IMG/VR virus record: IMGVR_UViG_3300020147_000065
Location: 124,001-188,000 of that record
DNA length: 64,000 nucleotides
Reading direction: 5' to 3' (one strand)
A model generated the notes under the pieces. The model was not told where the DNA came from and did not search any database. It saw only the letters and a program-made list of their open reading frames with translations. Numbering within the stretch: position 1 is the stretch's first letter; every line of letters starts with the position of its first letter. Positions 1-64,000 of the stretch are shown here, piece after piece. Position numbers and translations under genes: made by a program.

Positions 1-2442
1 ATAAATTAATCGTCTTTTACCTGAGTCAAATGTTGGCTCTACAGTAATATTGTAAGTATCCTGATCGAGCACATGAGGGGTAACAACTACAGGCGCATCA
101 GTTTCCTTGTCATAAGTAGGTGCGTCCCAGTTATCGGCTTCTGCTAAAATGTTAATGAAGCCGCGGAAAAGAATTGGTACCGCAGAAACAATTTTTGTTT
201 CCGGGTCTTTCCAGATGGGTGTAAGCATTATTCGGATGTGGTACATCGAATAACCTACTGTCATTTCTTTGATTTTGAATGGATCAGTTAGATTACCACT
301 GTTGAATTCATACCATGTGGTATAGTCGTCAATATCCTTCGGGTCCACCGCACCCGACAAAGCCGCAGGAACAATATCAGCGTAAATTGTTCCCCCCTTA
401 GATTGGATTTGTCCGTAATTCTTTACATGAGCTGTCAAATTAGGATAGCCAGGCAAGTTCGTAATTAAAGAAACGTGAGTTTCCTGTCCGATTACTGAAC
501 CCTCATCCACTTGCTCAAATTTTTCACAACTAAGAATTGACGGGTCTGGTTTGTTGGCTTTTTCTGGATCAACGGTTCCGGTTCCAGTAGCCGGAACCGT
601 TGGTAGGGTAGGTGGTAGAGAAGTACCTCCACCACCTATCTTAAATTTATTCTCAGTTAATACAGGAATATAAATTGTAGCACAGTTTGCACGACATTCA
701 TCGTAAGCAAACGTAAAGCTTCCTCCGGTACCATTTATCTTCACTTGATATGGTGCAGTAGGCGACTTTCCACCACGCAAGATGAATCCATAAGAATCCT
801 TGCTAAGAAGACGAACATTGGTATCCGTATTCATGTATTTGTTTACTTTAGTATTCTTCGAAAGAAACTCTGCGTCTTTGAATACATGAATATCCTTGGT
901 TGATCCTCCATCATTCGAAAACTCAAAGAGAACTACACCAATACCATAGTCAACTATTTTTATGTAGAGCGGCTTATCTACAGCCTGTGTGTTCATTAAA
1001 TAAACACTATCGGTCTGGCTATATATAACTCTCTCAAGTGCGGAAATTCTACGCTTTAAAATCTCATCAAGTCCACGACTAACCTTAATGCGGTGAATTT
1101 CCTTGTTTATCGCATCCAGTTCAGTCTTCATTGCGGCTTTTTCCGCCGGAGTATTCACAGGAGGCTTGCGACCCTTACGTAAATCACGATAGTGCTTACG
1201 TCGAGCATGTTTCTTATCCTGTTGAGTCTTCAATTTATCAATTTCTTCCTGAGCAGCCGCAGTAACTTCATTGATGGAATCCTGCGTGGTTAGCGGAGGG
1301 TTATTCAATGTAAGTTTAATCTTCATGGCTTCTAACGCCATTTCTGCATCCGTTACGTTAGCAAAGTTGTTATATTCTGCTTGCAGGGCCGCGTATATCT
1401 CAGGAGAAAGATACTTCTGTGCATATGTAGTCAGGTATTGCTGAACTTCCTGCGCAGACCTTTTTCTCTTGATTTCAATTTGTTGACCTTTATCCAGAGT
1501 TACGCGTAAAAATTCACCTACGTCGAAGTGAATACGTGAACGCTCCATGTTCTCTACACCGCTTTCCATGAATAACTTCAGGTAGATTGGTTGACCAGCA
1601 TCAAACTTCTTCAAGCAATCAATTTTAAAAGGTGTAAAGGGCTGTGACTCTGTGCGCTCAATAGCGGAAAGGCCAGGAAGTCCAAAAACTTCCTGGTCGC
1701 CTTCTTCAATATCAAGATTATTCTTTAATGAAGCCTTTTGATCACCAAGAGCACCATATGCGGTTAAGTCCGGTGAACCGTTATTCATACTTGCTTTAAC
1801 GGTTGGGTCGCTCATAACTGCCGCTAACTTGGTTTCAAGATCAAGCAACACGGTGTTACCTGGAGAAGTAGGCGGTGTAGTACGAGGAAAGATCGTCTGT
1901 AGTTGAATACCGTTCTTGAAACTTGTGTCTTCCTGAGTACGATGATCATTAATTAAAGTAAGCGCGTTAGATAAGTCCTGGGGACCACCGGCTTCAATAA
2001 GTTCTTCTACTTTAGAAACACCAGAAGATGATGACCAAGTAGAAGGATTTTTAATGATGTTAATCTGTCTTTCGGTGAGCTTTCTCCAATACTCATTCAA
2101 AACTTTGATAGTTATGTTTGTGATATAAGAGCGATATTCATCGAAAGAGTTACCCACCCTGGCTGGCTCAAGAGTAGGACCAAGTGCCGGAGAAATTGTT
2201 GATGTGCCTGAGATGGACTCAATCTGTTCAGCTTCAGCAGACAAGAAGATGTTATTCATTTCGAGCCAATACTTATAGATATTGTTCGACATGAAACCCT
2301 TATCCAACTTTGCCAAGTTGAACGAAGACTCTCCAAGGATACGAAATGTTTGTCCTGGATACTTAGGTTCAGGTATAGCACCTTTTACAATGACGCTATA
2401 ACACTCTTGTATACTTCGATGAGTGCGAATCTTTGAAGACAT
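1..2442 (-). CDS. Large virion/tail-associated protein, partial (runs off the left edge)
   Basis: ATG at 2442 overlaps the TAA of the upstream gene (TAATG coupling); begins MSSKIRTHRSIQECYSVIVKG; appears open to the window edge, which explains its absence from the ORF track; lies downstream of tape measure and tail genes. Confidence 0.7.
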   Translation of the reverse strand, partial: MSSKIRTHRSIQECYSVIVKGAIPEPKYPGQTFRILGESSFNLAKLDKGFMSNNIYKYWLEMNNIFLSAEAEQIESISGTSTISPALGPTLEPARVGNSFDEYRSYITNITIKVLNEYWRKLTERQINIIKNPSTWSSSSGVSKVEELIEAGGPQDLSNALTLINDHRTQEDTSFKNGIQLQTIFPRTTPPTSPGNTVLLDLETKLAAVMSDPTVKASMNNGSPDLTAYGALGDQKASLKNNLDIEEGDQEVFGLPGLSAIERTESQPFTPFKIDCLKKFDAGQPIYLKLFMESGVENMERSRIHFDVGEFLRVTLDKGQQIEIKRKRSAQEVQQYLTTYAQKYLSPEIYAALQAEYNNFANVTDAEMALEAMKIKLTLNNPPLTTQDSINEVTAAAQEEIDKLKTQQDKKHARRKHYRDLRKGRKPPVNTPAEKAAMKTELDAINKEIHRIKVSRGLDEILKRRISALERVIYSQTDSVYLMNTQAVDKPLYIKIVDYGIGVVLFEFSNDGGSTKDIHVFKDAEFLSKNTKVNKYMNTDTNVRLLSKDSYGFILRGGKSPTAPYQVKINGTGGSFTFAYDECRANCATIYIPVLTENKFKIGGGGTSLPPTLPTVPATGTGTVDPEKANKPDPSILSCEKFEQVDEGSVIGQETHVSLITNLPGYPNLTAHVKNYGQIQSKGGTIYADIVPAALSGAVDPKDIDDYTTWYEFNSGNLTDPFKIKEMTVGYSMYHIRIMLTPIWKDPETKIVSAVPILFRGFINILAEADNWDAPTYDKETDAPVVVTPHVLDQDTYNITVEPTFDSGKRRLIY

Positions 2443-4481
2443 TAACCAACCTCTTGTTCTCGCCAGTTCTTACCACCGTCGTATGAAATCAGACGATGGG
2501 CTGGGTTCTCCTGGCCTGTTTGTAAACCGTTTATGATAAGTGTAGCTGTGGCCGATTTCATTGTAACGAGGTCGAAACCATATGTGTTTTCTTTTCTTTT
2601 TTCGGCTACGTGCATTATTGGTCCCTCGTTTTTCTGGATAAACAGGTGCTTACCAGACTCACCGAGGTAGTATCTCGCTCCTTGGTACTTTACGCTATCA
2701 AGAATTTTGATTAACTTATTGCCGTCGAAAATTGATTCTCGGAATACTTCACCGTTAAGGAATTGTTCTTCCCAGTGTTTTCCACCATCATGTGATATGA
2801 ATCGGTGGTTCTGTGCGGCAATCGTCATGTAACCACGACCGGGTGTTTGGTCTTCTTCGATGCGATAGTCGTTATCCTTATCTTTTCTACCCACGGGGTA
2901 AATATAATCCCAGCTATCACGACTTGTCTGATAGAATAACCAGTCACCTTTCTCAGCTAATACCTGTATTTCACCGGTATTCTTACGCGTCACATCAAGC
3001 AGTGCGTAACCTTTTTCTTCATTAAACAAGCTTTTCTGAGCATTATCCTGTTTAATGTAGATATAAGGATCATAGTTTCCCATTCCATCCGAAATGTAAA
3101 CACTGATACCGTTGTTTTCTTGAGTCAACGCATAAATGGGTCCACCCCTTTTACGAACGAGTAGAGCGCCACTTGCACCTTTGATGACTTCCTGATGGCC
3201 GATTTCAGAGGTCATATTTCCGGTGTCGTCGGCTATCCTCTTACCGATTGTGATACTACCGTTTGCGTTAGGTTGCACGAGGTGATGTACACGATTGGGT
3301 GTGCGAACACTGCCAACCACGGTATTACCAAGTTCATAAGAAAACTGCCATTCGGCAGCACGTCCTCTTTGTGTGAAAGCAGTCGAGGAAAAGCCGTCCA
3401 TAATCAATTTAAGTTTAGAACCATTTGGAATTCTAAACTTATAGATTGGACTGTACCACCAGCTACTTACGATACCGCCGTTGTCCGTGAACTCGTTACC
3501 GTTGTTCGGGTCCAGTGACCCGAACTCGGCTCTGTTACCCCAAAGCATTGATTTATAGGTTGGATGATCGGGTGTTAGTTGTCCAGGATTCTTATAATTT
3601 AAAACCGTGTCAAGACCACCAATAGTCATTGTCTGTATTTCACTTCGACAATGGTTGTTATTGAAGATTTGAACGCTGATGGCATCACTATAAGTCACTT
3701 CGCTTCCAGAGACAGCTTTGATGCGATAGAAGTATTCCTGTCCAAATTGCGCGGAAGTGTCCGTAAACAAATAGCGTGTAGTAGAACCGGGCTGCAACTG
3801 CATTCCGCCGGGAGGACCAATATTTGGAGCATTCCAGTTAATCGTAATTTGCCCATCCTGGCTACCATTATCAACTCCTCGGTCAATAAATAATTTAACC
3901 GGAGCAGAAGGATCATTAATGTTCTTTGGTAAGCCATCATAAATAATGTTTACACCCTGTTCAGGGGCACCATAAACGTTACTCTTAGCTATCAGTAATG
4001 GTGGATTAGGAATTTCTACAACATAGTCATCAGGAATACGCTGCACACGCTTGGGTTTATATGCATCAGTTCGATCCTGTCCCTCTGTCCATAAGAAGTC
4101 GTTAAGGCTTGCACCGCCCAAACCACCAAAAATGAAGAACATGGCGTTGATACAAATATAAACGCGCTGCCAGAAGATTGTATTTCCACCTGGGTCTTCG
4201 ATACGATACTCGAATACACCCAATTTATTTTGTAATACGATATTGGGAACACTCATTATAGGCGCGACAGCACTCACGGGAGGTAGCATTCCGGCTCCCT
4301 CCCGTGGATAGGCTTCCCAAAAGATATTTTTCTTTAACTGAAATGCGGTGATGTCTCCACCACCGGTATCAAGCTGATAAACCCATATCTTTCGTGTAAC
4401 AAGAGGAGGACCGAGGTCTAAAACTTCCTCGGCCTCATCTGTTGACTTGAATGGTTTCCAGTTTCCAAAAGGTGCTTGCAT
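2442..4481 (-). CDS. Tail protein with FN3-like and Asp-box/BNR-like motifs
   Basis: 679 aa directly after the tape measure gene; FTDTSAQFGQEYFYRIKAV is FN3-like; two SxDGGxxW Asp-box motifs (SHDGGKHW, SYDGGKNW). Confidence 0.65.
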   Translation of the reverse strand: MQAPFGNWKPFKSTDEAEEVLDLGPPLVTRKIWVYQLDTGGGDITAFQLKKNIFWEAYPREGAGMLPPVSAVAPIMSVPNIVLQNKLGVFEYRIEDPGGNTIFWQRVYICINAMFFIFGGLGGASLNDFLWTEGQDRTDAYKPKRVQRIPDDYVVEIPNPPLLIAKSNVYGAPEQGVNIIYDGLPKNINDPSAPVKLFIDRGVDNGSQDGQITINWNAPNIGPPGGMQLQPGSTTRYLFTDTSAQFGQEYFYRIKAVSGSEVTYSDAISVQIFNNNHCRSEIQTMTIGGLDTVLNYKNPGQLTPDHPTYKSMLWGNRAEFGSLDPNNGNEFTDNGGIVSSWWYSPIYKFRIPNGSKLKLIMDGFSSTAFTQRGRAAEWQFSYELGNTVVGSVRTPNRVHHLVQPNANGSITIGKRIADDTGNMTSEIGHQEVIKGASGALLVRKRGGPIYALTQENNGISVYISDGMGNYDPYIYIKQDNAQKSLFNEEKGYALLDVTRKNTGEIQVLAEKGDWLFYQTSRDSWDYIYPVGRKDKDNDYRIEEDQTPGRGYMTIAAQNHRFISHDGGKHWEEQFLNGEVFRESIFDGNKLIKILDSVKYQGARYYLGESGKHLFIQKNEGPIMHVAEKRKENTYGFDLVTMKSATATLIINGLQTGQENPAHRLISYDGGKNWREQEVG

Positions 4482-7400
4482 TACGTAGCCTTATTTAATT
4501 GGAATCGGTCACGCTTAATGACCTGAACGTTTACAGTATAATCTGAGTCCTGCACGTAGTTGGTTTTAACAGCAGGGGTACCAGCGGCAACCGATGCACC
4601 CTGTATTCTTCCCAAACGCTGCATTGCCTCAGCATCGCCACCAGCTTTGTAGTTACCACGACCAAAGTCGTAAGTATCCGCATGATTCAACCTGTTCATC
4701 AAAGTGTTTGGTAACACATGTGAACCTTGAGGTAACATGACCGCTTCTGGACCACGTTCTCCTACGATAGTTAAACCACCGGCAGCACCGCCTCGTGCTC
4801 TCTTTGGAGTGGCCTCAGCAAGAATTTGTGCTTGTCGAGCTAACAAATCTTTACGACGTGCTCCGCTGAATTTACCAAGCTGTGTATCAGCTAACTCGTT
4901 CAAACGAGCTTCGCTTGAAGCCGAAGCGAGTTGCTTGAGAGCTTCAGGTCCCATTACCGCTGAGTACATGTTTACGAAGTTCTCGTCTTTCAAAGCTTGC
5001 ATACCGGAAGTGTTGATTTTCCAGCGAAGTTGTTCTTTATTCAACTTCTGCAAAGCTTCCATCTGCTCTGACTTCTTAACCTGACCCATAGCCAAGGCAC
5101 CTGTGATTCTATCCACATCTTTTGATGTGTAAGCATCTTCGATTTCTGCGTTGGCAAGAAATTCCTGGATTTTTTCTCCTCTTCTTTCATTTGTAATCAA
5201 ACGACTTTTACGGATTTTATCCATTGCTTCTGCGCGTTTTCTTGCTTTCTCTTCAGGAGTCATGTTGACCTTTGCTTTGAGATCATCTCTCAACGCAATT
5301 AGGTTTTCACGAGCTTCGTCGGTTCGCATTTCTGGAGCGGCAAACGCTCCAAAGCTACGAGTCTTAACTCCTTCTTTATAGTCACCTGTAGCCGCGGCAA
5401 TTTGCTCATCAACAACTGTACCGGCAATTTCTTTACGATAACCTGCGATACTCTTGTCAATGTTCTTGGCACTACCATAGGCATTTCTTGAGAAATAAGA
5501 ACCAAAATATGCACCGGGTAGCGAGAATAGGTTTCCGATGGCACCTACCGCTGTTTCAGCAGCCCACCACAATGGGTTCTTCCATGCTCCATTCTTGAAT
5601 GGATTCTTGGCCCATGTTCCTGCGCGACCATAAGAAGCAAAATTTTCCTGCTTCTGTTTCTCGGCCTGTAGTAATGCAATTGCTTGCATACTTTCTGATA
5701 TTCTACCAATAGGCTTACCGTCTGGTCCAACACCACCCATAGTAGCTTCCCATGCCATAGAATCTCGTTCTGTGACGTTAGCCGCAGAGATAAGACCAAA
5801 TGCAACAGGCGCAGCAACAAGTGATGCGGGTCCTGCTGCGGCAGCAATGCCACCCAAACCAAGCCCACCTAACGCTGCTCCTATCTGAGGTAATGCGGTT
5901 ACAGCAACAGCACCGAGCATTTTATTACCCGCACGTCCGCTTCCAACTCCATAACCAAAACCACTACCTTTGAAAAGGTTTAATGAATCCATACGATCAT
6001 CATACCATGAGTCGGTACCGTAGTTTCCTACTCGGCCCATGCGACGTTCGTGTTCTATTCCTGCTTGTTCAACGTCGAGAGTGTCTTTCATTGATAGACC
6101 GGCACCAAGTACCTGACCGGCAGGACCAAGAGCATTGAATATTTTTCCACCGGTACCGCCACCTGCTCGAAGCAGTGTCGCACCGACACCTTCAGTAGCA
6201 AGTCTGCCTGAAGCAAAGTTTCTACCCCACTGTGAACGTGATAATAGGGACGATACTGTACCACCATCCTTTAATGGTGGTACAGCCATTGTTATAGTAG
6301 CTGCTGTAGTAGCACCATCAACAAGTCTGGCTTGATTACGGTATCTTTCGATAATCTCTCTTTCAGCTTTAGCTCTCTGTTGATCGTTTAATCCGGCATC
6401 AAGAGCTTCCATCTCCCTGGCTTGCGCCTGTTGTAGGTAGATGTGAGCGGCCATTTGAAGAGTACCAACGTTACCATAGGCTGCCCATGCACGACTACGG
6501 AATGCACCAACACCACTTCTTGGAGTACCATCTGCTTTTAGACCCAACGCAAGGAAGTCGTTAGCTGTCATTTGTTGATCACCTAACGCGAAATCCCATG
6601 CTCTTTGTCCAAAGCCGCCGACACCTCTTGTGTTGAAACCACCTTGTAGTCCCGCAACACCGGCACCCTGTTGTGCGACGAAGTCCTGGATGGCAAGACG
6701 ATGGTCACGATAACCGCCATCTTCATAGAATCGCTTGTATGCAGCCGACTTTGATACATCACGAGCACCCGAAGAATCTTGTGTTATTCCTTCGAACATA
6801 CTTAGGAAGTCTGCGATAGAGCGACCACCAAAGATGGCTGTGGTGTTACCAACGAGTCCGCGAAGGCGTCGCATACGATATTCGCCGCGCTCGTTTGCTG
6901 ATGCTCCCTCTGATATGTCTAATCGTGTAGAAGCACCAGTCTTACCCTTTTCGTAGTTATCAGGATCAATTAAATTGTTTAATCTGTTACGTAAATTGGT
7001 TGCGTCACCACCACGGGTCTCGGTACGCACGATACGATCCATAAGATCGTTAATTAATTCTGCGTTTCCTCGTCCGGTGAATCGGTTAACGTCATTGCGA
7101 CCTACCTTGGTGGACTTACCTGTACCGAGTACAGCAGCTTCGTTGGCTTTGATAGCCGCAGCAGCTTCAGTAATAGCGTCAACACCGACACTAGCTGGAT
7201 CAGTGTCAATCCAGTTACCACGAGCGTCTACACCGTCAACAGGCATCCATTCACCCGTGGCCGGCAATCTGCGGAACGATTGTTCCATACCATTAGACAA
7301 ACGAGTACGAACAACATGGTTACCACGATAGCGGATGGCTTTTACACCACCTGCTTCGAGGCCAACCACGGATGGATCAAGAATACCTGATCCAGTATTG

Positions 7401-10400
7401 AACCACTCGTTACCAACAGTTGCGTTTCGGTTGATAGCCTGGCTTACACGGAATGACCTGTCTGCACCAACTAATTCTTCTGATACAAAAGAGAATAGAC
7501 GCTGTTGTTCACTTATTCCTGTTGTGGGATCAACAATACCGGCAAGATCACCGATAGCATCACTGAAGCCGAAACCGGCCAACATAGTTTTTCCGCCACC
7601 AACATCTGTACCGGCGAGAATATTAAAACCAGCGCCTCTATGATTAAAAGATGTGGGATTTCCTGTACCGTCAAGTGTAACACCAAATGACTTACGCATT
7701 GTTTCCATTACGTCGTCAAATGATAGGTATCTGTCAGCCGTAGGATGACTGTGCATAACTGTTTGGTTAGCATTGTAATCCCAACCGGTTAATGGATCAA
7801 TTGAAACACTGGATGCATTTCCTGTGTTTGACGATAGAACACCGCGCCCTGCTTGCCATAACACGGCTTGTTCGTTGCCTGTACCGAGCATGGAAGCCAT
7901 TACATCGGCTGTAGCGGTTGAGTGGAAATCGCCGCCTACGGCCCCAGTAGCCGTAGAAGCGGCCTGAGCAAAGGCGAGACGATTACCATATCTTCCGGTA
8001 AACGAACCAGTTGCGTGAGCACTACGAGCAGCAAGAACTACCTGCGCTCTTTCCATATCCTGATCAATTTGAGTATTACGCTGTAGTGCCTGATCGTGTG
8101 CTCTACGCGCGGCATTGTATTGTCTGGTTATCTCAGGATCATTTTCACCAGCATTTATACGGGCGAACAATTCGTTGCGTCGTTCTTGTAGGATGTCTAA
8201 TTGCGTCTTTCCATCGGGACCACGCAGACGAAGCAGATCGCGCTCAATACGAAGTTCATTGAGGTTATGAGCAGCTTCCTGGGCTTCCAGATGACGCAGT
8301 TGATTAGATTTATCCGCACCCAGTGGTCGGTTTAATACCTCAGATATATCACGTTCTTTACGTAAGCTACTTAGTAGATCAGTATCAGGTGCCTGAACAA
8401 CAGATGAACCCGAAAGGATACTTGCTATATCATGAGTACCAGTAGCATAAGTTCTCGATTGTCCACCAAAGGCATTGAACCCGAAGGTCATGCGTGAAAA
8501 CGCTTCCAATCCTCTCTGTGAGAAGCTGGATGCAAGTGCGGTTGTCTTACCGGTTTGAATATCAGGACTCCACTCACCAAAACGAGCGCGGTAGGGTTCA
8601 CCAAGTCGAGTAACAACCTCATTCCATGCGTTTGAACGACGCAGGAAGTTGCTGCTATACTGATCTTGCATCTGCGTATAAAACGCATCTTGTAATGCTG
8701 TATTTTTTCCAGCTTGACGTTGTGCTGCAATATATTCTGCAATACGTGGTTCACTTTGCCATGCAATTAAAGTATTAGGATCAACTGTGTGAGATACACT
8801 TCTCCCAGTCTCAGCTTGCTGTTGTAAAAACGAATCAAAGGTTATAAAAGAGTCTAACGTTGAGTTACGATTTGGCCCACCCACAAAAAGGTTATGGGCC
8901 TTAACTCTTTGTAATAAATCGGCTCTATCTGAATCAGATATACCTCTTTTTAATTCAGGTGGTAATCTTTCTTCAGGTACTTCAAGTAAAACATTTCCAT
9001 TATTATCAAGAAGCGTTTTACCTCTCTGTACCCTAAATCTAGTATCTCTTTCCGCAGAGTCTTCTCTACCAATAGTTGTGGTATAGTTTTCAGGAGAATC
9101 CCCGAAACCGCTTAGTGAACTACCTGTAACAGCCGAGAAAGGTAATCCATGACCAAAGTAGGTATCATTAACATTCTGGTGAATCATGAAGTTACCTGAC
9201 GCATCAGTGTACTTCAACATAGAGTCGGCCCAAACCTCAAATGATCTTTCACCAAGTACTGCTGGTACTCCACCACCACCACGACGGCGTTCAACTAAGT
9301 TTTCCTTGTTGGCTGCTTGTTGTTTCTTTAGATTTTCTAAAAGAGTTTCTCCACCTACGTCAGAAAGGTCTACCCAATCTTGATTGTAAGCTTTTTCACG
9401 GAAACTATTTAATCTTCTTATTGTTTCTTCATTGTCCGGTGATGCAAGAGCAGATTGTTGTAATTGCTGCGCTAATTCCCGCACGAAAATTAACGGGTTA
9501 GCACCACTTTCTCCGTAATTATAACGACCGGAAATTAACCCTTCAACTCTTGGGTCTATGGGGGCCAATTCAGCAGACAGTTGACTTGTTAAAGGACCAG
9601 CTCCTCCTTCACCTGCAATAGCCTCAGCTAATAACATGTAGTTGCGAACATCTGTTTTAGGTGCTTTTCCTTCAGCTTCAAATTGAGAGAATGCTTCAGT
9701 AAATATACCACCCCATTTACCGGCAATTGTTGATGGGGTTCGAGGAACTGTATTAATTTGTGATACAAGATGATTATAGGTTTTTTCAATATAAGAAGCT
9801 TTAGTTGCTTTATCAACCTTCATCCCTTTTGCTTTTAGGTTTTCGTCAACAAAAGTCTTAGCTTGAGCACGTAATTCCTGTGAACGAGTTAGGGCCTTGG
9901 AAGTTATCTCACGATTTGCTTCCATTTCTGTCTTTTGCGCTCGAATAGCGTTGAGTTGAAGTTCGTCTTTTACTACATTCCAGGCGTCATTACCGGTTAA
10001 TGTAGGATCAGCTTGTACCTTCTCCAACATTTTCTGTATAGGATAAGAATAAAATGCTCCTTGTGCATTCGTCTTTCTATCTAAAATACCGAAAACGTGG
10101 GGATCAACATCCATTCCTAATTCTGCCATTAGGAAGCTTGGAATTCCAGTTAAATCAGCAACAGCTCTTCTTTGCTGTTCTTCGTTGAAACTTTTAAGAT
10201 CAGTTCTAAAACCAACTGTACTCGGATGTTGAATCAAAGCCGTCTGCATTTTTTCATGCACAAGATGTTCAGCAGATAAAGAAGGAACACCTTCAAATCC
10301 ACCAATAAGACCACGCATTATTGCATGACCTTGATTATCAAATTCTGTATTTGCTTTTAATGATGCAATAACTCCGGTTTGTGCATTGGTTCTTGCGGCA

Positions 10401-12410
10401 ACACTATCCTTTTTCTTAGCAGCAGCAATAATACTGCGATGTTCATCAGTTCCAGCTAATTTTTTAGCCGTATCCAGGTCCACACTTGTACGATACATGG
10501 ATTGCATATATCGGTCTTGTAAAACCTTGATACCTTTGGCTGCGTTTTCACCCGTAGATTCTTTAATGTCGGACCACAGTTCACCAACAGGTTTATCAAA
10601 TAGTTCTCTTTCAGACGTAGCATCACCGATGGCTTTATGTGGAATACCGGAATTACCAAAGTTATAAGCATCATTGTCTCTAACACGACCTAAACGCTCA
10701 ACTTTATGCATACGGTGATTAGGAATAACATGAGAGCCTTCCGGTAGAACGACAGCCTCAGGTCCACGCTCACCAACAATGGTAAGACCACCTGATTTAC
10801 CACCCATAGCACGGTTTTCTACTTCGTAAAGAGGCTTTGAACGATCTCTCTGAATGTCCGGCTGACCAGGAGAACGTAATTCTCTAATTCTGATGGGAGG
10901 ACCACCAGTATCATCCGGTGCTTCGATTTGACCGGAAGCAATAGCACGAAGAATAGGACGGTTATCTTCGCCTGGGAATTGTAGACGCTCTTTTTGACGA
11001 CGCTCAATTTCAGCACGAGCAGCCTGACCGAACAAGTCCTTTGTGTCAAGTTCTTGACGAGAGGTGCCGAAACGCTCTTTCATCTCGTCGTTTTCTTTAC
11101 TGGACTGTCCTTTCAAGTATCTACCAAGCATGTAGGTACCAAGAGTAGCAGCACCAACAAGTGGCATAACACGCTTCATCATGAAGCCGCCAAAGCTACC
11201 CTGGAACTGTCCAGACATCAATGAAGCAGTATACATAGCTGTGCTGAAACGCATGATAGGTCCAGCAGCCGCACCGAACATGAGGGCCGTAAACTGGATT
11301 TCGGGGCCTAAGCCACCGAAAGCCTTAACCATCTTGTTGGCGATAGGGATAACGTCTCGGCCCATCTTGATGGCACCGAAGATAACGTCCTGCATAGCAA
11401 TACCAAAGTCAGCAAGTTCTTTGGTATAGGCTGCCATAACCAGACGCCCCTGGTTGGCCGCAGAAGTAGGATACGACTTTAAGAAGTCACCCTGAGCGTT
11501 CTGCGTCTGGTTCATGATTTCACCGAAGGCTGCAAGAACCTTCTGTTGCTTATTTAATTCAGAACCAACTTCAGCAATACCGTTTTTGTATGCGTAGTTC
11601 TTTAGTGTTGTCTGGTCAAGCGACACACCATAAGAGTACAAAGCACGGGTGTTACCGATCATACCTGACGCGAGGTTGGTCATAACCCTTTCTACAGGTA
11701 AGTCATAGTACGAGGACATGTCAATGCCCAACTGTACCATAGCCTTCGACATTTCCAGAGCTTCTCCGCGAGGAATCTTCAAAGCTGTGGCCAGGTTCAT
11801 GAAGATAGCAGCCTGACGACGAACCTCATATTCGTTCATCGAACTGGCTTTACCAAGACGTTCAGAGAAGTCCTGAATATCTTTGTACATGTTACCGAAT
11901 GTACGACCGGCAAGGTTTTCTGATTCTAATACGGCAGAACCGAACTTTACTCCGAAAGCGGCTGCCGCCATTTCCATCGAGGAGAATGCTTCACCGACAA
12001 ACTGTGCTCCAGTGGCAAAAGCCATACTGTTTGTTTGGGCAGTTGTGCCAAGGCGTCCGTACTGTTGACCAACGGTACGGAGCTGGTTCATCATCTGGTT
12101 ATCAGGTGTTATCGTGTGGGCTTTTTATCCCTCACTTCTTATAGTTTCCTATAAGTTCAGCATATATTTTCATCCTAATAGGATGTTCGGCACTCGTGGA
12201 GGGATTATATTCTTGAAAGTTTCACCCTCTATGCGTTACACTGATCTGAACTCTTTAATTTTCAGATTTAGCTCGGTATTCCCATGGTTACCTTTAGGGT
12301 TCACCGATTTTGCCGAATTTTCACCAATAAATTACTTTATTGGGGACCATAACCTTAGTGATTTAGCCACTTAACACAAATCTAGTTGCAAGGATGTCGG
12401 TGATTTGCAA
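4481..12410 (-). CDS. Tape measure protein, spliced (exon 1 12410-12365, exon 2 12102-4481)
   Basis: 2537-aa ORF with TMP-like N-region (MVQLGIDMSSYYDLP...LASGMIGNTRAL) and GG..VGERGPE motifs; removing the intron gives in-frame MQITDILATRFVLSG-Y-NQMMNQLRT from a TTG start preceded by AGAGGT. Confidence 0.88.
12103..12364 (-). ncRNA. Group I self-splicing intron (262 nt, no internal ORF) in the tape measure gene
   Basis: Minus strand shows P3 UUCGGCA/UGCCGAA, P4 UCGGU/ACCGA, R-like UGUAACGCAUAG, S-like AAAAUAUAUGCUG, terminal G, and IGS GGUUAUGGUC pairing both exon ends (GGCU and AUAACC) with a U-G pair at the 5' splice site. Confidence 0.88.
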
Positions 12411-12415
12411 TCTGT

Positions 12416-13213
12416 TTACCTCTGTAAAACTTTATTCCATTTTCTTTGTAGTAAAGGAAGTCTTGAGTCGACCTGTGCTACAAAATCTTTTGTTTGCTCT
12501 TTAGTAAATCTCAATCTAAAAATAGAATTGAAAGCACCAAATGAACAAGGATACTGTACCATTGTCCCAATCCAACTGACCACTTTTGATGTTCCCAAGA
12601 AACTCATAGTTTTATTAGTTTCTACGTATCCATCACCATCAAATAATCCACATACGAATGCTATACTACATTCATGATTCAAATTTGTTGGTGGCTCAAG
12701 TATTAAAGACTTAGCAGGGATAATTCCAAAGTTTTCCTTCAGATCTTTAATCCACTGTGCTGCTCCACAAACAGTTAATCTTGTCCAGGGTCGAGGATTT
12801 GTTTTAGAAAATCCTCTATCATTCATGCCCTCATACAATTTCCCGTTAAAACCTACCTGAGACGCAAAAAGTTCCAGATGAACTTTATCTTTGCTATCCA
12901 GTTGGACTGATACTTGTTTATTTCTTGGGGTATCAATTATCCAACCGTCTGCGGCTAAGAACCCTGCCCAATAACTATTCAAAGGTGTTGGGTAAGTAAA
13001 GAAAGAAGAATCATACTCTAATTTCTTGTTCTTTTTACCGATAGCTGATTTAGCACATCTGGAACATTTCCAGTTTTCTTTTACGTATTGACGCTTTGTT
13101 TCTTTCTCAAGATTACAATCAGGACATTTCACGCAGACTAGTTTGTTAGAGCCTGATGAAAGTTCTAAGGGATTGTAACCAAAAGTAGACAAAGTTTTCT
13201 CGAACATTATCAT
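12416..13213 (-). CDS. Free-standing LAGLIDADG homing endonuclease with N-terminal zinc ribbon
   Basis: Two motifs YWAGFLAADGW and FVCGLFDGDGY; N-terminal CPDC...CSRC. Confidence 0.9.
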   Translation of the reverse strand: MIMFEKTLSTFGYNPLELSSGSNKLVCVKCPDCNLEKETKRQYVKENWKCSRCAKSAIGKKNKKLEYDSSFFTYPTPLNSYWAGFLAADGWIIDTPRNKQVSVQLDSKDKVHLELFASQVGFNGKLYEGMNDRGFSKTNPRPWTRLTVCGAAQWIKDLKENFGIIPAKSLILEPPTNLNHECSIAFVCGLFDGDGYVETNKTMSFLGTSKVVSWIGTMVQYPCSFGAFNSIFRLRFTKEQTKDFVAQVDSRLPLLQRKWNKVLQR

Positions 13214-13227
13214 AGCAAACCAGACAC

Positions 13228-13740
13228 TTAATAGTTTTTCAGGTTGCTCTTTATCTTATCCAAGTTCTTACAGTATTCTTCTACACCCTTCATTGTAAAA
13301 GTAGTATGTACAGCGTCTTTTGTTGTGTAACCTAAATCTGCGATTGTTGCGTAGATGTTGTATAAACGCTCCAATCGGATTGCCCGTTTTTCGTTAAGTG
13401 GAGAACTGTAGCTTCTATCGAGCACAAGTAATCGGGCACCGACAATTTCTCGTATATTATCTGAAGTAGAAAGACCTTTTTCGTCAATAAGTCTTCGTAC
13501 TTCTTTTTCGTTCAGAAGAATACCTTCATTTCTCATCTCTGACGTTTGTCCAACAAGTAAGCTTCGTAAGATTAAATGAGCCACAATATCATGTGGTTTA
13601 TCAAATATTTTAGCTATCCACACAACGAGATGAACACCTGTGTGCGCGTTCTTACGAGCGTCGGCTTCCGTAAAGCCGACGGCTTTGAAGAGATGAAAAA
13701 ATCTGATAAAGTGTTTTTGAGCCAAGAATTCAAGTAACAT
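13228..13740 (-). CDS. Hypothetical protein in tail module
   Basis: 170-aa ORF packed in the operon between chaperone-like genes and the endonuclease. Confidence 0.6.
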   Translation of the reverse strand: MLLEFLAQKHFIRFFHLFKAVGFTEADARKNAHTGVHLVVWIAKIFDKPHDIVAHLILRSLLVGQTSEMRNEGILLNEKEVRRLIDEKGLSTSDNIREIVGARLLVLDRSYSSPLNEKRAIRLERLYNIYATIADLGYTTKDAVHTTFTMKGVEEYCKNLDKIKSNLKNY

Positions 13741-13742
13741 TA

Positions 13743-14435
13743 TTAAGTCCTGTCTACAATCTTTACCTGAGGTGCCAGAGGATCAGATTCTCGTGGGGGA
13801 TCAGGTAACGTAATCCACAGCTTTTCAGGTAATTCTAAAGCTTTCATAATAGGTTTAACTAATATGAGTAGAACCTGTTCTGTGCTTGTCTGCCAGTTCC
13901 TTGCTATACCTTCAATGGTACGCATTGCTTGTACAAGGTCGTAGCAATAATCATACGCTTCGAGGGCGTCTTCTGTTCCGGCTAAAGACTTCACGATGTC
14001 GGTAAAAAATCCACTTTTCCTGGCTTCATCCACAAACGCGAATTCGTATGGACTCATTGCCAATGTAATCAATAGATTATTTAATCGAGCATTACCGTGA
14101 GGATTTAAAGTTTTGATTTGATGAAGCATGGCCACGTTTGATGGACCATAATCTTCTCTTGACCAGAATTGACGTGCTATGTCTTTATTTTGATTGAATT
14201 CCTTGACACCATAACAAAAATAGAGAATGCTGATTTCCTCGGCAATCTCTTCATCTGTCTGGAAAGTGGTCCAGTCCGTCAAATCAAAATGGGTTTCCTG
14301 GATATTATCTATCAATGCCCTCCCCTTTGAGGGGAGGGTCACGATAGTAAATTCGAGACGTGAAGCTTTATGCAAGAATTTGAATTCTAATCGCTCCAAC
14401 GCCTTCTTTACGTGGACAAGTCCTGTGGAAGACAT
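13743..14435 (-). CDS. Tail assembly chaperone-like protein (paralog 2)
   Basis: Position between tube-like genes and TMP; shares FxHxASxxEFxxxxxPS, GVxE and IKxLNP with 14435-15166. Confidence 0.5.
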   Translation of the reverse strand: MSSTGLVHVKKALERLEFKFLHKASRLEFTIVTLPSKGRALIDNIQETHFDLTDWTTFQTDEEIAEEISILYFCYGVKEFNQNKDIARQFWSREDYGPSNVAMLHQIKTLNPHGNARLNNLLITLAMSPYEFAFVDEARKSGFFTDIVKSLAGTEDALEAYDYCYDLVQAMRTIEGIARNWQTSTEQVLLILVKPIMKALELPEKLWITLPDPPRESDPLAPQVKIVDRT

Positions 14436-15166
14436 TACTCCTCCTCAACGGCTTCTCCGTTAGCAACTTCTTCTGCGATCTTAGCGGCAGGATTTTCTTC
14501 CTCTTCAGGCATTACTATCCAGCTACGCTCCATGCGCAAGCCCCATGTTTCAGCAGCGGCTTCGGCACCAGTAACGGTGAACATCGAGTCAAGGAATTGA
14601 TTAATAACCAGCGCGGCTTTAGGATTGAGACGATACTTCTTAATGAGATCATCTACGGCACCTGCAACCGAAAGGATTTTTAATATAACAATGAGCCAAC
14701 GCCCGGCACCAGCAGTAATCTGTACATCGCTGACAGCTTGCTGGGGTGGTGGGTTAAGTAGCTTAATAGCATTAATCAATTCGATGTTACTGAATCCCCA
14801 ACCGGGCTTCGTTAACATCTTATTGGCTAAGTCTTTATCTAACTTGGGTTCTGATACACCGTTTACAAGATAGATGAGCTGTCTTTTATGCTCTTCTGTA
14901 ACATCGGTGCTTTTACGTTGTCCCGTCATTTCGTCGTATTCAACGACGTTTTCCAAGTTTGTATAGGCCGTGGATGGCATTCTTTGAACTTTAAATTCAA
15001 TACCGGAAGCCTCATGGACAAATGAACGGGTTTCTACTGCGGGGGCACTCAGGGCTTTAAGAATGTTTTCCTGAGTAGGGGCAAGGGCCTGACCCGCCCC
15101 CTCATGCTTTTGGTTAAACAAGAGGGGAGCGGGATCAAGCAAATCGGTCTTAATTTCTTCAGACAT
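14435..15166 (-). CDS. Tail assembly chaperone-like protein (paralog 1)
   Basis: Position after tube-like genes; FVHEASGIEFKVQRMPS and GVSEPKL motifs resemble tail chaperones. Confidence 0.55.
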   Translation of the reverse strand: MSEEIKTDLLDPAPLLFNQKHEGAGQALAPTQENILKALSAPAVETRSFVHEASGIEFKVQRMPSTAYTNLENVVEYDEMTGQRKSTDVTEEHKRQLIYLVNGVSEPKLDKDLANKMLTKPGWGFSNIELINAIKLLNPPPQQAVSDVQITAGAGRWLIVILKILSVAGAVDDLIKKYRLNPKAALVINQFLDSMFTVTGAEAAAETWGLRMERSWIVMPEEEENPAAKIAEEVANGEAVEEE

Positions 15167-15195
15167 AAAAAAGGTTTCTCCGAGTGAGTAATTCC

Positions 15196-15774
15196 TTAAA
15201 TGAAGTTGACACCCTCAGCTTCTTCGTATGTAAATACTCCGCCGCTTTCGGTAACAGTTGCTTCCTGACCGCTGTAAGGCGCACCAGGGTTGGCTGTGTT
15301 GGGGTGAGGTGCCGGAGCAAGATTCTCAGCAGCAGTGTAACCAAGCGCACGAATTGTGGCTCGAACAGTTGCTAACTGATCCTTGGACAAGTCAAGAGAG
15401 CTACGCTCAATAACCCACTTACCGAACTTACGAAGGTAATCGGTCTTGAAAAGACCTTGAACAGTGAAGTAGTCAATTACCTTTCCGGCAATCAAGAATT
15501 CAATGTCTTCCTTTGCTTCAGTAATATCGTAGGGTAGATATAACTCAGTTTCAAACTGGGGTGGCTCTTCTCGCATTACCTGGTATTGCTTCATGGTCGA
15601 ACCACCATTGGTGTTTTCGATCACGTCAACGCTACCTGAGTGCGAGCAACGACTCCAGCAGTAAAAGTTCCTGGTATCACCATCAATGCTGATAGTAAGA
15701 TAACTTACATGTTTACCGTGGTGCTTGTCAATACCGCGAACCGGGTAGGATTCATATCCAGTTACAGTTGCCAT
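15196..15774 (-). CDS. Tail tube-like protein (paralog 2)
   Basis: 192 aa beta-rich; aligns by eye with 15794-16324 (YxWxR, ENT...STxKQYQxxREEP, RxxIRxLGY); GGAG SD. Confidence 0.55.
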   Translation of the reverse strand: MATVTGYESYPVRGIDKHHGKHVSYLTISIDGDTRNFYCWSRCSHSGSVDVIENTNGGSTMKQYQVMREEPPQFETELYLPYDITEAKEDIEFLIAGKVIDYFTVQGLFKTDYLRKFGKWVIERSSLDLSKDQLATVRATIRALGYTAAENLAPAPHPNTANPGAPYSGQEATVTESGGVFTYEEAEGVNFI

Positions 15775-15793
15775 TTAAATGTTCTCCTTTTGA

Positions 15794-16324
15794 TTAGAAC
15801 GAGTTTACTACGCTCTCATCGAAACTTGCACCGTAATCATCGTAGTCATCAGCGCCTTCCTCGGCTTGTTCAATGGCAGTTGTGCCATAACCAAGTCCTC
15901 GGATACGCATACGCAATGAGGTGAAGTCATCACGGTTCACATCGGCGTTTGAGCTTTCAATAATGAGAGCACCGAAACGGCAATCATGATCGGCTCCACT
16001 GACACGCATAACGTTGTCAAGTAATTCGCAATAGAAACGTTCCAGAATTACACCCGGACGGAAGTCATAGATGAAATCTGAAGCATTTACTCCATTACCG
16101 GGAATTGCTGACTCAAGTTCAATTGTGCAGGGTTCCTCACGGATGATTTGATACTGCTTAATTGTCGAGCAAGCGTCTGTATTTTCTCTCAGGTCAATGG
16201 AGGTTGTGAAGGTGAGGCGGGTCCACCAGTACAGGTTGCGGTTTGCAGTGATGCTGCAAATACCCTTACCCCATAACTTATCGAAACCGACTTTACCGCC
16301 AACTTTGTTTGGCTGAACAGGCAT
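15794..16324 (-). CDS. Tail tube-like protein (paralog 1)
   Basis: 176 aa following the terminator-like gene; AGGAG SD; paralog of the next gene. Confidence 0.55.
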   Translation of the reverse strand: MPVQPNKVGGKVGFDKLWGKGICSITANRNLYWWTRLTFTTSIDLRENTDACSTIKQYQIIREEPCTIELESAIPGNGVNASDFIYDFRPGVILERFYCELLDNVMRVSGADHDCRFGALIIESSNADVNRDDFTSLRMRIRGLGYGTTAIEQAEEGADDYDDYGASFDESVVNSF

Positions 16325-16338
16325 GGTGTTTTCACTCC

Positions 16339-16878
16339 TTAGGATTCTTCATTCAGTACGTAAGTCTCAAATACCAGCCTCATTGGATTTTGATACTCTG
16401 CGCCCTGAAAATTAACGCGTTCGTCTTTTAGTTCTATATTGTGTACCCCTAACTCGGACAGTTCTCTTCGATATTTATCGAGGTTAAAAATCTGTTTTAT
16501 AGAGCTACACACCTTGGAGGCAATCTCACCATTGGTTCCTAAAGCAATCACCTTACGGGACTGATTAGTTATGCTAATCTGGGGCGTCTTTCTGTCTGGT
16601 GGTGCTGGTTTTTGTTCTGTTTCTTCTACTCGAATATCCAGAACAACAATCAACTGATGTTCATTGAACTGACCCATACAGTAAGAGTCTCTGTCGCTAC
16701 CCAACTTATGTATACGAATGAATACGACTCCGGTTGGTTCTTCTTCCCCAAATTTTATTACTTTTAAACCTTTTTGACCAATACCGTCCGCCCAGGGGCG
16801 TCTTTTAAAGGTTTCTTCTAAAAACCATTTAAGGTTTTCAGCGCAATGATCTTCGAAATCAGAACCAAGTTTCCACAT
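16339..16878 (-). CDS. Tail terminator/completion-like protein
   Basis: Size and position between neck genes and tube-like genes. Confidence 0.45.
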   Translation of the reverse strand: MWKLGSDFEDHCAENLKWFLEETFKRRPWADGIGQKGLKVIKFGEEEPTGVVFIRIHKLGSDRDSYCMGQFNEHQLIVVLDIRVEETEQKPAPPDRKTPQISITNQSRKVIALGTNGEIASKVCSSIKQIFNLDKYRRELSELGVHNIELKDERVNFQGAEYQNPMRLVFETYVLNEES

Positions 16879-16879
16879 A

Positions 16880-17241
16880 TTACATTCCCATTAACATATT
16901 ACGTTGAACTTGCATAGTCTTACGTCTATGTCCAATCAACGATTCCTGGAAAGCAGCAGATGCCCAGTTTTTCTTTTGAAGAAGAACATTAGCATATTCA
17001 GAGACATTGTAGACCATGTCTCCGGTTACCCTTTCCGCTGCTCTTAATTCTCCGGTAGGTGCTCTTGATGTACCAATATATCTGGATTCCTGATAAATCA
17101 TTTCATCCATTTTTTTAAGACGGATTCTCTTTGTTTCCATCGCCATAATGCGAGGTAAAGAAGCCGCGTTTCGGAGTGCATTAGCGCGTTTTTCATATAA
17201 ACGTGCTAACTCTCCCGCATTAGTACTAAGGCTCAAGCGCA
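16880..17241 (-). CDS. Neck/tail completion protein (HK97 gp10-like position)
   Basis: Basic ~120-aa protein with TGELRAA motif; likely start MRLSLSTN at 17241 rather than 17302. Confidence 0.45.
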
Positions 17242-17735
17242 TAGTCGTTTTCTCCAAACTTTCGGTCAGGAAGTTTAAGAACAAGAAGACCAAACTTACC
17301 ACCGGTTTCGCTGTCTGGAAGCCGGTCGAGCACCTTTGTTATATTGGCTTGAAGAGTAAGCATTGCTTTTTCTGCTAAAGTACAGAATCGCTCTCCTCTT
17401 TTAACCCATTCTTCTTTAGTAGTATCAATTAAAGAGAAAACACTACACAGTGCTTTATACTTAATTGCTTCCTGCCTCTGGGCTTCCCATCCATCCAGAA
17501 TCTTCTGGAGTGAATGAACAGCCATTGAAGGATAGGCTTTAGCCAATGCAGTAACGGCCAGTGGATAGCTATAGGGTAAACTAATCTGTTGCAGTTGCCC
17601 GTCTACGTAAGCCACAGCGCCGGGTAAAATTGTTTTTTCTATCCAGCGTACCGCGTCCTCTTCTGATGAATGTGAAACGGCATCAACATCTATTTGTGCA
17701 TCTCGCCAGATTAATTCAGCTTGTGTAAGAGGCAT
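17226..17735 (-). CDS. Head-tail adaptor-like protein
   Basis: Helical protein following the capsid region; likely start MPLTQAE after a GGGGAG SD. Confidence 0.45.
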   Translation of the reverse strand: MPLTQAELIWRDAQIDVDAVSHSSEEDAVRWIEKTILPGAVAYVDGQLQQISLPYSYPLAVTALAKAYPSMAVHSLQKILDGWEAQRQEAIKYKALCSVFSLIDTTKEEWVKRGERFCTLAEKAMLTLQANITKVLDRLPDSETGGKFGLLVLKLPDRKFGENDYALEP

Positions 17736-17792
17736 GGTACTCCCCAAAAAATAAACCCCGCAGGTTTTTCTACCCACGGGGTTTCATTGCGT

Positions 17793-18014
17793 TTATTCCC
17801 CAACGGGTTTTCCCCAGGAATTAACCAATGGACCGTCAGGACCAAGACGGAATACTGGTCGTTCTTTCTTGGGTGCAGCCTTCTTGGAGGCTTCCTTGGG
17901 GGCTACGTTCTTTTCTACTGCTTCGGCGGCTTTAGGAGCCTTTACACCGGTATCGCTCAGATCGGAACCGCCAACGCCCTCAGCGGTGTCAGCTTTCTTT
18001 GTTGCTTCTGCCAT
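17793..18014 (-). CDS. Small Lys/Ala-rich protein after the capsid gene
   Basis: 73 aa with GGGAG SD. Confidence 0.6.
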   Translation of the reverse strand: MAEATKKADTAEGVGGSDLSDTGVKAPKAAEAVEKNVAPKEASKKAAPKKERPVFRLGPDGPLVNSWGKPVGE

Positions 18015-18034
18015 TTTATTTATTCTCCCTTCTA

Positions 18035-18060
18035 AGGGGGAGGCCCGAAGACCTCCCCCG
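18035..18060 (-). terminator. Hairpin downstream of the major capsid gene
   Basis: GGGGGAGG...CCTCCCCC inverted repeat just after the MCP stop; no clear U-tract. Confidence 0.45.
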
Positions 18061-18065
18061 GTTAA

Positions 18066-19190
18066 TTAGAAGATGGTGTAGGAAGTGGGAGCTACATATT
18101 CTGTCGCAGCAGAATCAATGTAAAGAACCACAACCTTGTGACGCTGCCAAGGAGCAATTCCGTAGTAGCGGTCGAACACTTCCGCGTGTAGCGGATAGGT
18201 GCGATGCTCGTAACGAAGTCCGAGTTCAGCGTTGCGTCCACCGGGCATTACACGGTAAGCGAGAGGCTTGTCGCCAGGCTGACCGAGGTCGGCTACAACA
18301 AGATACTTCTGAGGTACCCAGCTACGAACGGTAACAAGAGCACCGTCGAAGTAACCGATGTTACGGTTGTACTGGTTCTCGAAGTCGAGAGTCTCGCCAA
18401 CAGCGTAAGCGCGGTTGGGGTCAACTACGTTGGCCTGAGGGAAAGCGTAGAAGCTACCGTCAGATGCGAAGTTGAAGAATGCCTGTACGAAGGCGTTCGA
18501 GATGAAGATACGGACACGTCCGCTTGTTCCATGCTCACGAAGGTTGGTTAGTGCAGAGCGTACAGCCGTGCGGTCCAACTCAGTCGCGTACATGTAGTGG
18601 TTGTGTGTATCAGGATCGAACAACGTGCCATCAATAGCAGCAGGAACGGGCTTGCCGTCGCCATTAAGGAAGGCGTAGATGGGGATAGAACGATAGTCTA
18701 CCATGTAGTCTTCGTAATCCTCATCGTTTGTGGGGTTGAAGATCGCGTTCATCAAAGTGGTGCGGAAGTCCGCAACGTCACCAAGAAGAATAGCGCGTAC
18801 TGTCAACTGGAACTTAGCCAGAGACATTTCTTCAAGCGCACGGGTTGTCCACTGGACAGCCGCTTCGGACTTCTCAAGAGGGAAGCCCATTGTGGTACCA
18901 GTACGAACCTTCGATACGAGCGGGTTCGAATACTCGTTACCACGGACCATGCGGATGCGGGGTACGCCACCGTACACGGCCTGATAGTCGGTTGTAACCT
19001 GGCAGAGTTCATCTACCATTTCTGCAACCAACGAGTTATGAATCTCAAGAACACGAGCTACTTCAGCGTAAGCCTCTTCTTCACCGAAATCGGCTACGGA
19101 GATTTCGCCGGTATTAACTCCACCGAAGTTAAGAACTGGGCTGGTGTCTCTAAGATCGTGTGTGCCTAATCCCATTAGTTCACTTGCCAT
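18066..19190 (-). CDS. Major capsid protein
   Basis: 374 aa after scaffold and decoration genes; strong AGGAGTG SD; distinctive high-expression-like codon usage; HTHY-like HNHY motif seen in related capsid proteins. Confidence 0.8.
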   Translation of the reverse strand: MASELMGLGTHDLRDTSPVLNFGGVNTGEISVADFGEEEAYAEVARVLEIHNSLVAEMVDELCQVTTDYQAVYGGVPRIRMVRGNEYSNPLVSKVRTGTTMGFPLEKSEAAVQWTTRALEEMSLAKFQLTVRAILLGDVADFRTTLMNAIFNPTNDEDYEDYMVDYRSIPIYAFLNGDGKPVPAAIDGTLFDPDTHNHYMYATELDRTAVRSALTNLREHGTSGRVRIFISNAFVQAFFNFASDGSFYAFPQANVVDPNRAYAVGETLDFENQYNRNIGYFDGALVTVRSWVPQKYLVVADLGQPGDKPLAYRVMPGGRNAELGLRYEHRTYPLHAEVFDRYYGIAPWQRHKVVVLYIDSAATEYVAPTSYTIF

Positions 19191-19232
19191 TTAAATATCA
19201 CTCCTATTGTGTTATTCTCAGCCAGAGACAAC

Positions 19233-19637
19233 TTATTTATCCCAGTTGGCCTCAAAGTGGATTTCTCCGCGAAGACCACCGTAAGCCACAGGCTTTCCGT
19301 TTGGTGTGTCGCTGAGAGCACCCGCTGTTACGGCGCTCAGGTAATACTTCTGTCCGGGTACAATGTCCTCGGAATAGGCGAACACAATGCTCTTATAAAG
19401 AGTTAAAGGTTTGCCAGGACGGTTGCGGTTAGCAGCAATACCATATACGGTTGTTGAGTTAGCTCCTCCACCGGCATAAAGTGCCTTGCGGAAGGTGCCA
19501 TCCGAATGCAGGTAGCAAAGGTCACCATAGTCAATTACTTCCGAGCCACCGATCACGCCATCAATCTGGTTCTCAGGCGTATTAGTCTGAGAAGCCAGGC
19601 TTGGAGAGAGGTCTGCTCGCTTTGTGATGTCAGCCAT
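19233..19637 (-). CDS. Capsid decoration/cement protein
   Basis: 134 aa, GDLCYL...G...PGQKYYLS..AGALSDT pattern, located between scaffold and MCP. Confidence 0.7.
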   Translation of the reverse strand: MADITKRADLSPSLASQTNTPENQIDGVIGGSEVIDYGDLCYLHSDGTFRKALYAGGGANSTTVYGIAANRNRPGKPLTLYKSIVFAYSEDIVPGQKYYLSAVTAGALSDTPNGKPVAYGGLRGEIHFEANWDK

Positions 19638-19653
19638 TTACGTTACTCCTTGT

Positions 19654-20334
19654 TTATCCGTACATACCAGACCTTACTAAAGAACGACGGATTTCGTCCT
19701 TACTTTTCGTATCTGGTGTGTTGCCCCCACCTTGTCTCGCATCTTGCGGATCAGGTGGTGAAGCAGGTGGTTTTGGATTAGTAGTACCACCAAGGTCTAC
19801 TAAACCTTTTGCCAATAAATAAGCAGACCATCGTTCCTGCGCAGACTTAGTCTCGCGCGTTCCGATGACTTGCTTGGCCTTTTCGGGCCAATTCTCAGTC
19901 AACGTATCAACGGTATCATTTTTCAGATCGTCGTTTGCTTTCTCGGCCTTTGTTCTGGCTTCCGTCTCGGCAGCCAGTTTGGTTTCGAGTGTTGCAGCAG
20001 TTGTCTGAGCTTTGGTGAGTTCTGTGAGTCGAGTTTCTGCAACCTTCTTCCAGTCACCTTTTGCGACCTCTGCTTCCTGCTTTGCAGCATCAGCAGCTTT
20101 CTCCGCATCAGTCTTCTCTTTAGCAAGAGTTCTTACTTCTTGACGAAGCTTCTTGTAAAGTACTGTTGGGTCTTTCTTCAGTTGCTCAAGGTCTTCAGGA
20201 GAAATTGCTTCCTCGTTCTCTTCAGTATTCTCACCTGCTGGATTTACAGGTTCCGATGCCTTGGCTCCTGGCTTCTCCGTCTCGGATGCAGGAGGCGTCT
20301 CGCCTCCGGTAGGAGTTACGTTCTCTTCAGCCAT
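19654..20334 (-). CDS. Capsid scaffolding protein
   Basis: Acidic flexible N-terminus, coiled-coil Ala/Glu/Lys core, Pro-rich linker and short basic C-terminal helix; likely start MAEENVT after AGGAG. Confidence 0.75.
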   Translation of the reverse strand: MAEENVTPTGGETPPASETEKPGAKASEPVNPAGENTEENEEAISPEDLEQLKKDPTVLYKKLRQEVRTLAKEKTDAEKAADAAKQEAEVAKGDWKKVAETRLTELTKAQTTAATLETKLAAETEARTKAEKANDDLKNDTVDTLTENWPEKAKQVIGTRETKSAQERWSAYLLAKGLVDLGGTTNPKPPASPPDPQDARQGGGNTPDTKSKDEIRRSLVRSGMYG

Positions 20335-20449
20335 GTTGTTATCAATGCTCCTTATGTTCTGAAATGAATTCAGTATCATCTATTTGCAAACGGCACGTAA
20401 AATACCCGCGTTCCCACGAAAATCAAAATATACCATAAAAAATTGTAAT

Positions 20450-22186
20450 TTAGGTATTATTTGACCCTCCAGCGACCGATTGGGACGCTACTGAGCGACT
20501 AATTGATGTTCCGGGGCTATTTCCACCGGATGCTGGAGCGGTGCCTGAAGCACCGCGAACAGCCTTAGCTGCTTGTGATGTTTGTGGGGTTGCCGAAGCT
20601 CCAGAAGGTACAATATACTTCTGGGCAACAGCGGATAACGTCTCCGCTTCCTCCTTCATTTCTGCAAGTTTTCGCTTGCGTTCTTCTTCACGCAACGTCT
20701 CAATTTCAGTTAAATCTTCTTCACTATATCCTTCTTTTATAAGAACATATTTTAGAGGAATATCTGCTCTCATTGCCGCTGCATATGAAATATATTTTTC
20801 ACGATTTGTAATAGCCTGGTCATATTCGGTTAGTTCGATAACCGGACGAGGATTAATCGTAAAGTCGAGATCACCTTTTGCGTAGGAATCCATATTGAAC
20901 GATAAGAATTTCTTCTGTTGTTCATTTAGGACAGCCCAGCCAGTGCCCTGCGCACGTTCGTTGGCTCTCATTCCACCAATTGCTACAAGCATTCTAAAAA
21001 GAGAAATAGTAGCATGGTCGTAATTCTTTGAAGCCTGTCTAACAGCGTGAACCAAGTCACCGAGAGACTTACCAACTGCCGGCCCCGTGGTTTGCGATAA
21101 TGTTTTTAGATAAGCATATACAGTAATCTCAGGGTGATCGTCAAGGATTTCCTGCCATGTATCTTTTAATACACCTACTGTTTGAGCAATATCAAGGTTA
21201 CCATCTAATTTATGAACTGAACCGTTTTCCGATGCTACTAAAAGAAACATGTCTTCGAGTAGGATAGGGCTGCCATCCAATTCAGAAGTAGGAGGGTTAA
21301 CGGTGCCCATGCCAGCAAGCAGGTTAGGAGATACGGATTGCTTGCGAAGATACATGCGCAAGCGAGTATAATCTGAGTTATATTCCTCGATTTTTCTCCA
21401 GTCTCTAATTGCAGGTTTTCCGGGAAGGAGATGAACACCAGGATCATTGTGTTTGCACCACACTAATGGACAAAAACCATAAGGGTTTTCATAGACAGGT
21501 GGAAGACCTTCATATCCGTAAGGATCGTCATTACGGAAAGTACGAATTTCTGTCTTAGTAACTTGCTTTTTCTTTGTGTAATATTCCTGTTTATCAGGGT
21601 CCCAAACTTCGATTACCTTCTCATACTCGATTACGTTTCCACGCGGGTCGAACTTAACGTCGGTAATTTGTTCCGGGCGAAGAACAGTCGGATATACCTG
21701 ACCACGGGTGAGGTCATCTGTGGCTTCTACGGGACCGTCTCCAAGAGAAGCACAATAGGTGATCCAGGTTGTTATATTACTTTCCCAGTTACCCCACTGC
21801 CAGATTTGACCAATAGCCCGACGTAGTTCGTCGGGCGTTTTGTCACTTAGAGGAATAGCAAGAGGAATATTATTGGCTACAGGATAGCCTGTGCTTGATA
21901 GATAGCCAGGATAGATATGAGATGCGTAAAACGAAACTACTCGTGAGAAAGGATTTTTAACACAGATAGTTTTTGGATGTAAGTCACGCTGCTTGAGATA
22001 AGGCCCCCACTTCTTGTTATCAACAAAAATGGTATTATCCAAAGCATTCTGCATCACATAATACTGAAACAGACGCTTTTCGTAAGTGCTGTTTGCAGGG
22101 TTGATATTTTCAAAGTTGTACCAGCGCGACTTGTATGAACCAAACAACTCGCTACCCATTCTGGCCACTCTACCTAATAGACTCAT
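20450..22186 (-). CDS. Portal protein
   Basis: 578 aa directly downstream of TerL; YENPYGFCPLVWCKH resembles the SPP1-type portal NPxGxxPxV motif. Confidence 0.85.
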   Translation of the reverse strand: MSLLGRVARMGSELFGSYKSRWYNFENINPANSTYEKRLFQYYVMQNALDNTIFVDNKKWGPYLKQRDLHPKTICVKNPFSRVVSFYASHIYPGYLSSTGYPVANNIPLAIPLSDKTPDELRRAIGQIWQWGNWESNITTWITYCASLGDGPVEATDDLTRGQVYPTVLRPEQITDVKFDPRGNVIEYEKVIEVWDPDKQEYYTKKKQVTKTEIRTFRNDDPYGYEGLPPVYENPYGFCPLVWCKHNDPGVHLLPGKPAIRDWRKIEEYNSDYTRLRMYLRKQSVSPNLLAGMGTVNPPTSELDGSPILLEDMFLLVASENGSVHKLDGNLDIAQTVGVLKDTWQEILDDHPEITVYAYLKTLSQTTGPAVGKSLGDLVHAVRQASKNYDHATISLFRMLVAIGGMRANERAQGTGWAVLNEQQKKFLSFNMDSYAKGDLDFTINPRPVIELTEYDQAITNREKYISYAAAMRADIPLKYVLIKEGYSEEDLTEIETLREEERKRKLAEMKEEAETLSAVAQKYIVPSGASATPQTSQAAKAVRGASGTAPASGGNSPGTSISRSVASQSVAGGSNNT

Positions 22187-24855
22187 CTTCTATAGCCTCC
22201 ACCGAAGTGTCGTTGCATATAATCTGCGGTTGCAGATGTGATTATAGTTTTACCGGACCTCACTTCGGCTTCTGCCATTGCCAGATTAAATGCGTCCGCA
22301 TCGTCAGGAGATTCTTTCAGACGCTTTTTCATGAGGTCTTTCTTCTCTACTTCCCGACGGGTTTCTTTGATACCAGGACGCAAAATATATTTGGCGGCTT
22401 TTAGCTGACGGCCTAAAATAGCCCAGGATTCTCCACCTTCGCATTCTTCTATGCGTGAAATGTCAATTCCGGCCTTTAAATCACGATCTGTAGAATCTAC
22501 ATTATTAGCTTTATCAGCCGAGATAAACCAAAGTTCACTACGACGATTAGGATAACGATCCTTATTGTAAGCCTGTGCAGAAGAGTCTACTCCGACGAAA
22601 TTAAAGTTTCCTTTGTGAGTATATACAGCGTTGTTACCTGTAATATCAATCATGATGGGAACTGTTTCAGCAGTCATTCCCGCATGATCTCTTCCCCACA
22701 CTCCGGCCAAAACCTTTAATCGGTCAGCCGTCATAATTTCATCCCAACCGTGATGTCGCTCATGCCAGAGAACAGTCTTCCCTCTGCGAACAACGATGGC
22801 CGTTTTGTCGGCACCACGTCCAGCAGGGTCACAACCGATTTGAACAGGTTCGTCAATGTCTTCCGGTTGCTGTTCTTTACAGGCTTCCCACATGGCCTCA
22901 GACCACAGGGTATTATCAGAGCCGGACGGCCAACGACCAAGAACACGAGGTTCGAAGTCACTGGCAGCCCGTGGTCGGTAATAATATCTTTCCCATGACT
23001 CAGGCAACTCATATTGTTTACCAAAGTAGGTAATAATACGAGGTGGCCATTCAAAGTCACCAAGTTTGGCTGCGTCAGAGGAAATTATTAAACAGTTTTC
23101 CACTATACGGTCATTCACCCATTGAAGGTTCATGTCAATTCCAGGAAAAGGAATTCTTGATGGATCACTGTCGAATAAAAGGTCGGCAAGCACGTTAGGA
23201 TGGTTTAAGGCAGAAAGCCTGATAACCGTCCATGTTTTATTGTTTTCCGATTCCCAGTAAGCTCTCGATGAGATGTCTACAGGGTTAAGAAGACAAAGCC
23301 ACTTCGCGTTGGGGCGAATTAACATACCACGGGCGTCTTCCCAGAAGTCAGCCATGATACCGTCCGCCTCATCGAAGATAAGCATCAGGTTTTCAGATTT
23401 ACGACCACGGAAACCAGCACCGGTAGCAGCCACTAAACCTTCGGCATAATGCGTAACGCTACTCTGCATACGAGAAGCCGAGGGTTTTAAATCCCACATG
23501 CTTTCAGGAAGACGATAACGATGGTTGCGAACTTCTTTCCAGATGATGTCATCAACTGACTTCTCTGTTGGAGCAGTGGTAATCGTAATAGATTCCGCGA
23601 AAGCATCGTAATGCCAGTTGGTCAGTGCCCCGGCGAGATAGCTATTATGCTCATATAAAGAAGTAAGATAGCTTTCAGGACCAGGAACACAGATAGCAAC
23701 TGTTCGCTGTTTTCCCTGCGGTACGATCTCGGATACTTTCTCCCAGTATGTTCCGGGAGGTGCGTCTTTTAATCGCCAGTCAAGACGATTATCGGGATTA
23801 CCTTCTGCAAGAAACTCATTATCTTCGAATACACGAACGTAGTCTTCGATATTGAGTACACGAGCAACCCAGAAATCCTCGCCGTCCTTTTTGTAGACCT
23901 TGCAGGAAATACCGAACTTTAGTAGAGCAAATGCGAGATCACGGATCAATTCTTCAGAACGATGATAGAATTTAACCTTAGCTTCAACATTGTTCTTAAC
24001 AACGAGGGTATTGCAACTAAGCAGGGTCTTGATGAATAGACGTAGCTGGTCTTTCTTTAAAGTGAAGATGGCTTCAGGAATACGACGCTGTTTAAATGAT
24101 TCTGTAATCAGATACTTATTGAAAAGATGCAGGATTGGCCCGGCACCGACAATCTTCATGCGGCTTTGTGTCTGATCATAGAAAAGATCACCAATTTTAC
24201 CATCAAGAAGACCGACAAGTTGTGCGAACTGTCTCTCGCCTTTTTTAATAAGAACGACTTCTTTATCACGAATGAAACAGGATGTAAGCAGATGTGCCAA
24301 AAGTTTGACCTCATCTTCCTCAATTTCATCCTGCCCAAAGGCGGGAAATTCACGAGTTACTGCAACCAGATCACCTGTGGATATGCAACCCACGGATGTC
24401 CATCCGTTCACTGTAGTCTTGAACTGTTTTCCTGTCTTTACATTCTTAGCGGTCCATAGCGGATGCTTATTGTTGACGATAACACGGCGACCGGACTCGG
24501 TGATTACTTCATAAACGTCTTCATATTCGTTCCATTCGGCTGTTGCTTCAACTTCACGAATTCCGTCAGGTGTAGAGGTTAACGTTTTAAATGTTTTCCC
24601 CACAACCTGTTTGGCCTTTACTTTACGGCCATCCGAAAGGTAAACCCAGTCGGATTCTGCTTTACATTTACCAGATGAGTGGCAAGAAAGCACCATGACT
24701 CGTTTATTCTCGATTAGAGCGCGAGTAATCGCCTCTTGGTCGGGAGTAATACGAGTTCTTAGTTGGTCATTAATATATGCAATTGGGTCATCCGCGTATT
24801 CAGGAAATCGAGCCGTCTTCGAGGGCTGAGTGAGAGTTCTCACTATGTCCCCCAT
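22183..24855 (-). CDS. terL: Terminase large subunit containing an intein
   Basis: Walker A SCHSSGK/S split by the intein, Walker B LIFDEADG, nuclease IGCDPAGRGAD and C-terminal SPDDADA; likely start MGDIVR at 24855 (ORF open from 24930). Confidence 0.92.
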   Translation of the reverse strand: MGDIVRTLTQPSKTARFPEYADDPIAYINDQLRTRITPDQEAITRALIENKRVMVLSCHSSGKCKAESDWVYLSDGRKVKAKQVVGKTFKTLTSTPDGIREVEATAEWNEYEDVYEVITESGRRVIVNNKHPLWTAKNVKTGKQFKTTVNGWTSVGCISTGDLVAVTREFPAFGQDEIEEDEVKLLAHLLTSCFIRDKEVVLIKKGERQFAQLVGLLDGKIGDLFYDQTQSRMKIVGAGPILHLFNKYLITESFKQRRIPEAIFTLKKDQLRLFIKTLLSCNTLVVKNNVEAKVKFYHRSEELIRDLAFALLKFGISCKVYKKDGEDFWVARVLNIEDYVRVFEDNEFLAEGNPDNRLDWRLKDAPPGTYWEKVSEIVPQGKQRTVAICVPGPESYLTSLYEHNSYLAGALTNWHYDAFAESITITTAPTEKSVDDIIWKEVRNHRYRLPESMWDLKPSASRMQSSVTHYAEGLVAATGAGFRGRKSENLMLIFDEADGIMADFWEDARGMLIRPNAKWLCLLNPVDISSRAYWESENNKTWTVIRLSALNHPNVLADLLFDSDPSRIPFPGIDMNLQWVNDRIVENCLIISSDAAKLGDFEWPPRIITYFGKQYELPESWERYYYRPRAASDFEPRVLGRWPSGSDNTLWSEAMWEACKEQQPEDIDEPVQIGCDPAGRGADKTAIVVRRGKTVLWHERHHGWDEIMTADRLKVLAGVWGRDHAGMTAETVPIMIDITGNNAVYTHKGNFNFVGVDSSAQAYNKDRYPNRRSELWFISADKANNVDSTDRDLKAGIDISRIEECEGGESWAILGRQLKAAKYILRPGIKETRREVEKKDLMKKRLKESPDDADAFNLAMAEAEVRSGKTIITSATADYMQRHFGGGYRR
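23644..24666 (-). mobile_element. Intein (341 aa) in TerL Walker A with degenerate LAGLIDADG domain
   Basis: Starts CKAESDWVYLSDG, block B VIVNNKHPLW, ends YEHN followed by Ser; removal restores SCHSSGKSYLAG. Confidence 0.9.
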
Positions 24856-25558
24856 CAAGGACTCTTGAAGCTTTCGTTGCGGTTTCCACGAGAATTCTTG
24901 TGGCAAGGTCTTTATCCTCCAAACGATCAAAAACTACTCCTCGCAACTCGCCCATTACGCGGTTGATGAGGATTTTCACATCAGCGGCTCGCATCATCTG
25001 ATCCAATTGGATATTACGTTTATGCTGAGCCTCTACAAGGTCTTTCTTAGTGCGGATCATACCTTTAATTTCGTCCATCAGGGCGAAATCACGTCCCGCA
25101 CTTTCGATGATGCCACCCATTTGGGCAAAAAGGGCGTTGAATTTGTTCCAGTCCTTTTGATTGGCAGCATCTACACATTTTTCATAATGCTTTAAAATTC
25201 TGGCAATGGCTCCGCCACCTTCGCCGTCACCATATTCGAATTTACTACATAACTCATCAATTAGAGCCTGTGTAAGAGCAATTTCAGGCATGAGTTCGAG
25301 AAGCAGAGGATCATTGGCGGCTTCCTGCATCTTCGGGCCTAATCTTGTTTTCTTTAATGATTCAATGTAACGTCCATCCACGTATGTACCACTCTCCGCT
25401 CCAGATTTACTTCTTCCACCGTGGAAATAGCAAACCTTTTTACCTTTCATAGCCACGGCACCACAGGGCACAAGTTCTTCAGCTTTATCCTTGCGTCTCT
25501 TGTGACCCTGACACCTGGGAATCCATTTGTTTATGTCCCTTCCCTTCGGGTTCGGCAT
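24800..25558 (-). CDS. Terminase small subunit-like protein (HGGxSTG zinc-finger domain)
   Basis: RC...PC...CYFHGGRS motif; immediately upstream of TerL. Confidence 0.7.
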   Translation of the reverse strand: MPNPKGRDINKWIPRCQGHKRRKDKAEELVPCGAVAMKGKKVCYFHGGRSKSGAESGTYVDGRYIESLKKTRLGPKMQEAANDPLLLELMPEIALTQALIDELCSKFEYGDGEGGGAIARILKHYEKCVDAANQKDWNKFNALFAQMGGIIESAGRDFALMDEIKGMIRTKKDLVEAQHKRNIQLDQMMRAADVKILINRVMGELRGVVFDRLEDKDLATRILVETATKASRVLDGGHSENSHSALEDGSIS

Positions 25559-25814
25559 TTTGCAACCTCCGAGTCATTTTAGCCTGGAAACTACCAAGAA
25601 TCTTTTTCTGTACATTCTTGTCAGGAACATGCTCATGCACAGAAGCCACAAGGTCTTGTGTGATGTTACGAACAAGTAGGTGTAATGGCAAAATGGCCCC
25701 GGTAGGAACCGGGGTCTTTTGCTCTGCAATCAGCTTGGGTTTCTTTGCTTCCTCAGCCGCGACTCTATCTGCTTCTGCCCTGACGTGGGCAGGTAAAACT
25801 AATCTTCCACTCAT
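25485..25814 (-). CDS. Hypothetical protein
   Basis: 109 aa, TAATG-coupled to the upstream gene. Confidence 0.55.
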   Translation of the reverse strand: MSGRLVLPAHVRAEADRVAAEEAKKPKLIAEQKTPVPTGAILPLHLLVRNITQDLVASVHEHVPDKNVQKKILGSFQAKMTRRLQNAEPEGKGHKQMDSQVSGSQETQG

Positions 25815-26470
25815 TATCTTCGTCCTTTTCCGTCGTACTTCATAACGTCATAACCTTCACCTTTAAGATATTCGAATAAACCTTCCTGGCTTTCCTTATC
25901 TTTTAGTTCGACTACGACATAGAAATTATTATCACTCTGATAATCTCCGCTACCAGTATCGCCGTCACCGGCTCCCTGTCCCTGATAACCGTCCCCGCCA
26001 TCATTCTCACGAGATTTGGCGAGTCCTTCAAGCATGGATTGACTAAAGATACCATCGAGACGAACACCCTTGTTTATCTCGATCTTCTGAATGCTCTCAG
26101 CATCGAAGACGGCACCTTTTGCAGCGGCATTATCGAAGGAAGCCATGCGGTACTGCTCGGCTTCCGTGAGGTCTTTTCTCTTGTGGACGATGATTACATC
26201 GCCCTCAGTTTCGATTTCGATCACATCTTTATAGCCAAGCTCTTTGGCTTGTTCTATAGTATTGTGACCAGCCACGAGGACATCTCTTCCCTTTTCGTCT
26301 TCAGCCGACAAAATGGGCCGACCGAACTTTAACTCATCGAGGGAGTCCTTGACTTTCTTTTTATTTTTCGCGCTATGTTTGACCGGGTTAATTTCCGCAG
26401 GAGCGTAATCTTCTACAGATTTCTTGCGAATCTTAACGTCGTCAATTTTAACGATTGCATTGTCAGCCAT
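25814..26470 (-). CDS. ParB/Srx-like N-terminal domain protein
   Basis: NPVKHS...SLDELKFGRPIL...VLVAGHN..AKELG...DN pattern of phage ParB-like proteins found near terminase genes. Confidence 0.7.
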   Translation of the reverse strand: MADNAIVKIDDVKIRKKSVEDYAPAEINPVKHSAKNKKKVKDSLDELKFGRPILSAEDEKGRDVLVAGHNTIEQAKELGYKDVIEIETEGDVIIVHKRKDLTEAEQYRMASFDNAAAKGAVFDAESIQKIEINKGVRLDGIFSQSMLEGLAKSRENDGGDGYQGQGAGDGDTGSGDYQSDNNFYVVVELKDKESQEGLFEYLKGEGYDVMKYDGKGRR

Positions 26471-26472
26471 AA

Positions 26473-26937
26473 TTAGAGATACATGTTGTCCATGAGTTCA
26501 TAACGCTTTGGTCTTCCGGTGGGAAATGGTGAAGCGTTGCTTGCTGAAGTCATGCGAACAGGTTCATGCTCCTTACCTTGCAACTTGCGTAGTGCTTTGG
26601 TGGTCTTAATTTCAATCTTGTCAGCAAAAGGTTTCCAAATGCCAACGTAGGCTCCTGCCGCAAATGTGCAAAGAGTTACACCGGTACCAACCCAGTTGGT
26701 AACATCAAGTTTCCCGGCAGCACCAAGAAAAATAGCGGCTGTCACGAAGTGGAAAGCCGCGAACATTCCAATACGTGCCTTGGTAGGCCAGTTTGGTTGT
26801 TGTATGAATGCAATGATGTTGGGGGAGAGAAACGTGAAGACGGTGACGGCAACCTGCCACGGGTTTAGGTCCGGCAGGGTTACTGCACCTGGTTGACCGA
26901 CGGCATTAACGAAGGCCAGAATAGTAAACAAATCCAT
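26473..26937 (-). CDS. Holin-like membrane protein
   Basis: Three hydrophobic segments with PxIIAFIQQPNW motif and basic C-terminus; AGGAG SD. Confidence 0.6.
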   Translation of the reverse strand: MDLFTILAFVNAVGQPGAVTLPDLNPWQVAVTVFTFLSPNIIAFIQQPNWPTKARIGMFAAFHFVTAAIFLGAAGKLDVTNWVGTGVTLCTFAAGAYVGIWKPFADKIEIKTTKALRKLQGKEHEPVRMTSASNASPFPTGRPKRYELMDNMYL

Positions 26938-27105
26938 AGTTCTCCTGGTGATGCCTGAGGACGTTTGGCTACAGAACTATGTTTTATTAACTGTTCCGGT
27001 CAAACGCAAAGGATTATGAAAGCTCAGACACGCACATTAACAGCTTATTTAATCTCTTGCTGCCATGAAGTAAGAACGCTGAGATCAACTCAGGTTTCTT
27101 TTTAC

Positions 27106-27134
27106 TTGACTTTTTAGTAAAATTTTGCTATAAT
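27106..27134 (+). promoter_or_regulatory. Sigma70-type promoter
   Basis: TTGACT-17 nt-TATAAT with extended TG, followed by CCCCGTGG at about +1. Confidence 0.75.
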
Positions 27135-27139
27135 TCCCC

Positions 27140-27880
27140 GTGGAGAGCCAAATAATGTCCATCACAGAACTACAAGAACGTTTTTATCTGGAGAATAAAT
27201 TTCATTTCTCCCCCATGATTCACTCATGGCGAAAGAGCGAGGAAAAAGAAGCCGAGATATTCTCTCATTCTCTTGAGGGTTTATCTATGGTAAAGAATTT
27301 CGATGCTATAGAAGCATTGTTTTACGCAGACCGGTTAGCTCTTGAAGAGAAGATAATCGAGACGGCATCAGATCATAGTCTCTACGTTATCAATGATTGG
27401 GATGATAACACAATAAAGGACAAGATACTCACCCAGGAAGTAGCCCGGATTTATGCCGGTAAATATCTGATGAGTCAGCTTCGTTATTCCTTTAAAGAAG
27501 ATTTTGAATTACTACAGTCGGGAGTTCTTGATCTCAAACGACCAATTGCAAGAATCTGGGCCAGGGATATATTTTATCTACCATTTAAAGATCATGGTGA
27601 AAGTTTGAACATCCTCTGTGGAGATTATGTTCCTTATTCATTTCATGGCGATGAATACCCCGTGGTCAGACAAAAAGAAATCAAGTATATACCCAAAGGT
27701 AGCACCGAGATAAAAATTGGCCACGAAGTAGTTCTGGAAAGATGCGGTAGACTCGAACAGACATGTGATATTGCCGTGTGGCTCTGGAACACGGAACTAC
27801 ACGATCCCTCGACTCGTAAGGGGAGCCAGAAAAGAGGTTCTCTATGGCAAACGATGTTACGGAGAAAGATCGCCGTATGA
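27140..27880 (+). CDS. Hypothetical protein
   Basis: 246-aa ORF behind the strong promoter (start may be ATG 27155). Confidence 0.7.
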   Translation: MESQIMSITELQERFYLENKFHFSPMIHSWRKSEEKEAEIFSHSLEGLSMVKNFDAIEALFYADRLALEEKIIETASDHSLYVINDWDDNTIKDKILTQEVARIYAGKYLMSQLRYSFKEDFELLQSGVLDLKRPIARIWARDIFYLPFKDHGESLNILCGDYVPYSFHGDEYPVVRQKEIKYIPKGSTEIKIGHEVVLERCGRLEQTCDIAVWLWNTELHDPSTRKGSQKRGSLWQTMLRRKIAV

Positions 27881-28015
27881 AGATGGCGATTAAGACCCTG
27901 AAGAAAATCGCTGCGGGTAAGTTCGACGAACAGTACGATAATGACAGCGATAGACTTCATGCCCAGCAGAAAATGGCCAAAGCCACTCTGGAAAATATGA
28001 GGAAGGTGCAGAACT

Positions 28016-28528
28016 GTGAGTTGTGAAGCAATCGAGTATTTGGAGAGAGGTAACCCTTACGAATCCGTCATTGATTTCGGTGGACGTAAGTTTACAGGAA
28101 GAGTGCGTCTAATTAATCCTTATCATCTGGATGAAGAAGAACCTCTTAAAATTGGCGACATGGTTTACGAGAACGTCCACGATGGGAATGACGAGATACT
28201 TGTTCCTGGATTCGTGTGTGCGATTGATGGTGAACGAGTTCAGGTAGATTATTCCTCTACAATTCGCCTTCAACCCAAAGAAAGATATAGTTTTTCTCAC
28301 TATGATCCCGAAGAAGGTCATTTTATTTCTCATATCGGTCGCAATGTAGCAAAGTTTATGATAACACAGGAAGGAAAGACCAAGACTTTCTACTGCTGGG
28401 CCAGAACTTCACGAACAACCGATTACGGGGTAGATAGGGATGACAAGAAGTGGTATCGCTCACACAGGCACGTATCAAAGAAATTCATACCACCTTATTC
28501 TGCCGGACGCTGCATGATACAGTATTGA
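28016..28528 (+). CDS. SH3/KOW-like protein with an insert resembling the tail tube N-terminus
   Basis: LKIGDMVYEN...VQVDYS; insert HIGRNVAKFMITQEGKTKTFYCWARTS. Confidence 0.55.
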   Translation: MSCEAIEYLERGNPYESVIDFGGRKFTGRVRLINPYHLDEEEPLKIGDMVYENVHDGNDEILVPGFVCAIDGERVQVDYSSTIRLQPKERYSFSHYDPEEGHFISHIGRNVAKFMITQEGKTKTFYCWARTSRTTDYGVDRDDKKWYRSHRHVSKKFIPPYSAGRCMIQY

Positions 28529-28536
28529 GGTAACCA

Positions 28537-28890
28537 ATGAAAGTAGGAGACTACGTATACGAGAACATTTCAGATTATCCTAAAGGTATCATCTGTATTC
28601 AGGGAGCGGCCATCGTTGCGGCTGTGACCAATGACGGGGAGGTACTTCTTGATTTCTCGCAGGTGTTTCTTCGTCGCAACAAGGTGGGCCGAATTAAACC
28701 CTCGATCATGCAACAAGTAATGACTGATATTCTTGGTGGGCGAGAGTCAGGGATTTATAGCTTACCACGGCCAGAAGATCGCATCAGTTTAAAGGATTAT
28801 GGGTTGAATACATTCTTTAAGAAATGGCGACCGCTCAAGTACTTAAAGAAAGCAGAAGGTCGGCAGGAGATGCCTGAATATTGGAAGTAA
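28537..28890 (+). CDS. SH3/KOW-like protein, paralog of 28016-28528
   Basis: MKVGDYVYEN...VLLDFS...DYG....KKW; GAGG SD. Confidence 0.6.
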   Translation: MKVGDYVYENISDYPKGIICIQGAAIVAAVTNDGEVLLDFSQVFLRRNKVGRIKPSIMQQVMTDILGGRESGIYSLPRPEDRISLKDYGLNTFFKKWRPLKYLKKAEGRQEMPEYWK

Positions 28891-28892
28891 CG

Positions 28893-28925
28893 AAAAGCCG
28901 GAGTCCCTGAAGACTCCGGCTTTTC
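28893..28925. terminator. Bidirectional intrinsic terminator
   Basis: AAAA-GCCGGAGTC-loop-GACTCCGGC-TTTT between convergent genes. Confidence 0.85.
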
Positions 28926-28994
28926 TTATACCCATTTATATCTAAATCTGAGTATAAACGGATATAAACAGGTATAAACTACCCCGTGGTTGGC

Positions 28995-29249
28995 TTATGT
29001 CTTAATTAATTCCGCCTGTAGATTCATCTTACCCACTAAGTAAGTCTTAACATCTCCATTAGGCTCATATATCATTACATTCACAAAGTCATCTGGAGTA
29101 ATCTCGAAGATGACTCTCTGTGAACCCAGAACTTCGTGAGTAATCAGGTCTTCGTTATCAAGATGGGCCTGGAGGCCGGTAGCCTTGTTATCGTGATCGC
29201 GGTTGTGCAGTTCGAAGAGGCGCACACTTCCTCGCTGTTCAGTACTCAT
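28995..29249 (-). CDS. Hypothetical protein with own promoter
   Basis: Minus-strand TTGTAA-17-TATAAT followed 7 nt later by ATG (MSTEQRG). Confidence 0.65.
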   Translation of the reverse strand: MSTEQRGSVRLFELHNRDHDNKATGLQAHLDNEDLITHEVLGSQRVIFEITPDDFVNVMIYEPNGDVKTYLVGKMNLQAELIKT

Positions 29250-29566
29250 GTTCTCCATTATACAAAAAATCACCCGTCTTTACAAGTAGTTAATAGTGTG
29301 TATAATTAAAAATCTCGAATTGGTATTTTTTGAGAATAGTAAAATTTTAAAGAATGGGTTTCTTCTCCCTGGGAATCGGGTTTTGGGAGAGGGGTGTTTT
29401 TAGTACACGTACCATTACTTCGTAATAATACACACTAATTATAGAGCTGATTTGGGTTTTTTGGGTGTAGCATTTACTCGGTACCGGGTCCCCTCTCCAG
29501 AGAGGGACCGAAAAATAAGTAGTGGGGGGTGTGTTTATATCACAAAACACACCCCGGCACCGCGCA

Positions 29567-29776
29567 TCAATCAATCGCGTAAGTCTCGCCATCATCCATA
29601 ACACAAAAGGCAACCTGTGTCAATCCATAGCCATCGCCTCGCCATGTGTCAATGATACGACAGAAGGCATGAGCTTCGACTAAGGCCCATGCCTCATTCC
29701 ATGAGTCAACCTCACGGATAAACGTAGGGCGTTCACCATTGCAGTGATAGACAGAGAAGCGGGAAGGGTCATTCAT
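29567..29776 (-). CDS. Small hypothetical protein
   Basis: GAGG SD and TTGTGA-17-TATACT promoter with CCCGTGG in the spacer. Confidence 0.65.
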   Translation of the reverse strand: MNDPSRFSVYHCNGERPTFIREVDSWNEAWALVEAHAFCRIIDTWRGDGYGLTQVAFCVMDDGETYAID

Positions 29777-29814
29777 TGTATTACCTCACTTAGTATAGCT
29801 AACCACGGGTGCGG

Positions 29815-30027
29815 TCACAATGGAGTAACCGCGCGAATGAAGTCAGACATGGTGCCAGCATAGTCACGGGCTACACCTCGAATAATATGCAGATTAGACA
29901 TCTCTTCGATTTCTTCGGCATCCTCGAAGTATGAGCCTTCACATTCAAGCGCATGGTTGCGCATCTCGGCTACGATGGCAGGGGACAGGAACACTACAGG
30001 GGCAGGGAGGTTGGCTGAATTACGCAT
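29815..30027 (-). CDS. Small hypothetical protein (leaderless)
   Basis: TATACT 6 nt before ATG (MRNSANL). Confidence 0.55.
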   Translation of the reverse strand: MRNSANLPAPVVFLSPAIVAEMRNHALECEGSYFEDAEEIEEMSNLHIIRGVARDYAGTMSDFIRAVTPL

Positions 30028-30238
30028 ACCCATAGTATAGCACATCGCAAGTGCTATGCAATACTCTATTTATTTAAATGTTCTCTACTGTACCAACCAC
30101 GGGGCACGATCTTGACATTTGTTTGCGGGTGGGGGGGCACCTATACATAACCTGGTTTATGTACTCTATATAACATATTAATTTATTTTTTCTTCTTTAC
30201 CCCTTGCATTGCACTACTCATGCTGTCATACTTTAGGT

Positions 30239-30478
30239 ATGTTAATTGAAGCCCTCGACCGTTTAACCAGCCTGTCCCTTGCCCTTGCTACTGCCTTTTG
30301 TGTCCTCGCCTGTCATGCGTATTACCTTAATATGCCTGAGTGTGCATGGGCTAACATCAAGTTGTTTATTGTGGCCTTTGTGTGTGAGCTTGTGTTTCTC
30401 AAGCTGCATAACATGGCAGTAGTAGCATGGTGCAAGCGTGAGAACGCTATCTATGACGCTGCCCGTGCTGCTGTATAA
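30239..30478 (+). CDS. Small two-TM membrane protein (leaderless)
   Basis: TTGCAT...CATACT then ATG; two hydrophobic segments. Confidence 0.6.
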   Translation: MLIEALDRLTSLSLALATAFCVLACHAYYLNMPECAWANIKLFIVAFVCELVFLKLHNMAVVAWCKRENAIYDAARAAV

Positions 30479-30617
30479 TAAGGCCCCTGCACCTACCTTG
30501 CGGGGTAGGTGCGGGGGGGGCACCTGCTATACGATCCAAAATAATTGTTCTTTACCCCTTGCACTATTCACTATTCCTGATATACTCTAAGCATCGCTTG
30601 ATTGATAAGGAACGACG

Positions 30618-30803
30618 ATGAACAAGAAAGCAACCATCTGGGGCGCACTCCACTATGTAGTAACCGGCCCAAAGGCCGAAGAGAACGCAATAGCGTTCTA
30701 CCGTGCGCAGGGCTACACCTGCACGGGCACGGGCGCTGGCCATGTGCGGGTGTTAGAGGATGGCAAGGGGCATCGTGCCTATATGTCCCTTGAGGCCATC
30801 TAA
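30618..30803 (+). CDS. Small hypothetical protein
   Basis: Own promoter TTGCAC-17-TATACT and AAGGA SD; hairpin after the stop. Confidence 0.65.
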   Translation: MNKKATIWGALHYVVTGPKAEENAIAFYRAQGYTCTGTGAGHVRVLEDGKGHRAYMSLEAI

Positions 30804-31005
30804 CCTATACCCTGCGCACACTTGACTTTTGTGTGCGCAGGGGGGGGGGGCATCGCCTATCCTTTGTCAAGGATCACCTATGCCCTATGTGCGCTACCAT
30901 ACAATAGCTGATTTATTCTCTAAAATTCTTTATTATTACCCCTTGTATAGTAGCCCCTACCCTGAGATACTATAGTCATCACGTTGGTTAAGGAGAGTGC
31001 CTAAC

Positions 31006-31314
31006 ATGGCAAGCAAATCAGTCGTTTTAGTAGAGCGTAGCGGACACATTAGCGGTGTGCAGGGTATGTTTAAGTTGTATAAGGACGGACGCATGACGTT
31101 CGCCAGCAACCTGGTTGAAGGTGCCGACGCTTGCCGTTTGGTTATCTATGTTAAGGAAACGCCCACGATTAAAGTGGGAGAGGGCTATATGGTGCGCGGC
31201 ACGAATAGCGGCCATGCTTTGGGCAAGGCTCCGAAAATCACGTTTCCTGAGAACATTCTCCGTTTGGCGATGGCTCTTAAAGTCCAAGCCGACAAACAAG
31301 CGGAGGCCGCATGA
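31006..31314 (+). CDS. Paralog family A protein, copy 1
   Basis: Shares GHI, EG, TPTIxxGxGY, GxxL..xxKxxFP with 32339 and 35292; AAGGAG SD. Confidence 0.7.
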   Translation: MASKSVVLVERSGHISGVQGMFKLYKDGRMTFASNLVEGADACRLVIYVKETPTIKVGEGYMVRGTNSGHALGKAPKITFPENILRLAMALKVQADKQAEAA

Positions 31315-31680
31315 TTTTTGTCCTCGCTTTTCTTTTACTAATTTGCTGCCCCGCTTTTGCGGGGCAGCCTGAAAAGTTCTGGGCAGCTATCGGCCTACTT
31401 AGTGTAGTCTGTTTTATAGTGACCTAACATAATCCGGCCTACTTGTCAAGTTAAAAGAAAAGACTTGACAAGTAGGCGCGGCGGGGGTGGGCAGATTACA
31501 ACTTTTGTCAACCCGGTGCCGGCCTTCTCAACGCTAACCCTTTAGTTTAACGCGCCCAAACAAAAAGTCAAGCAACCCTGTCAAGGGATCGCGCATAAAT
31601 TATTTTTCAGCCTGGCCCTTGCATCAATCCCCGTGGTTAGTTAAACTATTGTTATCACAATTCGGTTTTAGGAGATTTCA

Positions 31681-31881
31681 ATGCAAGACGATTCTGTAGT
31701 TTTACCCGCCGTTGTTACCCCGCCCGTCAATCCGCACCTGAAGGGCAAAGATTGGGTTTGGGCGTGGGTGCCCAGCGTGTGGGGCGCGGGTGGCTATACA
31801 CGCTCCATGTTGCGCACGGAGGCGCAAGCGCACGGCTTTGAGTTCACGGAGCCGCGTGAGGGGCAAGAGCCACGCTATTAG
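31681..31881 (+). CDS. Small hypothetical protein
   Basis: AGGAG SD; promoter with CCCCGTGG spacer. Confidence 0.65.
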   Translation: MQDDSVVLPAVVTPPVNPHLKGKDWVWAWVPSVWGAGGYTRSMLRTEAQAHGFEFTEPREGQEPRY

Positions 31882-32115
31882 CAGCTTAGCAATTCTCACA
31901 CTTGTTGTTATAGTGTGAGAACTGCCCCCCCCCCACCGCCAGCAGTTTGTAACAGCCACAAACTGATCGCGGTGGGGGAATTGTTCGCCGGCAAACATTT
32001 GCTCTGATCGCGCCTTGACATTCTGGGGTTGGTTTGGTAGGGGCCGGCATCGCGCAAAAATAATCCTTGTATGATCGTCGCGTTGTGATATACTAAGGGT
32101 AATCAGGAGGTTTCA

Positions 32116-32265
32116 ATGACTCAGAAGCACAACCCGCCGCGCGTCGTAAAGTGCGACCATTGCGGCAAACTCACGAAGCACAACCCCGTTGCATGGCAAC
32201 AACTGTGCGACAAATGCGAGGAGAAATTTGACCGCCGTCGTGCCTACAAAAACGGTTACGAGTAA
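32116..32265 (+). CDS. 49-aa zinc-finger peptide (not in ORF track)
   Basis: MTQKHNPPRVVKCDHCGK...LCDKCEE; AGGAGG SD and own promoter. Confidence 0.7.
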   Translation: MTQKHNPPRVVKCDHCGKLTKHNPVAWQQLCDKCEEKFDRRRAYKNGYE

Positions 32266-32338
32266 GGGAAAGGGGACTTGCGCCCCTTTCCTCACCCTGT
32301 TAAACTACTGTTGTTAGTTAATTTTTGGAGGTTATCCC

Positions 32339-32641
32339 ATGTCACTGTTTGAGAATCCAGTCACCGGACACATCAGCCACCCAACTGCCGGGCGCGTCGC
32401 CGTCGAGTTTGACCTACATAAAGAAAAAGACCGCGTTGTTTTGCGGTCTATTGAGGGTGAGGCTGGCGAGTGCTTTGGAGTTATTTATCTTCGCAAAACT
32501 CCAACCATCGAAATTGGACAGGGTTATTTGACTTTCAAGGGGCGCAGCGGTCATGATTTACAGGGCACCAAAAAAGTCACTTTTCCTACTCCAATAGTGG
32601 AACTGGCGAAAAAGGTGCAAGAGAGACAGGCCGCCGCGTGA
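32339..32641 (+). CDS. Paralog family A protein, copy 2
   Basis: MSLFENPVTGHI...RVAVEF...RSIEGEA; GGAGG SD. Confidence 0.75.
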   Translation: MSLFENPVTGHISHPTAGRVAVEFDLHKEKDRVVLRSIEGEAGECFGVIYLRKTPTIEIGQGYLTFKGRSGHDLQGTKKVTFPTPIVELAKKVQERQAAA

Positions 32642-32784
32642 TACTAATCGGCCTATTCCTTTTCATTGTGGCTCCCGCTTTTTATAAGCGGGAGCCAGTT
32701 TATATCGCAATTTGGGCGGTATATGTTGCACTGATAAATTGGCTCTGATATACTCAGAGAGTTGTTAAATTCTGGAGGTTTTCC

Positions 32785-33021
32785 ATGTTATTTCCACCCA
32801 TAGAACCGCAGGACGTTCCGAGCTTTGCCGAGATTTTTTCCGATGTATTGAACGCGCAGCCGGAGGGCGATGATTTGGAAGCGTGTGACGAATGGTTAAG
32901 CTGCAACGACGGCGAATGGCCGCGCAGTGTCGAAGAGTTGCGGGAATGGTGGACAGCCGAACCAGAGCCGGAATATCAGAGCGCGACCCTTGATCCTGAT
33001 TACGATGAAACTCTGAGCTGA
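32785..33021 (+). CDS. Highly acidic small protein
   Basis: 78 aa rich in D/E/W; GGAGG SD; canonical U-tailed terminator follows. Confidence 0.7.
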   Translation: MLFPPIEPQDVPSFAEIFSDVLNAQPEGDDLEACDEWLSCNDGEWPRSVEELREWWTAEPEPEYQSATLDPDYDETLS

Positions 33022-33277
33022 TATAACGGGCACTGCCAACGCGGTGCCCGTTTTTCTTTGCGCGACCATGCCGGCGAGTGTGCGCTATCTTACATAGTGG
33101 GCAGCTTGCACTTGACGTTGTGTGCAAGCTGCCCACCCCCACCACGCAGCAGAAAACAACCCTGCTGCGTGGTGATCTGTTCCCTGGCGAACATTTATTA
33201 TTTATACCCTTGCACTTGCTATTGTGGCCTGATATACTGCTATGCAGTTGTTAAATTAAGCCATCCACGGAGATATT

Positions 33278-33490
33278 ATGTTAGCCTACACAATGACCGA
33301 CGAGACGACCTACACAGTGACCCGCAACGGTTCACCCGTTGGCACAATTCGCCTTGACGGTGCCTTCTATAGCGCCTATGGTGTGCGCGATAATTTTCTT
33401 GGTTCCAGCAGCCGGAGCCTCGGAATTGAGAACGCGGTGCGTAATCAATTTGGCACCCGTCGCCCAAAGTGGGGCAGACGCGGACACTAA
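33278..33490 (+). CDS. Small hypothetical protein
   Basis: GGAG SD and TTGCAC...TATACT promoter. Confidence 0.6.
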   Translation: MLAYTMTDETTYTVTRNGSPVGTIRLDGAFYSAYGVRDNFLGSSSRSLGIENAVRNQFGTRRPKWGRRGH

Positions 33491-33567
33491 AAATATTTCG
33501 GGCGCGACCTTGCACAGAGGTTGCGCCCCTGTTATACTATTGGTATAACCAATCAGGGAGAACGAAA

Positions 33568-33690
33568 ATGTCCGACGGAAAAACGATCATCGAAGAAATT
33601 GACGAAATCGAAGAATTGGCAGCGATGGCCGACGAACACGACGCGCAAAACGAGTTCCACGATCAATTTGATGGACAGTGGAAAGTCTAA
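33568..33690 (+). CDS. 40-aa acidic peptide
   Basis: MSDGKTIIEEIDEIEELAAMADEHD...; GGGAG SD and own promoter. Confidence 0.65.
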   Translation: MSDGKTIIEEIDEIEELAAMADEHDAQNEFHDQFDGQWKV

Positions 33691-33826
33691 CAAAACGGGC
33701 CGGCCCCTACGGGGAGCCGGCCCTCACTTTATCTGCCCCCCCCCCACTCATAAAATTTTCCATAAATTACTTGTATTTATATTCTGTTATGTTATACTTT
33801 CAGTATCACAATTAGGAGGTAGCAAA

Positions 33827-34006
33827 ATGCTACTCGATTTATGGCCTTACTTAGTGGCCTCTTTTCCAATGACTGATATGCGGAATCGCATTGCACGTCA
33901 AATAATGAAAAGGGCGATGCAACCAAAGGGTCTGGATGGCACAGTGTGGGGAACACTGACAGACAAATATGTTGATAAGTCGTTCGATAGCAACGCCCGG
34001 TATTAA
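33827..34006 (+). CDS. Small hypothetical protein
   Basis: AGGAGG SD; TTGTAT-17-TATACT promoter. Confidence 0.6.
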   Translation: MLLDLWPYLVASFPMTDMRNRIARQIMKRAMQPKGLDGTVWGTLTDKYVDKSFDSNARY

Positions 34007-34212
34007 ACCGGGCGTTGTTGGTTTGTTTGCCCCCCCCACTCAAATTTAAGAAAATCTGCCCACCCCCGTGTTAATTTCTTCCCCTTTCGCTGCGCTATAA
34101 TGGAAGAAGGAAAGTCAGGGAACTGGGTCAAAAATAAAAATAAATTTGACTTTCATTTGTCCCCGTGGTCTGCTATACTAATGTTAATTCTTTTAGGAGT
34201 GAGTTTATCACC

Positions 34213-34713
34213 ATGAACACCACGTTAGTTAATCAGGCCGCCGCATTGAGCGCGAAACTCCGCAAAATCACCGGACGTTGCGGCGAAAACCATTCAGCCG
34301 ACTATTTGAATCGCGCAGAACGCGCATATTCCCGCGCGTATGACCGCGCTATGCGTCGCGCGATGGCTGCGATGCCTTCGGCTGTTCCCGGTGTTATTCC
34401 CGTTGAGGCTATCAAATTGATGTCAGCAGCGACCTATTCTGTGCCCGTCGAATCGGTTAAAATCCTCAAAATTGAGCAGATTGCAGCCGACCATCCCGAC
34501 CGCGTTATTGACCGCGCGTGGAGTGTGCGACTGTTGGGCGAACGCACGGTTCGGGCGCGTGAACTTGATGGCGAAGATTACAGCCATGTTATCACGCATA
34601 CCCACCTCGTAGAAACCCGTTATGGTCACGGTGTGCCAGAGTCCGGCAACGGTGCTTGGGGTTCGTTGTTCGGCATCACCGACAAAGGCGAATATCGCCT
34701 ATGGTGTGACTAA
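34213..34713 (+). CDS. Hypothetical protein
   Basis: Likely start MNTTLV after GGAG; promoter with CCCCGTGG spacer. Confidence 0.7.
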   Translation: MNTTLVNQAAALSAKLRKITGRCGENHSADYLNRAERAYSRAYDRAMRRAMAAMPSAVPGVIPVEAIKLMSAATYSVPVESVKILKIEQIAADHPDRVIDRAWSVRLLGERTVRARELDGEDYSHVITHTHLVETRYGHGVPESGNGAWGSLFGITDKGEYRLWCD

Positions 34714-34817
34714 CACCACGCCTCACACCGCAAGGTGTGAGGTGCCCCCCCCCCACGCTTGCCATTTTATTTTGTTTGTGTCATACTATAGTTATCTTGA
34801 TTGATGAGGTTAGTGAA

Positions 34818-35120
34818 ATGTATAAGACGGTCACTCTCGCAAAGTTACGCCGTTTGGTCGCAAACCACGGGGCAGACAGTGTTCACATTAAATTCGATGA
34901 ATATGATGGGCCGGCCCGTTTGTCCATCCGAATCGGCACGACGATTTATCACACGCAATGGGTGGACTTATCAGTTCTTTGCGGTTCATTGCTCCGGTGG
35001 CGTAATTTGCGGGGTGTTAGTTGTTTCGCTAACAAAGGTCGCAATGTGGGACTCATTGGGCCTAAGAACTGGAAACTTCAAAAGGGACAGAAAAAAGAGT
35101 TCCACCCGGCTTATTTCTAA
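34818..35120 (+). CDS. Hypothetical protein
   Basis: GAGG SD, MYKTVTL. Confidence 0.65.
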   Translation: MYKTVTLAKLRRLVANHGADSVHIKFDEYDGPARLSIRIGTTIYHTQWVDLSVLCGSLLRWRNLRGVSCFANKGRNVGLIGPKNWKLQKGQKKEFHPAYF

Positions 35121-35291
35121 GCCGGGTTTGCCCCCCCCACCACGATTCAAACGCCAAAAATCGTGGTGGGGCAAGTGATCGCAATGGAAGAAGGAAAGCC
35201 AGGAAATCAGGTCAAAAATAAATTCCAAAATCACTTGTGTTTACTAAACTTTTGAGTTACACTAACACTATCTTGTTTGGAGGTTTTGGTT

Positions 35292-35603
35292 ATGTCTCTA
35301 TTTGACCACTCGATTAAAGGGCACCTGAATTGGAAAGAACAGCGCGTTGCTGTGGAATGGGCTTATCAGCGCCGCAAACAGAAAGTTCTTTTCCGTTCTC
35401 TTGAAGGCGAAGCTATCGCGTTAACAGGCGTGATATGTTTCAAAGAAACCAAGTCAGTAACCGTTGGCGGTGGTTATATGACTTTGAAGGGTCGTGACGG
35501 CCTCGCATTACAAAATGCACCAAAGGTCGAACAATTTCCAGAGGCTCTCGTTGCGCTTGCTCGCAAAGTAATCGAACGATGGCCGGAAGAAGAAAGCGAG
35601 TGA
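35292..35603 (+). CDS. Paralog family A protein, copy 3
   Basis: MSLFDHSIKGHL...RVAVEW...RSLEGEA; GGAGG SD. Confidence 0.75.
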   Translation: MSLFDHSIKGHLNWKEQRVAVEWAYQRRKQKVLFRSLEGEAIALTGVICFKETKSVTVGGGYMTLKGRDGLALQNAPKVEQFPEALVALARKVIERWPEEESE

Positions 35604-35880
35604 TTTTACTTGCATTTGTTCTACTGGTAACAGCGCCCTTATTTATTGGCAAGCCTTATATTTTTTATGGTATCGTTATTCTGGTTGGTGTGCTTACCCT
35701 TTTAGGGTAGGCACATCGCCAGCGATGTGCCCCCCCCCTTGCATCACGATTGTAAAACTTCCTACTGGGGATCAAAATATGTGGAAGAAGGAAGGTCAGA
35801 AAATCAGGTCAAGAATAAAAAGATTTTTCACTTTGCCCCCCCCCCTTGTTGCCATCTTTATCATATGTAATAATTTAAGT

Positions 35881-36216
35881 ATGGAATTTAGCAACACGGA
35901 CATCACCAAAGTTTTTGAGAACGTAAACGCTCCGGCTGTAAAGGCTCAGATTTCAACTCTTGGCGGTGCCGGTCGCCATAGTCTAATGATTACTATGTCA
36001 TTGGACAAGCGCGAGGATTGGGTTGCTGGCATCCTTCACAATTCGCGCTATATGTTCTTTAGTTTATCACAGGGCGGTAAACTCGAACAATTCAACCGCG
36101 CCCACACAATCGAGCCAAAGTTTCGCACTCGCACCGTTGGCAGTGTAGACGATGCCATTGCAAAGATTAACACATACATCGAAAAAGTTAAGGACGCCCC
36201 CGCTGCTGTCAAGTAG
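35881..36216 (+). CDS. Cassette gene, hypothetical (leaderless)
   Basis: C-run, TTGTTG-17-TAATAA/TAATTT, ATG; ends in hairpin. Confidence 0.7.
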   Translation: MEFSNTDITKVFENVNAPAVKAQISTLGGAGRHSLMITMSLDKREDWVAGILHNSRYMFFSLSQGGKLEQFNRAHTIEPKFRTRTVGSVDDAIAKINTYIEKVKDAPAAVK

Positions 36217-36270
36217 CGGGGACGTGCCCCCCCCCCCTGCATCTTATTACAAATTTGATATACTCTGAAT

Positions 36271-36713
36271 ATGAAAATTCTTGTGGTGCATCATGTTGAA
36301 GAATCTTTTTGTGGTGACGAATGGCAACAAATGGATAATGCACAAAGTGTTGTCGCAAAATTTTACGTCATATCAACCGCACAAGTTATGATAAGATTAT
36401 TCTGACCACTATGGAGGCATCGAATAGTGGTTATCATGAACTCGATAAATATATCAGCGTGGTAGAAAATTGGTGGTTTGGTTATTCACCTGATGAAGTA
36501 TCTGAATATGATACCGAACCAATGGTTTATAATGAAGACCATGTTTATGAAGGTCACGAATGGCTGCGAGTTTATGACTGGATTAAAGAACTAAAAGGTC
36601 ATCAAATTTCCGTTTGCGGTGGTTTTCGTAATGAGTGTTTCTTAGGTCTTACCTCTACACTTGACCATTTAGGTATCAAATATAAAACAATTGAGCAGTG
36701 CGTTTATGGTTGA
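36271..36713 (+). pseudogene. Frameshifted cysteine-hydrolase/isochorismatase-like gene
   Basis: Leaderless MKILVVHHVEESF frame stops at ~36405 while the -1 frame (RKILRHINRTSYDKIILTTMEA...ISVCGGFRNEC) continues to 36713. Confidence 0.45.
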
Positions 36714-36771
36714 TAACCATAAACGTGCCCCCCCCCCTTGTCGTGTCCCCGTGGTTTGTTAAAATAGAAGT

Positions 36772-37065
36772 ATGAATTTCTTACGCAACCCTCATTTTGT
36801 GGATTTTATCATTGATTTCACACAATGCAAAGCAGACGAAAGCGAACGTTTTGCACTTGCTAAGGCTCAGGGTGTAGCCTTCGCAGACTGGCGAATGACC
36901 ACCGACGCAGCCGACTTCGTTGTTGATTATTTCAACGCTTTACCCAAACAGGAACAGTTTCGGACGTTGGTTCGTGCCCGTCTCGATATGCGTCAACAGG
37001 CCGACGCATTAAACGCAAGCGTTGCAGAGTTTACTCAGGTGATAAACGCAGCCCGGTCTATGTAG
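36772..37065 (+). CDS. Cassette gene, hypothetical (leaderless)
   Basis: TTGTCG-CCCCGTGG spacer-TAAAAT-ATG. Confidence 0.7.
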   Translation: MNFLRNPHFVDFIIDFTQCKADESERFALAKAQGVAFADWRMTTDAADFVVDYFNALPKQEQFRTLVRARLDMRQQADALNASVAEFTQVINAARSM

Positions 37066-37142
37066 ACCGGGCTTGCCCCCCCGCTTACAATCATTCTTTT
37101 TCGTGTTATACTTGAATCAATTCAAGAGTTACGGAGAAAGCA

Positions 37143-37361
37143 ATGCGACACGCAAACCACGTAGTTTTACCAACGATCATCACTGAGACAGGAGATTATT
37201 TGACGCGCGGCGGTGAGGTCGTTAACATCACCTCGATTGTCCCTTACTCGGCTTATGGTGCTACCGGCACCTATCATTGTAATATCATAGACCATTGGGA
37301 TGTTTCAGGTCGGCTTTATCCCAACATGATAAGTGATAATGATATTGTCGAACGGGTATAA
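37143..37361 (+). CDS. Cassette gene, hypothetical
   Basis: GGAG SD; GDYLTRGGEVVNI. Confidence 0.65.
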   Translation: MRHANHVVLPTIITETGDYLTRGGEVVNITSIVPYSAYGATGTYHCNIIDHWDVSGRLYPNMISDNDIVERV

Positions 37362-37468
37362 TGGACAGGGAACGAAAGTTCCCTGTCTGCCCCCCCCCCG
37401 CCGGCACCCCTTGCATTCTCCCCGTGGTTTGCTATACTCTCAGTATCTTTAGTTAGAGAGGTTACGAC

Positions 37469-37780
37469 ATGAACAACGATGTGAAGATTCGCGGAATCGA
37501 GACGCCCGAACTGTGCCTGTGCTGCGGCTGCCAGGCCGAAATCGAAATCACCACGCCTGATGGTGTGGAGAAAATGTGCTTTTCTGAGGCGTTGCGTCAG
37601 TATCCTGACCATATGGCCGACTATGGCGAATCCATGTTTCGTGCTATGCAGGATGAGGCCGAAGTATTGGATGCGCAGTTGCAAGAGTTCCGCGCTGAGG
37701 CGTGGCACGAAGAAAATACACCACCGGCATGGTTTATGGATGAGCCGAACCCTTATATGGGTATGGGCTGCGATTTTTAA
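37469..37780 (+). CDS. Acidic Cys-containing small protein
   Basis: GAGG SD; CLCCGC motif. Confidence 0.65.
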   Translation: MNNDVKIRGIETPELCLCCGCQAEIEITTPDGVEKMCFSEALRQYPDHMADYGESMFRAMQDEAEVLDAQLQEFRAEAWHEENTPPAWFMDEPNPYMGMGCDF

Positions 37781-37883
37781 AACCTGCGCACTTTCCTGTT
37801 GTTTGGGAAAGTGCTGCCCCCCCCCTTGCTCCCATCTTTCTTTTTGTTATACTTGTAGTATCTTAGTTAGAGAGGTTAGAGCA

Positions 37884-38102
37884 ATGACTGAAAGCTATAA
37901 GCAAGCCGCAGAATGGGCGCAACATGAGGCAGACGTAACCGGCGAACCGTTTGTCGTCGTTCGGATGCCCAACACAACCGCGTATGGTTGCGAAAGAATC
38001 AGCGATTACGCAATGAAGATTCGCGGACGTGTCGCAGCAACAATTTATCTCGAAACGATTGTTCCGCAAGAGTGGCGGAAAGCAAGGAACGGTGAAAACT
38101 AA
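37884..38102 (+). CDS. Cassette gene, hypothetical
   Basis: GAGG SD, MTESYKQ; TAATG-coupled to the next gene. Confidence 0.6.
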   Translation: MTESYKQAAEWAQHEADVTGEPFVVVRMPNTTAYGCERISDYAMKIRGRVAATIYLETIVPQEWRKARNGEN

Positions 38103-38476
38103 TGGCTATCTCACGCGGCGGTAAAATCCGCAATGGTTCCTATGACCATAAATCTTATGGCCGTCCTCAGTTCGGTGTTGGTGGTGGTAATCGTATTCTC
38201 ACCAACGATAACACGAAATGGGGAGAATGGAAACGGGGCCACAAATACTCCCTGCGTATTCAAGACGTATCGCAGCGCAAGAACGGGCAAGTTCATGTGC
38301 AAGTGAAACCACACAAGGGCAACGGCGGCAGAGTCATTGAGAAAAAAGGTTTTGTGGAATTTTTAGACGGTGAACCACACATCACTGTAAATTGGCAGGG
38401 TAAACGCCTGACTATCGCTGAAATTCTCGCAATCGGCACACACTACGGAAATAAAGCGGCTCACTCTTCGGAGTGA
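38102..38476 (+). CDS. Basic hypothetical protein
   Basis: 124 aa; ends in a UUCG hairpin before the C-run. Confidence 0.65.
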   Translation: MAISRGGKIRNGSYDHKSYGRPQFGVGGGNRILTNDNTKWGEWKRGHKYSLRIQDVSQRKNGQVHVQVKPHKGNGGRVIEKKGFVEFLDGEPHITVNWQGKRLTIAEILAIGTHYGNKAAHSSE

Positions 38477-38543
38477 GCCTTGCCCCCCCCTTGCGCGATT
38501 TAAAGTTCTGCGTTATCCTTTATGTATCTTACGGAGGTTTATC

Positions 38544-38741
38544 ATGTGTTCTGATTCTTTTGCGTCTGCTTGTGCTATTGCCGAAGAGAAATCAAAGGAA
38601 ACACCAAAGTGTTTGCAGTGTGGTAAACCGATGGGGCCGGTTGAGGCCGCCATCAGCTCGACGTGTGGTAAATGTTGCCGTCTTAATCATCGTAAAGCGA
38701 TGGGAAAAAATAATGCTCAGAAAAATTGCCTTTTGGCTTAA
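38544..38741 (+). CDS. Small zinc-finger protein
   Basis: CLQCGK...CGKC; GGAGG SD. Confidence 0.55.
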   Translation: MCSDSFASACAIAEEKSKETPKCLQCGKPMGPVEAAISSTCGKCCRLNHRKAMGKNNAQKNCLLA

Positions 38742-38889
38742 TTACAATGATAAACGCGTCCCGCAATGGTTGCACAATCGCGTTTGTCGTGATCGTTGGA
38801 CGTGTGACGGGTGCTATCGTAAAATGGTGCCCCGTGGTGGAATGTATTTCGATAATGGCCCTTATTGTGGTCATTGCAACGGGAACTAA
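38713..38889 (+). CDS. Small zinc-finger protein
   Basis: MLRKIAF...CDGC...CGHC. Confidence 0.5.
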   Translation: MLRKIAFWLNYNDKRVPQWLHNRVCRDRWTCDGCYRKMVPRGGMYFDNGPYCGHCNGN

Positions 38890-38948
38890 TTAGTTCCCGT
38901 TGTGCCCCCCCCCTTGTGCTACTATTAATAGTGTGTAATAATTTAAGT

Positions 38949-39215
38949 ATGGCTAACCACTACGAACGCAATCGGACGTTTGCTCGGTTTCAACATAACG
39001 GAAAACACTATACCATCCACGAGCGCAAACATAAACTCAGCGATGGAACATGGCACACAAGCCGTTTTATCTGTGATGCTGCCGGAGATTGGCAAGGATG
39101 GGCAAAAGGTGTAAAGGTTGCGCGTGAAGTGTTGGATGGCAAGCGCGATAAGCATACCGGCAAACTTCTTGACCCTGTCGCCGCAATTCACGAAGCTGTA
39201 GCAGCTCTCCCATAA
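38949..39215 (+). CDS. Cassette gene, hypothetical (leaderless)
   Basis: C-run promoter then MANHYER. Confidence 0.65.
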   Translation: MANHYERNRTFARFQHNGKHYTIHERKHKLSDGTWHTSRFICDAAGDWQGWAKGVKVAREVLDGKRDKHTGKLLDPVAAIHEAVAALP

Positions 39216-39295
39216 GGAGAGCTGCCCCCCCCCTTGCAGCTAACTACATTCTGAGGGATAATAGATATATCACCTTTAGTTACGGAGAGTTTATC

Positions 39296-39694
39296 ATGTC
39301 AGAAGTAATCGCAAACGCCGACCTCGTGGGCCGCATCATGGAGATGGTGCAATGGGCCGTTGATAAAGATATGGGCATCCAAAAAGGTGCTTTTGGTCTT
39401 GTCATTCGCAATGGTCACTATGCCGTTGGCTCCTATGGCCACGTTTGCGCGTTGGGCGCGTGTATGCATGGTAAAGCTGTCACCGGCGGCAGTGTGCCCG
39501 ATTCATTCGCAAAAGAATATGGTGTCACCGACACTTGGGCGTGGGAGTTTGCCTATGGGTTCGATAACCCGACTAATCCCTATGGCTACACGGTCACTGA
39601 GGCCGTATTAACGGGCGCGGAAGTTCGCCGCCTATGCGATGAGCGCGGCATCGAAATAAAAGGCAGTCGAGACGTAAAAGACAAAGAGGATTAG
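39296..39694 (+). CDS. Cassette gene, hypothetical
   Basis: GGAG SD; VCALGAC motif. Confidence 0.7.
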   Translation: MSEVIANADLVGRIMEMVQWAVDKDMGIQKGAFGLVIRNGHYAVGSYGHVCALGACMHGKAVTGGSVPDSFAKEYGVTDTWAWEFAYGFDNPTNPYGYTVTEAVLTGAEVRRLCDERGIEIKGSRDVKDKED

Positions 39695-39808
39695 CAACCC
39701 TCTGCCCCCCCCCTTGCTCTATTTACCATATTTGTTAGAATAGATATGTAAGTCCTGTAATCCGCAGTCCTGGGACATTAGGCAACCAACTTACCACGGG
39801 AGAATTAA

Positions 39809-40003
39809 ATGTCACTCAGAGAACGACCAATCCATCGCTATTCCTGCCTTGTTCGAATTCCCGGTTCTGCAATTGCTCATCGCTATTACTATGAGGATTA
39901 CAATTCTCAAGGTGCGCGAGAAGCAATCAGACAGCAGGTAATCAATGCGTTTTCCCAAATTGATTCCCGTAAAATTAAAGTCAGCAAAGCTACAAGAGTC
40001 TAA
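39809..40003 (+). CDS. Small hypothetical protein behind a structured leader
   Basis: GGGAG SD. Confidence 0.55.
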   Translation: MSLRERPIHRYSCLVRIPGSAIAHRYYYEDYNSQGAREAIRQQVINAFSQIDSRKIKVSKATRV

Positions 40004-40013
40004 GGATAAAATC

Positions 40014-40154
40014 ATGCACAGATTTCGATTATTCAAAGACGGGGACATGTGGTGCGCGTTGACCGGGAGCAACATTCAAGAAGGGCGCGTTGGATTCGGA
40101 AAAACTCCATCCGAAGCGGTTAAAAATTGGGAGAAGGACAAGCCCCTTCCATAG
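40014..40154 (+). CDS. Small protein (GDxWCA...GFGKTPxEA motif)
   Basis: AGGA SD; MHRFRLFKDGDMWCA. Confidence 0.6.
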   Translation: MHRFRLFKDGDMWCALTGSNIQEGRVGFGKTPSEAVKNWEKDKPLP

Positions 40155-40227
40155 GGGCTTGTCGTTTTTAACCCCCCCTTGCGCTGATTCTCTACTTTGT
40201 TAAAATATAAAGCGAGGAGAGAATTTC

Positions 40228-40467
40228 ATGCGTTATCCACTAATTTGTTTGCTGACTGCGTTTCTCGGATGGTTCCCAATGGCCGCGTTTGGTGTAGGGC
40301 TTTTCGTCCATGCGGTTATTCGTTCGGTTCAATTCTGGATGTATCCCACCGTGGGCGGTTTTCTGGTGACAGTCGTTTCGACTCTACTGATTGTCGCTTA
40401 TATGAAAGTAACCGACCCCATCGCGGCATCGCTTTATAATCTGGAAACAGTAGCGAGTCTCTCTTGA
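40228..40467 (+). CDS. Small membrane protein
   Basis: Two hydrophobic segments; GAGGAG SD. Confidence 0.65.
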   Translation: MRYPLICLLTAFLGWFPMAAFGVGLFVHAVIRSVQFWMYPTVGGFLVTVVSTLLIVAYMKVTDPIAASLYNLETVASLS

Positions 40468-40521
40468 GAGACTCGCCCCCCCCCCTTGCAGTTATTGAGC
40501 ATCTGATATAAAATATGTTAT

Positions 40522-40710
40522 ATGAAAAGTTTTTATGTTAAGCAGACAACAAGAAACTCCCGTCACGGAAGTTCAAGTTGGGGAACAGGTCACGTCTGCT
40601 CAACTTATAGTGAACCAGTAGACTCCCTGTTTTTTGCAATTGTCCTTTATTTCGTCTATTTAATTACATTCGATACCGCGATCTGGAATTTGAGCATTAG
40701 ATATGAATGA
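40522..40710 (+). CDS. Small hypothetical protein (leaderless)
   Basis: C-run promoter directly before ATG. Confidence 0.55.
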   Translation: MKSFYVKQTTRNSRHGSSSWGTGHVCSTYSEPVDSLFFAIVLYFVYLITFDTAIWNLSIRYE

Positions 40711-40801
40711 CGCCCCCCCCCCTTGGCAGTATTTAATTTCCGCAGTATAATCTAATTGTCGCTGAGAAATACGGCGAACAAAAAACAAGGTGAGGTTTAC
40801 A

Positions 40802-40912
40802 ATGGGTGATTTTCTTCTCGAAATGTTGGGCGAAGTGGACGAAGCGACGGTAGCGGCACAAGAGACACAATTAGCTGAAGTTGCGGAAACCAAAGACGCC
40901 GACGACGACTAA
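40802..40912 (+). CDS. 36-aa acidic peptide (paralog of 41289-41420; not in ORF track)
   Basis: MGDFLLEMLGEVDEATVAAQETQLAEVAETKDADDD; GAGG SD. Confidence 0.7.
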   Translation: MGDFLLEMLGEVDEATVAAQETQLAEVAETKDADDD

Positions 40913-41046
40913 TTATAGTCACAAAGGGTAAAAACGATTCGCAATTATCGCGCGGGGGAATCCGAAAATTCTCCCGCTCCTTTGTGCCCCCCCCTTGCGT
41001 CAAGTGGTATATTTGTTAAAATAAATGGTGAAAGTGAGGAAAACAA

Positions 41047-41187
41047 ATGGCTGCTTTGACTGATGAACAGAAGAAATTGGGTTGGGTCGAAGGCACTTCC
41101 GCAGAGTTTCTCGGACTCACACCCGAAGAAGAAGCTCAGGTGCTCGAAGAAATGGAAGGTAAACCAGAAGCAGAGGACTCGGAGTAA
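41047..41187 (+). CDS. 46-aa peptide resembling the N-terminus of XRE/HTH antitoxins (not in ORF track)
   Basis: MAALTDEQKKLGWVEGTSAEFLGLTPEEEAQV...; GAGG SD. Confidence 0.65.
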   Translation: MAALTDEQKKLGWVEGTSAEFLGLTPEEEAQVLEEMEGKPEAEDSE

Positions 41188-41288
41188 TCCGGGGACTCTG
41201 CCCCCCCCCTTGCGCAATATCTCAAAGAAGTTAAAATATATTATGTCAGTCAGCAATGACGACAAATCAAATCTTTGGAGAAGAAACC

Positions 41289-41420
41289 ATGTCCATGCTC
41301 GATTTTTTGGCCGATATGCTCGGCGGGGAAGCCACGATGAACGATGTCCAGGCCCAGGAAGCCGCTGTCCTTGCGGCTGCGCGAGAAAAAGACGCCGAAG
41401 ATTACGACGACGAGGATTAG
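41289..41420 (+). CDS. 43-aa acidic peptide (paralog of 40802-40912; not in ORF track)
   Basis: MSMLDFLADMLGGEATMNDVQAQEAAVLAAAREKDAEDYDDED; GGAG SD. Confidence 0.7.
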   Translation: MSMLDFLADMLGGEATMNDVQAQEAAVLAAAREKDAEDYDDED

Positions 41421-41790
41421 TTTATCACTAATCAGGGAAAGGGAAAGTCCGAAAGACTTTCCCTTTTCTTTTTTGTCTGCCCCCCCCCCTACCATCCCAC
41501 TGATAAAATCTCCCCGTGGGTGGCGATCATATGGAAGATGGAAGGCCAGTGAACCATGTCAAAAATAAAATCGAGAATCACTTTCACCTCCCCCTTGCAG
41601 CCATTGTCACACCTTGTTAAAATTTAAGGTATGAAATGGCCCAAGATAATTATCACCACGCGGAAGTATATCTACGGTATCCAATCACAAACCCATTGTC
41701 AATGGTTGGTGATGTGCATAAACAGCATCTAAGGGAGTAGATGCTGCCCCCCCCCTTGCAGCACTTTCATAAATTGCGTATAATTTAATT

Positions 41791-42058
41791 GTGAGCGGCG
41801 GAGTGAGTAAGCAATAGGGCAGTGAGGTTGAGAGAGTAACGTATACGGCGCGGTGATGAGTGCGGAGCCAATCGGACATCGAGATGAGCAACTCCAAACA
41901 ATACTCTAAGGCTATGGAACGAGGAAATCAAGATACATATACCTGCTGAGGCCCAAAGCTCCAACGTGAGCGTTTTCATAACAAGCAAAGATGCTGCGTA
42001 AGAAATTCCGCCCCGTGCGGTGAGATTCAAAGGCCACGAATCCTATATGCGTGGTATC
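41791..42058 (+). ncRNA. Candidate non-coding RNA cassette 1
   Basis: Perfect TTGCAG-17-TATAAT promoter with no ORF filling the cassette; 5' GGCGGAGT can pair with ATTCCGCC near the 3' end. Confidence 0.5.
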
Positions 42059-42107
42059 TTTGCCCCCCCCCCTTGCTCTATAATCCTTATCTGTTAAAAT
42101 AGATTAT

Positions 42108-42341
42108 ATGAATTGCACAATCTGTGGAAAACCTGTCGTATTGGTGCCATCGGCTGAACATAGAGCCGCTAAAGATTGCACAGGTAAAACCGCTGCTTAT
42201 TATCGTAGTTTGTTCACTACCCACGCGGATTGTGAACTCAAAAAGCGGCGCGAGGAATCATTGCCGCGTCCTCTCACAGATTTAGAACGTGTGCAGTATG
42301 CCGGTCGTGGTATCAATTTACCAAATAAAATAATCATATGA
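42108..42341 (+). CDS. Small zinc-binding protein (leaderless)
   Basis: MNCTICGKPV...HADC. Confidence 0.7.
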   Translation: MNCTICGKPVVLVPSAEHRAAKDCTGKTAAYYRSLFTTHADCELKKRREESLPRPLTDLERVQYAGRGINLPNKIII

Positions 42342-42700
42342 CAAGAGTTTGGCGAGTAGAGAACTATCAAGGCTCCAGCCCGTTTGTGGAGCCTTATTTC
42401 GCTAATAAGCCACCCACGGGGTTACAGGTTGACCGACGTGATGATTTTGCTCATGTTAAAGAGTCCCTACCGTGGCGACGTGTTCGCTTCGGTATGACGA
42501 CGCGTGAAAATCTCATCGAATGGTTTGGTTTCTCATTAGTGAAAGAGTTCTACAAAGAGGGTTATCGAATAGTTACCTATATTGTAGACGATAGATACGT
42601 GATGCACTCTAAGAGTCGTTATCAGTTAATGTTTGATTTAGACCACGCGAGATTAGATTATGAGGTAGAAGAAAATCAACTAATGTCAGTATGGCCTTAA
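42338..42700 (+). CDS. Hypothetical protein, possibly ADP-ribosyltransferase-like fold
   Basis: VWRVE...FGMTT...WF...Q pattern loosely resembles ART strand motifs; ATGA overlap with the upstream gene. Confidence 0.4.
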   Translation: MTRVWRVENYQGSSPFVEPYFANKPPTGLQVDRRDDFAHVKESLPWRRVRFGMTTRENLIEWFGFSLVKEFYKEGYRIVTYIVDDRYVMHSKSRYQLMFDLDHARLDYEVEENQLMSVWP

Positions 42701-42748
42701 TGCCCCCCCCCCTTGACGTTCATCCCCGTGGATTGTAAAATAATTAAC

Positions 42749-43087
42749 ATGATTCAACCAGTAGCGGACGCATTACCCGGATTTATTAAAGCGGTCAACG
42801 AAAAAATGACTGACTATTGGGCGCGGCATTATCCTAACTTAACTGCACGTCAAGTCAAAGTCGGTGGTGGTGAGAAGTATATCAAAATCGTTGAAGTCGA
42901 GCATGGCGAAGTGCGTAGCATCTACTGTTTTATTGATGCTTCCAATGGTGATGTGCTTATGCCAGCAAGTTTCAAAAAACCCGCAAAACACGCGCGGGGT
43001 AACATCCTGACCGGCGACCCTGTAAATGACGGGTGTTGTGGGCCTCATGGTGTGCGATACATGGGAACTACCTTCTCTTGGGAGTAG
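42749..43087 (+). CDS. Conserved phage protein (KYIKIV...IYCFID...GDVLMPASFKKPAKHARGNI)
   Basis: Motif recognised from many phage genomes; leaderless behind TTGACG-CCCCGTGG-TAAAAT. Confidence 0.75.
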   Translation: MIQPVADALPGFIKAVNEKMTDYWARHYPNLTARQVKVGGGEKYIKIVEVEHGEVRSIYCFIDASNGDVLMPASFKKPAKHARGNILTGDPVNDGCCGPHGVRYMGTTFSWE

Positions 43088-43139
43088 GTAGTTGCCCCCC
43101 CCCCTTGTCAACAGAAATTATATGGATTAAAATATAAGC

Positions 43140-43823
43140 ATGGACAAAAAGATTGATGACGTTTTAAAGTTCGACCCGATTGACACCGCAGAAAAAATGA
43201 TGGGCGGCGATAGAAGTGATGCTTCTATGTTTCTGGGCCTCGCTCTGGCAATGGAGAACAACGAACAAAAAGAGCGCGTTTTAAATGCGTCAGGCGATAC
43301 GCATTTCAGCACCACGCTTGACCAATATATTTCTATTGTTCAGGGCATCGGTTTCGAGCAGGTTTTGTGCATCCCATTTGTCGGTGAAAAGTGGGGAAAA
43401 GAAACTGCCCCACAAGAGAAATTTTTCGTTTTCTTCGATAAGTCGCGCAGCATTTTGCTTACTTTCGACACCTATAACAGCGGCAAAGTCAACGGTGGCA
43501 AGTTTCTCTATAACATCAAGCCGAACAACGAAAAAAGTTTCTATAATGTTATTTCTTCCGGTGGCTACACGAAAGACAGTGACGGCAATTATGTTTGGGT
43601 TGGTGACCATGACTGCCGCGAAGCCATCAAACACAAGATTGCACGTTTAGAAGAAAACGGGCAATTCTTAACCAAATGGTTAGAGCGCCCTTTTCTCTGG
43701 TTGCTTCATTATATGGACACCAAAGACAAGAATTATGATTATCGCGCTATCAACGCGGAACGAATTGCAATGCTGCCGGATTACGTGCAAGAAGCAATCA
43801 CACCGGCTCAGTCTTCGGACTGA
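43140..43823 (+). CDS. Cassette gene, hypothetical (227 aa, leaderless)
   Basis: TTGTCA-17-TAAAAT-6-ATG; ends in a UUCG hairpin. Confidence 0.8.
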   Translation: MDKKIDDVLKFDPIDTAEKMMGGDRSDASMFLGLALAMENNEQKERVLNASGDTHFSTTLDQYISIVQGIGFEQVLCIPFVGEKWGKETAPQEKFFVFFDKSRSILLTFDTYNSGKVNGGKFLYNIKPNNEKSFYNVISSGGYTKDSDGNYVWVGDHDCREAIKHKIARLEENGQFLTKWLERPFLWLLHYMDTKDKNYDYRAINAERIAMLPDYVQEAITPAQSSD

Positions 43824-43873
43824 GCCTTGCCCCCCCCCTTGCTCTATGAAGTATTTATGGTAGAATATATTAC

Positions 43874-44263
43874 ATGACGACAGCCAAAGTTAATCTAATC
43901 GGACTCATAACCTTTTCCGTTCGTATATCGTGGCAAGGCGACACACCAATAGAAACTTCACGTTTTCTTGATGAAGTAGAGAGTGCTATTCGGCGCTTCA
44001 TCATCACAAAAAGGTTATATTTAACCGATGATTTAGCCTTGCGTGTCTCAAGCCGTCCGTTTGAAGGATGCACGGCTCTGCGTCGGATACATGATGTGGC
44101 TGATATTTATGATGCTTTTGGTTATGTAGCTTATGAAGTAAATATGGACAATATAAGCAAACCTATTCCACTATGCAAACCATCATTGCGTAAAATATTT
44201 GGTCGCTTACCAAATAACATCTATTTCGATATTTATAAGCGTTCGGCTGTCACCTCAGAGTGA
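43874..44263 (+). CDS. Paralog family B protein, copy 1
   Basis: C-terminal CxxxLxxxFGxLPxNIY motif. Confidence 0.7.
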   Translation: MTTAKVNLIGLITFSVRISWQGDTPIETSRFLDEVESAIRRFIITKRLYLTDDLALRVSSRPFEGCTALRRIHDVADIYDAFGYVAYEVNMDNISKPIPLCKPSLRKIFGRLPNNIYFDIYKRSAVTSE

Positions 44264-44314
44264 CAGCCTTGCCCCCCCCCTTGTGAACCTGCCCCGTGGT
44301 TGGTAAAATATAAA

Positions 44315-44558
44315 GCGTTCGGTAGATAGCTTAGGAAAAAGGGAGTGACGACCCGAATAAACTTTGCGCTACTCACAATCTGACGGACTGTAAGAATAAC
44401 TGCATACGTCGTGCAGGGTGTTCAAATGTCAGAGGGCCAGCAACGTGGCACAGTCCAACACAAAACAAGAGAGCCGGTGAGGAACCGGTGAGGTCGAAAT
44501 TGAAATAAGTCGGGCCTCTAAAACCTGACAAAGATTCGGTGTAATGAGCCGAACGCCT
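44315..44558 (+). ncRNA. Candidate structured non-coding RNA cassette 2 with possible pseudoknot
   Basis: Closing stem GCGTTCGG/CCGAACGC; crossed pairings TCTGAC/GTCAGA and GGACTGT/ACAGTCC; several hairpins; no sense ORF. Confidence 0.65.
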
Positions 44559-44640
44559 CTTACAAAAGTATCTGACTACAAAATCTCTTGAGTTGTGCCC
44601 CCCCCTTGTCTGATTCATAAATCTACGATAGAATTAAAGT

Positions 44641-44868
44641 ATGATTAAAACAGAAGAAATGGGCGAGTTTGAAATAGGTCAAACCCATCGTGGGTTTTAT
44701 CTGTATGGAATACGGCAATCCACGGGGAAGAGTTTGTATTGGCAGGGTCGCAAACGTGGTTGGTGTAATGGAGCAATTCCTGACGGCTACTTTAAAAGTA
44801 AAGATCATATCTTTAACAGCGTCGGTGCAGTCCTTCAGCTTGTTGCTGACAAAACCTATCGAGTATAG
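44641..44868 (+). CDS. Cassette gene, hypothetical (leaderless)
   Basis: TAGAAT-6-ATG. Confidence 0.65.
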   Translation: MIKTEEMGEFEIGQTHRGFYLYGIRQSTGKSLYWQGRKRGWCNGAIPDGYFKSKDHIFNSVGAVLQLVADKTYRV

Positions 44869-44920
44869 GTTTTGCCCCCCCCCCTTGCACCCTTTAAAAC
44901 TTAGAGTTAGAATATATTAC

Positions 44921-45136
44921 ATGGAAACACAAGCGCCTGATTCGATTATCGTTTACCGTTCGCCAAGTGACAAGCTGATTGCCGAAACTCAATATGATAT
45001 TATGATGGCAGTCGGCAACTTTTTCTGGGACAACTGGCTCGTGATTTTGGGTGGCCTCGGATTCGGAATCTTCCTTTTCGCTGTGCTGATTCCGTGGTTT
45101 CAAGACAGCGTAATTAAAGGTCGGGTTCGCCGCTAA
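44921..45136 (+). CDS. Single-TM membrane protein (leaderless)
   Basis: METQAPDSIIVYRS... with hydrophobic C-half. Confidence 0.65.
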   Translation: METQAPDSIIVYRSPSDKLIAETQYDIMMAVGNFFWDNWLVILGGLGFGIFLFAVLIPWFQDSVIKGRVRR

Positions 45137-45207
45137 GCGGTGGGCCTTGCCCCCCCCCCTTGTGCAGCATAGTAAATTTGTTAAAATAAATAGTGAGGTT
45201 AATCATT

Positions 45208-45432
45208 ATGAAAATTGCTTCTGCTGCTCCGACAAACACTGGTGTAAATGTTCAGTTGTCCTCTCAGGTCGCCTACATTGGCCGCAATGCCAACATCGGG
45301 CGTCAGGCTAACATTGGCTGCAATGCCAACATCGGGCGTCAGGCTAACATTGGCCGCCCATTCAATGCTACCATGCAACAGGCCGCCGCGCATCGTCGCC
45401 GGATGATGCCCGTGCTGCGGCGCACGAAGTAA
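45208..45432 (+). CDS. Small protein with hexapeptide repeats (ANIGRQ/ANIGCN)
   Basis: 18-nt unit repeated about five times, forming a duplicated 36-nt block at 45275-45356. Confidence 0.65.
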   Translation: MKIASAAPTNTGVNVQLSSQVAYIGRNANIGRQANIGCNANIGRQANIGRPFNATMQQAAAHRRRMMPVLRRTK

Positions 45433-45507
45433 GGAACGGGGAGCATAAAAGCTCCCCGTTCTGCCCCCCCCCTTGTCATAAATAACATATTTGATAAAAT
45501 ATATTAC

Positions 45508-45927
45508 ATGACAATCACAAGATTTCATCGCCCACCAAACGACAAGCCACTGCTCGCAATGTTAATTGTGGTATGCTTGATTCTCGGCATTGCCATCGCC
45601 CAAGCCTCAGAGCCACAAGTAACTCAACCTCAATTCAAACAAGAGTTTCGGTTCATGCCGTGGCAAGATCAGGGCGAACGAAATGTTCAGACGCAAATAC
45701 CTCTCGCTAAATTCTTATGGGGAGAAGGCCCGACAGATCAAAACCTCGAAGATTTTGAAGATATGTGCCGACGCTTTGAGGAACCGGGCGGGTTTCAAAG
45801 TGAAGCTGAAATGGAAGCTGCCCGACGTGTTCTCGGTGTGCCGGAAGAACTTATGGATTTATACGTTGATGAAGGGTATGGAAAAGGGCACATTCCGATC
45901 AAATTACCAGCGACTCTCGATGTTTGA
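45508..45927 (+). CDS. Secreted or membrane-anchored protein
   Basis: N-terminal hydrophobic helix ending AIAQA. Confidence 0.65.
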   Translation: MTITRFHRPPNDKPLLAMLIVVCLILGIAIAQASEPQVTQPQFKQEFRFMPWQDQGERNVQTQIPLAKFLWGEGPTDQNLEDFEDMCRRFEEPGGFQSEAEMEAARRVLGVPEELMDLYVDEGYGKGHIPIKLPATLDV

Positions 45928-45978
45928 GAGTTTGCCCCCCCCTTGTTCAATAGTTTATTACGAGTTAAAATATATTAC

Positions 45979-46281
45979 ATGAAGAACGGTCATGTATATC
46001 CCGACGGTCATATTCTCATTGATGGACGGCAACACCAACTAATGCCACGCGCGGCATCTGTAGCAACCCGACTTGTGCGTGGTTTGGATAATCACACACT
46101 TGAAATTACCACCGAAGAACCATCCTCATTTGATGTGTCACTACATAAGGTTGGTGGCCAAAATTGGATTAACTATCGTAGCCCGGTTTACGGTGATATG
46201 ATGTTCTGTGACACAGGATTAATCAAGGTGTTCGGCACAATCCCTGAGAATATCTATGTGGCGGTAGTTCCTCAGCAATGA
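45979..46281 (+). CDS. Paralog family B protein, copy 2
   Basis: FCDTGLIKVFGTIPENIYV. Confidence 0.7.
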   Translation: MKNGHVYPDGHILIDGRQHQLMPRAASVATRLVRGLDNHTLEITTEEPSSFDVSLHKVGGQNWINYRSPVYGDMMFCDTGLIKVFGTIPENIYVAVVPQQ

Positions 46282-46332
46282 GGAATTGCCCCCCCCCTTG
46301 CAGCATCTATTATCTAATGTTATCCTTTAATC

Positions 46333-46887
46333 ATGGAAAAGAACGACATCCTCGATATTTACCACAAAGGCGCTGCTGTTGGTATTGCTACTCCGTTTTC
46401 TGAACTGCCATTAGGCCGATATTTTTATGATGGTGGACAGGAATATAAAAAGGTCAGCGATGACACCGCATTCGGTAATCATTCGCGTCGTTTCAATCCT
46501 TCTTATTTGGTTGTAATTACGTTGGTTACACCGCTATTTAACTTTCATGATGTGGATAAAGTTTATCTGGCGATGTGTGACCATTTCGGCGTGTTTTTCC
46601 ACAGACAGAACACCCGCGCAGACGTTGCCCGTGCCTTAATGAATTTGCCCGTGTTGGTGGTTACTGAGGTTGTAGCATGGGCAAAGATGAAATGGGCGCA
46701 AAAGATGTTCGAGGTCGAAACTCAGCGCGGCATCGGCAACCCCGAAAAGTTGGCCGAATTACAGCAGACGTGGAGTGCGCTTTATAATGCGATTGCAGCA
46801 AAGCATTATCCGGCGGGGCGTTTCTACTGGGTGGAGTGTCGCGGCGATATTCGCCGCATTGACCCTTCGCGTTACCGTTCGCGGTAA
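46333..46887 (+). CDS. Cassette gene, hypothetical (leaderless)
   Basis: TTGCAG-17-TATCCT-ATG. Confidence 0.75.
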   Translation: MEKNDILDIYHKGAAVGIATPFSELPLGRYFYDGGQEYKKVSDDTAFGNHSRRFNPSYLVVITLVTPLFNFHDVDKVYLAMCDHFGVFFHRQNTRADVARALMNLPVLVVTEVVAWAKMKWAQKMFEVETQRGIGNPEKLAELQQTWSALYNAIAAKHYPAGRFYWVECRGDIRRIDPSRYRSR

Positions 46888-46938
46888 CGCTTGCCCCCCC
46901 CCTTGTCAAAATCTATAAATGAGCGTATAATAATTATC

Positions 46939-47262
46939 ATGTTATTCTCGAAGCCAATCATTCTAACCGGACACTATAATGTGGGAGCAAAGTTCATTCG
47001 TTTAAACGGTAGAGCTTATGATTTGTTTGCTACTGCTGATTATGCAATTACAAATTTACTCCCCGCATATAAAGATGAAGCGGAAATTGCTCTTGTTCTA
47101 TCGAATAGACATATACAGGGCGGTTTAACCTTCAAACGAACCGTTGATGAGAACGGTGATATTTATTATGTCGGTTATGGTTATGAGGGGAGAGTTTGTA
47201 GACCCGCATTAAAAGAGTTATTCGGCTATCTTCCACGCCGGTTATACCTAAAGTTCATTTAG
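46939..47262 (+). CDS. Paralog family B protein, copy 3
   Basis: VCRPALKELFGYLPRRLYLKF. Confidence 0.7.
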   Translation: MLFSKPIILTGHYNVGAKFIRLNGRAYDLFATADYAITNLLPAYKDEAEIALVLSNRHIQGGLTFKRTVDENGDIYYVGYGYEGRVCRPALKELFGYLPRRLYLKFI

Positions 47263-47309
47263 GTATTGCCCCCCCCTTGTTCCCCCGTGGTTTGCTTGAT
47301 ATAATTTAA

Positions 47310-47502
47310 TTGTCAGTGAGAGAGCGCATATAGTTTGATAAAGCGTAACGTGGCTCATGGTAGGACATAGGCCCCCTGCCAGTAAGGGTTCTTCGGAATC
47401 GTATAATGAGTTCCCCCGCCTAAATGGTGTCTATTCATTTCACTGGATAGGCCCAACATGAAAGCGCAGTGGTGAGTGAAAGCATCCTTCTCTCACTGAC
47501 AA
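47310..47502 (+). ncRNA. Candidate structured non-coding RNA cassette 3
   Basis: Perfect 14-bp terminal stem TTGTCAGTGAGAGA/TCTCTCACTGACAA starting near +1 of a TTGTTC-17-TATAAT promoter; internal UUCG hairpin; no ORF. Confidence 0.7.
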
Positions 47503-47598
47503 GGTTTGGGCGTATGACCCAGTAATGAGGCGCACAGAGGCGTCTGCCCGTTGCCCCCCCCCCTTGCATTAACTAAAGAAAAGTAGGATAATAATAGT

Positions 47599-47919
47599 AT
47601 GGATAAAGTTAATGATGAACAACAACCCGCTGTTTCTATGGATTTGCAACTCGTTGCCTTCTCAAAAGACAATCAGGACGGCTCTGGCAGCGTTCACGTT
47701 TTCAACGACACCGACGAACTTCGCAAACATTTTGATGAAGTTTACGACGCCGACATTGACGAAGAGTGCGCGAAAGAAGCAGAAGAAAAGTTCAACGTTG
47801 CCATCGCAGGTTCTCAACCCTACGAAGTTGGCACGGTTGAAACGAAAACCATCAAAGTGGTAGTCGAAAACGGCAAAGTGCGACTCGCTGAGTCCCTACA
47901 CTTTAGCACCGGACAATAG
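47599..47919 (+). CDS. Acidic hypothetical protein (leaderless)
   Basis: TTGCAT-17-TATAAT then ATG. Confidence 0.7.
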   Translation: MDKVNDEQQPAVSMDLQLVAFSKDNQDGSGSVHVFNDTDELRKHFDEVYDADIDEECAKEAEEKFNVAIAGSQPYEVGTVETKTIKVVVENGKVRLAESLHFSTGQ

Positions 47920-48183
47920 TCCGGGGCTTGCCCCCCCCCTACCTTGACACCGGCTCCCTCATATGGTAGAATTTATATTAGGAGTCTCATATGTCTTTAT
48001 TTATCGTGTTATTTGGGATAGCACTACTTTTTACGATGCCGGTTTTTGTGAATCTTAAACCACTTTATTACTTCTTATGGATGGTTGAAGCGATATTGAT
48101 ATTCACAAACTAACTCGTAAGAGTTAGTGCCCCCCCCCTTGCGGCAAATATCGCAAACATATAAAATTTAATGTGGAAGTGCT

Positions 48184-48708
48184 ATGAGAAACATTGTTTT
48201 CAGAAACAGCCTCATAAGCGAGCATCGTGCAGGACAGTTGCTTCGCAGTTGGAAAAATCAGTTACGCGGCAAGTTAAGCCCTAAAAGACGTAAAGAAGTT
48301 AACGGTTTGCTTAACGATATGCGTAAAGCATTAAAGACCGTTGGCCCCTATGAGCGCGATGGTGTGTTTACTGTCGAAGAAGTTATGGCTTTAGTGGGAA
48401 CAGGCCACGGACACGTTAATCGTCGCCCTATTTCGTATGACACTAAACGTCTAAAAGTGTTCAAGCGAACGGGCACAGTATGTGTCGCGTGTGGTTTACC
48501 TGCCTCACACTTTGCTTTAGAGCGTTGCTGGGAACAAGATGGTGATTTGTGGCACTTCAATTTGTATGGTTTGAGAGACGGTAAAGAAATTCTCTTTACT
48601 CGTGACCACATTAAACCACTTGCCAGGGGTGGAACCGATTGTCTCGATAATCAGGAAACAATGTGCTGCACTTGCAATTTCAAAAAGGGCGACAAGTGGG
48701 AAGAGTGA
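48184..48708 (+). CDS. HNH endonuclease
   Basis: CVACG...TRDHIKPLARGGTDCLDNQETMCCTCNFKKG. Confidence 0.9.
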   Translation: MRNIVFRNSLISEHRAGQLLRSWKNQLRGKLSPKRRKEVNGLLNDMRKALKTVGPYERDGVFTVEEVMALVGTGHGHVNRRPISYDTKRLKVFKRTGTVCVACGLPASHFALERCWEQDGDLWHFNLYGLRDGKEILFTRDHIKPLARGGTDCLDNQETMCCTCNFKKGDKWEE

Positions 48709-48766
48709 TCTTCCCCGTCTGCCCCCCCCCTTTGCACACATAGACAATTTTAAGTATCCTTTAAGT

Positions 48767-49102
48767 ATGGAAAGAACATTTAACGTAGAACTTCAGGGAA
48801 CACTGTGGTATGTTGGTCATAATATGCTGATTCTCGAATCAGCACCGGCTCTGGATGAAATTCTGGGCGTAGAAGGAAAACGTAAACGCGTAACTGTCAG
48901 CGATAAGCATTTCAAGGGTGCGACAAACACCCTGACAACCGTGCCAAAAGCAAAGCGCAATGACACCGTGCCGGAATTCCTCGCCTATTCGTTTCGCAAG
49001 GGCACCGACAAATTCGTTTACATCTGTCCTAATGGCTTGATGTGTTACTTCCATGTGAACGAAAAGCCACCGCGCAGACTCTACATTAAAGTAGAAGATT
49101 AA
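48767..49102 (+). CDS. Paralog family B protein, copy 4 (divergent)
   Basis: ICPNGLMCYF...PPRRLYIK. Confidence 0.6.
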   Translation: MERTFNVELQGTLWYVGHNMLILESAPALDEILGVEGKRKRVTVSDKHFKGATNTLTTVPKAKRNDTVPEFLAYSFRKGTDKFVYICPNGLMCYFHVNEKPPRRLYIKVED

Positions 49103-49166
49103 CCCGAAAGGGTTAATCTTGCCCCCCCCCTTGTCAACATTTAACTTTCGCAGTAAAATCTTAACC

Positions 49167-49598
49167 ATGAACAACATGAACGACGCTCTTTGCACGGCTG
49201 CCCGAATCAATCGCACGTATGGTTTGCAAATGGTTATCTGTCCCGCCATCGGTGGACGTTTCGACGTGACACAAGGCGTCAATCCTGAAACCGGAAACCC
49301 GCTGCGTATGCTGGAAAGCGCAACACCGGCACAACTCGTTACGTGGCTTGACGGCTACGAAATGGCCCTGATTGGTGCCGAACTTCGCGCGGAAGATGCT
49401 AAGTCTTACGACTTTCCCGGCGACAAAGGAGGGTTCGACTTTTCTTTCGATGAAATTTTCGGCTCACTAATGGAGCCGCAACCCGTCGCACAAATCGAAA
49501 GTATTAGTATTGATTCCCGCATGGTTGCAGGGCCACAGGGTATCGAACGATTCACGATTATTGAGCGTGTTATTAACACGCTCTACACGATTCTCTAA
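49167..49598 (+). CDS. Cassette gene, hypothetical (leaderless)
   Basis: TTGTCA-17-TAAAAT then ATG. Confidence 0.7.
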   Translation: MNNMNDALCTAARINRTYGLQMVICPAIGGRFDVTQGVNPETGNPLRMLESATPAQLVTWLDGYEMALIGAELRAEDAKSYDFPGDKGGFDFSFDEIFGSLMEPQPVAQIESISIDSRMVAGPQGIERFTIIERVINTLYTIL

Positions 49599-49669
49599 GC
49601 GGCGGGGAGTTTCAAACTCCCCGCCTTGCCCCCCCTTGCGAGAATTAAGGAAATCGCTATACTATAACC

Positions 49670-49939
49670 ATGTCTAATCAAGAATGGCCGAAGTTTTGGC
49701 TTGAAACGAATCAGCGTTGGGGATGGGTAAGGTCGCGTGAAGAGTGGGAGGAAATGGTAAACGACACCATTCAGCCCAATTTGTGGGGATTTCGCACACG
49801 CGAAGAAATTCTCGAATACTTCCTGACCTCACGACAGCACCGGGACGGAATCGCAAACTTCGGCCAATACACCTATGCCGAGCACACCGGGGAAAAGACC
49901 TTGCGAGAGTTCTTAGCGGAGCACGGTATCGAGCCGTGA
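49670..49939 (+). CDS. Cassette gene, hypothetical (leaderless)
   Basis: TTGCGA-17-TATACT-6-ATG. Confidence 0.7.
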   Translation: MSNQEWPKFWLETNQRWGWVRSREEWEEMVNDTIQPNLWGFRTREEILEYFLTSRQHRDGIANFGQYTYAEHTGEKTLREFLAEHGIEP

Positions 49940-50220
49940 TCTGCCCCCCCCCTTGCGTCTCCTAATAGAACTTGTTAGAATGTAATTCGTTAGTTCAATC
50001 GGGAGGGCGTTATGGATTCTGCGCTTGATTATGCGATTTACTTTGCTAACCGCTATCACATGATTATGATTATCGTGTTGATTGCTGCCAACGATTATCG
50101 GGCAATACCTGAAGAGTGTAACGACTTAGGTTATCCCGTCATAGATAAGATTCTACCAAAGGATTAACAATGGCTAAAACCTTTGATTTCTTGTAGTTAC
50201 CTTAAAGGAGGTTAACTACA

Positions 50221-50436
50221 ATGAAACACAATCACAGAACTGGTGATGTAAAGCGTCAGTGCCACAGCGGATGCTATTATGGAATGAAAGATTCTCTAAA
50301 ACAGGACGAGAATTACCACCGTCGTGCAACCGAACGCCGTTTGATTTCCGACATTATGAAGGGTAAACTCGACCCTGATGAAGCCATCTTTCCTGTAAAG
50401 GGCATCCATAGTTCCGATTGGTGGGATTGGGACTAA
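50221..50436 (+). CDS. Small hypothetical protein
   Basis: AAGGAGG SD; ends SDWWDWD. Confidence 0.65.
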   Translation: MKHNHRTGDVKRQCHSGCYYGMKDSLKQDENYHRRATERRLISDIMKGKLDPDEAIFPVKGIHSSDWWDWD

Positions 50437-50525
50437 TAGATGCCCCCCCCCCTTGCTAATCAAATGACAAAAGCCTCTTCCTATGATATAATTCATCTGG
50501 AAGAGGCTTTAGTCCCGGAATTGGG

Positions 50526-51122
50526 TCATAAACTCAAGTCAAGTTTATCGTTAGCAGCCACACAATAGAATTGTGTGCCGTCAATGTTAGCAGTTCGATT
50601 AAAATGCCAATGACCAAATACCCATATTGCCGGACGGTGTATCTGTAACATGGTCATTAAAGCCAACGTGGTTTGCGTAGGCTTTACCGGCCCGTTTATC
50701 AGGCGAGGCATATTCATATGCTCGATTATACCAAACGGGGCATCGTGACTGATTACAATATCCGGCTTGGTGGCCTCATAGAGAGTAACAGCATTGGTTA
50801 AATCTTCCATGCTTAATTGCTCATCTTTCCACCAACTTATACCCTCTCTACGACGGTATTGATCTATTGACCATGCACCGGATAGAAAGAATACGCCGTG
50901 CTTGTAACCATAATCACCCAGATAAAGAGGATGGGCGCGGCACTCTTCGGGAGAATCATGATTACCACGTATGAAACCATCTATACCAGTAAAGACGGTT
51001 TCTCGATTGAAGTTACGAAAACCTAATCCCAAATCTCCCAAATGTAATGTCAAGTCTGCTTTTTCGGGATACCAAAAGCCAACCCGTTCTGCGTGAGAAT
51101 CACCAAGAAATCTATAAATCAT
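50526..51122 (-). CDS. Calcineurin-like metallophosphoesterase (inverted cassette)
   Basis: GDSH, HLGD, RGNHD, SHDAP and FGHWH motifs. Confidence 0.9.
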   Translation of the reverse strand: MIYRFLGDSHAERVGFWYPEKADLTLHLGDLGLGFRNFNRETVFTGIDGFIRGNHDSPEECRAHPLYLGDYGYKHGVFFLSGAWSIDQYRRREGISWWKDEQLSMEDLTNAVTLYEATKPDIVISHDAPFGIIEHMNMPRLINGPVKPTQTTLALMTMLQIHRPAIWVFGHWHFNRTANIDGTQFYCVAANDKLDLSL

Positions 51123-51307
51123 AAATCTACTCCTAATGTGGCTTTAACCACCATTTTGTAAATATCCATTGAGTCTAACACACCTGCCAACCAATCTACA
51201 ACCCTTTGAATGTGCTGAAACACACAAAAAGCGACATAAACCCCAACGAGTTTGTTCCTTATCCTACGTCTTAACCAACGGTAGTAAACATGGACTTTGC
51301 GACTCAT
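51119..51307 (-). CDS. Small hypothetical protein, first gene of the inverted cassette
   Basis: Minus-strand TTGCCC-17-TATACT-6-ATG. Confidence 0.65.
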   Translation of the reverse strand: MSRKVHVYYRWLRRRIRNKLVGVYVAFCVFQHIQRVVDWLAGVLDSMDIYKMVVKATLGVDL

Positions 51308-51391
51308 GCTCTAAGTATACCAAAAAGCTATCCACGGGGCAAGGTCTGCCCCCCCCTTGCATTTAGATACGATTTAGAGTATCCTTTAATC

Positions 51392-51634
51392 ATGGACGAA
51401 CTAATCAGAGATAACGGGAAGCTGCGCCCGTGTAAAGGGAATTTCCAAAAGATGACAATTCCACAAATTATCTGGGAATTTCAAATCAAGCAGGGTCAGT
51501 TCTGGGACGGTTTTACTTATGTTGATTACTGGGATATTCGTAACATTCTCTTAGTCGTCATCTTTGTTGCGCTGTTGCCCGTTTCTCTACCATTCTGCCT
51601 CTACATGAGAGCAAGGAGCCAAAAGAATTACTAA
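51392..51634 (+). CDS. Small membrane protein (leaderless)
   Basis: MDELIRDNG... with C-terminal TM segment. Confidence 0.6.
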   Translation: MDELIRDNGKLRPCKGNFQKMTIPQIIWEFQIKQGQFWDGFTYVDYWDIRNILLVVIFVALLPVSLPFCLYMRARSQKNY

Positions 51635-51816
51635 TGACACCTGAAGAACAAGACCGTTTCGCTAAGGAATGGGCTGAATACATTAAAGCTGATACTGAGT
51701 ATCAAGACCGGAAATTTAAAGCATCAATCGCCCCGCAGTGGGCGGGGCTTATCGGTTCTGTTATACTCTGTGGTGTGTTTATTTGGTTGTTTTGGTTGAC
51801 AACACCGAAAGGATAA
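51634..51816 (+). CDS. Small membrane protein
   Basis: TAATG coupling; C-terminal TM segment. Confidence 0.6.
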   Translation: MTPEEQDRFAKEWAEYIKADTEYQDRKFKASIAPQWAGLIGSVILCGVFIWLFWLTTPKG

Positions 51817-52158
51817 TATGAGCTTCCAACAAGATTTATACAACGACCAGCAGGAAATGTATCGCAGGATACATCGTGCGCGAATACACGGTTTCATTAT
51901 CGGTATAATTATAGCCGGACTAATTGTGGTTATCGTGGGTGCCCTCGTTGGCACCCACTAATGCCCCCCCCCCCTGACAAAGTAAATAATTATTTGTATA
52001 ATAAAGATATGACAAAGAGAAGATTAGGGTTAATTATCACACTTTTGATATTGTGGATTATTGTCGGAATAAGCATTTTCTTATATCGGCAAAGTATGGG
52101 TATCCCTGTTTAATGCCCCCCCTTGTAGCAAAGTAAGAACTTTGTTACAATTTATTAT

Positions 52159-52314
52159 ATGAAAAGAAAAGGTTTTACCGTCATCGAACTGCTTGTCGTA
52201 ATTGCTATCTGCGCGATTCTCATTTCTGTCATCGTTACCGGCGTTCAACGTGCGCGTGGTGGAGCAACCCAAAGCCAGGAGCGCGTAGTCCCCCGTTTTC
52301 AGCCTCAACGCTGA
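52159..52314 (+). CDS. 51-aa type IV prepilin-like peptide (not in ORF track)
   Basis: MKRKG^[28 protein letters not shown]: basic leader, G(-1) F(+1) E(+5), hydrophobic helix. Confidence 0.85.
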
Positions 52315-52373
52315 GCGGCGGGGCTTGCCCCCCCCCCTTGCTCCCTTACTAACTAATTCGTTATAATCTTAGT

Positions 52374-52757
52374 ATGTCACGATACAAGAAGTCAATGGGA
52401 ACATGGAAAGAGATTTGTATTTGTATTAGAGGCGCATTTATCAATTTTGACGTTGTGCAAGCCACGGGACAAGTCTTTGATTTGTATTGTGATATTCATA
52501 CTCACGTTGACGCTTACAGTGAAAAAATCGAGGGTGAAAAAGAACTGAACTGGAAAGTGGGTAAGAACTCATTATTCAAACACTGTCCAAAGAAGAAAAT
52601 AGCGAAACACATCAAACGACTCTTTGAGTCCGATGATATTATGCTGTTTCCTTATCTCGATACAGATGATAAAGAAGCAGTTAAAGATGCAGCAGAAGAT
52701 AGACAATTTCTCGAAAAGATGGCTCAGTTCTACGGGATTACACTCCCGGAGGACTGA
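52374..52757 (+). CDS. Cassette gene, hypothetical (leaderless)
   Basis: TATAAT-6-ATG. Confidence 0.7.
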   Translation: MSRYKKSMGTWKEICICIRGAFINFDVVQATGQVFDLYCDIHTHVDAYSEKIEGEKELNWKVGKNSLFKHCPKKKIAKHIKRLFESDDIMLFPYLDTDDKEAVKDAAEDRQFLEKMAQFYGITLPED

Positions 52758-52805
52758 TATGCCCCCCCCTTGCCCGTGGTTTGCTTTTTAGTTAGAATGT
52801 ATTAC

Positions 52806-53123
52806 ATGAAATTAGATATTAACAAAGCGTTTATTTTGGTAACAGTCATTACCGAAAAGGGTAATTCTATTACCCTGCCGTGTCGCAAATATAGTTTCAG
52901 CAAACGAAACGGCGAATCTGAACTGAATTTGAATAGTGCGATGGATGACGGTGTGACGCCATGTGAAGGCGTTAAAGAATATTACCGCAAAAATCCCACT
53001 GCTCCAGTCGGCACCGAAGTTCTTTTGAATATGTTGCTCGCGGAAGGTATTGCGTTGGTTTACAATACCGCGACGCTCATGTATAACGAACAAGGCGAGT
53101 TGTTCATTCCTGAGGAGGAATGA
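52806..53123 (+). CDS. Cassette gene, hypothetical (leaderless)
   Basis: TTGCCC-17-TAGAAT then ATG. Confidence 0.7.
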   Translation: MKLDINKAFILVTVITEKGNSITLPCRKYSFSKRNGESELNLNSAMDDGVTPCEGVKEYYRKNPTAPVGTEVLLNMLLAEGIALVYNTATLMYNEQGELFIPEEE

Positions 53124-53172
53124 GCCTTGCCCCCCCCTTGACTAATCCCCGTGGTGAGTTAAAATGTATTAC

Positions 53173-53331
53173 ATGAAAAAGAGCAAATCCAAACCTGAAC
53201 ACATGACGGTTGCCAACGCAGTTAAGGTCACAATGCCGCGTCAACACTGCCCAACGCGCACAATCGAACCTAAGCGTAACAAGTTGCGCGACAAGGTTTC
53301 CAAACGCGAATTTAAACGGGGTGATTATTGA
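53173..53331 (+). CDS. 52-aa very basic peptide (not in ORF track)
   Basis: MKKSKSKPEH...PTRTIEPKRNKLRDKVSKREFKRGDY, leaderless. Confidence 0.6.
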   Translation: MKKSKSKPEHMTVANAVKVTMPRQHCPTRTIEPKRNKLRDKVSKREFKRGDY

Positions 53332-53525
53332 TGTTTGAAAAACTCATCGCCTTCGTTCTCGGTCTGGTGTGCTTAACATGCGCTTTTACAGTTATGACTA
53401 TGTTTGTTAGCATAATCTGTAATCTCGGTTGGGATTGGCAACACGTTATGCGAACTTGGTTCTGGATTTTTATCGTTCTCGAAGTTCTGTTTTGGATTGG
53501 TGGCGGCCTTAGTCAATTCGACTAA
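53328..53525 (+). CDS. Two-TM membrane protein
   Basis: Two hydrophobic helices; overlaps the upstream stop. Confidence 0.6.
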   Translation: MMFEKLIAFVLGLVCLTCAFTVMTMFVSIICNLGWDWQHVMRTWFWIFIVLEVLFWIGGGLSQFD

Positions 53526-53541
53526 GGTTTGCCCCCCCACC

Positions 53542-53781
53542 TCAGGGATAGGCCAGTGCCGGCGCTCCCTGAGTAAAGTAACGGAGTTTCTCTATTCCTT
53601 CAAACCTTACTTCCAATACTTCTGCACCACTTTTACCGTCTTTACCGTATCGCTTGACAGAAACAATCTCGCCTGGTGTGTTTTCAGGGACTTCTACCGT
53701 CTTCATATCGAGTCCCAATAACTCCATGCGAGCAACGATCTTATCACCCTGTTTGAAATTAACGTCCTCTGTAAATTGCAT
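53542..53781 (-). CDS. SH3-like small protein in an inverted cassette
   Basis: Minus-strand TTGACT-CCCCGTGG spacer-TATACT-6-ATG (MQFTEDVNFKQGDKIV). Confidence 0.7.
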   Translation of the reverse strand: MQFTEDVNFKQGDKIVARMELLGLDMKTVEVPENTPGEIVSVKRYGKDGKSGAEVLEVRFEGIEKLRYFTQGAPALAYP

Positions 53782-53867
53782 GATATTAGTATATAGCCAA
53801 CCACGGGGGTTAGTCAATGCCCCCCCCCCCATTGCACACTCTAAACAATAGCGGTAAAATATATTCC

Positions 53868-54290
53868 ATGAGCAAAACAAAAGTAACCCCGAACAGCGTA
53901 GCATTCAGCGCGTTGCAGGAAGTTGTCAAAGTTGGTAACACGAAACTGAAAGTTCTTTTCGTTGCCGAACGCGGCGTCCACGGTGCCGAAACCTACTGGA
54001 ACGACGAAATGCGCGGCAATGTCGGCAAAGAACTGACCGTGAGAGATTCCGACGCGAGCAGCAACGAATTTCAGCTTTCCGACGATTTCTGGTATCCTGC
54101 AATCTCCTTGTTTGCTGAACCCAAACAGCCGGTAGAAGTGTCGCTGCCTGATTACACGGCGACGGTGTATCCTACCCATCTCCAAGTTGGTTATCAGGAA
54201 ATCACCAAAGAAATGGTTCTGGCAATCGTCAAGGGTGGACTGGATACGGGCTTCCTCTCCACATCAGATTTGGAGGGTCTGAATAAATAA
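53868..54290 (+). CDS. Paralog family C protein, copy 1
   Basis: GxHG...W...M...G...WYPAxxL and LPDYTA...VGxQxxTKEMxLxIV...GF motifs. Confidence 0.85.
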   Translation: MSKTKVTPNSVAFSALQEVVKVGNTKLKVLFVAERGVHGAETYWNDEMRGNVGKELTVRDSDASSNEFQLSDDFWYPAISLFAEPKQPVEVSLPDYTATVYPTHLQVGYQEITKEMVLAIVKGGLDTGFLSTSDLEGLNK

Positions 54291-54375
54291 GCCCCGGCTC
54301 CCTTCGGGGAGCTTTGCCCCCCCTTGCGCACAGCTCTAATCTTCTGTATAATTATTAGTAATAAGGAGGCCAACG

Positions 54376-54645
54376 ATGCCTAAATCAATGTTTCGTCCAT
54401 CGGATGTAATGGACAACGCGCATTTCAATGACCACACTAAGGTCTTGACTGTGACGTTTCAGAGTGGTTCGGTTTACGAGTATGAGAATGTGCCTGAGCG
54501 CGTTTTCAATCGTTTAAACGCCGCTCCTTCTAAGGGACAGTTCTTTAATCAGAACATCCGTAATAAATACGCATTTAAGTGTGTGTTTAAACCCGCTAAG
54601 ACAACTACAGCGCCGCAGGTTCAGCCCGTGGCTGTCACTGTCTAA
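54376..54645 (+). CDS. KTSC domain protein
   Basis: LTVTFQSGSVYEYENVPERVFNRLNAAPSKGQFFNQNIRNKY; AAGGAGG SD. Confidence 0.9.
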   Translation: MPKSMFRPSDVMDNAHFNDHTKVLTVTFQSGSVYEYENVPERVFNRLNAAPSKGQFFNQNIRNKYAFKCVFKPAKTTTAPQVQPVAVTV

Positions 54646-54742
54646 TGTTCCTCCTTACCGGGAAACGGAGGCTTCCGGGCCTCCGTTTCTTCGGTCTGCC
54701 CCCCCCTTGTCACAAGTAAATTAAAACGATATAATCTATTAC

Positions 54743-55159
54743 ATGAGTGAAACAAACAACGTGAACATTGCTGAACTGAGCCTGAACCAAATTGCATTCT
54801 TAAAGCTCGGCCTCAAAGAAGGCGACACCGTAAAGGTTGTTGCTAAAGTGCCAGAAGGCACACACGGTTCTGATATTTACTGGGAAACGAGTATGACCCG
54901 TAAAATCGGTAAAACCCAACGAGTAGTAGGTGCGCGGAACCATAGCCGAATCGAACTCGAAGATGGGTATTACTACCCTGCCCTCGCGCTGGAAAAAGTG
55001 AAAGTTGTCAAGGAAATTCGGCTCCCTGACTACACCGCTTTAGTCAGCGAAGATGGTGTATCCGTGGGTTGCCAAAACCTCACCAAAGAAATGGTGTTGG
55101 GTATCGTAAAAGCCGCAGTGGAAACGAACTTCATTTCACAGGAGGACTTGGAGTTCTAA
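54743..55159 (+). CDS. Paralog family C protein, copy 2
   Basis: Family C motifs. Confidence 0.85.
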   Translation: MSETNNVNIAELSLNQIAFLKLGLKEGDTVKVVAKVPEGTHGSDIYWETSMTRKIGKTQRVVGARNHSRIELEDGYYYPALALEKVKVVKEIRLPDYTALVSEDGVSVGCQNLTKEMVLGIVKAAVETNFISQEDLEF

Positions 55160-55233
55160 GCCGGGAGCCGTCGAAAGACGGCGACCTGCCCCCCCCCTTG
55201 TCACTACTCAAGAATAACAGTAAAATATATTCC

Positions 55234-55653
55234 ATGAGTGATAAAGTAAAGACAATGAATGATGTGGCTTTCGAGTTTCTCAATGAGAAATTCAAAGTTG
55301 GCGACAAAGTGCGAGTCACCATGCGGGTTGACTCTGGTGTGCAGGGTAATCGAATTGACTGGCTTGAGGGAATGGAAGAGGCTCTCAATTCGGGACTTCA
55401 CACTATTCTGGATACCAACGAGTCGTATGGTGCGTTCCGACTGAGTTGTGGTTACTGGTTCCCGGCGTTGGCAATCAGCTCTGATGTTGGTAAAGTCACT
55501 GTCAAACTGCCCGACTACACAGCCGAAATCACCAAAGAAAAAGTCAACGTAGGTTGTCAAGTTCTGACAAAAGAGATGATTCTCAGTATCGTAAAGGCCG
55601 CAGTGGACACCGGCTTTTTAAATGAGGAGGATATTGCCTCACTTAAAGGTTAA
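55234..55653 (+). CDS. Paralog family C protein, copy 3
   Basis: Family C motifs; leaderless MSDKVK. Confidence 0.85.
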   Translation: MSDKVKTMNDVAFEFLNEKFKVGDKVRVTMRVDSGVQGNRIDWLEGMEEALNSGLHTILDTNESYGAFRLSCGYWFPALAISSDVGKVTVKLPDYTAEITKEKVNVGCQVLTKEMILSIVKAAVDTGFLNEEDIASLKG

Positions 55654-55732
55654 GCGGCGGGGAGCTGCCTTCAGGCAGCGACCTCTTGCCCCCCCCTTGC
55701 ACTAACCAACTAAAAACGATAGAATATATTCC

Positions 55733-56158
55733 ATGAGTGATACAACAGCAAAGACGGTTAATGATGCAGCGTTTGAGATTCTCAGCGCAACGGTCAAAGA
55801 AGGCAGCAAGGTTCGCGTAATTCTTCGTATCCCAAAAGGTATGCATGGAAGCCGCATCTCATGGGTTGACTCGATGGACGGAAACGTGGGCGTCGGTATC
55901 CACACTGTAACCGATGTAAGCCCTCGCTACGGTGCTTTCGAGTTGGACAACGAAAAGTGGTATCCTGCGGTTGCTCTTTCGGCGGACGCGGAAACCGTTC
56001 GCGTCGCGCTCCCTGACTACGAAGCAGAAATTACCAAAGATGGTATCGTAGTCGCGGGGCAGAACCTCACCAAAGAGATGGTTCTCGGCATCGTGCAGGG
56101 TGCGCTCGACACCGGATTCCTTGATAAAGGAGATGTAGCCACTATTAAGACTTCCTAA
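55733..56158 (+). CDS. Paralog family C protein, copy 4
   Basis: Family C motifs. Confidence 0.85.
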   Translation: MSDTTAKTVNDAAFEILSATVKEGSKVRVILRIPKGMHGSRISWVDSMDGNVGVGIHTVTDVSPRYGAFELDNEKWYPAVALSADAETVRVALPDYEAEITKDGIVVAGQNLTKEMVLGIVQGALDTGFLDKGDVATIKTS

Positions 56159-56238
56159 GCAACGGGGAGCCATCCACGGGTGGCGACCTTTTGCCCCCCC
56201 CCTTGCACCAAAATAAGATAAGCGGTATAATTTATTAC

Positions 56239-56676
56239 ATGAGCGATACACAAACAACCCCCGAACTGACCGTGAACCAAGCCGCATTTAATGTTTTAAA
56301 TGCGAAAGTGACCGAAGGCGACAAGATTCGCGTCGTCCTCAAAGTGCCTATTACCGTGCATGGTAGTGATGTGAACTGGGTCGAAGAGATGGACAACACC
56401 ATCAACAAAACGCTTCGCGTTCGCCGCGTTGACGCAAGCAATGGTTCTTTCTATCTCAGCAACGGCTACTGGTATCCTGCCGTGGCACTCTCCACCGAAG
56501 TAGCAAAAATCACCGTGCCGCTGCCGGATTACACGGCGGAAATCACCAAAGAACAGGTCAACGTCGGCTGCCAGATTTTGACCAAAGAAATGATTCTCGG
56601 CATCGTGCAAGGCGCGTTGGATGTAGGGTTTCTGAGCGAAGAGGATGTGAACCGCCTCGACACCAGAGAAGTATAA
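56239..56676 (+). CDS. Paralog family C protein, copy 5
   Basis: Family C motifs; leaderless MSDTQT. Confidence 0.85.
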   Translation: MSDTQTTPELTVNQAAFNVLNAKVTEGDKIRVVLKVPITVHGSDVNWVEEMDNTINKTLRVRRVDASNGSFYLSNGYWYPAVALSTEVAKITVPLPDYTAEITKEQVNVGCQILTKEMILGIVQGALDVGFLSEEDVNRLDTREV

Positions 56677-56750
56677 CCGGGTGGACTCTTCGGAGTCCAC
56701 CCTGCCCCCCCCCCTTGCGCTGATAGAATTTAAACAGTATAATTTATTCC

Positions 56751-57167
56751 ATGAGTGAAACAAGAAAGACGGTTAATGACGCGGCGTTTGAAATCCTCAA
56801 CGCACAGTTGAACATTGGTGATAGAGTTCGTATTGTCGCCAAAATTGATGAGGGTGTCCACGGCAGCAAGACTGTTTGGACATCTCGCATGAATGATAGT
56901 GTGGGTCAGTTTATGACTATTCGCGGTGTTGAACCTGAGTATGGTGCTTTTCAGTTGGATAACTATTACTGGTATCCTGCCGTGGCACTCGATACTCAGG
57001 TGCATAAAGTGACGGTTAATCTGCCGGATTATTGCGCTGAAATCACCAAAGAAGGGGTGAACGTGGGTTGTCAGAACCTCACCAAAGAAATGATTCTGCA
57101 AATCGTGCAGGGCGCGTTAGACGTGGGTTTTCTCGATGCCGAGGACATCGAAAGTCTGAAAGTATAA
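56751..57167 (+). CDS. Paralog family C protein, copy 6
   Basis: Family C motifs. Confidence 0.85.
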   Translation: MSETRKTVNDAAFEILNAQLNIGDRVRIVAKIDEGVHGSKTVWTSRMNDSVGQFMTIRGVEPEYGAFQLDNYYWYPAVALDTQVHKVTVNLPDYCAEITKEGVNVGCQNLTKEMILQIVQGALDVGFLDAEDIESLKV

Positions 57168-57244
57168 GCGGCGGGGAGCTATCGAAAGATAGCGACCTTG
57201 CCCCCCCCTTGGCAACACTCAATATAAACAGTAAAATATAAGAC

Positions 57245-57643
57245 ATGAACATGAACCAAGCAGCATTCGAGACGTTGAAGGAAACGCGCGGCATCGGTGA
57301 CAAAGTGAAGGTTGTCCTGCAAGTGGACAAAGGTGTGCATGGAAACCTCTTCCGTTGGGATTCCGGTATGACCGAACAAATCGGAAAAGTCTTGACAATC
57401 AAAGAGTTCGATTCTTCGGACAACACCATCCTGCTGTCAGATAGCCGTTATTATCCCGCACTCGCTTTGATGAGCGACAACGGCCCCATTATCGTGGAAT
57501 TGCCCGATTACAAGGCAGAAATCCACGCTGACCGTGTGCAAGTTGGTTGTCAGTGCCTCACCAAACAGATGGTGTTGGACATCGTGAAGGGTGCAGTATC
57601 TGTCGGGTTTATGAGCGAATCAGATTTGGAGGGTCTGCGATAA
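57245..57643 (+). CDS. Paralog family C protein, copy 7
   Basis: Family C motifs. Confidence 0.85.
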   Translation: MNMNQAAFETLKETRGIGDKVKVVLQVDKGVHGNLFRWDSGMTEQIGKVLTIKEFDSSDNTILLSDSRYYPALALMSDNGPIIVELPDYKAEIHADRVQVGCQCLTKQMVLDIVKGAVSVGFMSESDLEGLR

Positions 57644-57720
57644 GCCCCCGCGGACTCTTCGGAGTCCGCCTTGCCCCCCCCCCTTGCACAAGGTTCAAAT
57701 TAAGGGGTATAATTTATTCC

Positions 57721-58137
57721 ATGAGCAAACAAAAGACGTTACACGACATTGCATTTGAAGAACTGGGCATCGAAGAGGGCGACTTCGCTAAAGTCGTCCT
57801 TAAAGTGGACGAAGACGTTCACGGTAACCCGCTCCGTTGGTCGCATGGTATGGAAGAAATGTTAGGTAAGACATTTCGCGTCACCAACATTGATACCAGC
57901 GACAACACAATCGAACTGAACAACGGCGAATGGTTCTCGGCTATTTCGCTCGAAAAGGCAACCGGCGAAATCAAGGTGCAATTACCGGATTACACCGCAG
58001 TCGTAACCAAAGAAGGCATGGAAGTTGGTTGCCAGAAACTCGACAAAGACAAGGTTTTGGAAATCGTTCAGGCTGCAATCACCACCGGTATGATTGACCG
58101 CGATGATGTCGAAGACCTCGACTATCACGACGACTAA
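57721..58137 (+). CDS. Paralog family C protein, copy 8
   Basis: Family C motifs; leaderless MSKQKT. Confidence 0.85.
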   Translation: MSKQKTLHDIAFEELGIEEGDFAKVVLKVDEDVHGNPLRWSHGMEEMLGKTFRVTNIDTSDNTIELNNGEWFSAISLEKATGEIKVQLPDYTAVVTKEGMEVGCQKLDKDKVLEIVQAAITTGMIDRDDVEDLDYHDD

Positions 58138-58212
58138 GCGGGGTGCTGCCTTCGGGCAGCACTCTTGCCCCCCCCCCTTGCCTTGTCCCCGTGGTTGGGT
58201 TATCCTTTACAT

Positions 58213-58506
58213 ATGTCCGACGAATATCCTTTAACAGTTAAACAAGTAAACAAACTCATGGATGATGTTTTCAATACTGAGCCGCCAGAGCTTGTTCTTG
58301 CTCGTAAACTTAAAGAAGCCGGTTTTACTGAGCATCAAGTATGGAGAATGTTTATTGCTCGTAATGATGAGCCGAAACCTTATGCCCCACACTTTGCAAG
58401 CTATATAAGTTCAAATGAAGCAATTCGTTTGAGAGTTTATAATTTTTTTCGTGACTTCGAACGTGGTGGAGTGTGTCGGCGGATAGATACCGGATTAATC
58501 AGTTAA
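58213..58506 (+). CDS. Cassette gene, hypothetical (leaderless)
   Basis: TTGCCT-CCCCGTGG spacer-TATCCT then ATG. Confidence 0.65.
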   Translation: MSDEYPLTVKQVNKLMDDVFNTEPPELVLARKLKEAGFTEHQVWRMFIARNDEPKPYAPHFASYISSNEAIRLRVYNFFRDFERGGVCRRIDTGLIS

Positions 58507-58559
58507 TCCGGTTGCCCCCCCCCCTTGCATCGGTTAAATCTCTGAGTTATCCTTTATAT

Positions 58560-59069
58560 ATGATAACCGAACGCATCAACCATTCAGATATTGATTCTCG
58601 CCATGCTAACGACTTCATTAACGCATGGTATAATGAAGTTGCCAAACGCGGCGAAATTTACGCCACAAACGCTGAAATTTTAGCGAAAGAAACCGCACTC
58701 GATTTGTTGTCAAAGGGTGCCGGTGAAATTGTTTACGGGCGCAAAAAGGACGATTTGTTGCGCGTTAACGATAAGGGTTTAATTCCCGAAAACAAAAAGT
58801 TGTTTTTTAAAGCCGTTGTCGGCTATGCTTATTTGTGGGGTATTGCTCTTAGTGTTGAAATATCGGAGCAGCTACCCACGGGCGCTAAAATCGAATATAT
58901 TGCCGATGACCTATGCCCCCATAAAGACCGGCAAGTGACGCAAGAATTTCAATGGAAATATCGCAAGCGTAGCGACGATGAAGAAATCGAAAAAGAGGCC
59001 GAAGCCGACACACAAGACGAAGAAACGGCAGAAGTCGAACCCTGCCCCGCTGGGGAGGTGATCGAATAG
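58560..59069 (+). CDS. Cassette gene, hypothetical with acidic tail
   Basis: Leaderless MITERIN. Confidence 0.7.
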   Translation: MITERINHSDIDSRHANDFINAWYNEVAKRGEIYATNAEILAKETALDLLSKGAGEIVYGRKKDDLLRVNDKGLIPENKKLFFKAVVGYAYLWGIALSVEISEQLPTGAKIEYIADDLCPHKDRQVTQEFQWKYRKRSDDEEIEKEAEADTQDEETAEVEPCPAGEVIE

Positions 59070-59122
59070 GGCGATTGCCCCCCCCCTTGGCAACTCATGA
59101 AAAAGGGAGTAAAATATTTAAC

Positions 59123-59401
59123 ATGAATCAAGAACATCAACAAATCGTTGTTTCTGCCGCTGAAAAACTCAATAAAATGGCGGGTATTGTTGGTGCAAGC
59201 ACCATCCCATTTCATCCTGCACTCAATGAAGATGAAGTGAACGACATTCTCAATGAGGCTCAAGCGTTCGGCTTGACTGCCGAACGCACTGATTTTCTGA
59301 ATGACCACGAGGGTCAGGACTTCACCAACATCACCTTTGAACTCGCCAACCGGCAGGGTGCCCATATGCTGGATGCTCTGCGTGGAGCCTCTCCTGTATA
59401 A
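59123..59401 (+). CDS. Cassette gene, hypothetical
   Basis: Leaderless MNQEHQQ. Confidence 0.7.
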   Translation: MNQEHQQIVVSAAEKLNKMAGIVGASTIPFHPALNEDEVNDILNEAQAFGLTAERTDFLNDHEGQDFTNITFELANRQGAHMLDALRGASPV

Positions 59402-59455
59402 GGAGAGTTTGCCCCCCCCTTGTAATACTCATAGAAATTGCGTATAATTTATTAC

Positions 59456-59638
59456 ATGACAAGCAACGGAATCATGAATCAGTTGGGCAAGTGCTACCGC
59501 GCCGTTTTCAATGGCAACGACAATTCTGCAACGTGGGCGAAAATTCATCGCCTCACCCGCCGTCACGAACGGGCGCTCGAAAAAGAGGCCGAGTCTGCGG
59601 AGCCTCAAATCGAGGGAGCAGCCGAAGTAGACAATTAG
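59456..59638 (+). CDS. Small cassette gene
   Basis: TATAAT then leaderless MTSNGI. Confidence 0.6.
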   Translation: MTSNGIMNQLGKCYRAVFNGNDNSATWAKIHRLTRRHERALEKEAESAEPQIEGAAEVDN

Positions 59639-59742
59639 TTGCTCTCTTGCTCATGCACCTCCGGCCACTACCTCAGTTTCGACTGGGGTAGTGTGCTGCC
59701 CCCCCCTTGTTCTATATTTGTTTGCTTGATATAATTATTATC

Positions 59743-60543
59743 ATGCTCTTAGAAAAAGAACAACCAAAACCAAAACCAAAGAAAAAGGTGCCGTCAAACT
59801 GTTATGAAGTTGTCATAACGGCCAACCACGGGGACGCAGACCATAGCGAAGAGAGAACAATTCGTATCCCTGACAGCCGCGAAGACCTCCTGAAGATGCT
59901 CTTGCATGACATTGATGTAACAGAGCGTTATTATTCACATGACAATTTTGAAGAATCACCGTTTATGCGGAAATGGTGTGAAGACGGCGACGACGAATCT
60001 ATCGTCAATGAATGTCGAGAAATCAGCTTTACAGATTGGCCGCGCGACATCACTGCCGACCGGCAATTCCCCTGCACATTCTATTTTGGCCCTGATGTTT
60101 ATTATTATGATGAACAGGGTGAGCGTTTACACGTTACTGTAACTTATTCTGACGAAGAAAAAGCGACAGAAGAAGAGCGGTTAAAAGGGACGTGGGAAAA
60201 AACAAAGGCCGCAGTTATCGCAGAAGAAAAGGCCGAACGTGCCAATAAATCAGAGCAGAGATGCGCGGTTTGTGGGCAAACTCAGTGGTCGTATGGTGGG
60301 CCGCGCAAAACCTGTTCGAGTTGCGGTAGTGAACTGCTTTACACTCAGCGTCTTTTTGATGCTGACGGCGAAACGATTACTGATAATGACAATCCTTATC
60401 AGTCAATCGAAGACCTCCGCACTAAAATTCTGCCGGAATTGGATAAGTTGCGCGAAAACGACAATTCTCGCTATTTTCAGCGGTGGTGGTTCATAAACCG
60501 AAAAGTTGAGAACCACGACAAAGGTTTACCGGAAGACGCTTAG
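59743..60543 (+). CDS. Hypothetical protein with zinc ribbon
   Basis: CAVCG...CSSCG; leaderless MLLEKEQ. Confidence 0.75.
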   Translation: MLLEKEQPKPKPKKKVPSNCYEVVITANHGDADHSEERTIRIPDSREDLLKMLLHDIDVTERYYSHDNFEESPFMRKWCEDGDDESIVNECREISFTDWPRDITADRQFPCTFYFGPDVYYYDEQGERLHVTVTYSDEEKATEEERLKGTWEKTKAAVIAEEKAERANKSEQRCAVCGQTQWSYGGPRKTCSSCGSELLYTQRLFDADGETITDNDNPYQSIEDLRTKILPELDKLRENDNSRYFQRWWFINRKVENHDKGLPEDA

Positions 60544-60601
60544 GCGTCTTCCTTGCCCCCCCCCTTGCGAACTTTCCCCGTGGTTGGTTAAAATCTATAA
60601 C

Positions 60602-61258
60602 ATGAATCGAGATTACCCACCGGCACCATATCGTTGCGAAATTGTTTGTTCTGATGATTTGCGCGTATCTGCTGAACTTGATAAAACTACAATCAATATC
60701 AGCTATCGTTTACATCACATCGCAACATATGAAAATGGGAGCCGTGATTTTTCTTTTATTCGCCGTGTGCCTACAATCGGTGAATTTATTGATATTATCC
60801 ACGAATACCCTTGCGAGTTACGAGATGATATTAACGACGGAAAACTCGCATCTCATGTGTTAGGTGGAATCTTTATATTTGAGAATCCACAAACTAAAGA
60901 TTCTTTTGTATCATTCGCTCCCCTCAATGCCGAGACACTATATGAGCAAACAGCTAATGCTGTTCATTATGCTTCATTTGGTAGTGTAATTGAAGGTGAA
61001 GCTAATCGCGCATGGCGAGATAAGTTTGTGCAAGTAGCTGTCCTCGATCATAACGGCAACGGTTATAGCGTGTTAAGTAATAATCCTTTAGTTCCCGATG
61101 TTTGGTTTAATTCGGTTCGCCGCCGAACATTAAATCGCGCTGAGGCCGAAGAGCGTGTTCGCCGCATCTGTGCTGATAATCGTGATGTAGTTGTGCGCTG
61201 GTGCCCAACTAATAACCTGCCACCGGACTGGTGTAATGAGCGCACGAAGATTATATAA
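60602..61258 (+). CDS. Cassette gene, hypothetical
   Basis: TTGCGA-CCCCGTGG spacer-TAAAAT then MNRDYPP. Confidence 0.75.
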   Translation: MNRDYPPAPYRCEIVCSDDLRVSAELDKTTINISYRLHHIATYENGSRDFSFIRRVPTIGEFIDIIHEYPCELRDDINDGKLASHVLGGIFIFENPQTKDSFVSFAPLNAETLYEQTANAVHYASFGSVIEGEANRAWRDKFVQVAVLDHNGNGYSVLSNNPLVPDVWFNSVRRRTLNRAEAEERVRRICADNRDVVVRWCPTNNLPPDWCNERTKII

Positions 61259-61327
61259 TCTTCGTGTTGCCCCCCCCCTTGCACCACCTAAACAACGGAG
61301 TTAAAATCTTTAGTGAAAGGAACAGAC

Positions 61328-61528
61328 ATGGCATCTGACATCACCAAAGAACAAAAACGGGCATATCGGCAAATGGGGCGCGAAGATGGACGCGCAGGGC
61401 GTTCCGCCTCAGAGTTCCACAACACACCACACGAATTGGTTCAAGCGTATAACTCCGGTCATAAATCCGGTAAACGCACACTGGAAAACGAAAAGGCACA
61501 GCGCGACTATGAATTAAGCAAGTGGTAA
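61328..61528 (+). CDS. Small hypothetical protein
   Basis: AAGGA SD; AYxxGxxDG/AYxxG motifs. Confidence 0.6.
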   Translation: MASDITKEQKRAYRQMGREDGRAGRSASEFHNTPHELVQAYNSGHKSGKRTLENEKAQRDYELSKW

Positions 61529-61749
61529 CGCCTTGACAGCACCTCTTAAACCTGTTATAATAAGAGTATGATATTCTTATGGGTAGGGGTGCTTTTCTTG
61601 GCTCCATTGTTTTGCATGGGGAATAAGACTGCCCTCGGTGTAATTTACGGTGCATTTGCCTTGTGGTTATTGTATAATGGAGTATGCTAACCACGGGGCA
61701 GGTGCCCCCCCCCCTTGATTAATGTAAAACAATTGATTAAAATAAAAGT

Positions 61750-62187
61750 ATGATTTCAGAAAAAGCGCGAGTGCTGAATTTACTTTTAGAACGTAATGAG
61801 GTATCAAAAATTGACTTTGAATTAGGTGGAGAAATCATTATAACTCTTTCCCCTAAGCTTACAAAGTTACAAGAACACAAAAAGATGCGAGAAAAGAAAT
61901 ATTCTGAATCAGAAATTGGTGCATCGGTGGACGAGCGTGTTCGAGAAGTTTTATTGAAAGATAAACCAATGACTATACCTGAGATAACAGCAGCAGTAGG
62001 CTGCTGTTATCAGAGGGCAAAAACCGCAATAGATGCGGCAACAATACACGGTGTTATTAATATCGTTGAATGTCGCACTGGTGAATTAAGAGGAAAACTC
62101 CCTCATCTTCATCAAATTACCGAAGACGGAAAGAAAAAATTAAACGAGGAAAGGTGGTGGATTTACCTCAAGAAACCTAAAAATTAG
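61750..62187 (+). CDS. Winged-HTH-like DNA-binding protein
   Basis: VREVLLKDKPMTIPEITAAVG...HQITEDGKKKL pattern. Confidence 0.55.
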   Translation: MISEKARVLNLLLERNEVSKIDFELGGEIIITLSPKLTKLQEHKKMREKKYSESEIGASVDERVREVLLKDKPMTIPEITAAVGCCYQRAKTAIDAATIHGVINIVECRTGELRGKLPHLHQITEDGKKKLNEERWWIYLKKPKN

Positions 62188-62240
62188 GTTTCTTGCCCCC
62201 CCCCTTGCACGACCATAATAAAAGAGGTAGAATAATTACT

Positions 62241-62504
62241 ATGAATCCATTCAACACACGACTGTTCAGCGCAACCCGCGAGAAAATCAACGAATTTCTC
62301 TATGCTCGGCTATCGAATCCCGAAAATCCGAATAACGGCGAAGAAACACATCGTTACCACGGAAGCACCTTAAAACAGCGCAAGCGTCGCCTGTCTCACA
62401 CAAATCCGGCATCGCATCACTATGCGAACTACACGAAGCGCAAGCGTCGCCAGAAACACGCGCGTAAGATGTTGGCAAAGCAACGCGCGGCGGCTGTTGC
62501 ATAA
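62241..62504 (+). CDS. Basic small protein
   Basis: Leaderless MNPFNT; RKRR clusters. Confidence 0.6.
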   Translation: MNPFNTRLFSATREKINEFLYARLSNPENPNNGEETHRYHGSTLKQRKRRLSHTNPASHHYANYTKRKRRQKHARKMLAKQRAAAVA

Positions 62505-62576
62505 GTTCGCTCTCCGCTCCGGCGGAGAGCTTGCCCCCCCCTTGCATCCTTATAACTTCTGAGTTATATTTTAAGT

Positions 62577-63383
62577 ATGCAATTCAGAATCCTTGACCCT
62601 CAAACGGACGGCGGCGGAGTCCTTCACATAACAGCGACCGGCACAGAAGAAATAAAGGCCGTGTTTGGTGTTTTTCATTGGCGGGACGAATCAACGGAAA
62701 CCCTTAAAGCGCGTGTCACCGCTTTAGAATCCGGCCAATATAGCCTGATTTGCAACGATAAACGGAAATGGTATCGCAATGAAGTCGAATTGTCTGCCGA
62801 TTGGGTTAGCCCATATATCGAAGAGTTGCAAAAACGAACGGGCTACAGTGGCGAACTTCCCGAACTCGATTTAATTGATTGTGTAAAGCGTATAACGCAC
62901 ACACATTTAATCGAATCTGTAAAACTCACAGACGGTAAATTGTCTGCGGTGATTTATGTAAAATCAGAAGATTACGCCGGTAAACCGGCTGTTGACCGTT
63001 CGCGCTGGTATTCGCGGGAATGTCTCGGAAACGACTTCGGGGCAACGCCTGTGCATAGTGAATATATCGAAACGAGCGCCGGAAACTACCGTAAAAATCC
63101 AGCGTGGGGACACTACCACAAACCGCGCCCCGCTTTAGCTAACGCGGCATTTTTCAACAAATTGTTTAAGTGGTGGCGGGATAACCACGCAACCGACTTA
63201 CAAAAAGACTTATTAGAACGCGGCCTAAAATATGGCCTCTATTCTAATAACTGGTTAATGACACAGGGGCACCAACAATGCGTGGATTTAGGGCACGGCG
63301 GTTTCCGAATCACACCGAACGGCAACGGGCCTGACAGCTATAAATTTATGAGTTGGGAACAGTTCCGCGCGGTGGCTACGTAG
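62577..63383 (+). CDS. Cassette gene, hypothetical (268 aa)
   Basis: Leaderless behind TTGCAT-17-TATATT. Confidence 0.75.
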   Translation: MQFRILDPQTDGGGVLHITATGTEEIKAVFGVFHWRDESTETLKARVTALESGQYSLICNDKRKWYRNEVELSADWVSPYIEELQKRTGYSGELPELDLIDCVKRITHTHLIESVKLTDGKLSAVIYVKSEDYAGKPAVDRSRWYSRECLGNDFGATPVHSEYIETSAGNYRKNPAWGHYHKPRPALANAAFFNKLFKWWRDNHATDLQKDLLERGLKYGLYSNNWLMTQGHQQCVDLGHGGFRITPNGNGPDSYKFMSWEQFRAVAT

Positions 63384-63437
63384 CCACCGCTTGCCCCCCC
63401 CTTGCAGAGATTAAACTAATTTGCGATAATATATTAC

Positions 63438-64000
63438 ATGAAATGGATTAAAGAGAAGTGGAAAGCCTTCCTCGCCCTGCTTAACGGTCAAGTTCACCGT
63501 TACCCCAATGCCGACGCTCCCGCCAACATGGAAAAGAGCGACACCTGCCCTGCCGCAACTCTTGGTTGTAATTCGCGCGACTATGTAAGCGGCAAATCTT
63601 ATCCGCCGCGTGGTAGTGTGGCCCGTTCTGCTGCCGAAAAGAAACCTCTACCACCTGAGCGCAAATTAAGTCAGACACCATACAGCGGTTATGTGGTTGA
63701 TTCCGCGCCTCTCTCAATACCTTTCGTGCCTGAACCGACCTTTCAGCCATATCTTGACCCCATTGGCACCGAAAAGCTGTTGGAGGAAATTGATAAGATA
63801 ATCTATCAGCCGACTGATTCAACTGCTGATGAAATGCGGGATAGTTATTCGCCACCCACGGTGGAAATACCGACTTATTCGGCTCCCGAACCTGTTTCGA
63901 CACCAACTTTTGAATCCAGAAGCAGCGATTTTGGAGGCGGCGAATCCGGTGGAGGCGGAGCATCTGCTACATGGGACAGTTCACCTTCGGATAGTGGATC
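63438..64000 (+). CDS. Pro/Ser-rich protein with FGGGESGGGGASATW motif, partial
   Basis: Leaderless MKWIKEKWKAF; open to the right edge. Confidence 0.65.
   Translation, partial: MKWIKEKWKAFLALLNGQVHRYPNADAPANMEKSDTCPAATLGCNSRDYVSGKSYPPRGSVARSAAEKKPLPPERKLSQTPYSGYVVDSAPLSIPFVPEPTFQPYLDPIGTEKLLEEIDKIIYQPTDSTADEMRDSYSPPTVEIPTYSAPEPVSTPTFESRSSDFGGGESGGGGASATWDSSPSDSG

What the first reader, a model, noticed from the sequence alone, without database searches (positions are those of the whole stretch)
50442..53831. Payloads can be inverted while the flanking C-runs keep their strand
Seen: the gene at 53781-53542 has its own minus-strand leaderless promoter (TTGACT...TATACT), and the 51307-50526 operon has TTGCCC-17-TATACT. 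Both lie between C-runs still on the + strand (53531/53819 and 50442/51348), and neither inverted promoter has a C-run 5' of its -35 on its own strand. Several runs (31924, 33735, 34029, 35130, 53531) are followed by A, not TTG. Inference: the C-run is not needed for promoter function and is a strand-polarised chromosomal site.
Basis: partly seen in the sequence, partly recalled or inferred. Interest (0 to 1): 0.82.

Follow-up and report, generated by a model that had tools for sequence, protein, structure and literature searches.

The report
Poly-C box in phage cassette boundaries
In a 221-kb soil phage, about a hundred short runs of C lie between one small gene's hairpin and the next gene's promoter; they are an oriented part of a repeated boundary element at which gene cassettes are gained, lost or sit inverted, not a chromosome-wide polar signal.

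Summary
Two minus-strand modules (50526-51307 and 53542-53781) have their own leaderless promoters and lie between plus-strand C-runs. Some runs have no promoter next to them.

The inference holds only in part. The unit is hairpin, TG, C7-11, TTGCnn(-35), 17 nt, TAnAAT, 6-7 nt, ATG. I held 117 kb of the 221-kb contig and found 98 runs. TG precedes 95 of them, TTG follows 77 directly, and 80% follow a strong hairpin.

Run strand follows transcription. Three complete units lie on the minus strand inside a minus-strand gene block just beyond the window, and polarity switches at least four times along the contig. That excludes a replication- or chromosome-type polar site.

C-less promoters do exist, but they are a different class (TTGACA). 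The inverted modules use a third class, with CCCCGTGG in the spacer.

A 3-kb contig from a related phage, syntenic at 65-77% identity, carries TGCCCCRCCCTTG at the same boundaries. It keeps the phosphoesterase module inverted. It lacks the 79-aa inverted module and two other cassettes, and each indel ends at a boundary element.

Best reading: a PeSL-like composite terminator/promoter boundary with a new C-rich box. What the box does biochemically is unproven.

The parts
31925..63401 (+). Array of 71 TG-C(7-11) elements. Most sit in the unit hairpin / TG / C-run / TTGCnn / 17 nt / TAnAAT / 6-7 nt / ATG. It continues beyond the window to contig 195.8 kb and resumes at 206.8-221.1 kb and 0-3.8 kb.
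50443..50452 (+). C10 run at the left boundary of inverted module A. TTGCTA follows but no -10 at promoter spacing. The related phage has TGCCCCGCCC-TTGACA here; this phage has a 12-nt insertion that splits the -35.
50470..50510 (.). Bidirectional hairpin (12-bp stem) shared by the + gene ending at 50436 and the minus operon ending at 50526. Its loop holds the -10 of a + strand promoter-like site (ATGACA 50464, 17 nt, TATAAT 50492) that is conserved in the relative.
50526..51122 (-). Inverted module A, gene 2: metallophosphoesterase, 198 aa.
   Evidence: Pfam PF00149 at 3e-7 and phrog_1649 at 2e-25; called on this strand in two other assemblies
51119..51307 (-). Inverted module A, gene 1: 62-aa ORF with no family match and a leaderless start.
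51314..51342 (-). Promoter of module A: TTGCCC, 17 nt, TATACT, with CCCCGTGG in the spacer. Its -35 lies 6 nt from the G-side of run 51349.
51349..51391 (+). C8 run plus resident + promoter (TTGCAT, 17 nt, TATCCT, 6 nt, ATG at 51392), back to back with the minus promoter. There is no upstream hairpin.
53507..53538 (+). Hairpin 53507-53527, TTTG, then orphan C7 run 53532-53538 followed by A. It sits at a convergent junction with no + promoter.
53542..53781 (-). Inverted module B: 79-aa ORF with no family match. It is absent from the related phage.
53788..53817 (-). Promoter of module B: TTGACT, 18 nt, TATACT, 6 nt, ATG, with CCCCGTGG in the spacer. Its -35 lies 2 nt from the G-side of run 53820.
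53820..53867 (+). C11 run, A, then resident + promoter (TTGCAC, 17 nt, TAAAAT, 7 nt, ATG at 53868). This is the first unit of the 8-paralog array.
30131..30850 (-). Three TG-Cn elements on the minus strand (30131-30137, 30513-30520, 30840-30850). The last two follow the terminator hairpins of + strand genes, so they are on the 'wrong' strand. None has a promoter.
52328..52805 (+). One complete cassette: C10 run, promoter, 127-aa ORF, C8 run 52762 and the next promoter. In the relative the stretch from the 127-aa ORF's ATG (52374) to just before the next ATG (52805) is missing as a unit. The relative's promoter is like that of 52328 and its ORF is like the one at 52806.
61676..61700 (-). A further minus-strand promoter-like site (CTGCCCCGTGGTTAGCATACT) that abuts the G-side of run 61705. 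No convincing minus gene follows it.

Best explanation
The C-run is the core (TG-C7-11, a 'C-box') of a repeated composite boundary element. The element reads: RNA hairpin of the upstream gene, TG, C-box, a sigma70/sigmaA-type promoter with a weak -35 (TTGC..) and a TAnAAT -10, then a leaderless ATG 6-7 nt downstream. At least 90 such boundaries punctuate the small, mostly ORFan gene cassettes of this 221-kb soil phage. Leaderless genes need their own 5' end, which explains why each cassette carries its own promoter (inference).

The box belongs to the promoter side of the boundary and is oriented with transcription. It most probably serves as an upstream recognition or regulatory site at -36 to -46 for RNA polymerase or a phage factor. 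That factor would mark this promoter class and allow it to be controlled as a block (inference). The repeated boundaries are also where cassettes are gained and lost, by recombination between neighbouring copies (shown by comparison with a relative).

The two minus-strand payloads are self-contained modules. Each has its own promoter of a different class and shares a hairpin with its convergent neighbour. They sit between two resident + boundaries, so the flanking runs belong to the neighbours and the module has none of its own.
For: Shown. (1) Anatomy of 98 runs in 117 kb: TG precedes 95, TTG follows with zero spacing in 77, and 71 have a full -35/-10/start. The spacer is 17 nt in 55/68, the leader is 6-7 nt in 57/68, and the start is ATG in 61/68.
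(2) A hairpin of dG <= -12 lies in the 50 nt upstream of 80% of runs, against 20% of random 50-mers (p = 5e-33). It ends 0-4 nt from the run in 76/86. UUCG or GNRA loops occur in 25/86, which points to RNA-level hairpins.
(3) Orientation follows transcription. Three full units lie on the minus strand in a minus-strand gene block. Among + genes, 69 have a same-strand run upstream and 1 an opposite-strand run; among - genes the split is 4 to 4 (Fisher p = 2e-4).
(4) Run-bearing promoters form a distinct class. The fourth -35 base is A in 4/68, against 26/36 in run-less promoters (p = 2e-12). Run-less promoters have AT-rich upstream DNA and no hairpin enrichment.
(5) At an orthologous promoter (RuvB-like gene, 61% aa identity), the relative has C>=10 abutting TTGCAC. 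This phage has the run displaced by 11 nt and a consensus TTGACA.
(6) Selection on the box. Eight tandem paralogs share only 36-45% aa identity, yet each keeps hairpin, TG-Cn and promoter while hairpin and spacer sequences differ.
(7) Related contig L156/L160 is 65-77% nt identical to window 49968-54654. It has 7 boxes, all TGCCCCRCCCTTG-like, all on one strand and at the same boundaries. The phosphoesterase module is inverted there too. Three cassettes are present here and absent there, with end-points at the elements and a hybrid promoter at one junction.
(8) A third inverted module (52-aa membrane ORF, window-like 67104-67262) shows the same arrangement.
Against: No experiment or transcript map exists. 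No RNA run was found, and only assembled contigs could be laid. No binding factor has been identified. Twelve orphan runs have no promoter. Three of these (30513, 30840 and contig ~7.6 kb) lie on the strand opposite to the gene whose hairpin they follow, and neither a promoter role nor a terminator role explains that. TG is conserved better than the downstream TTG, and hairpin coupling is nearly as tight as promoter coupling, so the box could belong to the 3' end of the upstream unit instead. The comparative evidence rests on one 3-kb contig and one 1-kb contig. About 47% of the genome was not read. The host is unknown, and the two hints disagree: the capsid protein's only, distant matches (24-26%) are actinophages, while the terminase is 40% identical to one in an Armatimonadetes prophage.
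Confidence: 0.6

Rival explanations
1. The C-run is a strand-polarised chromosomal site (of the Chi, KOPS, primase-site or nick-site type). Its orientation is set by the chromosome, not by transcription, and it has no role in promoters.
For: Single inverted genes at 50526-51307, 53542-53781 and 67104-67262 lie between + runs. Three runs sit on the strand opposite to the gene they follow: 30513, 30840 and contig ~7.6 kb. The - to + switch at about 31.4 kb coincides with a palindrome and repeat region.
Against: Polarity switches at least four times along the contig: - at 154 kb, + at 156-196 kb, - at 197-200 kb, + at 207-221 and 0-4 kb, - at 7.6 kb. The 196/197 kb switch coincides with a switch in gene strand, and the runs there carry full minus-strand promoters. 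There are no runs in 37 kb of structural genes. TTG follows with zero spacing in 77/98. Run-bearing promoters have their own -35 class.
Confidence: 0.05
2. An RNA-level 3' element. The run is transcribed behind the hairpin of the upstream gene. As a C-rich unstructured tail it loads Rho or another factor, so read-through transcripts are stopped before they cover the next cassette. Because the next cassette is leaderless, it would be untranslatable from a read-through transcript. Transcripts started at the next promoter lack the run and escape.
For: The hairpin ends 0-4 nt before the run in 76/86 cases, and the hairpins lack U-tracts; the terminator scan shows no enrichment, 6 found against 5.1 expected. 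Every + orphan except 50443 follows a hairpin. Three orphans sit exactly at convergent junctions, where blocking antisense read-through makes sense: 50443, 53532 and 71770. Poly(C) is the classic best ligand of Rho (textbook knowledge).
Against: Rigid zero spacing to the -35 and the -35 class difference are not expected of an RNA element. Nine runs have a promoter but no upstream hairpin, among them 51349 and 53820. A run of 7-11 nt is far shorter than known rut sites. The minus-strand modules and the last gene of the minus block have no C-run on their own RNA. Three sites would place a G-run in the RNA.
Confidence: 0.2
3. The run has no function in expression. It persists because the 12-17 nt identical stretch TG-Cn-TTGC is the microhomology at which cassettes duplicate and recombine, so it spreads together with the cassettes.
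For: There are tandem paralog arrays. Cassette indels against the relative end at the elements. Both runs that flank inverted module B are followed by A, which looks like a duplicated junction.
Against: The run is retained in 8/8 boundaries of paralogs that have diverged to 36-45% aa identity, while neighbouring spacer and hairpin sequences have randomised. At orthologous sites the relative has a fixed, purine-interrupted CCCCRCCC, which points to sequence-specific selection. The one resolvable crossover lies at the promoter/ATG, not in the box.
Confidence: 0.1
4. A contingency tract. The homopolymer slips during replication, and its length tunes or switches each early promoter, giving population-level variation in about 90 accessory genes.
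For: Lengths differ between sites (7-11). A second soil sample holding the same phage shows no substitutions, but +1 C at both runs it covers. The duplicated contig end reads C10 in one copy and C11 in the other.
Against: Three assemblies agree on 44 of 45 run lengths. The discrepancies come with a compensating 1-nt deletion about 10 nt downstream, which looks technical. The second sample has only 2-4x depth. The run lies upstream of the -35, where length does not change promoter geometry. The relative uses an interrupted box of fixed length that does not slip.
Confidence: 0.05

Closest known systems
PeSL (promoter-early stem-loop) cassettes of T4-like phages (Arbiol et al. 2010, PMC2839356; Comeau et al. 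2014, PMC4122927)
   Same: Small composite terminator/promoter motifs are repeated between small ORFan genes in plastic early regions. They combine a strong sigma70-like promoter with a stem-loop. Indels between related phages end at the motifs, which fits recombination between copies.
   Different: [quoted passage not shown] The hairpins vary in sequence and are not the conserved GGGG...CCCC stem. The genes are leaderless. The phage lineage is unrelated. Minicircles and direct recombination were not observed.
Operator/stoperator sites of cluster A mycobacteriophages (L5 gp71; PMC9283540 and work cited there)
   Same: Many copies of one asymmetric short site occur both at promoters and in short intergenic spaces without a promoter. 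Orientation correlates with the direction of transcription.
   Different: No repressor is known here. The site is a C-run of variable length rather than a fixed 13-mer. Most copies are at promoters rather than between genes. There is no sign that the phage is temperate.
UP element / upstream extension of the -35 (general bacterial promoter knowledge)
   Same: It occupies about -36 to -46, directly upstream of the -35. It accompanies a weaker -35 hexamer, as a compensating element would.
   Different: UP elements are A/T-rich and bind the alpha C-terminal domain. This element is pure C on the non-template strand and has a conserved TG at its far edge.
Phase-variable homopolymeric promoter tracts (e.g. 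the Bordetella fim C-stretch, Neisseria porA/opc; recalled knowledge)
   Same: A homopolymeric C/G tract inside a promoter region, with lengths that differ between copies.
   Different: Those tracts lie where their length sets the spacing between -35 and -10, or between an activator site and -10. This one is upstream of the -35, and heterogeneity within the population was not demonstrated.
Polar chromosomal motifs (Chi, KOPS; recalled knowledge)
   Same: A short asymmetric motif with a strong strand bias over tens of kilobases.
   Different: Those motifs follow replication arms and occur inside genes throughout the genome. This one follows local transcription, lies only between genes, and is confined to the cassette regions.

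Membership tests
PeSL-type composite promoter/terminator cassette | A sigma70-like -35/-10 promoter adjacent to a stable stem-loop in short intergenic regions | tested here: met
   71/98 runs have a full promoter. 80% have a hairpin of dG <= -12 upstream, against 20% of random 50-mers.
PeSL-type composite promoter/terminator cassette | An AT-rich (UP-like) region upstream of the -35 | tested here: not met
   TG-C7-11 takes its place. The AT-rich upstream region is seen only at the run-less promoters.
PeSL-type composite promoter/terminator cassette | A relatively conserved stem-loop sequence (GGGG...CCCC) | tested here: not met
   Stems differ in sequence and show compensatory changes. The loops are often UUCG or GNRA.
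PeSL-type composite promoter/terminator cassette | Flanks small ORFan genes clustered in plastic regions | tested here: met
   Cassettes average 430 bp, and most products have no Pfam hit. The paralog family has no homologue among 5.8 billion proteins.
PeSL-type composite promoter/terminator cassette | Indels and replacements between related phages end in the motifs, through recombination between copies | tested here: met
   Compared with L156/L160, three cassettes differ and their end-points lie at the elements. One junction carries a hybrid promoter. This rests on a single 3-kb relative.
PeSL-type composite promoter/terminator cassette | Excised cassette circles; promoter and terminator activity shown by reporters | not testable with these tools
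   Laying contigs showed no joints at the runs. Contigs drop rare forms, so this proves nothing.
Stoperator/operator system | Many copies of one asymmetric site, at promoters and in promoter-less intergenic spaces | tested here: met
   About 86 runs are at promoters and 12 are orphans.
Stoperator/operator system | Site orientation correlates with the direction of transcription | tested here: met
   For 73 of the 78 genes with a run within 130 nt upstream, the run is on the gene's own strand (69 of 70 + genes, 4 of 8 - genes), Fisher p = 2e-4. Exceptions are the runs at 30513 and 30840, the one at contig ~7.6 kb, and the flanks of the inverted modules.
Stoperator/operator system | A cognate phage repressor that binds the site and blocks initiation and elongation | not tested
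   No DNA-binding candidate was found among the Pfam hits listed for about 60 neighbouring genes. Half the genome was not read.
Polar chromosomal motif (Chi/KOPS-like) | Orientation set by replication arm or chromosome, independent of the strand of local genes | tested here: not met
   There are at least four polarity switches. Those at about 196 and 201-206 kb coincide with switches in gene strand.
Polar chromosomal motif (Chi/KOPS-like) | Distributed genome-wide, including within genes | tested here: not met
   There are none in window 1-30 kb or in the 7.6 kb to its left. All runs are intergenic.
Phase-variable promoter tract | Tract length heterogeneous within a population | tested here: inconclusive
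   44/45 lengths are identical in three assemblies of one sample. There is +1 C at 2 of 2 runs in a second sample at 2-4x depth. No raw reads were available.
Phase-variable promoter tract | The tract sits where its length changes the spacing of promoter elements | tested here: not met
   The run lies upstream of the -35. The -35/-10 spacer is 17 nt whatever the run length.
Rho-utilisation (rut) site | About 60-80 nt of C-rich, G-poor unstructured RNA upstream of the termination zone | tested here: not met
   The run is only 7-11 nt, with a hairpin on one side and promoter sequence on the other. Function was not testable.

The most novel reading that the evidence does not exclude
TG-C-box is the recognition site of a dedicated, still unidentified factor. 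Candidates are a phage protein or an unusual determinant of the host polymerase. The factor would switch about 90 leaderless single-gene cassettes on or off as one regulon. With the hairpin, the box would form a self-contained 'cassette grammar' by which accessory genes, each with its own promoter, are captured, lost or flipped: a promoter-bearing phage counterpart of integron cassettes. The box co-evolves between relatives, as a pure C-run of variable length here and as a fixed CCCCRCCC there.
Probability: 0.25. Interest if true: 0.8.

Novelty: new variant of a known kind. Interest (0 to 1): 0.6.

Why it matters
Phage accessory and anti-defence genes sit in fast-changing regions full of ORFans, and how those regions are expressed and reshuffled is understood for only a few model phages. 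This is a non-T4 lineage with a very regular solution: each tiny leaderless gene gets its own hairpin, C-box and promoter. Comparison with a relative shows the same boundaries used as indel end-points. A C-rich tract abutting the -35 of about 80 promoters has, as far as I could find, no described counterpart. If it is a factor-binding site, it gives a simple handle on early-gene control in an uncultured jumbo phage and a new promoter element to test. There is also a practical point. Low-coverage assemblies of such phages break at the runs, so relatives are fragmented and easy to miss.

Tried and rejected
- **Close relatives by DNA.** Megablast against GenBank phages found nothing useful.
- **First pattern scan.** The first architecture pattern used the wrong -35/-10 gap, counted from TTG instead of from the end of the hexamer, so it was too insensitive. 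I corrected it.
- **Corrected pattern (8 or more C).** Scans of IMG/VR, JGI metagenomes and GTDB genomes gave several matches only on the phage's own contig. The other hits were about 8, 65 and 51 singletons, which is chance level. I concluded at first that there were no relatives. That was wrong: relatives exist, but one has an interrupted box and the other sits in fragmentary Logan/NCBI contigs that these collections do not hold.
- **Interrupted-box pattern in IMG/VR.** This found only an unrelated repeat.
- **Replication-polarity idea** (origin near 31.4 kb). Rejected because of the number and positions of the polarity switches.
- **C-run as substitute for a terminator U-tract.** Rejected. 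An rC:dG hybrid is stable, and elsewhere in the genome the runs follow canonical hairpin plus U-tract terminators at a distance.
- **Retro-copy tail, integron attC and lambda cII-box (TTGC-N6-TTGC) analogies.** Considered and dropped. The polarity, the RNA-type tetraloops and the variable spacing do not fit.
- **Rfam.** No family matched anywhere in the window.
- **Hypervariability.** Comparing assemblies suggests that most length differences are technical.
- **Host.** The hints are weak and conflict.
- **Relative with 65% identical RuvB-like protein.** Its contig has no DNA on hand.

Full report
**Source**

The window is positions 124,001-188,000 (same strand) of a 221,108-bp contig, IMGVR_UViG_3300020147_000065 = Ga0196976_1000013, from a soil metagenome. 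The contig ends overlap, so the genome is circular or permuted.

Window 1-27 kb is a minus-strand structural module. It includes the capsid protein, a portal-size ORF and a terminase carrying a LAGLIDADG intein. From about 30 kb onward the window holds small genes.

Nothing similar exists in GenBank phages at the DNA level. By stitching loci I held 117.4 kb of the contig: 116.4-213.2 kb continuing to 221.1 kb, and 0-13.0 kb.

**Observation**

Every item in the finding is present; the observation check gives the coordinates.

- TGCCCCCCC occurs 71 times in the window, against 0.44 expected.
- There are 71 runs of 7 or more C on + between 31925 and 63401. Three lie on - at 30131, 30513 and 30840. 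There are none in 1-30 kb.
- The two minus-strand modules and their promoters are confirmed by reading the sequence, by the consensus scan and by independent gene calls on two other assemblies.
- The 198-aa product is a metallophosphoesterase. The 62-aa and 79-aa products match no family.

**Anatomy of the element**

Figures are for the 98 runs in the held sequence: 91 on +, 7 on -; lengths 7 to 11 occur 7, 23, 31, 33 and 4 times.

- TG precedes 95 runs, and the two positions before the run are T in 95 and G in 97. This is the best-conserved feature.
- TTG follows immediately in 77.
- 71 runs have a complete TTGnnn / 16-18 nt / TAnnnT / 4-9 nt / start codon. Of the 68 where the run abuts the TTG, the spacer is 17 nt in 55, the gap to the start is 6-7 nt in 57, and the start is ATG in 61. 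These genes are therefore leaderless or nearly so.
- The 50 nt upstream folds to dG <= -12 in 80% of cases, against 20% of random 50-mers (p = 5e-33). The hairpin ends 0-4 nt from the run in 76 of 86. Loops are UUCG in 13 and GNRA in 12 of 86, which is typical of RNA hairpins.
- The hairpins carry no U-tract. The terminator scan shows no enrichment.

**Three promoter flavours**

- Run-bearing promoters have a degenerate -35 (TTGC/T..). A is the fourth base in only 4/68.
- About 36 equally high-scoring promoters without a run are mostly ccTTGACA / 17 nt / TAtAAT, with A in 26/36 (p = 2e-12). They have AT-rich upstream DNA and no excess of hairpins.
- A third group carries CCCCGTGG(T/A)T in the spacer, with or without a run. 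All the minus-strand promoters discussed here belong to it: 51338, 53807, 61697, 30103 and 29809.

Promoters without a run therefore exist, but the run-bearing ones are not the same promoter with an optional extra.

**Strand test**

Just beyond the window, at window-like 72.2-77 kb (contig 196-201 kb), the genes turn to the minus strand. The three runs there, at 73133, 73871 and 76052, are on the minus strand too. Each reads TG-C9/10-TTGC...TAtAAT...ATG.

In the gene-centred table, + genes have a same-strand run upstream 69 times and an opposite one once. For - genes the counts are 4 and 4 (Fisher p = 2e-4).

Polarity along the contig runs -, +, -, +, -, and two of the switches coincide with switches in gene strand.

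**What the simple promoter reading does not explain**

Twelve runs have no promoter.

- Those at 50443, 53532 and 71770 lie at convergent junctions, behind the last + gene.
- Several in 31.9-35.2 kb follow hairpins and are themselves followed by AC.
- At 30513, 30840 and contig ~7.6 kb, a + gene's hairpin is followed by a G-run and then CA, so the element lies on the opposite strand.
- Nine runs have a promoter but no hairpin, including 51349 and 53820. Those two are preceded by the divergent minus promoters instead.

TG-Cn is therefore a module of its own, usually sandwiched between hairpin and promoter. Its junction with the -35 is the more rigid one: zero spacing, against 0-4 nt on the hairpin side.

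**Inverted modules**

There are three, not two. A 52-aa membrane ORF at window-like 67104-67262 has the same layout.

In each case the minus promoter sits 2-6 nt from the G-side of the next + run, back to back with the resident + promoter. The minus gene ends at a hairpin shared with the convergent + gene. The intergenic space is fully used, 85 nt for two promoters plus the run, so this abutment may be no more than tight packing.

**Conservation within the phage**

Eight tandem paralogs (53868-58137) are only 36-45% identical in protein and have no homologue outside this phage. All eight boundaries keep hairpin, TG-C8-11 and promoter, while the stems and spacers differ. The run is therefore under selection or constantly renewed, and is not just recent copying.

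**Relatives**

- **L154.** This is a 1,081-bp Logan contig encoding a RuvB-like protein, 61% identical in both aa and nt. It starts with at least 10 C, then TTGCAC / 18 nt / TAAAAT / 10 nt / ATG. This phage's orthologous promoter is TG-C11 / 11 nt / TTGACA / 17 nt / TAAAAT / 10 nt / ATG. The run is conserved at the same place, and the copy whose run does not abut the -35 has the consensus -35.
- **L156 (= L160 reversed).** This is a 3,037-bp contig from NCBI assembly GCA_040384025.1, with GC 45%. It is collinear with window 49968-54654 at 65-77% identity.
  - It has seven boundary elements, all on the strand of the majority genes. Each reads (T)G-CCCC(A/G)CCC-TT(G/C), a fixed 8-nt box interrupted by a purine.
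  - The phosphoesterase (59% aa) and the small ORF in front of it are inverted there as well, between two same-strand boxes.
  - It lacks the 127-aa cassette (52374-52805), the inverted 79-aa module and the first 140-aa paralog (53532-54316). It also lacks two or three small genes around 51.4-52.1 kb.
  - At the first of these indels, its promoter resembles the one at 52328 up to the ATG, while its ORF is the homologue of 52806 (alignment A2). That is what recombination between two neighbouring boundaries would produce.
  - At 50443 this phage has a 12-nt insertion that splits a TTGACA which is intact in the relative (A3).
- **L151.** This is a 150-kb JGI contig whose terminase is 50% identical, with GC 39%. 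It has isolated C13/C14 runs linked to hairpins on both strands next to the structural module. Its phosphoesterase homologue (43%) is co-oriented with its neighbours.

**Length stability**

Three assemblies of the source sample agree on 44 of 45 run lengths. The few differences pair a +1 C in the run with a 1-nt deletion about 10 nt downstream, which looks like homopolymer error. A second soil sample holds the same phage at 2-4x with no substitutions, but with +1 C at both runs it covers, and its contigs break near the runs. No inversion or excision joints were seen, but only contigs could be laid. Hypervariability is therefore unproven, and the relative's interrupted box argues that slippage is not the point.

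**Interpretation**

The run is the C-rich core of a composite boundary. Its architecture and evolutionary behaviour are closest to the PeSL elements of T4-like phages (PMC2839356, PMC4122927). Its copy distribution and orientation rule resemble the operator/stoperator sites of cluster A mycobacteriophages (PMC9283540).

It differs from both in the element itself. I found no description of a C-tract abutting the -35 in phage promoters; those literature searches were limited.

Four points favour a DNA-level role on the promoter side, as a recognition or regulatory site: the rigid junction with the -35, the distinct -35 class, the orthologous-promoter comparison, and the sequence-specific box in the relative. 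An RNA-level insulator role (Rho loading behind the hairpin) remains a serious rival, because of the orphans at convergent junctions. The mirrored orphans remain unexplained under every model.

**Limits**

- Gene calls are from a crude caller of my own, cross-checked against pipeline calls only for 40.5-61 kb and 66-86 kb.
- 47% of the genome was not read. The promoter-linked pattern, which hits about 30% of units, has no match there.
- The comparative evidence is one 3-kb contig and one 1-kb contig.
- There are no RNA data, and the host is unknown.

Noticed in passing
window, about 20 sites, e.g. 36748, 42725, 53148, 58188 (+); 51338, 53807, 61697, 30103, 29809 (-): The motif CCCCGTGG(T/A)T(T/G)G lies 4-5 nt upstream of the -10 in a subset of promoters on both strands, with or without a C-run. 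It looks like a second regulon or operator. All the inverted-module promoters carry it.
   Followed up: partly
window 50464-50492 (+), inside hairpin 50470-50510: A + strand promoter-like site (ATGACA, 17 nt, TG-n-TATAAT, 11/12 match) has its -10 in the loop of the bidirectional hairpin and points antisense into the phosphoesterase operon. It is conserved in the relative as TTGACA, 18 nt, TATAAT. It may be an antisense promoter or a relic of the resident boundary.
   Followed up: partly
window 53868-58137 (+): A tandem array of eight paralogous genes of about 140 aa (36-45% identity), each with its own boundary. The family has no homologue outside this phage among 5.8 billion proteins.
   Followed up: yes
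window 41786-42056 and 47306-47550 (+): Two units with a C-run and promoter but no ORF on the + strand. Both start TTAATTGT(G/C)AG. The second has a long closing stem (z = -2.2) and the first does not (z = +1.4). No Rfam match. They may be small RNAs. A pipeline calls a 64-aa minus ORF at 41685-41879 instead.
   Followed up: partly
window 52159-52314 (+): A 51-aa ORF with a prepilin-type N-terminal methylation motif (Pfam N_methyl; [17 protein letters not shown]...). It is conserved in the related contig. Other organisms in the sample carry similar N-termini.
   Followed up: no
window 22183-24930 (-): The terminase large subunit is interrupted by a LAGLIDADG intein. The closest relative's terminase (50% identity, 1261 aa) appears to carry more intein sequence. 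Its nearest match in a cellular genome (40%) is in a prophage of Armatimonadetes bacterium Uphvl-Ar1.
   Followed up: partly
window about 31430-31600: A perfect palindrome of about 40 nt (ggcctacttgtcaag...cttgacaagtaggc) lies with several GTCAAG/TTGACA repeats in a gene-free stretch, exactly where run polarity changes from - to +. It could be a regulatory or origin-like region.
   Followed up: no
window 33132, 34059 (+) and 31491 (-): Three CTG-CCCACCCCC sites: interrupted boxes with the TG prefix and no adjoining promoter. They resemble the relative's CCCCRCCC box.
   Followed up: no
window 52328/52343, 57674, 60556: Alternative assemblies of the same sample give the run one extra C and drop one base about 10 nt downstream. 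Low-coverage contigs end at runs. These are homopolymer artefacts that fragment assemblies of this phage type.
   Followed up: yes
window 48184-48708 (+); L017:5742-6470 (-): HNH and GIY-YIG homing-endonuclease genes are embedded among the cassettes. The GIY-YIG gene is on the strand opposite to its neighbours.
   Followed up: no
L152 (JGI Ga0485239_004151): An unrelated AT-rich phage fragment (GC 28%; RuvB-like 37% identical) shows the classical version of the architecture. Each small gene is preceded by an AT-rich repeat (aataatttaaaataatt) plus TTGACA, which puts AT-rich DNA where this phage has the C-box.
   Followed up: no

What the first reader, a model, noticed from the sequence alone, without database searches (positions are those of the whole stretch)
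52159..52314. Phage-encoded minimal type IV prepilin
Seen: [33 protein letters not shown] plus only ~17 more residues, with its own promoter, among several small membrane-protein cassettes (51392-52110). Known: G/F...E5 is the prepilin peptidase motif, and the ELLVVIAI...QxAR form is typical of the expanded prepilin-like families of Planctomycetota, Verrucomicrobiota and Armatimonadota. Inference: a headless pilin that jams pilus/T2SS assembly or titrates the peptidase (superinfection exclusion); also a host clue.
Basis: partly seen in the sequence, partly recalled or inferred. Interest (0 to 1): 0.72.

Follow-up and report, generated by a model that had tools for sequence, protein, structure and literature searches.

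The report
Phage gene for a headless prepilin
A large, uncultured soil phage carries a real, conserved 51-residue gene that encodes only the membrane helix of a type IV pilin-like protein, probably to interfere with its host's pilus or secretion filaments; untested truncated phage pilins have already been reported in the literature.

Summary
Window 52159-52314(+) encodes a 51-aa protein with a textbook class III (prepilin) signal: MKRKG|FTVIE. It passes the curated cut-offs of Pfam N_methyl and TIGR02532 and is the only such match in the 221-kb phage genome.

The gene looks real. It has its own promoter of a phage-specific class (C-tract, TTG, 17 nt, TAnAAT) with the ATG 7 nt after the -10, so the mRNA is probably leaderless. 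A 50-aa ortholog (78% identical, same tail, same 127-aa downstream neighbour) exists in another metagenome.

Its nearest full-length relatives are 300-400-aa N_methyl+DUF1559 proteins. Named hits are overwhelmingly Planctomycetota, so the taxonomic remark is supported. As a host clue it stays weak: GC is 44% and there is no spacer or prophage evidence.

The phage has no peptidase, ATPase or DUF1559 domain. The product is just the pilin alpha-1 helix plus a conserved basic tail.

The function is inferred, not shown. Most likely it is an early headless pilin mimic that disturbs host type IV filament assembly, for example for superinfection exclusion.

The kind is already known: PHROG families of about 60-70 aa, and a 2026 paper noting truncated PilA in six virulent Pseudomonas phages. 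It is therefore a new member of a known, untested kind.

The parts
52116..52122 (+). C7 tract immediately upstream of the -35; hallmark of this phage's cassette promoters
52123..52151 (+). Promoter: -35 TTGTAG (52123-52128), 17-nt spacer, -10 TACAAT (52146-52151). The stretch 52123-52150 is also a 12-bp-arm inverted repeat, so it may be an operator.
   Evidence: inverted repeat reported. The generic sigma-70 scan does not call it because the -35 matches only 3 of 6 positions.
52159..52314 (+). CDS of the 51-aa headless prepilin. The ATG lies 7 nt after the -10, so the mRNA is probably leaderless.
   Evidence: ortholog P0002
52159..52173 (+). Codons of the leader peptide MKRKG. The predicted prepilin-peptidase cut is after Gly5.
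   Evidence: sequence; HMM alignment to N_methyl positions 2-26; -1 is G in 198 and A in 43 of 241 relatives
52174..52245 (+). Alpha-1N hydrophobic helix, residues 6-29 (F1, E5 of the mature protein). Thr22-Gly23 replaces the family's Pro22-Ala23.
   Evidence: hydropathy 3.22; AF2 helix 8-38; Pro22 in 219 of 241 relatives
52246..52311 (+). Basic hydrophilic tail, residues 30-51, net charge +4. Residues 30-48 are 17/19 identical in the ortholog.
52320..52337 (+). GC hairpin (GGGGC-TT-GCCCC) that runs into the C10 tract of the next cassette's promoter. It marks the end of this monocistronic unit.
   Evidence: (fold of 52300-52345, -15.3 kcal/mol)
51392..51961 (+). Three coupled small single-TM genes (80, 60 and 47 aa) under one C-tract promoter at 51349
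52009..52113 (+). 34-aa single-TM gene with its own C-tract promoter (51964-52002). Its spacer resembles that of the prepilin promoter.
52374..52757 (+). Next cassette: a 127-aa ORFan with its own promoter. The ortholog's contig has a downstream gene of the same length.

Best explanation
This is a genuine, conserved phage gene transcribed from its own host-RNAP-type promoter as a probably leaderless, monocistronic, probably early message. It encodes a 51-aa mimic of the N-terminal alpha-1 helix of PVC-type (DUF1559) prepilin-like proteins.

Shown:
- the motif
- the single helix plus short basic tail
- the absence of any globular head
- the absence of any phage-encoded pilus machinery
- conservation of length and tail in one ortholog

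Inferred:
- The protein inserts into the host inner membrane.
- The host prepilin peptidase cuts it after Gly5.
- The 46-aa product enters the host's type IV filament (pilus / pseudopilus) assembly pathway as a subunit without a head.
- There it blocks, caps or weakens filament assembly, or yields filaments that lack the surfaces phages bind.
- The likely benefit is superinfection exclusion, or keeping progeny from adsorbing to infected cells, as proposed for truncated PilA proteins of virulent Pseudomonas phages.
For: - Motif over curated cut-offs and unique in the genome.
- Helix 8-38 with a low-confidence tail.
- No Peptidase_A24, T2SSE or DUF1559 domain in the phage. The DUF1559 search was validated on a Planctomycetaceae genome, which gave 92 matches. 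The protein must therefore act on or through host machinery.
- Ortholog P0002: 50 aa, 78% identical, tail 17/19 identical over residues 30-48, followed by a 127-aa gene as here. The profile search gives 123 and 120 bits for the pair and 59 bits for the next hit.
- Own promoter of a strongly over-represented class, with the ATG 7 nt after the -10.
- Cellular relatives instead use Shine-Dalgarno sites, 49 of 76. The gene is therefore integrated into phage regulation and is not a raw capture.
- Cellular short look-alikes are split DUF1559 genes with the domain ORF right behind. Here the next gene is unrelated.
- No integrase or resolvase, which fits a virulent phage early function.
- Precedents: P-FimU is incorporated into pili and blocks phages, and truncated 60-aa P-PilA occurs in six virulent phages (PMC12952977). 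PfsE, a Pf-phage protein predicted to sit in the inner membrane, blocks T4P via PilC (PMC8764522).
- Short phage prepilin families in PHROGs, and a 45-aa example in an unrelated viral contig.
Against: - There is no expression data; only DNA runs hold the phage.
- Processing is untested. The complex prediction with a planctomycete PilD-type peptidase gave no answer.
- The host is unknown, so whether it has pili or whether this phage uses them is unknown.
- Only one ortholog exists and its DNA could not be retrieved, so no dN/dS could be calculated.
- The C-terminal tail is as basic (+4) as the leader side (+3). The positive-inside rule therefore does not fix the topology.
- Four neighbouring small TM proteins without any pilin motif suggest a general membrane-acting module.
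Confidence: 0.45

Rival explanations
1. It is a generic small membrane protein. The prepilin-like N-terminus serves only as a membrane anchor. The protein acts, like its four TM neighbours, on something other than pili, for example membrane potential, DNA-injection block (as with T4 Imm/Sp), or a transporter.
For: - It sits in a run of five single-TM mini-proteins among ORFan early-type cassettes.
- The basic tail is ambiguous for topology.
- There is no evidence of processing.
Against: - The complete peptidase motif (basic leader, G-1, F+1, E+5) is kept in both orthologs. A mere anchor would not need E5 or the G/A-F junction.
- None of the neighbours has the motif.
Confidence: 0.2
2. It is a functional pilin rather than a poison. 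It would be incorporated benignly, remodelling the filament as P-FimU does. Alternatively it would work like Geobacter PilA-N, supplying the core helix while a separate host protein supplies the head in trans.
For: - The closest solved chains are Geobacter 'Geopilin domain 1' proteins, natural head-less pilins.
- Split DUF1559 genes (47 aa + 254 aa) recur in cellular contigs.
- P-FimU is incorporated without loss of pilus function.
Against: - No candidate head gene lies beside it in the phage, and there is no DUF1559 domain anywhere in the genome.
- Pro22, kept in 91% of relatives, is lost in both orthologs.
- A virulent phage gains little from building host filaments.
Confidence: 0.15
3. It acts mainly as a peptidase decoy. 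It would be a competitive substrate or inhibitor of the host prepilin peptidase, starving all pilins and pseudopilins of processing.
For: It has a perfect substrate-type motif and may be highly expressed from a leaderless early promoter (the expression level is inferred).
Against: - A candidate host type encodes about 90 proteins with this N-terminus, so the enzyme is built for heavy substrate load.
- The conserved tail would be unnecessary for a decoy.
- There is nothing unusual at the scissile site.
Confidence: 0.07
4. It is a non-functional remnant of a captured and truncated host DUF1559 gene.
For: - Truncated or frameshifted DUF1559 fragments are common in cellular data.
- Some end in ARGG..., like this tail.
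Against: - An ortholog of the same length with a conserved tail exists in a diverged phage.
- It has a dedicated promoter and a precise leaderless start like about 55 other genes.
- No DUF1559 remnant lies downstream or in other frames.
- The frameshift-origin test was inconclusive.
Confidence: 0.08

Closest known systems
[quoted passage not shown] 2026, PMC12952977, section 17); short PHROG families phrog_13280 / 10597 / 11263
   Same: Phage-encoded; only the conserved N-terminal pilin helix, with no head; the carrier phages are not temperate; the same two hypotheses apply (incorporation without phage-binding sites, or assembly block); matches phrog_13280 at E 2.5e-8.
   Different: It derives from, or mimics, the DUF1559 prepilin-like family of PVC bacteria rather than PilA. 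It is shorter (51 aa; 46 mature). It has a conserved basic tail and lacks Pro22. The phage is an unrelated soil jumbo phage. None of these proteins, this one included, has been tested.
Prophage FimU-like minor pilins (P-FimU; PMC12952977)
   Same: A phage-encoded pilin-family protein that enters the host pilus pathway and protects against pilus-binding phages.
   Different: P-FimU is full-length, folded, temperate-phage encoded, and does not impair the pilus. This protein has no globular domain.
DUF1559 / SBP_bac_10 (PF07596) prepilin-like proteins of Planctomycetota and relatives
   Same: The first ~40 residues are 55-63% identical, including the VQxAR junction. The best named hits are Planctomycetota.
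   Different: It lacks the whole ~270-residue DUF1559 domain, has Thr-Gly instead of Pro-Ala at positions 22-23, and uses a leaderless phage promoter instead of a Shine-Dalgarno site.
Geobacter PilA-N ('Geopilin domain 1', PDB 7TGG, 9EGP)
   Same: A naturally head-less type IV pilin. It is the best match among solved structures, E about 8e-4.
   Different: It is cellular and larger, and works together with a separate PilA-C encoded next to it (my own knowledge of the 7TGG work). No such partner is present here.
Small phage inhibitors of type IV pili: PfsE (binds PilC), Tip, Aqs1 (bind PilB)
   Same: Small phage proteins that suppress pili and give superinfection exclusion. PfsE is predicted to be an inner-membrane protein (PMC8764522).
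   Different: There is no sequence relation, and none of them carries a prepilin motif. The analogy is functional only.

Membership tests
Type IV pilin-like proteins (class III signal peptide; Pfam PF07963, TIGR02532) | HMM match above the curated cut-off | tested here: met
   32.3 bits vs 21.2; 28 vs 16.3; 33.8 bits in the six-frame search
Type IV pilin-like proteins (class III signal peptide; Pfam PF07963, TIGR02532) | Short basic leader ending in Gly (or Ala) at -1, hydrophobic residue at +1, Glu at +5, then ~20 hydrophobic residues | tested here: met
   MKRKG|FTVIE plus a hydrophobic stretch; the same in ortholog P0002, with Ala at -1; -1 is G 198 / A 43 among relatives
Type IV pilin-like proteins (class III signal peptide; Pfam PF07963, TIGR02532) | Cleavage and N-methylation by a prepilin peptidase | not testable with these tools
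   Complex prediction with a Paludisphaera PilD-type peptidase returned 'no answer'; a biochemical assay is needed
Type IV pilin-like proteins (class III signal peptide; Pfam PF07963, TIGR02532) | C-terminal globular alpha-beta head domain | tested here: not met
   51 aa in all; the AF2 model has helix 8-38 and a 13-residue low-confidence tail
DUF1559 / SBP_bac_10 proteins (PF07596) | The DUF1559 domain itself | tested here: not met
   No PF07596 hit for the protein or anywhere in the phage genome. The search finds 92 matches in a Planctomycetaceae genome.
DUF1559 / SBP_bac_10 proteins (PF07596) | Family-type N-terminus (…LLVVIAI…LLLPAVQxAREAARR) | tested here: inconclusive
   55-63% identity over residues 1-40 and VQRAR is kept. 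Pro22-Ala23 is replaced by Thr-Gly and the EAARR stretch by GGATQ.
Phage-encoded truncated (head-less) pilins | Encoded in a bona fide phage genome, stand-alone, not a split gene | tested here: met
   Capsid and terminase genes, 36 tRNAs, IMG/VR record; the next gene is unrelated and has its own promoter; contrast the cellular split genes
Phage-encoded truncated (head-less) pilins | Match to the short phage prepilin families | tested here: met
   phrog_13280 E 2.5e-8, phrog_10597 E 7.7e-6, phrog_11263 E 6.4e-5. PHROGs has no curated cut-offs, and the match covers the universal N-terminus only.
Phage-encoded truncated (head-less) pilins | Inhibits or alters host type IV filaments / gives exclusion | not tested
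   No experimental data exist for any member (PMC12952977 section 17)
Flp/Tad (type IVc) pilins, the other naturally short prepilins | Flp motif (G/XXXXEY) and a Flp_Fap Pfam match | tested here: not met
   After the cut the sequence is FTVIEL, not XXXXEY. No Flp family appears among the Pfam hits even at E up to 10.

The most novel reading that the evidence does not exclude
The protein is a dedicated phage weapon against the whole DUF1559 / type IV filament network of a planctomycete-like host. It would be a straight, Pro22-less alpha-1 helix with a conserved basic tail that docks on the assembly platform and shuts the system down. It would then be both the first host-takeover factor described for a phage of this phylum and the first experimental handle on what the ~90-copy DUF1559 family does.
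Probability: 0.15. Interest if true: 0.7.

Novelty: new member of a known kind. Interest (0 to 1): 0.42.

Why it matters
Head-less phage pilins have been noticed in PHROG families and in one 2026 paper, but never tested. This example shows that the idea recurs far outside Pseudomonas phages. It occurs in an unrelated soil jumbo phage, built on a different parent family, and with features that can be tested directly: a conserved tail and the loss of the Pro22 kink.

If it does block assembly, it would be a simple genetic tool to switch off type IV filaments or DUF1559 systems in PVC bacteria, where the role of these massively expanded proteins is unknown. It is also one of the few, admittedly weak, clues to the host of this phage.

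Tried and rejected
1. megablast and tblastn against deposited phages found no relatives of the region or of the small protein. The capsid is only about 25% identical to actinophage capsids, which is too weak to be a host clue.
2. IMG/VR scans with the neighbouring phosphoesterase, the 127-aa neighbour and the capsid found nothing.
The ortholog's contig was not recovered.
4. The DNA of the ortholog's contig was not available, so no dN/dS could be calculated.
5. Laying reads showed that the second soil run holds the same phage at low depth, identical where covered. This gave no divergence and no RNA information.
6. Complex prediction with a planctomycete PilD-type peptidase returned 'no answer'. 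It is not used as evidence.
7. I tested the idea that the tail GGATQSQ... is the +2-frame reading of the canonical EAARRSQC, i.e. an origin by frameshift truncation. The +2 frame and the native frame match the tail about equally, and neither clearly beats permuted controls. The result is inconclusive and I do not claim it.
8. Host search by BLAST of 20 kb of phage DNA against 401 genomes of the phylum gave only weak short hits. The one perfect 25-mer is a GC terminator hairpin, not a CRISPR spacer.
9. I tested whether leaderless architecture is a host signature. Cellular DUF1559 genes are Shine-Dalgarno-led, and so are the phage's structural genes. Leaderlessness is therefore a feature of the phage's cassette class.
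10. A lysis-cassette reading of the small TM genes was rejected. No lysin or other recognisable gene is nearby.

Full report
**What is there.** Window 52159-52314(+) is an ORF of 51 codons. It has a five-residue basic leader ending in Gly (MKRKG), then Phe+1 and Glu+5, about 24 hydrophobic residues, and a 22-residue hydrophilic, basic tail. It passes the curated thresholds of Pfam N_methyl (32.3 vs 21.2 bits) and TIGR02532 (28 vs 16.3 bits). A six-frame search of the entire genome with that model finds this place and no other (E 8.3e-9). A motif scan of all 2166 ORFs agrees. The match is therefore not a chance product of scanning many ORFs. An AlphaFold2 model built on a small alignment is one helix (residues 8-38) with a low-confidence tail. 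That is the pilin alpha-1 helix and nothing else.

**The genome.** The window lies in a 221,108-bp single contig of 43.8% GC. It is an IMG/VR virus record that CheckV estimates to be 89% complete.
- It has a major head protein, a large terminase and 36 tRNA genes.
- It has no integrase or resolvase, so it is most likely a virulent jumbo phage.
- It has no close relative among deposited phages or in IMG/VR.
- It comes from a soil metagenome and is present at low depth in a second soil run.
- It encodes no prepilin peptidase, no T2SS/T4P ATPase and no DUF1559 domain. The DUF1559 search was validated on a Planctomycetaceae genome, where it finds 92 matches.

Whatever the small protein does, it must act on or through host machinery.

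**Is it a real gene?** Four lines of evidence say yes.
1. It has a dedicated promoter of a phage-specific class: a run of 7-11 C, TTGnnn, about 17 nt, then TAnAAT. The motif gives 14 distinct sites in the window against 0.01 expected, and about 75 genome-wide. In roughly 55 of these, an ATG that opens an ORF of 50-370 codons lies exactly 6-7 nt after the -10. For this gene the layout is C7-TTGTAG-17-TACAAT-7-ATG. These are best read as monocistronic, leaderless cassettes. The phage's structural genes use AGGAG-type ribosome-binding sites instead.
2. The exhaustive search of 1.84 billion representatives finds one full-length homolog, P0002. It is 50 aa and 78% identical, and residues 30-48 of the tail are 17/19 identical. 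It lies on a JGI contig and is followed by a 127-aa gene, as here. A profile of the two scores them at 123 and 120 bits, with the next protein at 59 bits.
3. Short N_methyl-only ORFs in cellular genomes turn out to be split DUF1559 genes, with the domain ORF directly behind. Here the next gene is an unrelated ORFan with its own promoter.
4. Cellular relatives are Shine-Dalgarno-led (49 of 76) and not leaderless (1 of 76). The phage copy is therefore fully embedded in phage regulation.

I could not obtain the ortholog's DNA, so there is no dN/dS. There is also no RNA evidence.

**Where it comes from.** The most similar proteins share only residues 1-40 (55-63% identity) and are 260-400 aa long, both in viral contigs and in cellular genomes. 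Those tested carry N_methyl plus PF07596 (DUF1559 / SBP_bac_10).
- In the named genome collection, the top ~47 rows are all Planctomycetota, followed by Verrucomicrobiota and Lentisphaerota.
- All hits named by their source are planctomycetes.
- The Atlas look-alikes agree, as a lead only.

Caveats apply. As a host clue this is suggestive but weak. The phage's GC is low for most of that phylum, though some of the fetched loci are 42-49% GC. A spot search for spacer-like or prophage-like matches found nothing. A near-complete tRNA set would fit a phage whose composition differs from its host, but that is inference.

**Distinctive residues.** Among 241 retrieved N-termini, Pro22 of the mature protein is present in 219. 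The phage protein and its ortholog both have Thr22-Gly23. Ala at -1, as in the ortholog, occurs in 18% of relatives and is thus within the family's range. The tail is as conserved as the membrane helix, which suggests that it has a partner. The tail carries net +4 and the leader side +3, so the positive-inside rule does not settle the topology.

**Mechanism.** The best-supported reading has three steps: early expression, membrane insertion and cleavage by the host peptidase, and entry into the type IV filament assembly pathway as a subunit with no head. There it would block or weaken assembly, or yield filaments without phage-binding surfaces. Only the anatomy is shown; every functional step is inferred.
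- Sztanko et al. (PMC12952977) show that prophage FimU-like pilins are incorporated into pili and block tip-binding phages.
- The same paper reports a family of truncated PilA of only ~60 N-terminal residues in six virulent Pseudomonas phages. It proposes exactly these two modes of action, without testing them.
- PfsE of Pf phages, predicted to be an inner-membrane protein, suppresses pili by binding PilC (PMC8764522).
- PHROGs holds three short prepilin-like families that this protein matches.
- An unrelated 41-kb viral contig has a 45-aa example among phage genes.

Peptidase titration seems the least likely variant. A candidate host would already make ~90 proteins carrying this same N-terminus, and a decoy would not need a conserved tail.

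**Rivals.**
- A generic membrane-acting mini-protein. It sits with four other single-TM mini-proteins.
- A benign or partner-dependent pilin in the manner of Geobacter PilA-N, which is the closest solved structure.
- A dead remnant.

Retention of the full G/A-F...E5 motif in both orthologs argues against the first rival. The absence of any head gene and the loss of Pro22 argue against the second. The ortholog, the promoter and the clean gene boundaries argue against the third.

**Verdict.** The kind is already described, though untested, so this is a new member from a different parent family and a different phage lineage. The surrounding array of C-tract, leaderless, single-gene cassettes is arguably the more unusual feature of this genome and is listed separately.

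Noticed in passing
window 35800-64000 and beyond (genome 159.8-193 kb; a few sites at 3 kb and 197-220 kb): About 75 promoter-like sites have the form C(7-11)-TTGnnn-~17 nt-TAnAAT. In roughly 55 of them an ATG that opens a 50-370-codon ORF lies exactly 6-7 nt after the -10. This is a very large array of monocistronic, apparently leaderless cassettes. The structural genes use AGGAG-type sites instead. GC hairpins often run into the C tract, so the tract may double as the 3' arm of the previous unit's terminator.
   Followed up: partly
window 53868-58100 (+): At least eight tandem paralogous genes of ~132-145 aa, with similar N-termini and a shared HG motif. Each has its own C-tract promoter and leaderless start. 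No Pfam family was found for the one tested.
   Followed up: no
window 52123-52150 and 51974-52002: The prepilin promoter is itself a 12-bp-arm inverted repeat spanning the -35 to the -10. The adjacent promoter, for the 34-aa TM gene, shares CAAAGTAA...TTTGT in its spacer. These may be a shared operator.
   Followed up: no
window 51348, 52327, 53129: The length of the poly-C tracts differs by one C between contigs of the two soil runs. This is either homopolymer assembly noise or real length variation at the promoters.
   Followed up: no
genome 195.3-208 kb (outside the window): 36 tRNA genes on both strands, covering most amino acids.
   Followed up: no
L246 154-1131; L247 321-1298; a 97-kb JGI contig: Cellular DUF1559 genes recur in a split form (47-aa N_methyl ORF + 254-aa SBP_bac_10 ORF, 70 nt apart), identical across several samples. 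This is either a stable pseudogene or a functional two-part pilin like Geobacter PilA-N / PilA-C.
   Followed up: no
P0003, P0004, P0005, P0009: Some metagenomic proteins carry two prepilin N-terminal motifs in one polypeptide. They may be fused or mis-called tandem genes.
   Followed up: no
L078 1309-1446 (IMG/VR 41-kb contig): A 45-aa head-less prepilin is translationally coupled (ATGA overlap) to the upstream gene, in a run of small phage genes next to a phage endonuclease. It is an independent second instance of the kind.
   Followed up: partly
window 54376-54645 (+): An 89-aa KTSC-domain protein (PF13619, E 3e-20) is the only recognisable family among ten neighbouring cassette genes.
   Followed up: no
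window 18036-18060: The GC-rich terminator hairpin just downstream of the capsid gene is 25/25 identical to a hairpin in a genome from the same phylum as the Planctomycetaceae reference (L249). It is not in a CRISPR array and is most likely convergent.
   Followed up: yes

What the first reader, a model, noticed from the sequence alone, without database searches (positions are those of the whole stretch)
53868..58137. Eight tandem paralogs (family C), each with its own promoter, diversified in the N-domain and conserved in the C-domain
Seen: eight 132-145-aa genes with an SH3/KOW-like N-part (GDxVxV...GxHG...W...M...WYPAxxL) that varies between anchors and a more conserved LPDYxAxI...VGCQxLTKEMxLxIV...GF tail; unit boundaries coincide with C-runs; a KTSC cassette separates copies 1 and 2. 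Inference: cassette-level amplification then diversification, giving a panel of binders for variable host targets on a shared oligomerisation or effector domain.
Basis: partly seen in the sequence, partly recalled or inferred. Interest (0 to 1): 0.76.

Follow-up and report, generated by a model that had tools for sequence, protein, structure and literature searches.

The report
Eight-gene SH3-like paralog array, jumbo phage
An uncultured 221-kb soil phage carries eight old, intact tandem copies of a small acidic protein of unknown function, each copy with its own promoter and hairpin. The protein joins a Mind-bomb-type SH3 binding domain to an undescribed C-terminal module.

Summary
Eight co-oriented genes (132-145 aa) lie at 53868-58137, with a KTSC gene between copies 1 and 2. 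All eight copies in the 221-kb phage genome are in this array.

The N-part is an SH3-like barrel related to the peptide-binding REP domain of Mind bomb 1. The C-part is a confidently folding strand-strand-strand-strand-helix module with no Pfam family and no solved relative.

The C-run promoters are not special to this family. About 55 genes over 27 kb share the same cassette: hairpin, C-run, sigma-70-like hexamers, then ATG 6-7 nt after the -10 (leaderless by spacing). Even so, the family's promoters and hairpins resemble each other more than their neighbours, so whole cassettes were duplicated.

The duplications are old: synonymous sites are saturated and nucleotide identity is 48-59%. All copies are intact, with pN below pS. 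I found no convincing gene conversion and no way to test for positive selection.

The SH3 barrels differ as much as those of unrelated family members. The flanking helices are conserved only within this phage.

My best reading is a panel of early cytoplasmic protein binders with a shared phage-specific surface. That function is inferred, not shown.

The parts
53820..53867 (+). Promoter of C1: C11 run, A, TTGCAC, 17 nt, TAAAAT, then 7 nt to the ATG. The same homopolymer run is shared back-to-back with a minus-strand promoter.
53868..54290 (+). C1, 140 aa. VGYQ replaces VGCQ.
54291..54375 (+). Hairpin after C1, then the C-run promoter and the 23-nt Shine-Dalgarno (SD) leader (AAGGAGG) of the KTSC gene.
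54376..54645 (+). KTSC-domain gene (89 aa) inserted between copies 1 and 2. A second KTSC paralog lies at genome position 194402.
54646..54742 (+). Hairpin after the KTSC gene, then the C2 promoter (C8, TTGTCA, 17 nt, TATAAT, 7 nt, ATG).
54743..55159 (+). C2, 138 aa.
55160..55233 (+). Hairpin (GGGAGC-stem-GCGACC type) and C3 promoter. 79% identical over 78 nt to the C6-C7 spacer.
   Evidence: (D10)
55234..55653 (+). C3, 139 aa.
55654..55732 (+). Hairpin and C4 promoter.
   Evidence: D5
55733..56158 (+). C4, 141 aa. VAGQ replaces VGCQ.
56159..56238 (+). Hairpin and C5 promoter.
   Evidence: D5
56239..56676 (+). C5, 145 aa.
56677..56750 (+). Hairpin (GGACTCTTCGGAGTCC type) and C6 promoter. 94% identical over 36 nt to the C7-C8 spacer.
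   Evidence: (D11)
56751..57167 (+). C6, 138 aa. This is the copy that was modelled (pLDDT 94.4).
57168..57244 (+). Hairpin and C7 promoter.
57245..57643 (+). C7, 132 aa.
57644..57720 (+). Hairpin and C8 promoter (C10, TTGCAC, 18 nt, TATAAT, 7 nt, ATG).
57721..58137 (+). C8, 138 aa, the most acidic copy (net charge -17). The nearest outside relative, P0008, groups with it.
58138..58212 (+). Hairpin after C8 and the promoter of the next, unrelated gene. This is the end of the array.

Best explanation
The array is a lineage-specific tandem expansion in the early-type accessory region of an uncultured soil jumbo phage.

Shown:
- The repeated unit is a whole expression cassette: C-run plus sigma-70-like promoter, ORF, and a GC-rich hairpin.
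- It was copied to eight units long ago, and all eight have stayed intact.
- Each product is a soluble, acidic protein of about 15 kDa. It has an N-terminal helix, an SH3-like barrel of the Mind bomb REP (SH3_15) type, and an independently folding four-strand-plus-helix module carrying a near-invariant VGCQ turn.

Inferred:
- Host RNA polymerase transcribes each cassette early, as a monocistronic mRNA that starts at or next to the ATG (leaderless).
- The eight SH3 barrels have diverged as far as unrelated family members and bind different peptide or protein ligands.
- The helices conserved only within this phage form a common surface. It either docks all eight on one shared partner or joins them to each other.
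- The set therefore acts as a panel of adaptors or inhibitors in host takeover or counter-defence.
For: Copy number and tandem order.

The cassette was the unit of duplication. Family promoters are 65% alike against 52% to other same-class promoters (p = 3.6e-9). Spacers are shared at 79% over 78 nt and 94% over 36 nt, with compensatory changes in the hairpin stems.

The copies are old and maintained. Nucleotide identity is 48-59%, pS is 0.71-0.78 in both parts, pN is 0.34-0.43, and all eight ORFs are intact.

Conservation of the C-part is at the protein level. For C3/C5/C6 the C-part is 71-75% identical in amino acids, yet pS is 0.71-0.82.

The N-part is REP/SH3-like: E = 7.8e-7 to 4tse; Z = 7.1, rmsd 2.0 over 63 residues to 4xi6; and nine of 71 family members hit PF18346. 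The MIB1 REP domain binds a short peptide epitope (PMC11887331).

The C-module folds on its own with pLDDT 94.9.

Modular conservation, given as own copies versus 62 outside members: SH3 0.37 versus 0.35, N-helix 0.47 versus 0.20, C-helix 0.62 versus 0.20, tail 0.45 versus 0.10.

All eight copies have pI 4.4-5.2 and negative mean hydropathy.

Elsewhere the family is one copy per contig, or appears as SH3 repeats within a single polypeptide.

The surrounding region consists of about 50 small genes of almost entirely unknown function.
Against: - No ligand, partner or phenotype is known for any member of the family.
- No transcription start site or timing data exist; 'early' and 'leaderless' rest on consensus and spacing only.
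- The homodimer prediction gave no answer (score 0.20 against a mark of 0.42).
- The N-versus-C contrast is modest, and 32 of 138 circular shifts match it.
- SH3 divergence equal to the family background is also what neutral drift on surface positions under fold constraint would give.
- Individual paralogs score below Pfam's SH3_15 threshold (best 14.4 bits against 24).
- The VGCQ cysteine is lost in C1 and C4, so a shared catalytic role is unlikely, and the motif's meaning stays unknown.
Confidence: 0.42

Rival explanations
1. Dosage or redundancy. The copies all do one job, for example supplying one abundant early protein. The SH3 differences would then be neutral drift on surface positions rather than new specificities.
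For: pN is below pS in both parts and no positive selection is detectable. The conserved SH3 positions are the fold-defining ones shared with MIB1 REP. Among the eight copies the SH3 pairwise identity (0.37) sits at the family background of 0.35.
Against: Dosage amplifications are usually young and near-identical. These copies are 36-57% identical in protein with saturated synonymous sites, yet all eight remain intact with functional-looking promoters. A relative's single gene groups with C8 in particular, with 81/66 support and 77.6% DNA identity over 98 nt. That suggests individual copies are kept across phage lineages.
Confidence: 0.2
2. Hetero-oligomeric assembly. The conserved helices and the four-strand-plus-helix module pair the paralogs with each other. 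They would form mixed dimers or a larger scaffold displaying several SH3 heads, rather than docking on an outside partner.
For: The N-helix, C-helix and tail are conserved only within this phage. The C-module's weak structural neighbours are PC4, Sub1 and PUR repeats (Z = 3.4-4.0; 11 of the top 15 rows). From general knowledge, those units function as paired half-domains. Other family members chain 2 to 10 SH3 units in one polypeptide, and an oligomer of single-SH3 proteins would mimic that.
Against: The homodimer prediction did not reach the mark, although that tool states this is not evidence against. The Z scores are below noise level. Hetero-pairs were not tested.
Confidence: 0.2
3. Nucleic-acid binders. 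The proteins would be KOW/Tudor-like plus PC4-like and act on host or phage RNA or DNA, for example in transcription or translation control of the leaderless early mRNAs.
For: KOW domains, ribosomal proteins L24 and L19, and NusG/Spt5 are among the structural neighbours. PC4 and PUR ssDNA/RNA binders are the weak neighbours of the C-module.
Against: All eight are acidic, with pI 4.4-5.2 and net charge -4 to -17. The best sequence and structure match is the peptide-binding MIB1 REP domain, not KOW.
Confidence: 0.08

Closest known systems
Mind bomb 1 REP domain (Pfam SH3_15, PF18346; PDB 4TSE and 4XI6)
   Same: The SH3-like barrel has the same anchor pattern: G-x-V-x-V, G-H-G, W, M, G, then an aromatic-P/aliphatic strand. 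The family profile matches at E = 7.8e-7. The model aligns with Z = 7.1 and rmsd 2.0 over 63 residues. REP is a short-peptide recognition module (PMC11887331).
   Different: The REP domain is eukaryotic and is a tandem pair inside a RING E3 ligase. Here there is a single barrel in a 15-kDa phage protein, with an extra N-helix and a C-terminal module. Individual paralogs are below Pfam's threshold. No ubiquitin machinery is present.
Wider metagenomic phage family found here: one or more SH3_15-like units plus one VGCQ module
   Same: 408 cluster representatives match at E <= 1e-3. They share the core residues G23, V26, G38, W43, M47, G52, P76, Y94 and V105-G-C-Q108.
   Different: Elsewhere the family is a single gene per contig, or 2 to 10 SH3 units fused in one protein. 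Only this phage has eight separate genes. Its N-helix, C-helix and acidic tail are lineage-specific.
PC4 / Sub1 / PUR-repeat four-strand-plus-helix units
   Same: The topology is the same as that of the C-module. They fill 11 of the top 15 rows of the wide structural search.
   Different: Z is only 3.4-4.0, with rmsd mostly 3-6 A, which is below the noise level the tool quotes. There is no sequence signal, and the proteins are acidic. This is a lead only.
Lineage-specific expansions of small domains in jumbo phages, for example about 35 zinc-ribbon copies in Bacillus phage G
   Same: One small domain is multiplied within one large phage genome, and the expansion is interpreted as adaptation in conflicts or regulation (PMC7824862).
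   Different: The domain is different. Here every copy is an autonomous promoter-ORF-hairpin cassette in a strict tandem array.
Host-takeover or early accessory gene blocks of large virulent phages, such as the SPO1 host-takeover module and T4 early regions (from general knowledge, not tested here)
   Same: Many small unannotated genes are driven by strong host-type promoters, one or a few genes per promoter.
   Different: Here about three quarters of the genes have the ATG 6-7 nt after the -10, so they have no leader and no SD. The -35 hexamer is preceded by a C7-11 run, and the hairpins lack a U-tract. phiKZ, by contrast, showed no leaderless transcripts (PMC8244752).

Membership tests
Pfam SH3_15 (PF18346, Mind bomb SH3 repeat) | Score at or above Pfam's gathering threshold (24 bits) | tested here: not met
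   The best paralog scores are 14.4 and 12.7 bits. Some multi-repeat relatives pass, at 24.1-27.9 bits. Nine of 71 family members hit at E < 0.01.
Pfam SH3_15 (PF18346, Mind bomb SH3 repeat) | Profile-level sequence homology to solved MIB1 REP domains | tested here: met
   The family profile matches 4tse_A at E = 7.8e-7 and 4xi6_A at E = 1.3e-5, covering both REP repeats.
Pfam SH3_15 (PF18346, Mind bomb SH3 repeat) | SH3-like five-strand barrel superposable on REP | tested here: met
   The model has pLDDT 94.4. 4xi6_A is the top hit of 48,161 chains, with Z = 7.1, rmsd 2.0 and 63 residues aligned; 4tse_B gives Z = 6.6.
Pfam SH3_15 (PF18346, Mind bomb SH3 repeat) | Binds a short peptide epitope | not testable with these tools
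   No ligand is known. The function of REP is taken from PMC11887331.
KTSC domain (PF13619) for the interposed gene | Score above the gathering threshold | tested here: met
   72.1 bits against a cutoff of 25, E = 3.1e-20, covering profile positions 2-58 of 58.
Sigma-70-type promoter | -35 and -10 hexamers with 16-18 nt spacing upstream of each copy | tested here: met
   All eight copies have TTGnnn, 17-18 nt, then TA(A/T/G)AAT. The pattern occurs 50 times in the window against 0.08 expected.
Sigma-70-type promoter | Mapped transcription start and dependence on host RNA polymerase | not testable with these tools
   No RNA data exist for this uncultured phage.
Leaderless mRNA | Start codon at the expected transcription start, with no SD sequence | tested here: met
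   In all eight copies the ATG lies exactly 7 nt after the -10. Region-wide, 37 of 50 ORFs start at 6-7 nt. This is by spacing only; the 5' ends are not mapped.
Intrinsic (Rho-independent) terminator | GC-rich hairpin followed by a U-tract | tested here: not met
   Hairpins are present: 42 of 55 have dG <= -12 kcal/mol, against 54 of 300 controls. They are followed by YTG and a C-run, not by T's, and the terminator scan found none on the + strand at the ends of these genes.
PC4 / PUR-like fold for the C-module | Significant structural match | tested here: inconclusive
   Z = 3.4-4.0. Foldseek against the PDB gave nothing below E = 2.5.
Diversifying (positive) selection on a binder panel | dN/dS above 1 at surface sites of the variable domain | tested here: inconclusive
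   pS is 0.71-0.78, which is saturated, and pN is below pS everywhere. No close relatives exist for site models.
Lineage-specific tandem expansion | Many copies here but a single copy in relatives | tested here: met
   There are eight copies here and none elsewhere in the genome. There is one copy on each other contig examined: L009, L010, L019, L021 and L022. Those contigs are short, so the sample is weak.

The most novel reading that the evidence does not exclude
The eight proteins would be a combinatorial adaptor set. A phage-specific helical surface and a PC4/PUR-like half-domain would pair them, with each other or with one shared partner, while eight different Mind-bomb-type SH3 heads capture different host proteins early in infection.

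The set would be built and kept expandable by an unusual gene-expression grammar in which every early gene is a self-contained unit: hairpin, poly-C, sigma-70-like promoter, leaderless ORF. Such units can be duplicated, inserted (as the KTSC gene was) or lost without disturbing their neighbours.
Probability: 0.15. Interest if true: 0.75.

Novelty: new variant of a known kind. Interest (0 to 1): 0.45.

Why it matters
If the binder-panel reading is right, this would be a natural set of eight small, stable SH3-type binders with a common handle. That would be useful for finding what a soil jumbo phage targets in its host. It would also give a first functional foothold for a widespread family of at least 408 cluster representatives that has no annotation at all.

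The C-terminal VGCQ module is an undescribed, confidently folding small domain. A similar four-strand-plus-helix shape, by predicted structure only, also appears at the C-terminal end of phage pentapeptide-repeat proteins and as stand-alone small phage proteins.

The surrounding architecture may be the more surprising result. About 55 cassettes appear to be leaderless, are marked by poly-C, and have hairpins without U-tracts, while the same genome also uses canonical SD sequences. Their transcription and translation could be tested directly in vitro.

Tried and rejected
- **Close relatives.** None turned up in IMG/VR, in JGI metagenomes (only the source contig), in 5.8 billion proteins (own copies only) or in GenBank phages. 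One weak hit appeared in Stenotrophomonas phage BUCTxx99. Copy number in relatives and site-model dN/dS therefore could not be done.
- **Promoter-pattern scan of IMG/VR.** It gave three single matches that look like chance.
- **PHROGs.** No family matched any paralog, apart from one marginal hit.
- **Whole-model Foldseek against the PDB, BFVD and AFDB.** Only SH3-type partial matches appeared.
- **C-module alone.** There was no Pfam hit even at E = 1, no PDB sequence hit and no Foldseek hit.
- **Homodimer prediction.** No answer.
- **Domain fusions in longer relatives.** These contain only more SH3 repeats and no informative enzyme domain.
- **Gene conversion.** The longest identical tracts are 24 nt (C5/C6) and 19 nt (C1/C7). 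The shuffle p-values of 0.006-0.02 are uncorrected for 28 pairs and are biased by clustered conserved codons, so I rejected them as evidence.
- **tRNA and Rfam scans of the window.** Nothing found.
- **Promoters with no ATG nearby.** On alignment these proved to be ordinary leadered genes, not a shared non-coding RNA.
- **Reads.** The second soil sample holds the identical phage at low depth, which gives no variation to exploit.

Full report
**Setting.** The window is positions 124001-188000 of a single 221,108-bp virus contig from IMG/VR, rated 89% complete, with 44% G+C. It was assembled from a soil metagenome. Identical fragments occur at low depth in a second soil sample. The genome encodes RIIA, a DnaB-type helicase, a family-B DNA polymerase and tail-fibre proteins. 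No cultured phage is closer than about 37% identity in the polymerase. It is therefore an uncultured, isolated jumbo phage whose host I could not determine.

**Observation.** Eight co-oriented ORFs of 132-145 aa lie at 53868-58137. They align over their whole length with 22 invariant columns and 36-57% pairwise identity. A search of the whole genome finds exactly these eight copies and no others. An all-against-all comparison shows this is the largest paralog family in the genome.

The gene between copies 1 and 2 is a KTSC-domain protein, scoring 72 bits against a cutoff of 25.

**Promoters and C-runs.** Each copy is preceded by a C8-11 run, TTGnnn, 17-18 nt and TA(A/T/G)AAT. The ATG lies exactly 7 nt after the -10 hexamer. 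This is not a property of the family.
- The same pattern occurs 50 times on the + strand of the window, against 0.08 expected by chance.
- It occurs 66 times on the + strand of the whole genome, 58 of them between genome positions 160.7 and 193 kb.
- Of 50 ORFs that follow such promoters, 37 start 6-7 nt after the -10. Eight have 20-30-nt leaders with a Shine-Dalgarno (SD) sequence, and the KTSC gene is one of those.
- In 42 of 55 cases a stable GC-rich hairpin ends 2-4 nt before the C-run. Among control segments, 54 of 300 are as stable.
- These hairpins are followed by YTG and the C-run rather than a T-tract, so they do not fit the intrinsic-terminator definition.

The whole 27-kb block is therefore built of autonomous units of hairpin, C-run promoter and ORF, mostly without a leader. 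That C-runs fall at the unit boundaries says nothing specific about family C.

**Was the cassette the unit of duplication?** Yes, as far as can still be seen.
- Excluding the C-run, the seven family promoters with a 17-nt spacer are 65% identical to each other. They are 52% identical to the 12 other promoters of identical geometry, and those others are 49% identical among themselves (Mann-Whitney p = 3.6e-9, with non-independent pairs).
- The spacers after C2 and C6 are 79% identical over 78 nt. Those after C5 and C7 are 94% identical over 36 nt. Four hairpins share a GGGAGC-stem-GCGACC frame with compensatory changes in the stem.
- These values exceed the 48-59% nucleotide identity of the coding regions.

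Exact breakpoints cannot be recovered.

**Age and selection.**
- Nei-Gojobori proportions are pS 0.78 and pN 0.43 for the N-part, and pS 0.71 and pN 0.34 for the C-part. Synonymous sites are saturated, so dN/dS cannot be estimated. All that can be said is that replacement changes lag behind silent ones in both parts and that all eight ORFs are intact.
- C3, C5 and C6 are 71-75% identical in the C-part yet have pS of 0.71-0.82 there. That similarity is therefore protein-level constraint. It is neither recent gene conversion nor an overlapping DNA signal.
- The longest identical tracts are 24 nt and 19 nt, which is not convincing after allowing for 28 pairs.
- In a tree with two outgroups, the central copies C3-C6 cluster with C1 and C7 (93/95 support), while C2 and C8 are more distant.

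**Relatives.**
- A profile search of 1.84 billion cluster representatives finds 408 proteins at E <= 1e-3.
- Most are 120-160-aa proteins with the same two parts. Others carry 2 to 10 SH3-like units in one chain.
- Across 71 single-unit members, the near-invariant residues are G23, V26, G38, W43, M47, G52, P76, Y94 and V105-G-C-Q108.
- On the other contigs I could read, the family is single-copy. Their contexts are runs of small unannotated genes typical of phages.
- The nearest outside relative, P0008 (E = 1.2e-30), lies on a 915-bp contig and has the same design: C-run, TTGCTC, 17 nt, TATAAT, 7 nt, ATG.
- P0008 groups with C8 (81/66 support). Its promoter and 5' end match the C8 region best, at 77.6% over 98 nt. 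The gene upstream of it has no homologue in this genome.
- This hints that individual copies have orthologs in related phages and that the content of the array differs between them.

**Structure.** The C6 model has pLDDT 94.4. Its elements are helix 8-19, an SH3-like barrel at about 20-83, four short strands at 87-110, and helices 112-124 and 130-134.

*N-part.* The family profile matches both REP repeats of Mind bomb 1 (4tse E = 7.8e-7; 4xi6 E = 1.3e-5). In a Foldseek-independent search of 48,161 chains, 4xi6 is the top hit (Z = 7.1, rmsd 2.0, 63 residues). PetP, the PARC CPH domain, KOW domains and Tudor domains follow. Individual paralogs are below Pfam's SH3_15 threshold. The MIB1 REP domain recognises a short peptide box in Notch ligands (PMC11887331).

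*C-part.* Modelled alone, it folds with pLDDT 94.9. It has no Pfam family even at E = 1, no PDB sequence match and no Foldseek match. Its weak neighbours in the wide search are PC4, Sub1 and PUR repeats, which share the four-strand-plus-helix topology (Z = 3.4-4.0; 11 of the top 15 rows). In the ESM Atlas, similar shapes occur at the C-terminal end of phage pentapeptide-repeat proteins and as stand-alone phage proteins of 56-71 aa.

**Where the paralogs differ.** I compared per-column pairwise identity among the eight copies with that among 62 outside family members.

| Segment | Eight copies | 62 outside members |
|---|---|---|
| N-helix | 0.47 | 0.20 |
| SH3 barrel | 0.37 | 0.35 |
| Strands | 0.51 | 0.37 |
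| C-helix | 0.62 | 0.20 |
| Tail | 0.45 | 0.10 |

The barrels of the eight copies are thus as different as those of unrelated phages, sharing only the fold-defining anchors. The flanking helices are a signature specific to this phage. The most variable stretch is roughly C6 residues 40-75. All eight proteins are acidic (pI 4.4-5.2; C8 has net charge -17), and their mean hydropathy is negative.

**Interpretation.** What is shown is an old, maintained, lineage-specific expansion of complete expression cassettes. They encode a two-module protein whose first module belongs to a peptide-binding class of SH3 barrels.

The function is inferred. The position among some 50 small unannotated genes behind host-type promoters suggests early expression. 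The acidity argues against nucleic-acid binding. The modular conservation fits different SH3 specificities mounted on a shared surface.

Whether that surface binds a common partner or joins the paralogs to each other is open, because the single complex prediction gave no answer. Neutral drift of redundant copies remains a serious rival. The saturation of silent sites removes the usual test between the two.

**Verdict.** Cassette-level amplification is supported. The N-versus-C contrast is real but modest, and is better described as a variable barrel between conserved helices. The C-run argument is uninformative. The idea of a binder panel for host targets is plausible but untested.

In this report the family is a new variant of a known kind: a lineage-specific expansion of a small binding domain in a jumbo phage (compare PMC7824862). 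It carries an undescribed C-terminal module.

Noticed in passing
window 35836-63440, + strand (genome 160.7-193 kb): About 55 genes share one cassette grammar: a GC hairpin without a U-tract, YTG, a C7-11 run, TTGnnn, 16-18 nt and TAnnnT, then the ATG 6-7 nt later in 37 of 50 cases. Only 8 of 50 have an SD leader, although canonical SD sequences are used elsewhere in the genome (roughly 99 of 169 long ORFs against 2 of 22 in this block). A leaderless early programme of this size looks unusual; phiKZ showed none (PMC8244752). The role of the poly-C run (upstream promoter element, Rho loading site or something else) is unexplained.
   Followed up: partly
whole genome; in the window e.g. 36747, 42724, 44292, 47283, 53147, 53808 (- strand), 58187: The 8-mer CCCCGTGG, usually extended to CCCCGTGGTTnGC, occurs 69 times on both strands genome-wide against about 3 expected. 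It lies inside genes as well as in the -35/-10 spacer of about ten of the C-run promoters. It could be a regulator binding site, a second promoter class or another genome-wide signal.
   Followed up: partly
window 53545-53781, - strand, with promoter 53817-53788: A lone minus-strand 79-aa ORF sits just upstream of C1. It has its own TTGACT-18-TATACT promoter, with the ATG 6 nt after the -10 and a CCCCGTGG in the spacer. It shares the 53820-53830 homopolymer run back-to-back with the C1 promoter, so on its own strand the run is G, not C. No Pfam hit.
   Followed up: partly
window 57673 and 58167: An independent assembly of the source sample has one more C in the C-runs before C8 and before the next gene. 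This is either homopolymer length heterogeneity or a sequencing or assembly error. Run lengths vary from 7 to 11 among promoters.
   Followed up: no
L022:6001-9624 (protein P0007, 1207 aa): A relative from another metagenome carries ten consecutive SH3_15-like units in one polypeptide, followed by about 330 residues without the VGCQ module. It sits in a phage-like context next to dCMP deaminase and HSP20 genes. The same domain is therefore multiplied within a gene elsewhere and as separate genes here.
   Followed up: partly
window 52159-52314: A 51-aa leaderless ORF begins with a prepilin-type N-terminal methylation motif (PF07963, E = 6.4e-8). This suggests a host with type IV pilus or type II secretion machinery.
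   Followed up: no
window 54376-54645 and genome 194402-194788: The KTSC gene inside the array has a second paralog about 16 kb downstream, outside the window. The copy in the array has an SD leader, unlike its neighbours, which is consistent with later insertion of a foreign cassette.
   Followed up: no
window 55131-57429, - strand: Five antisense ORFs appear as a 'family' in the self-comparison. They are shadows of the repeated sense genes, not genes.
   Followed up: yes
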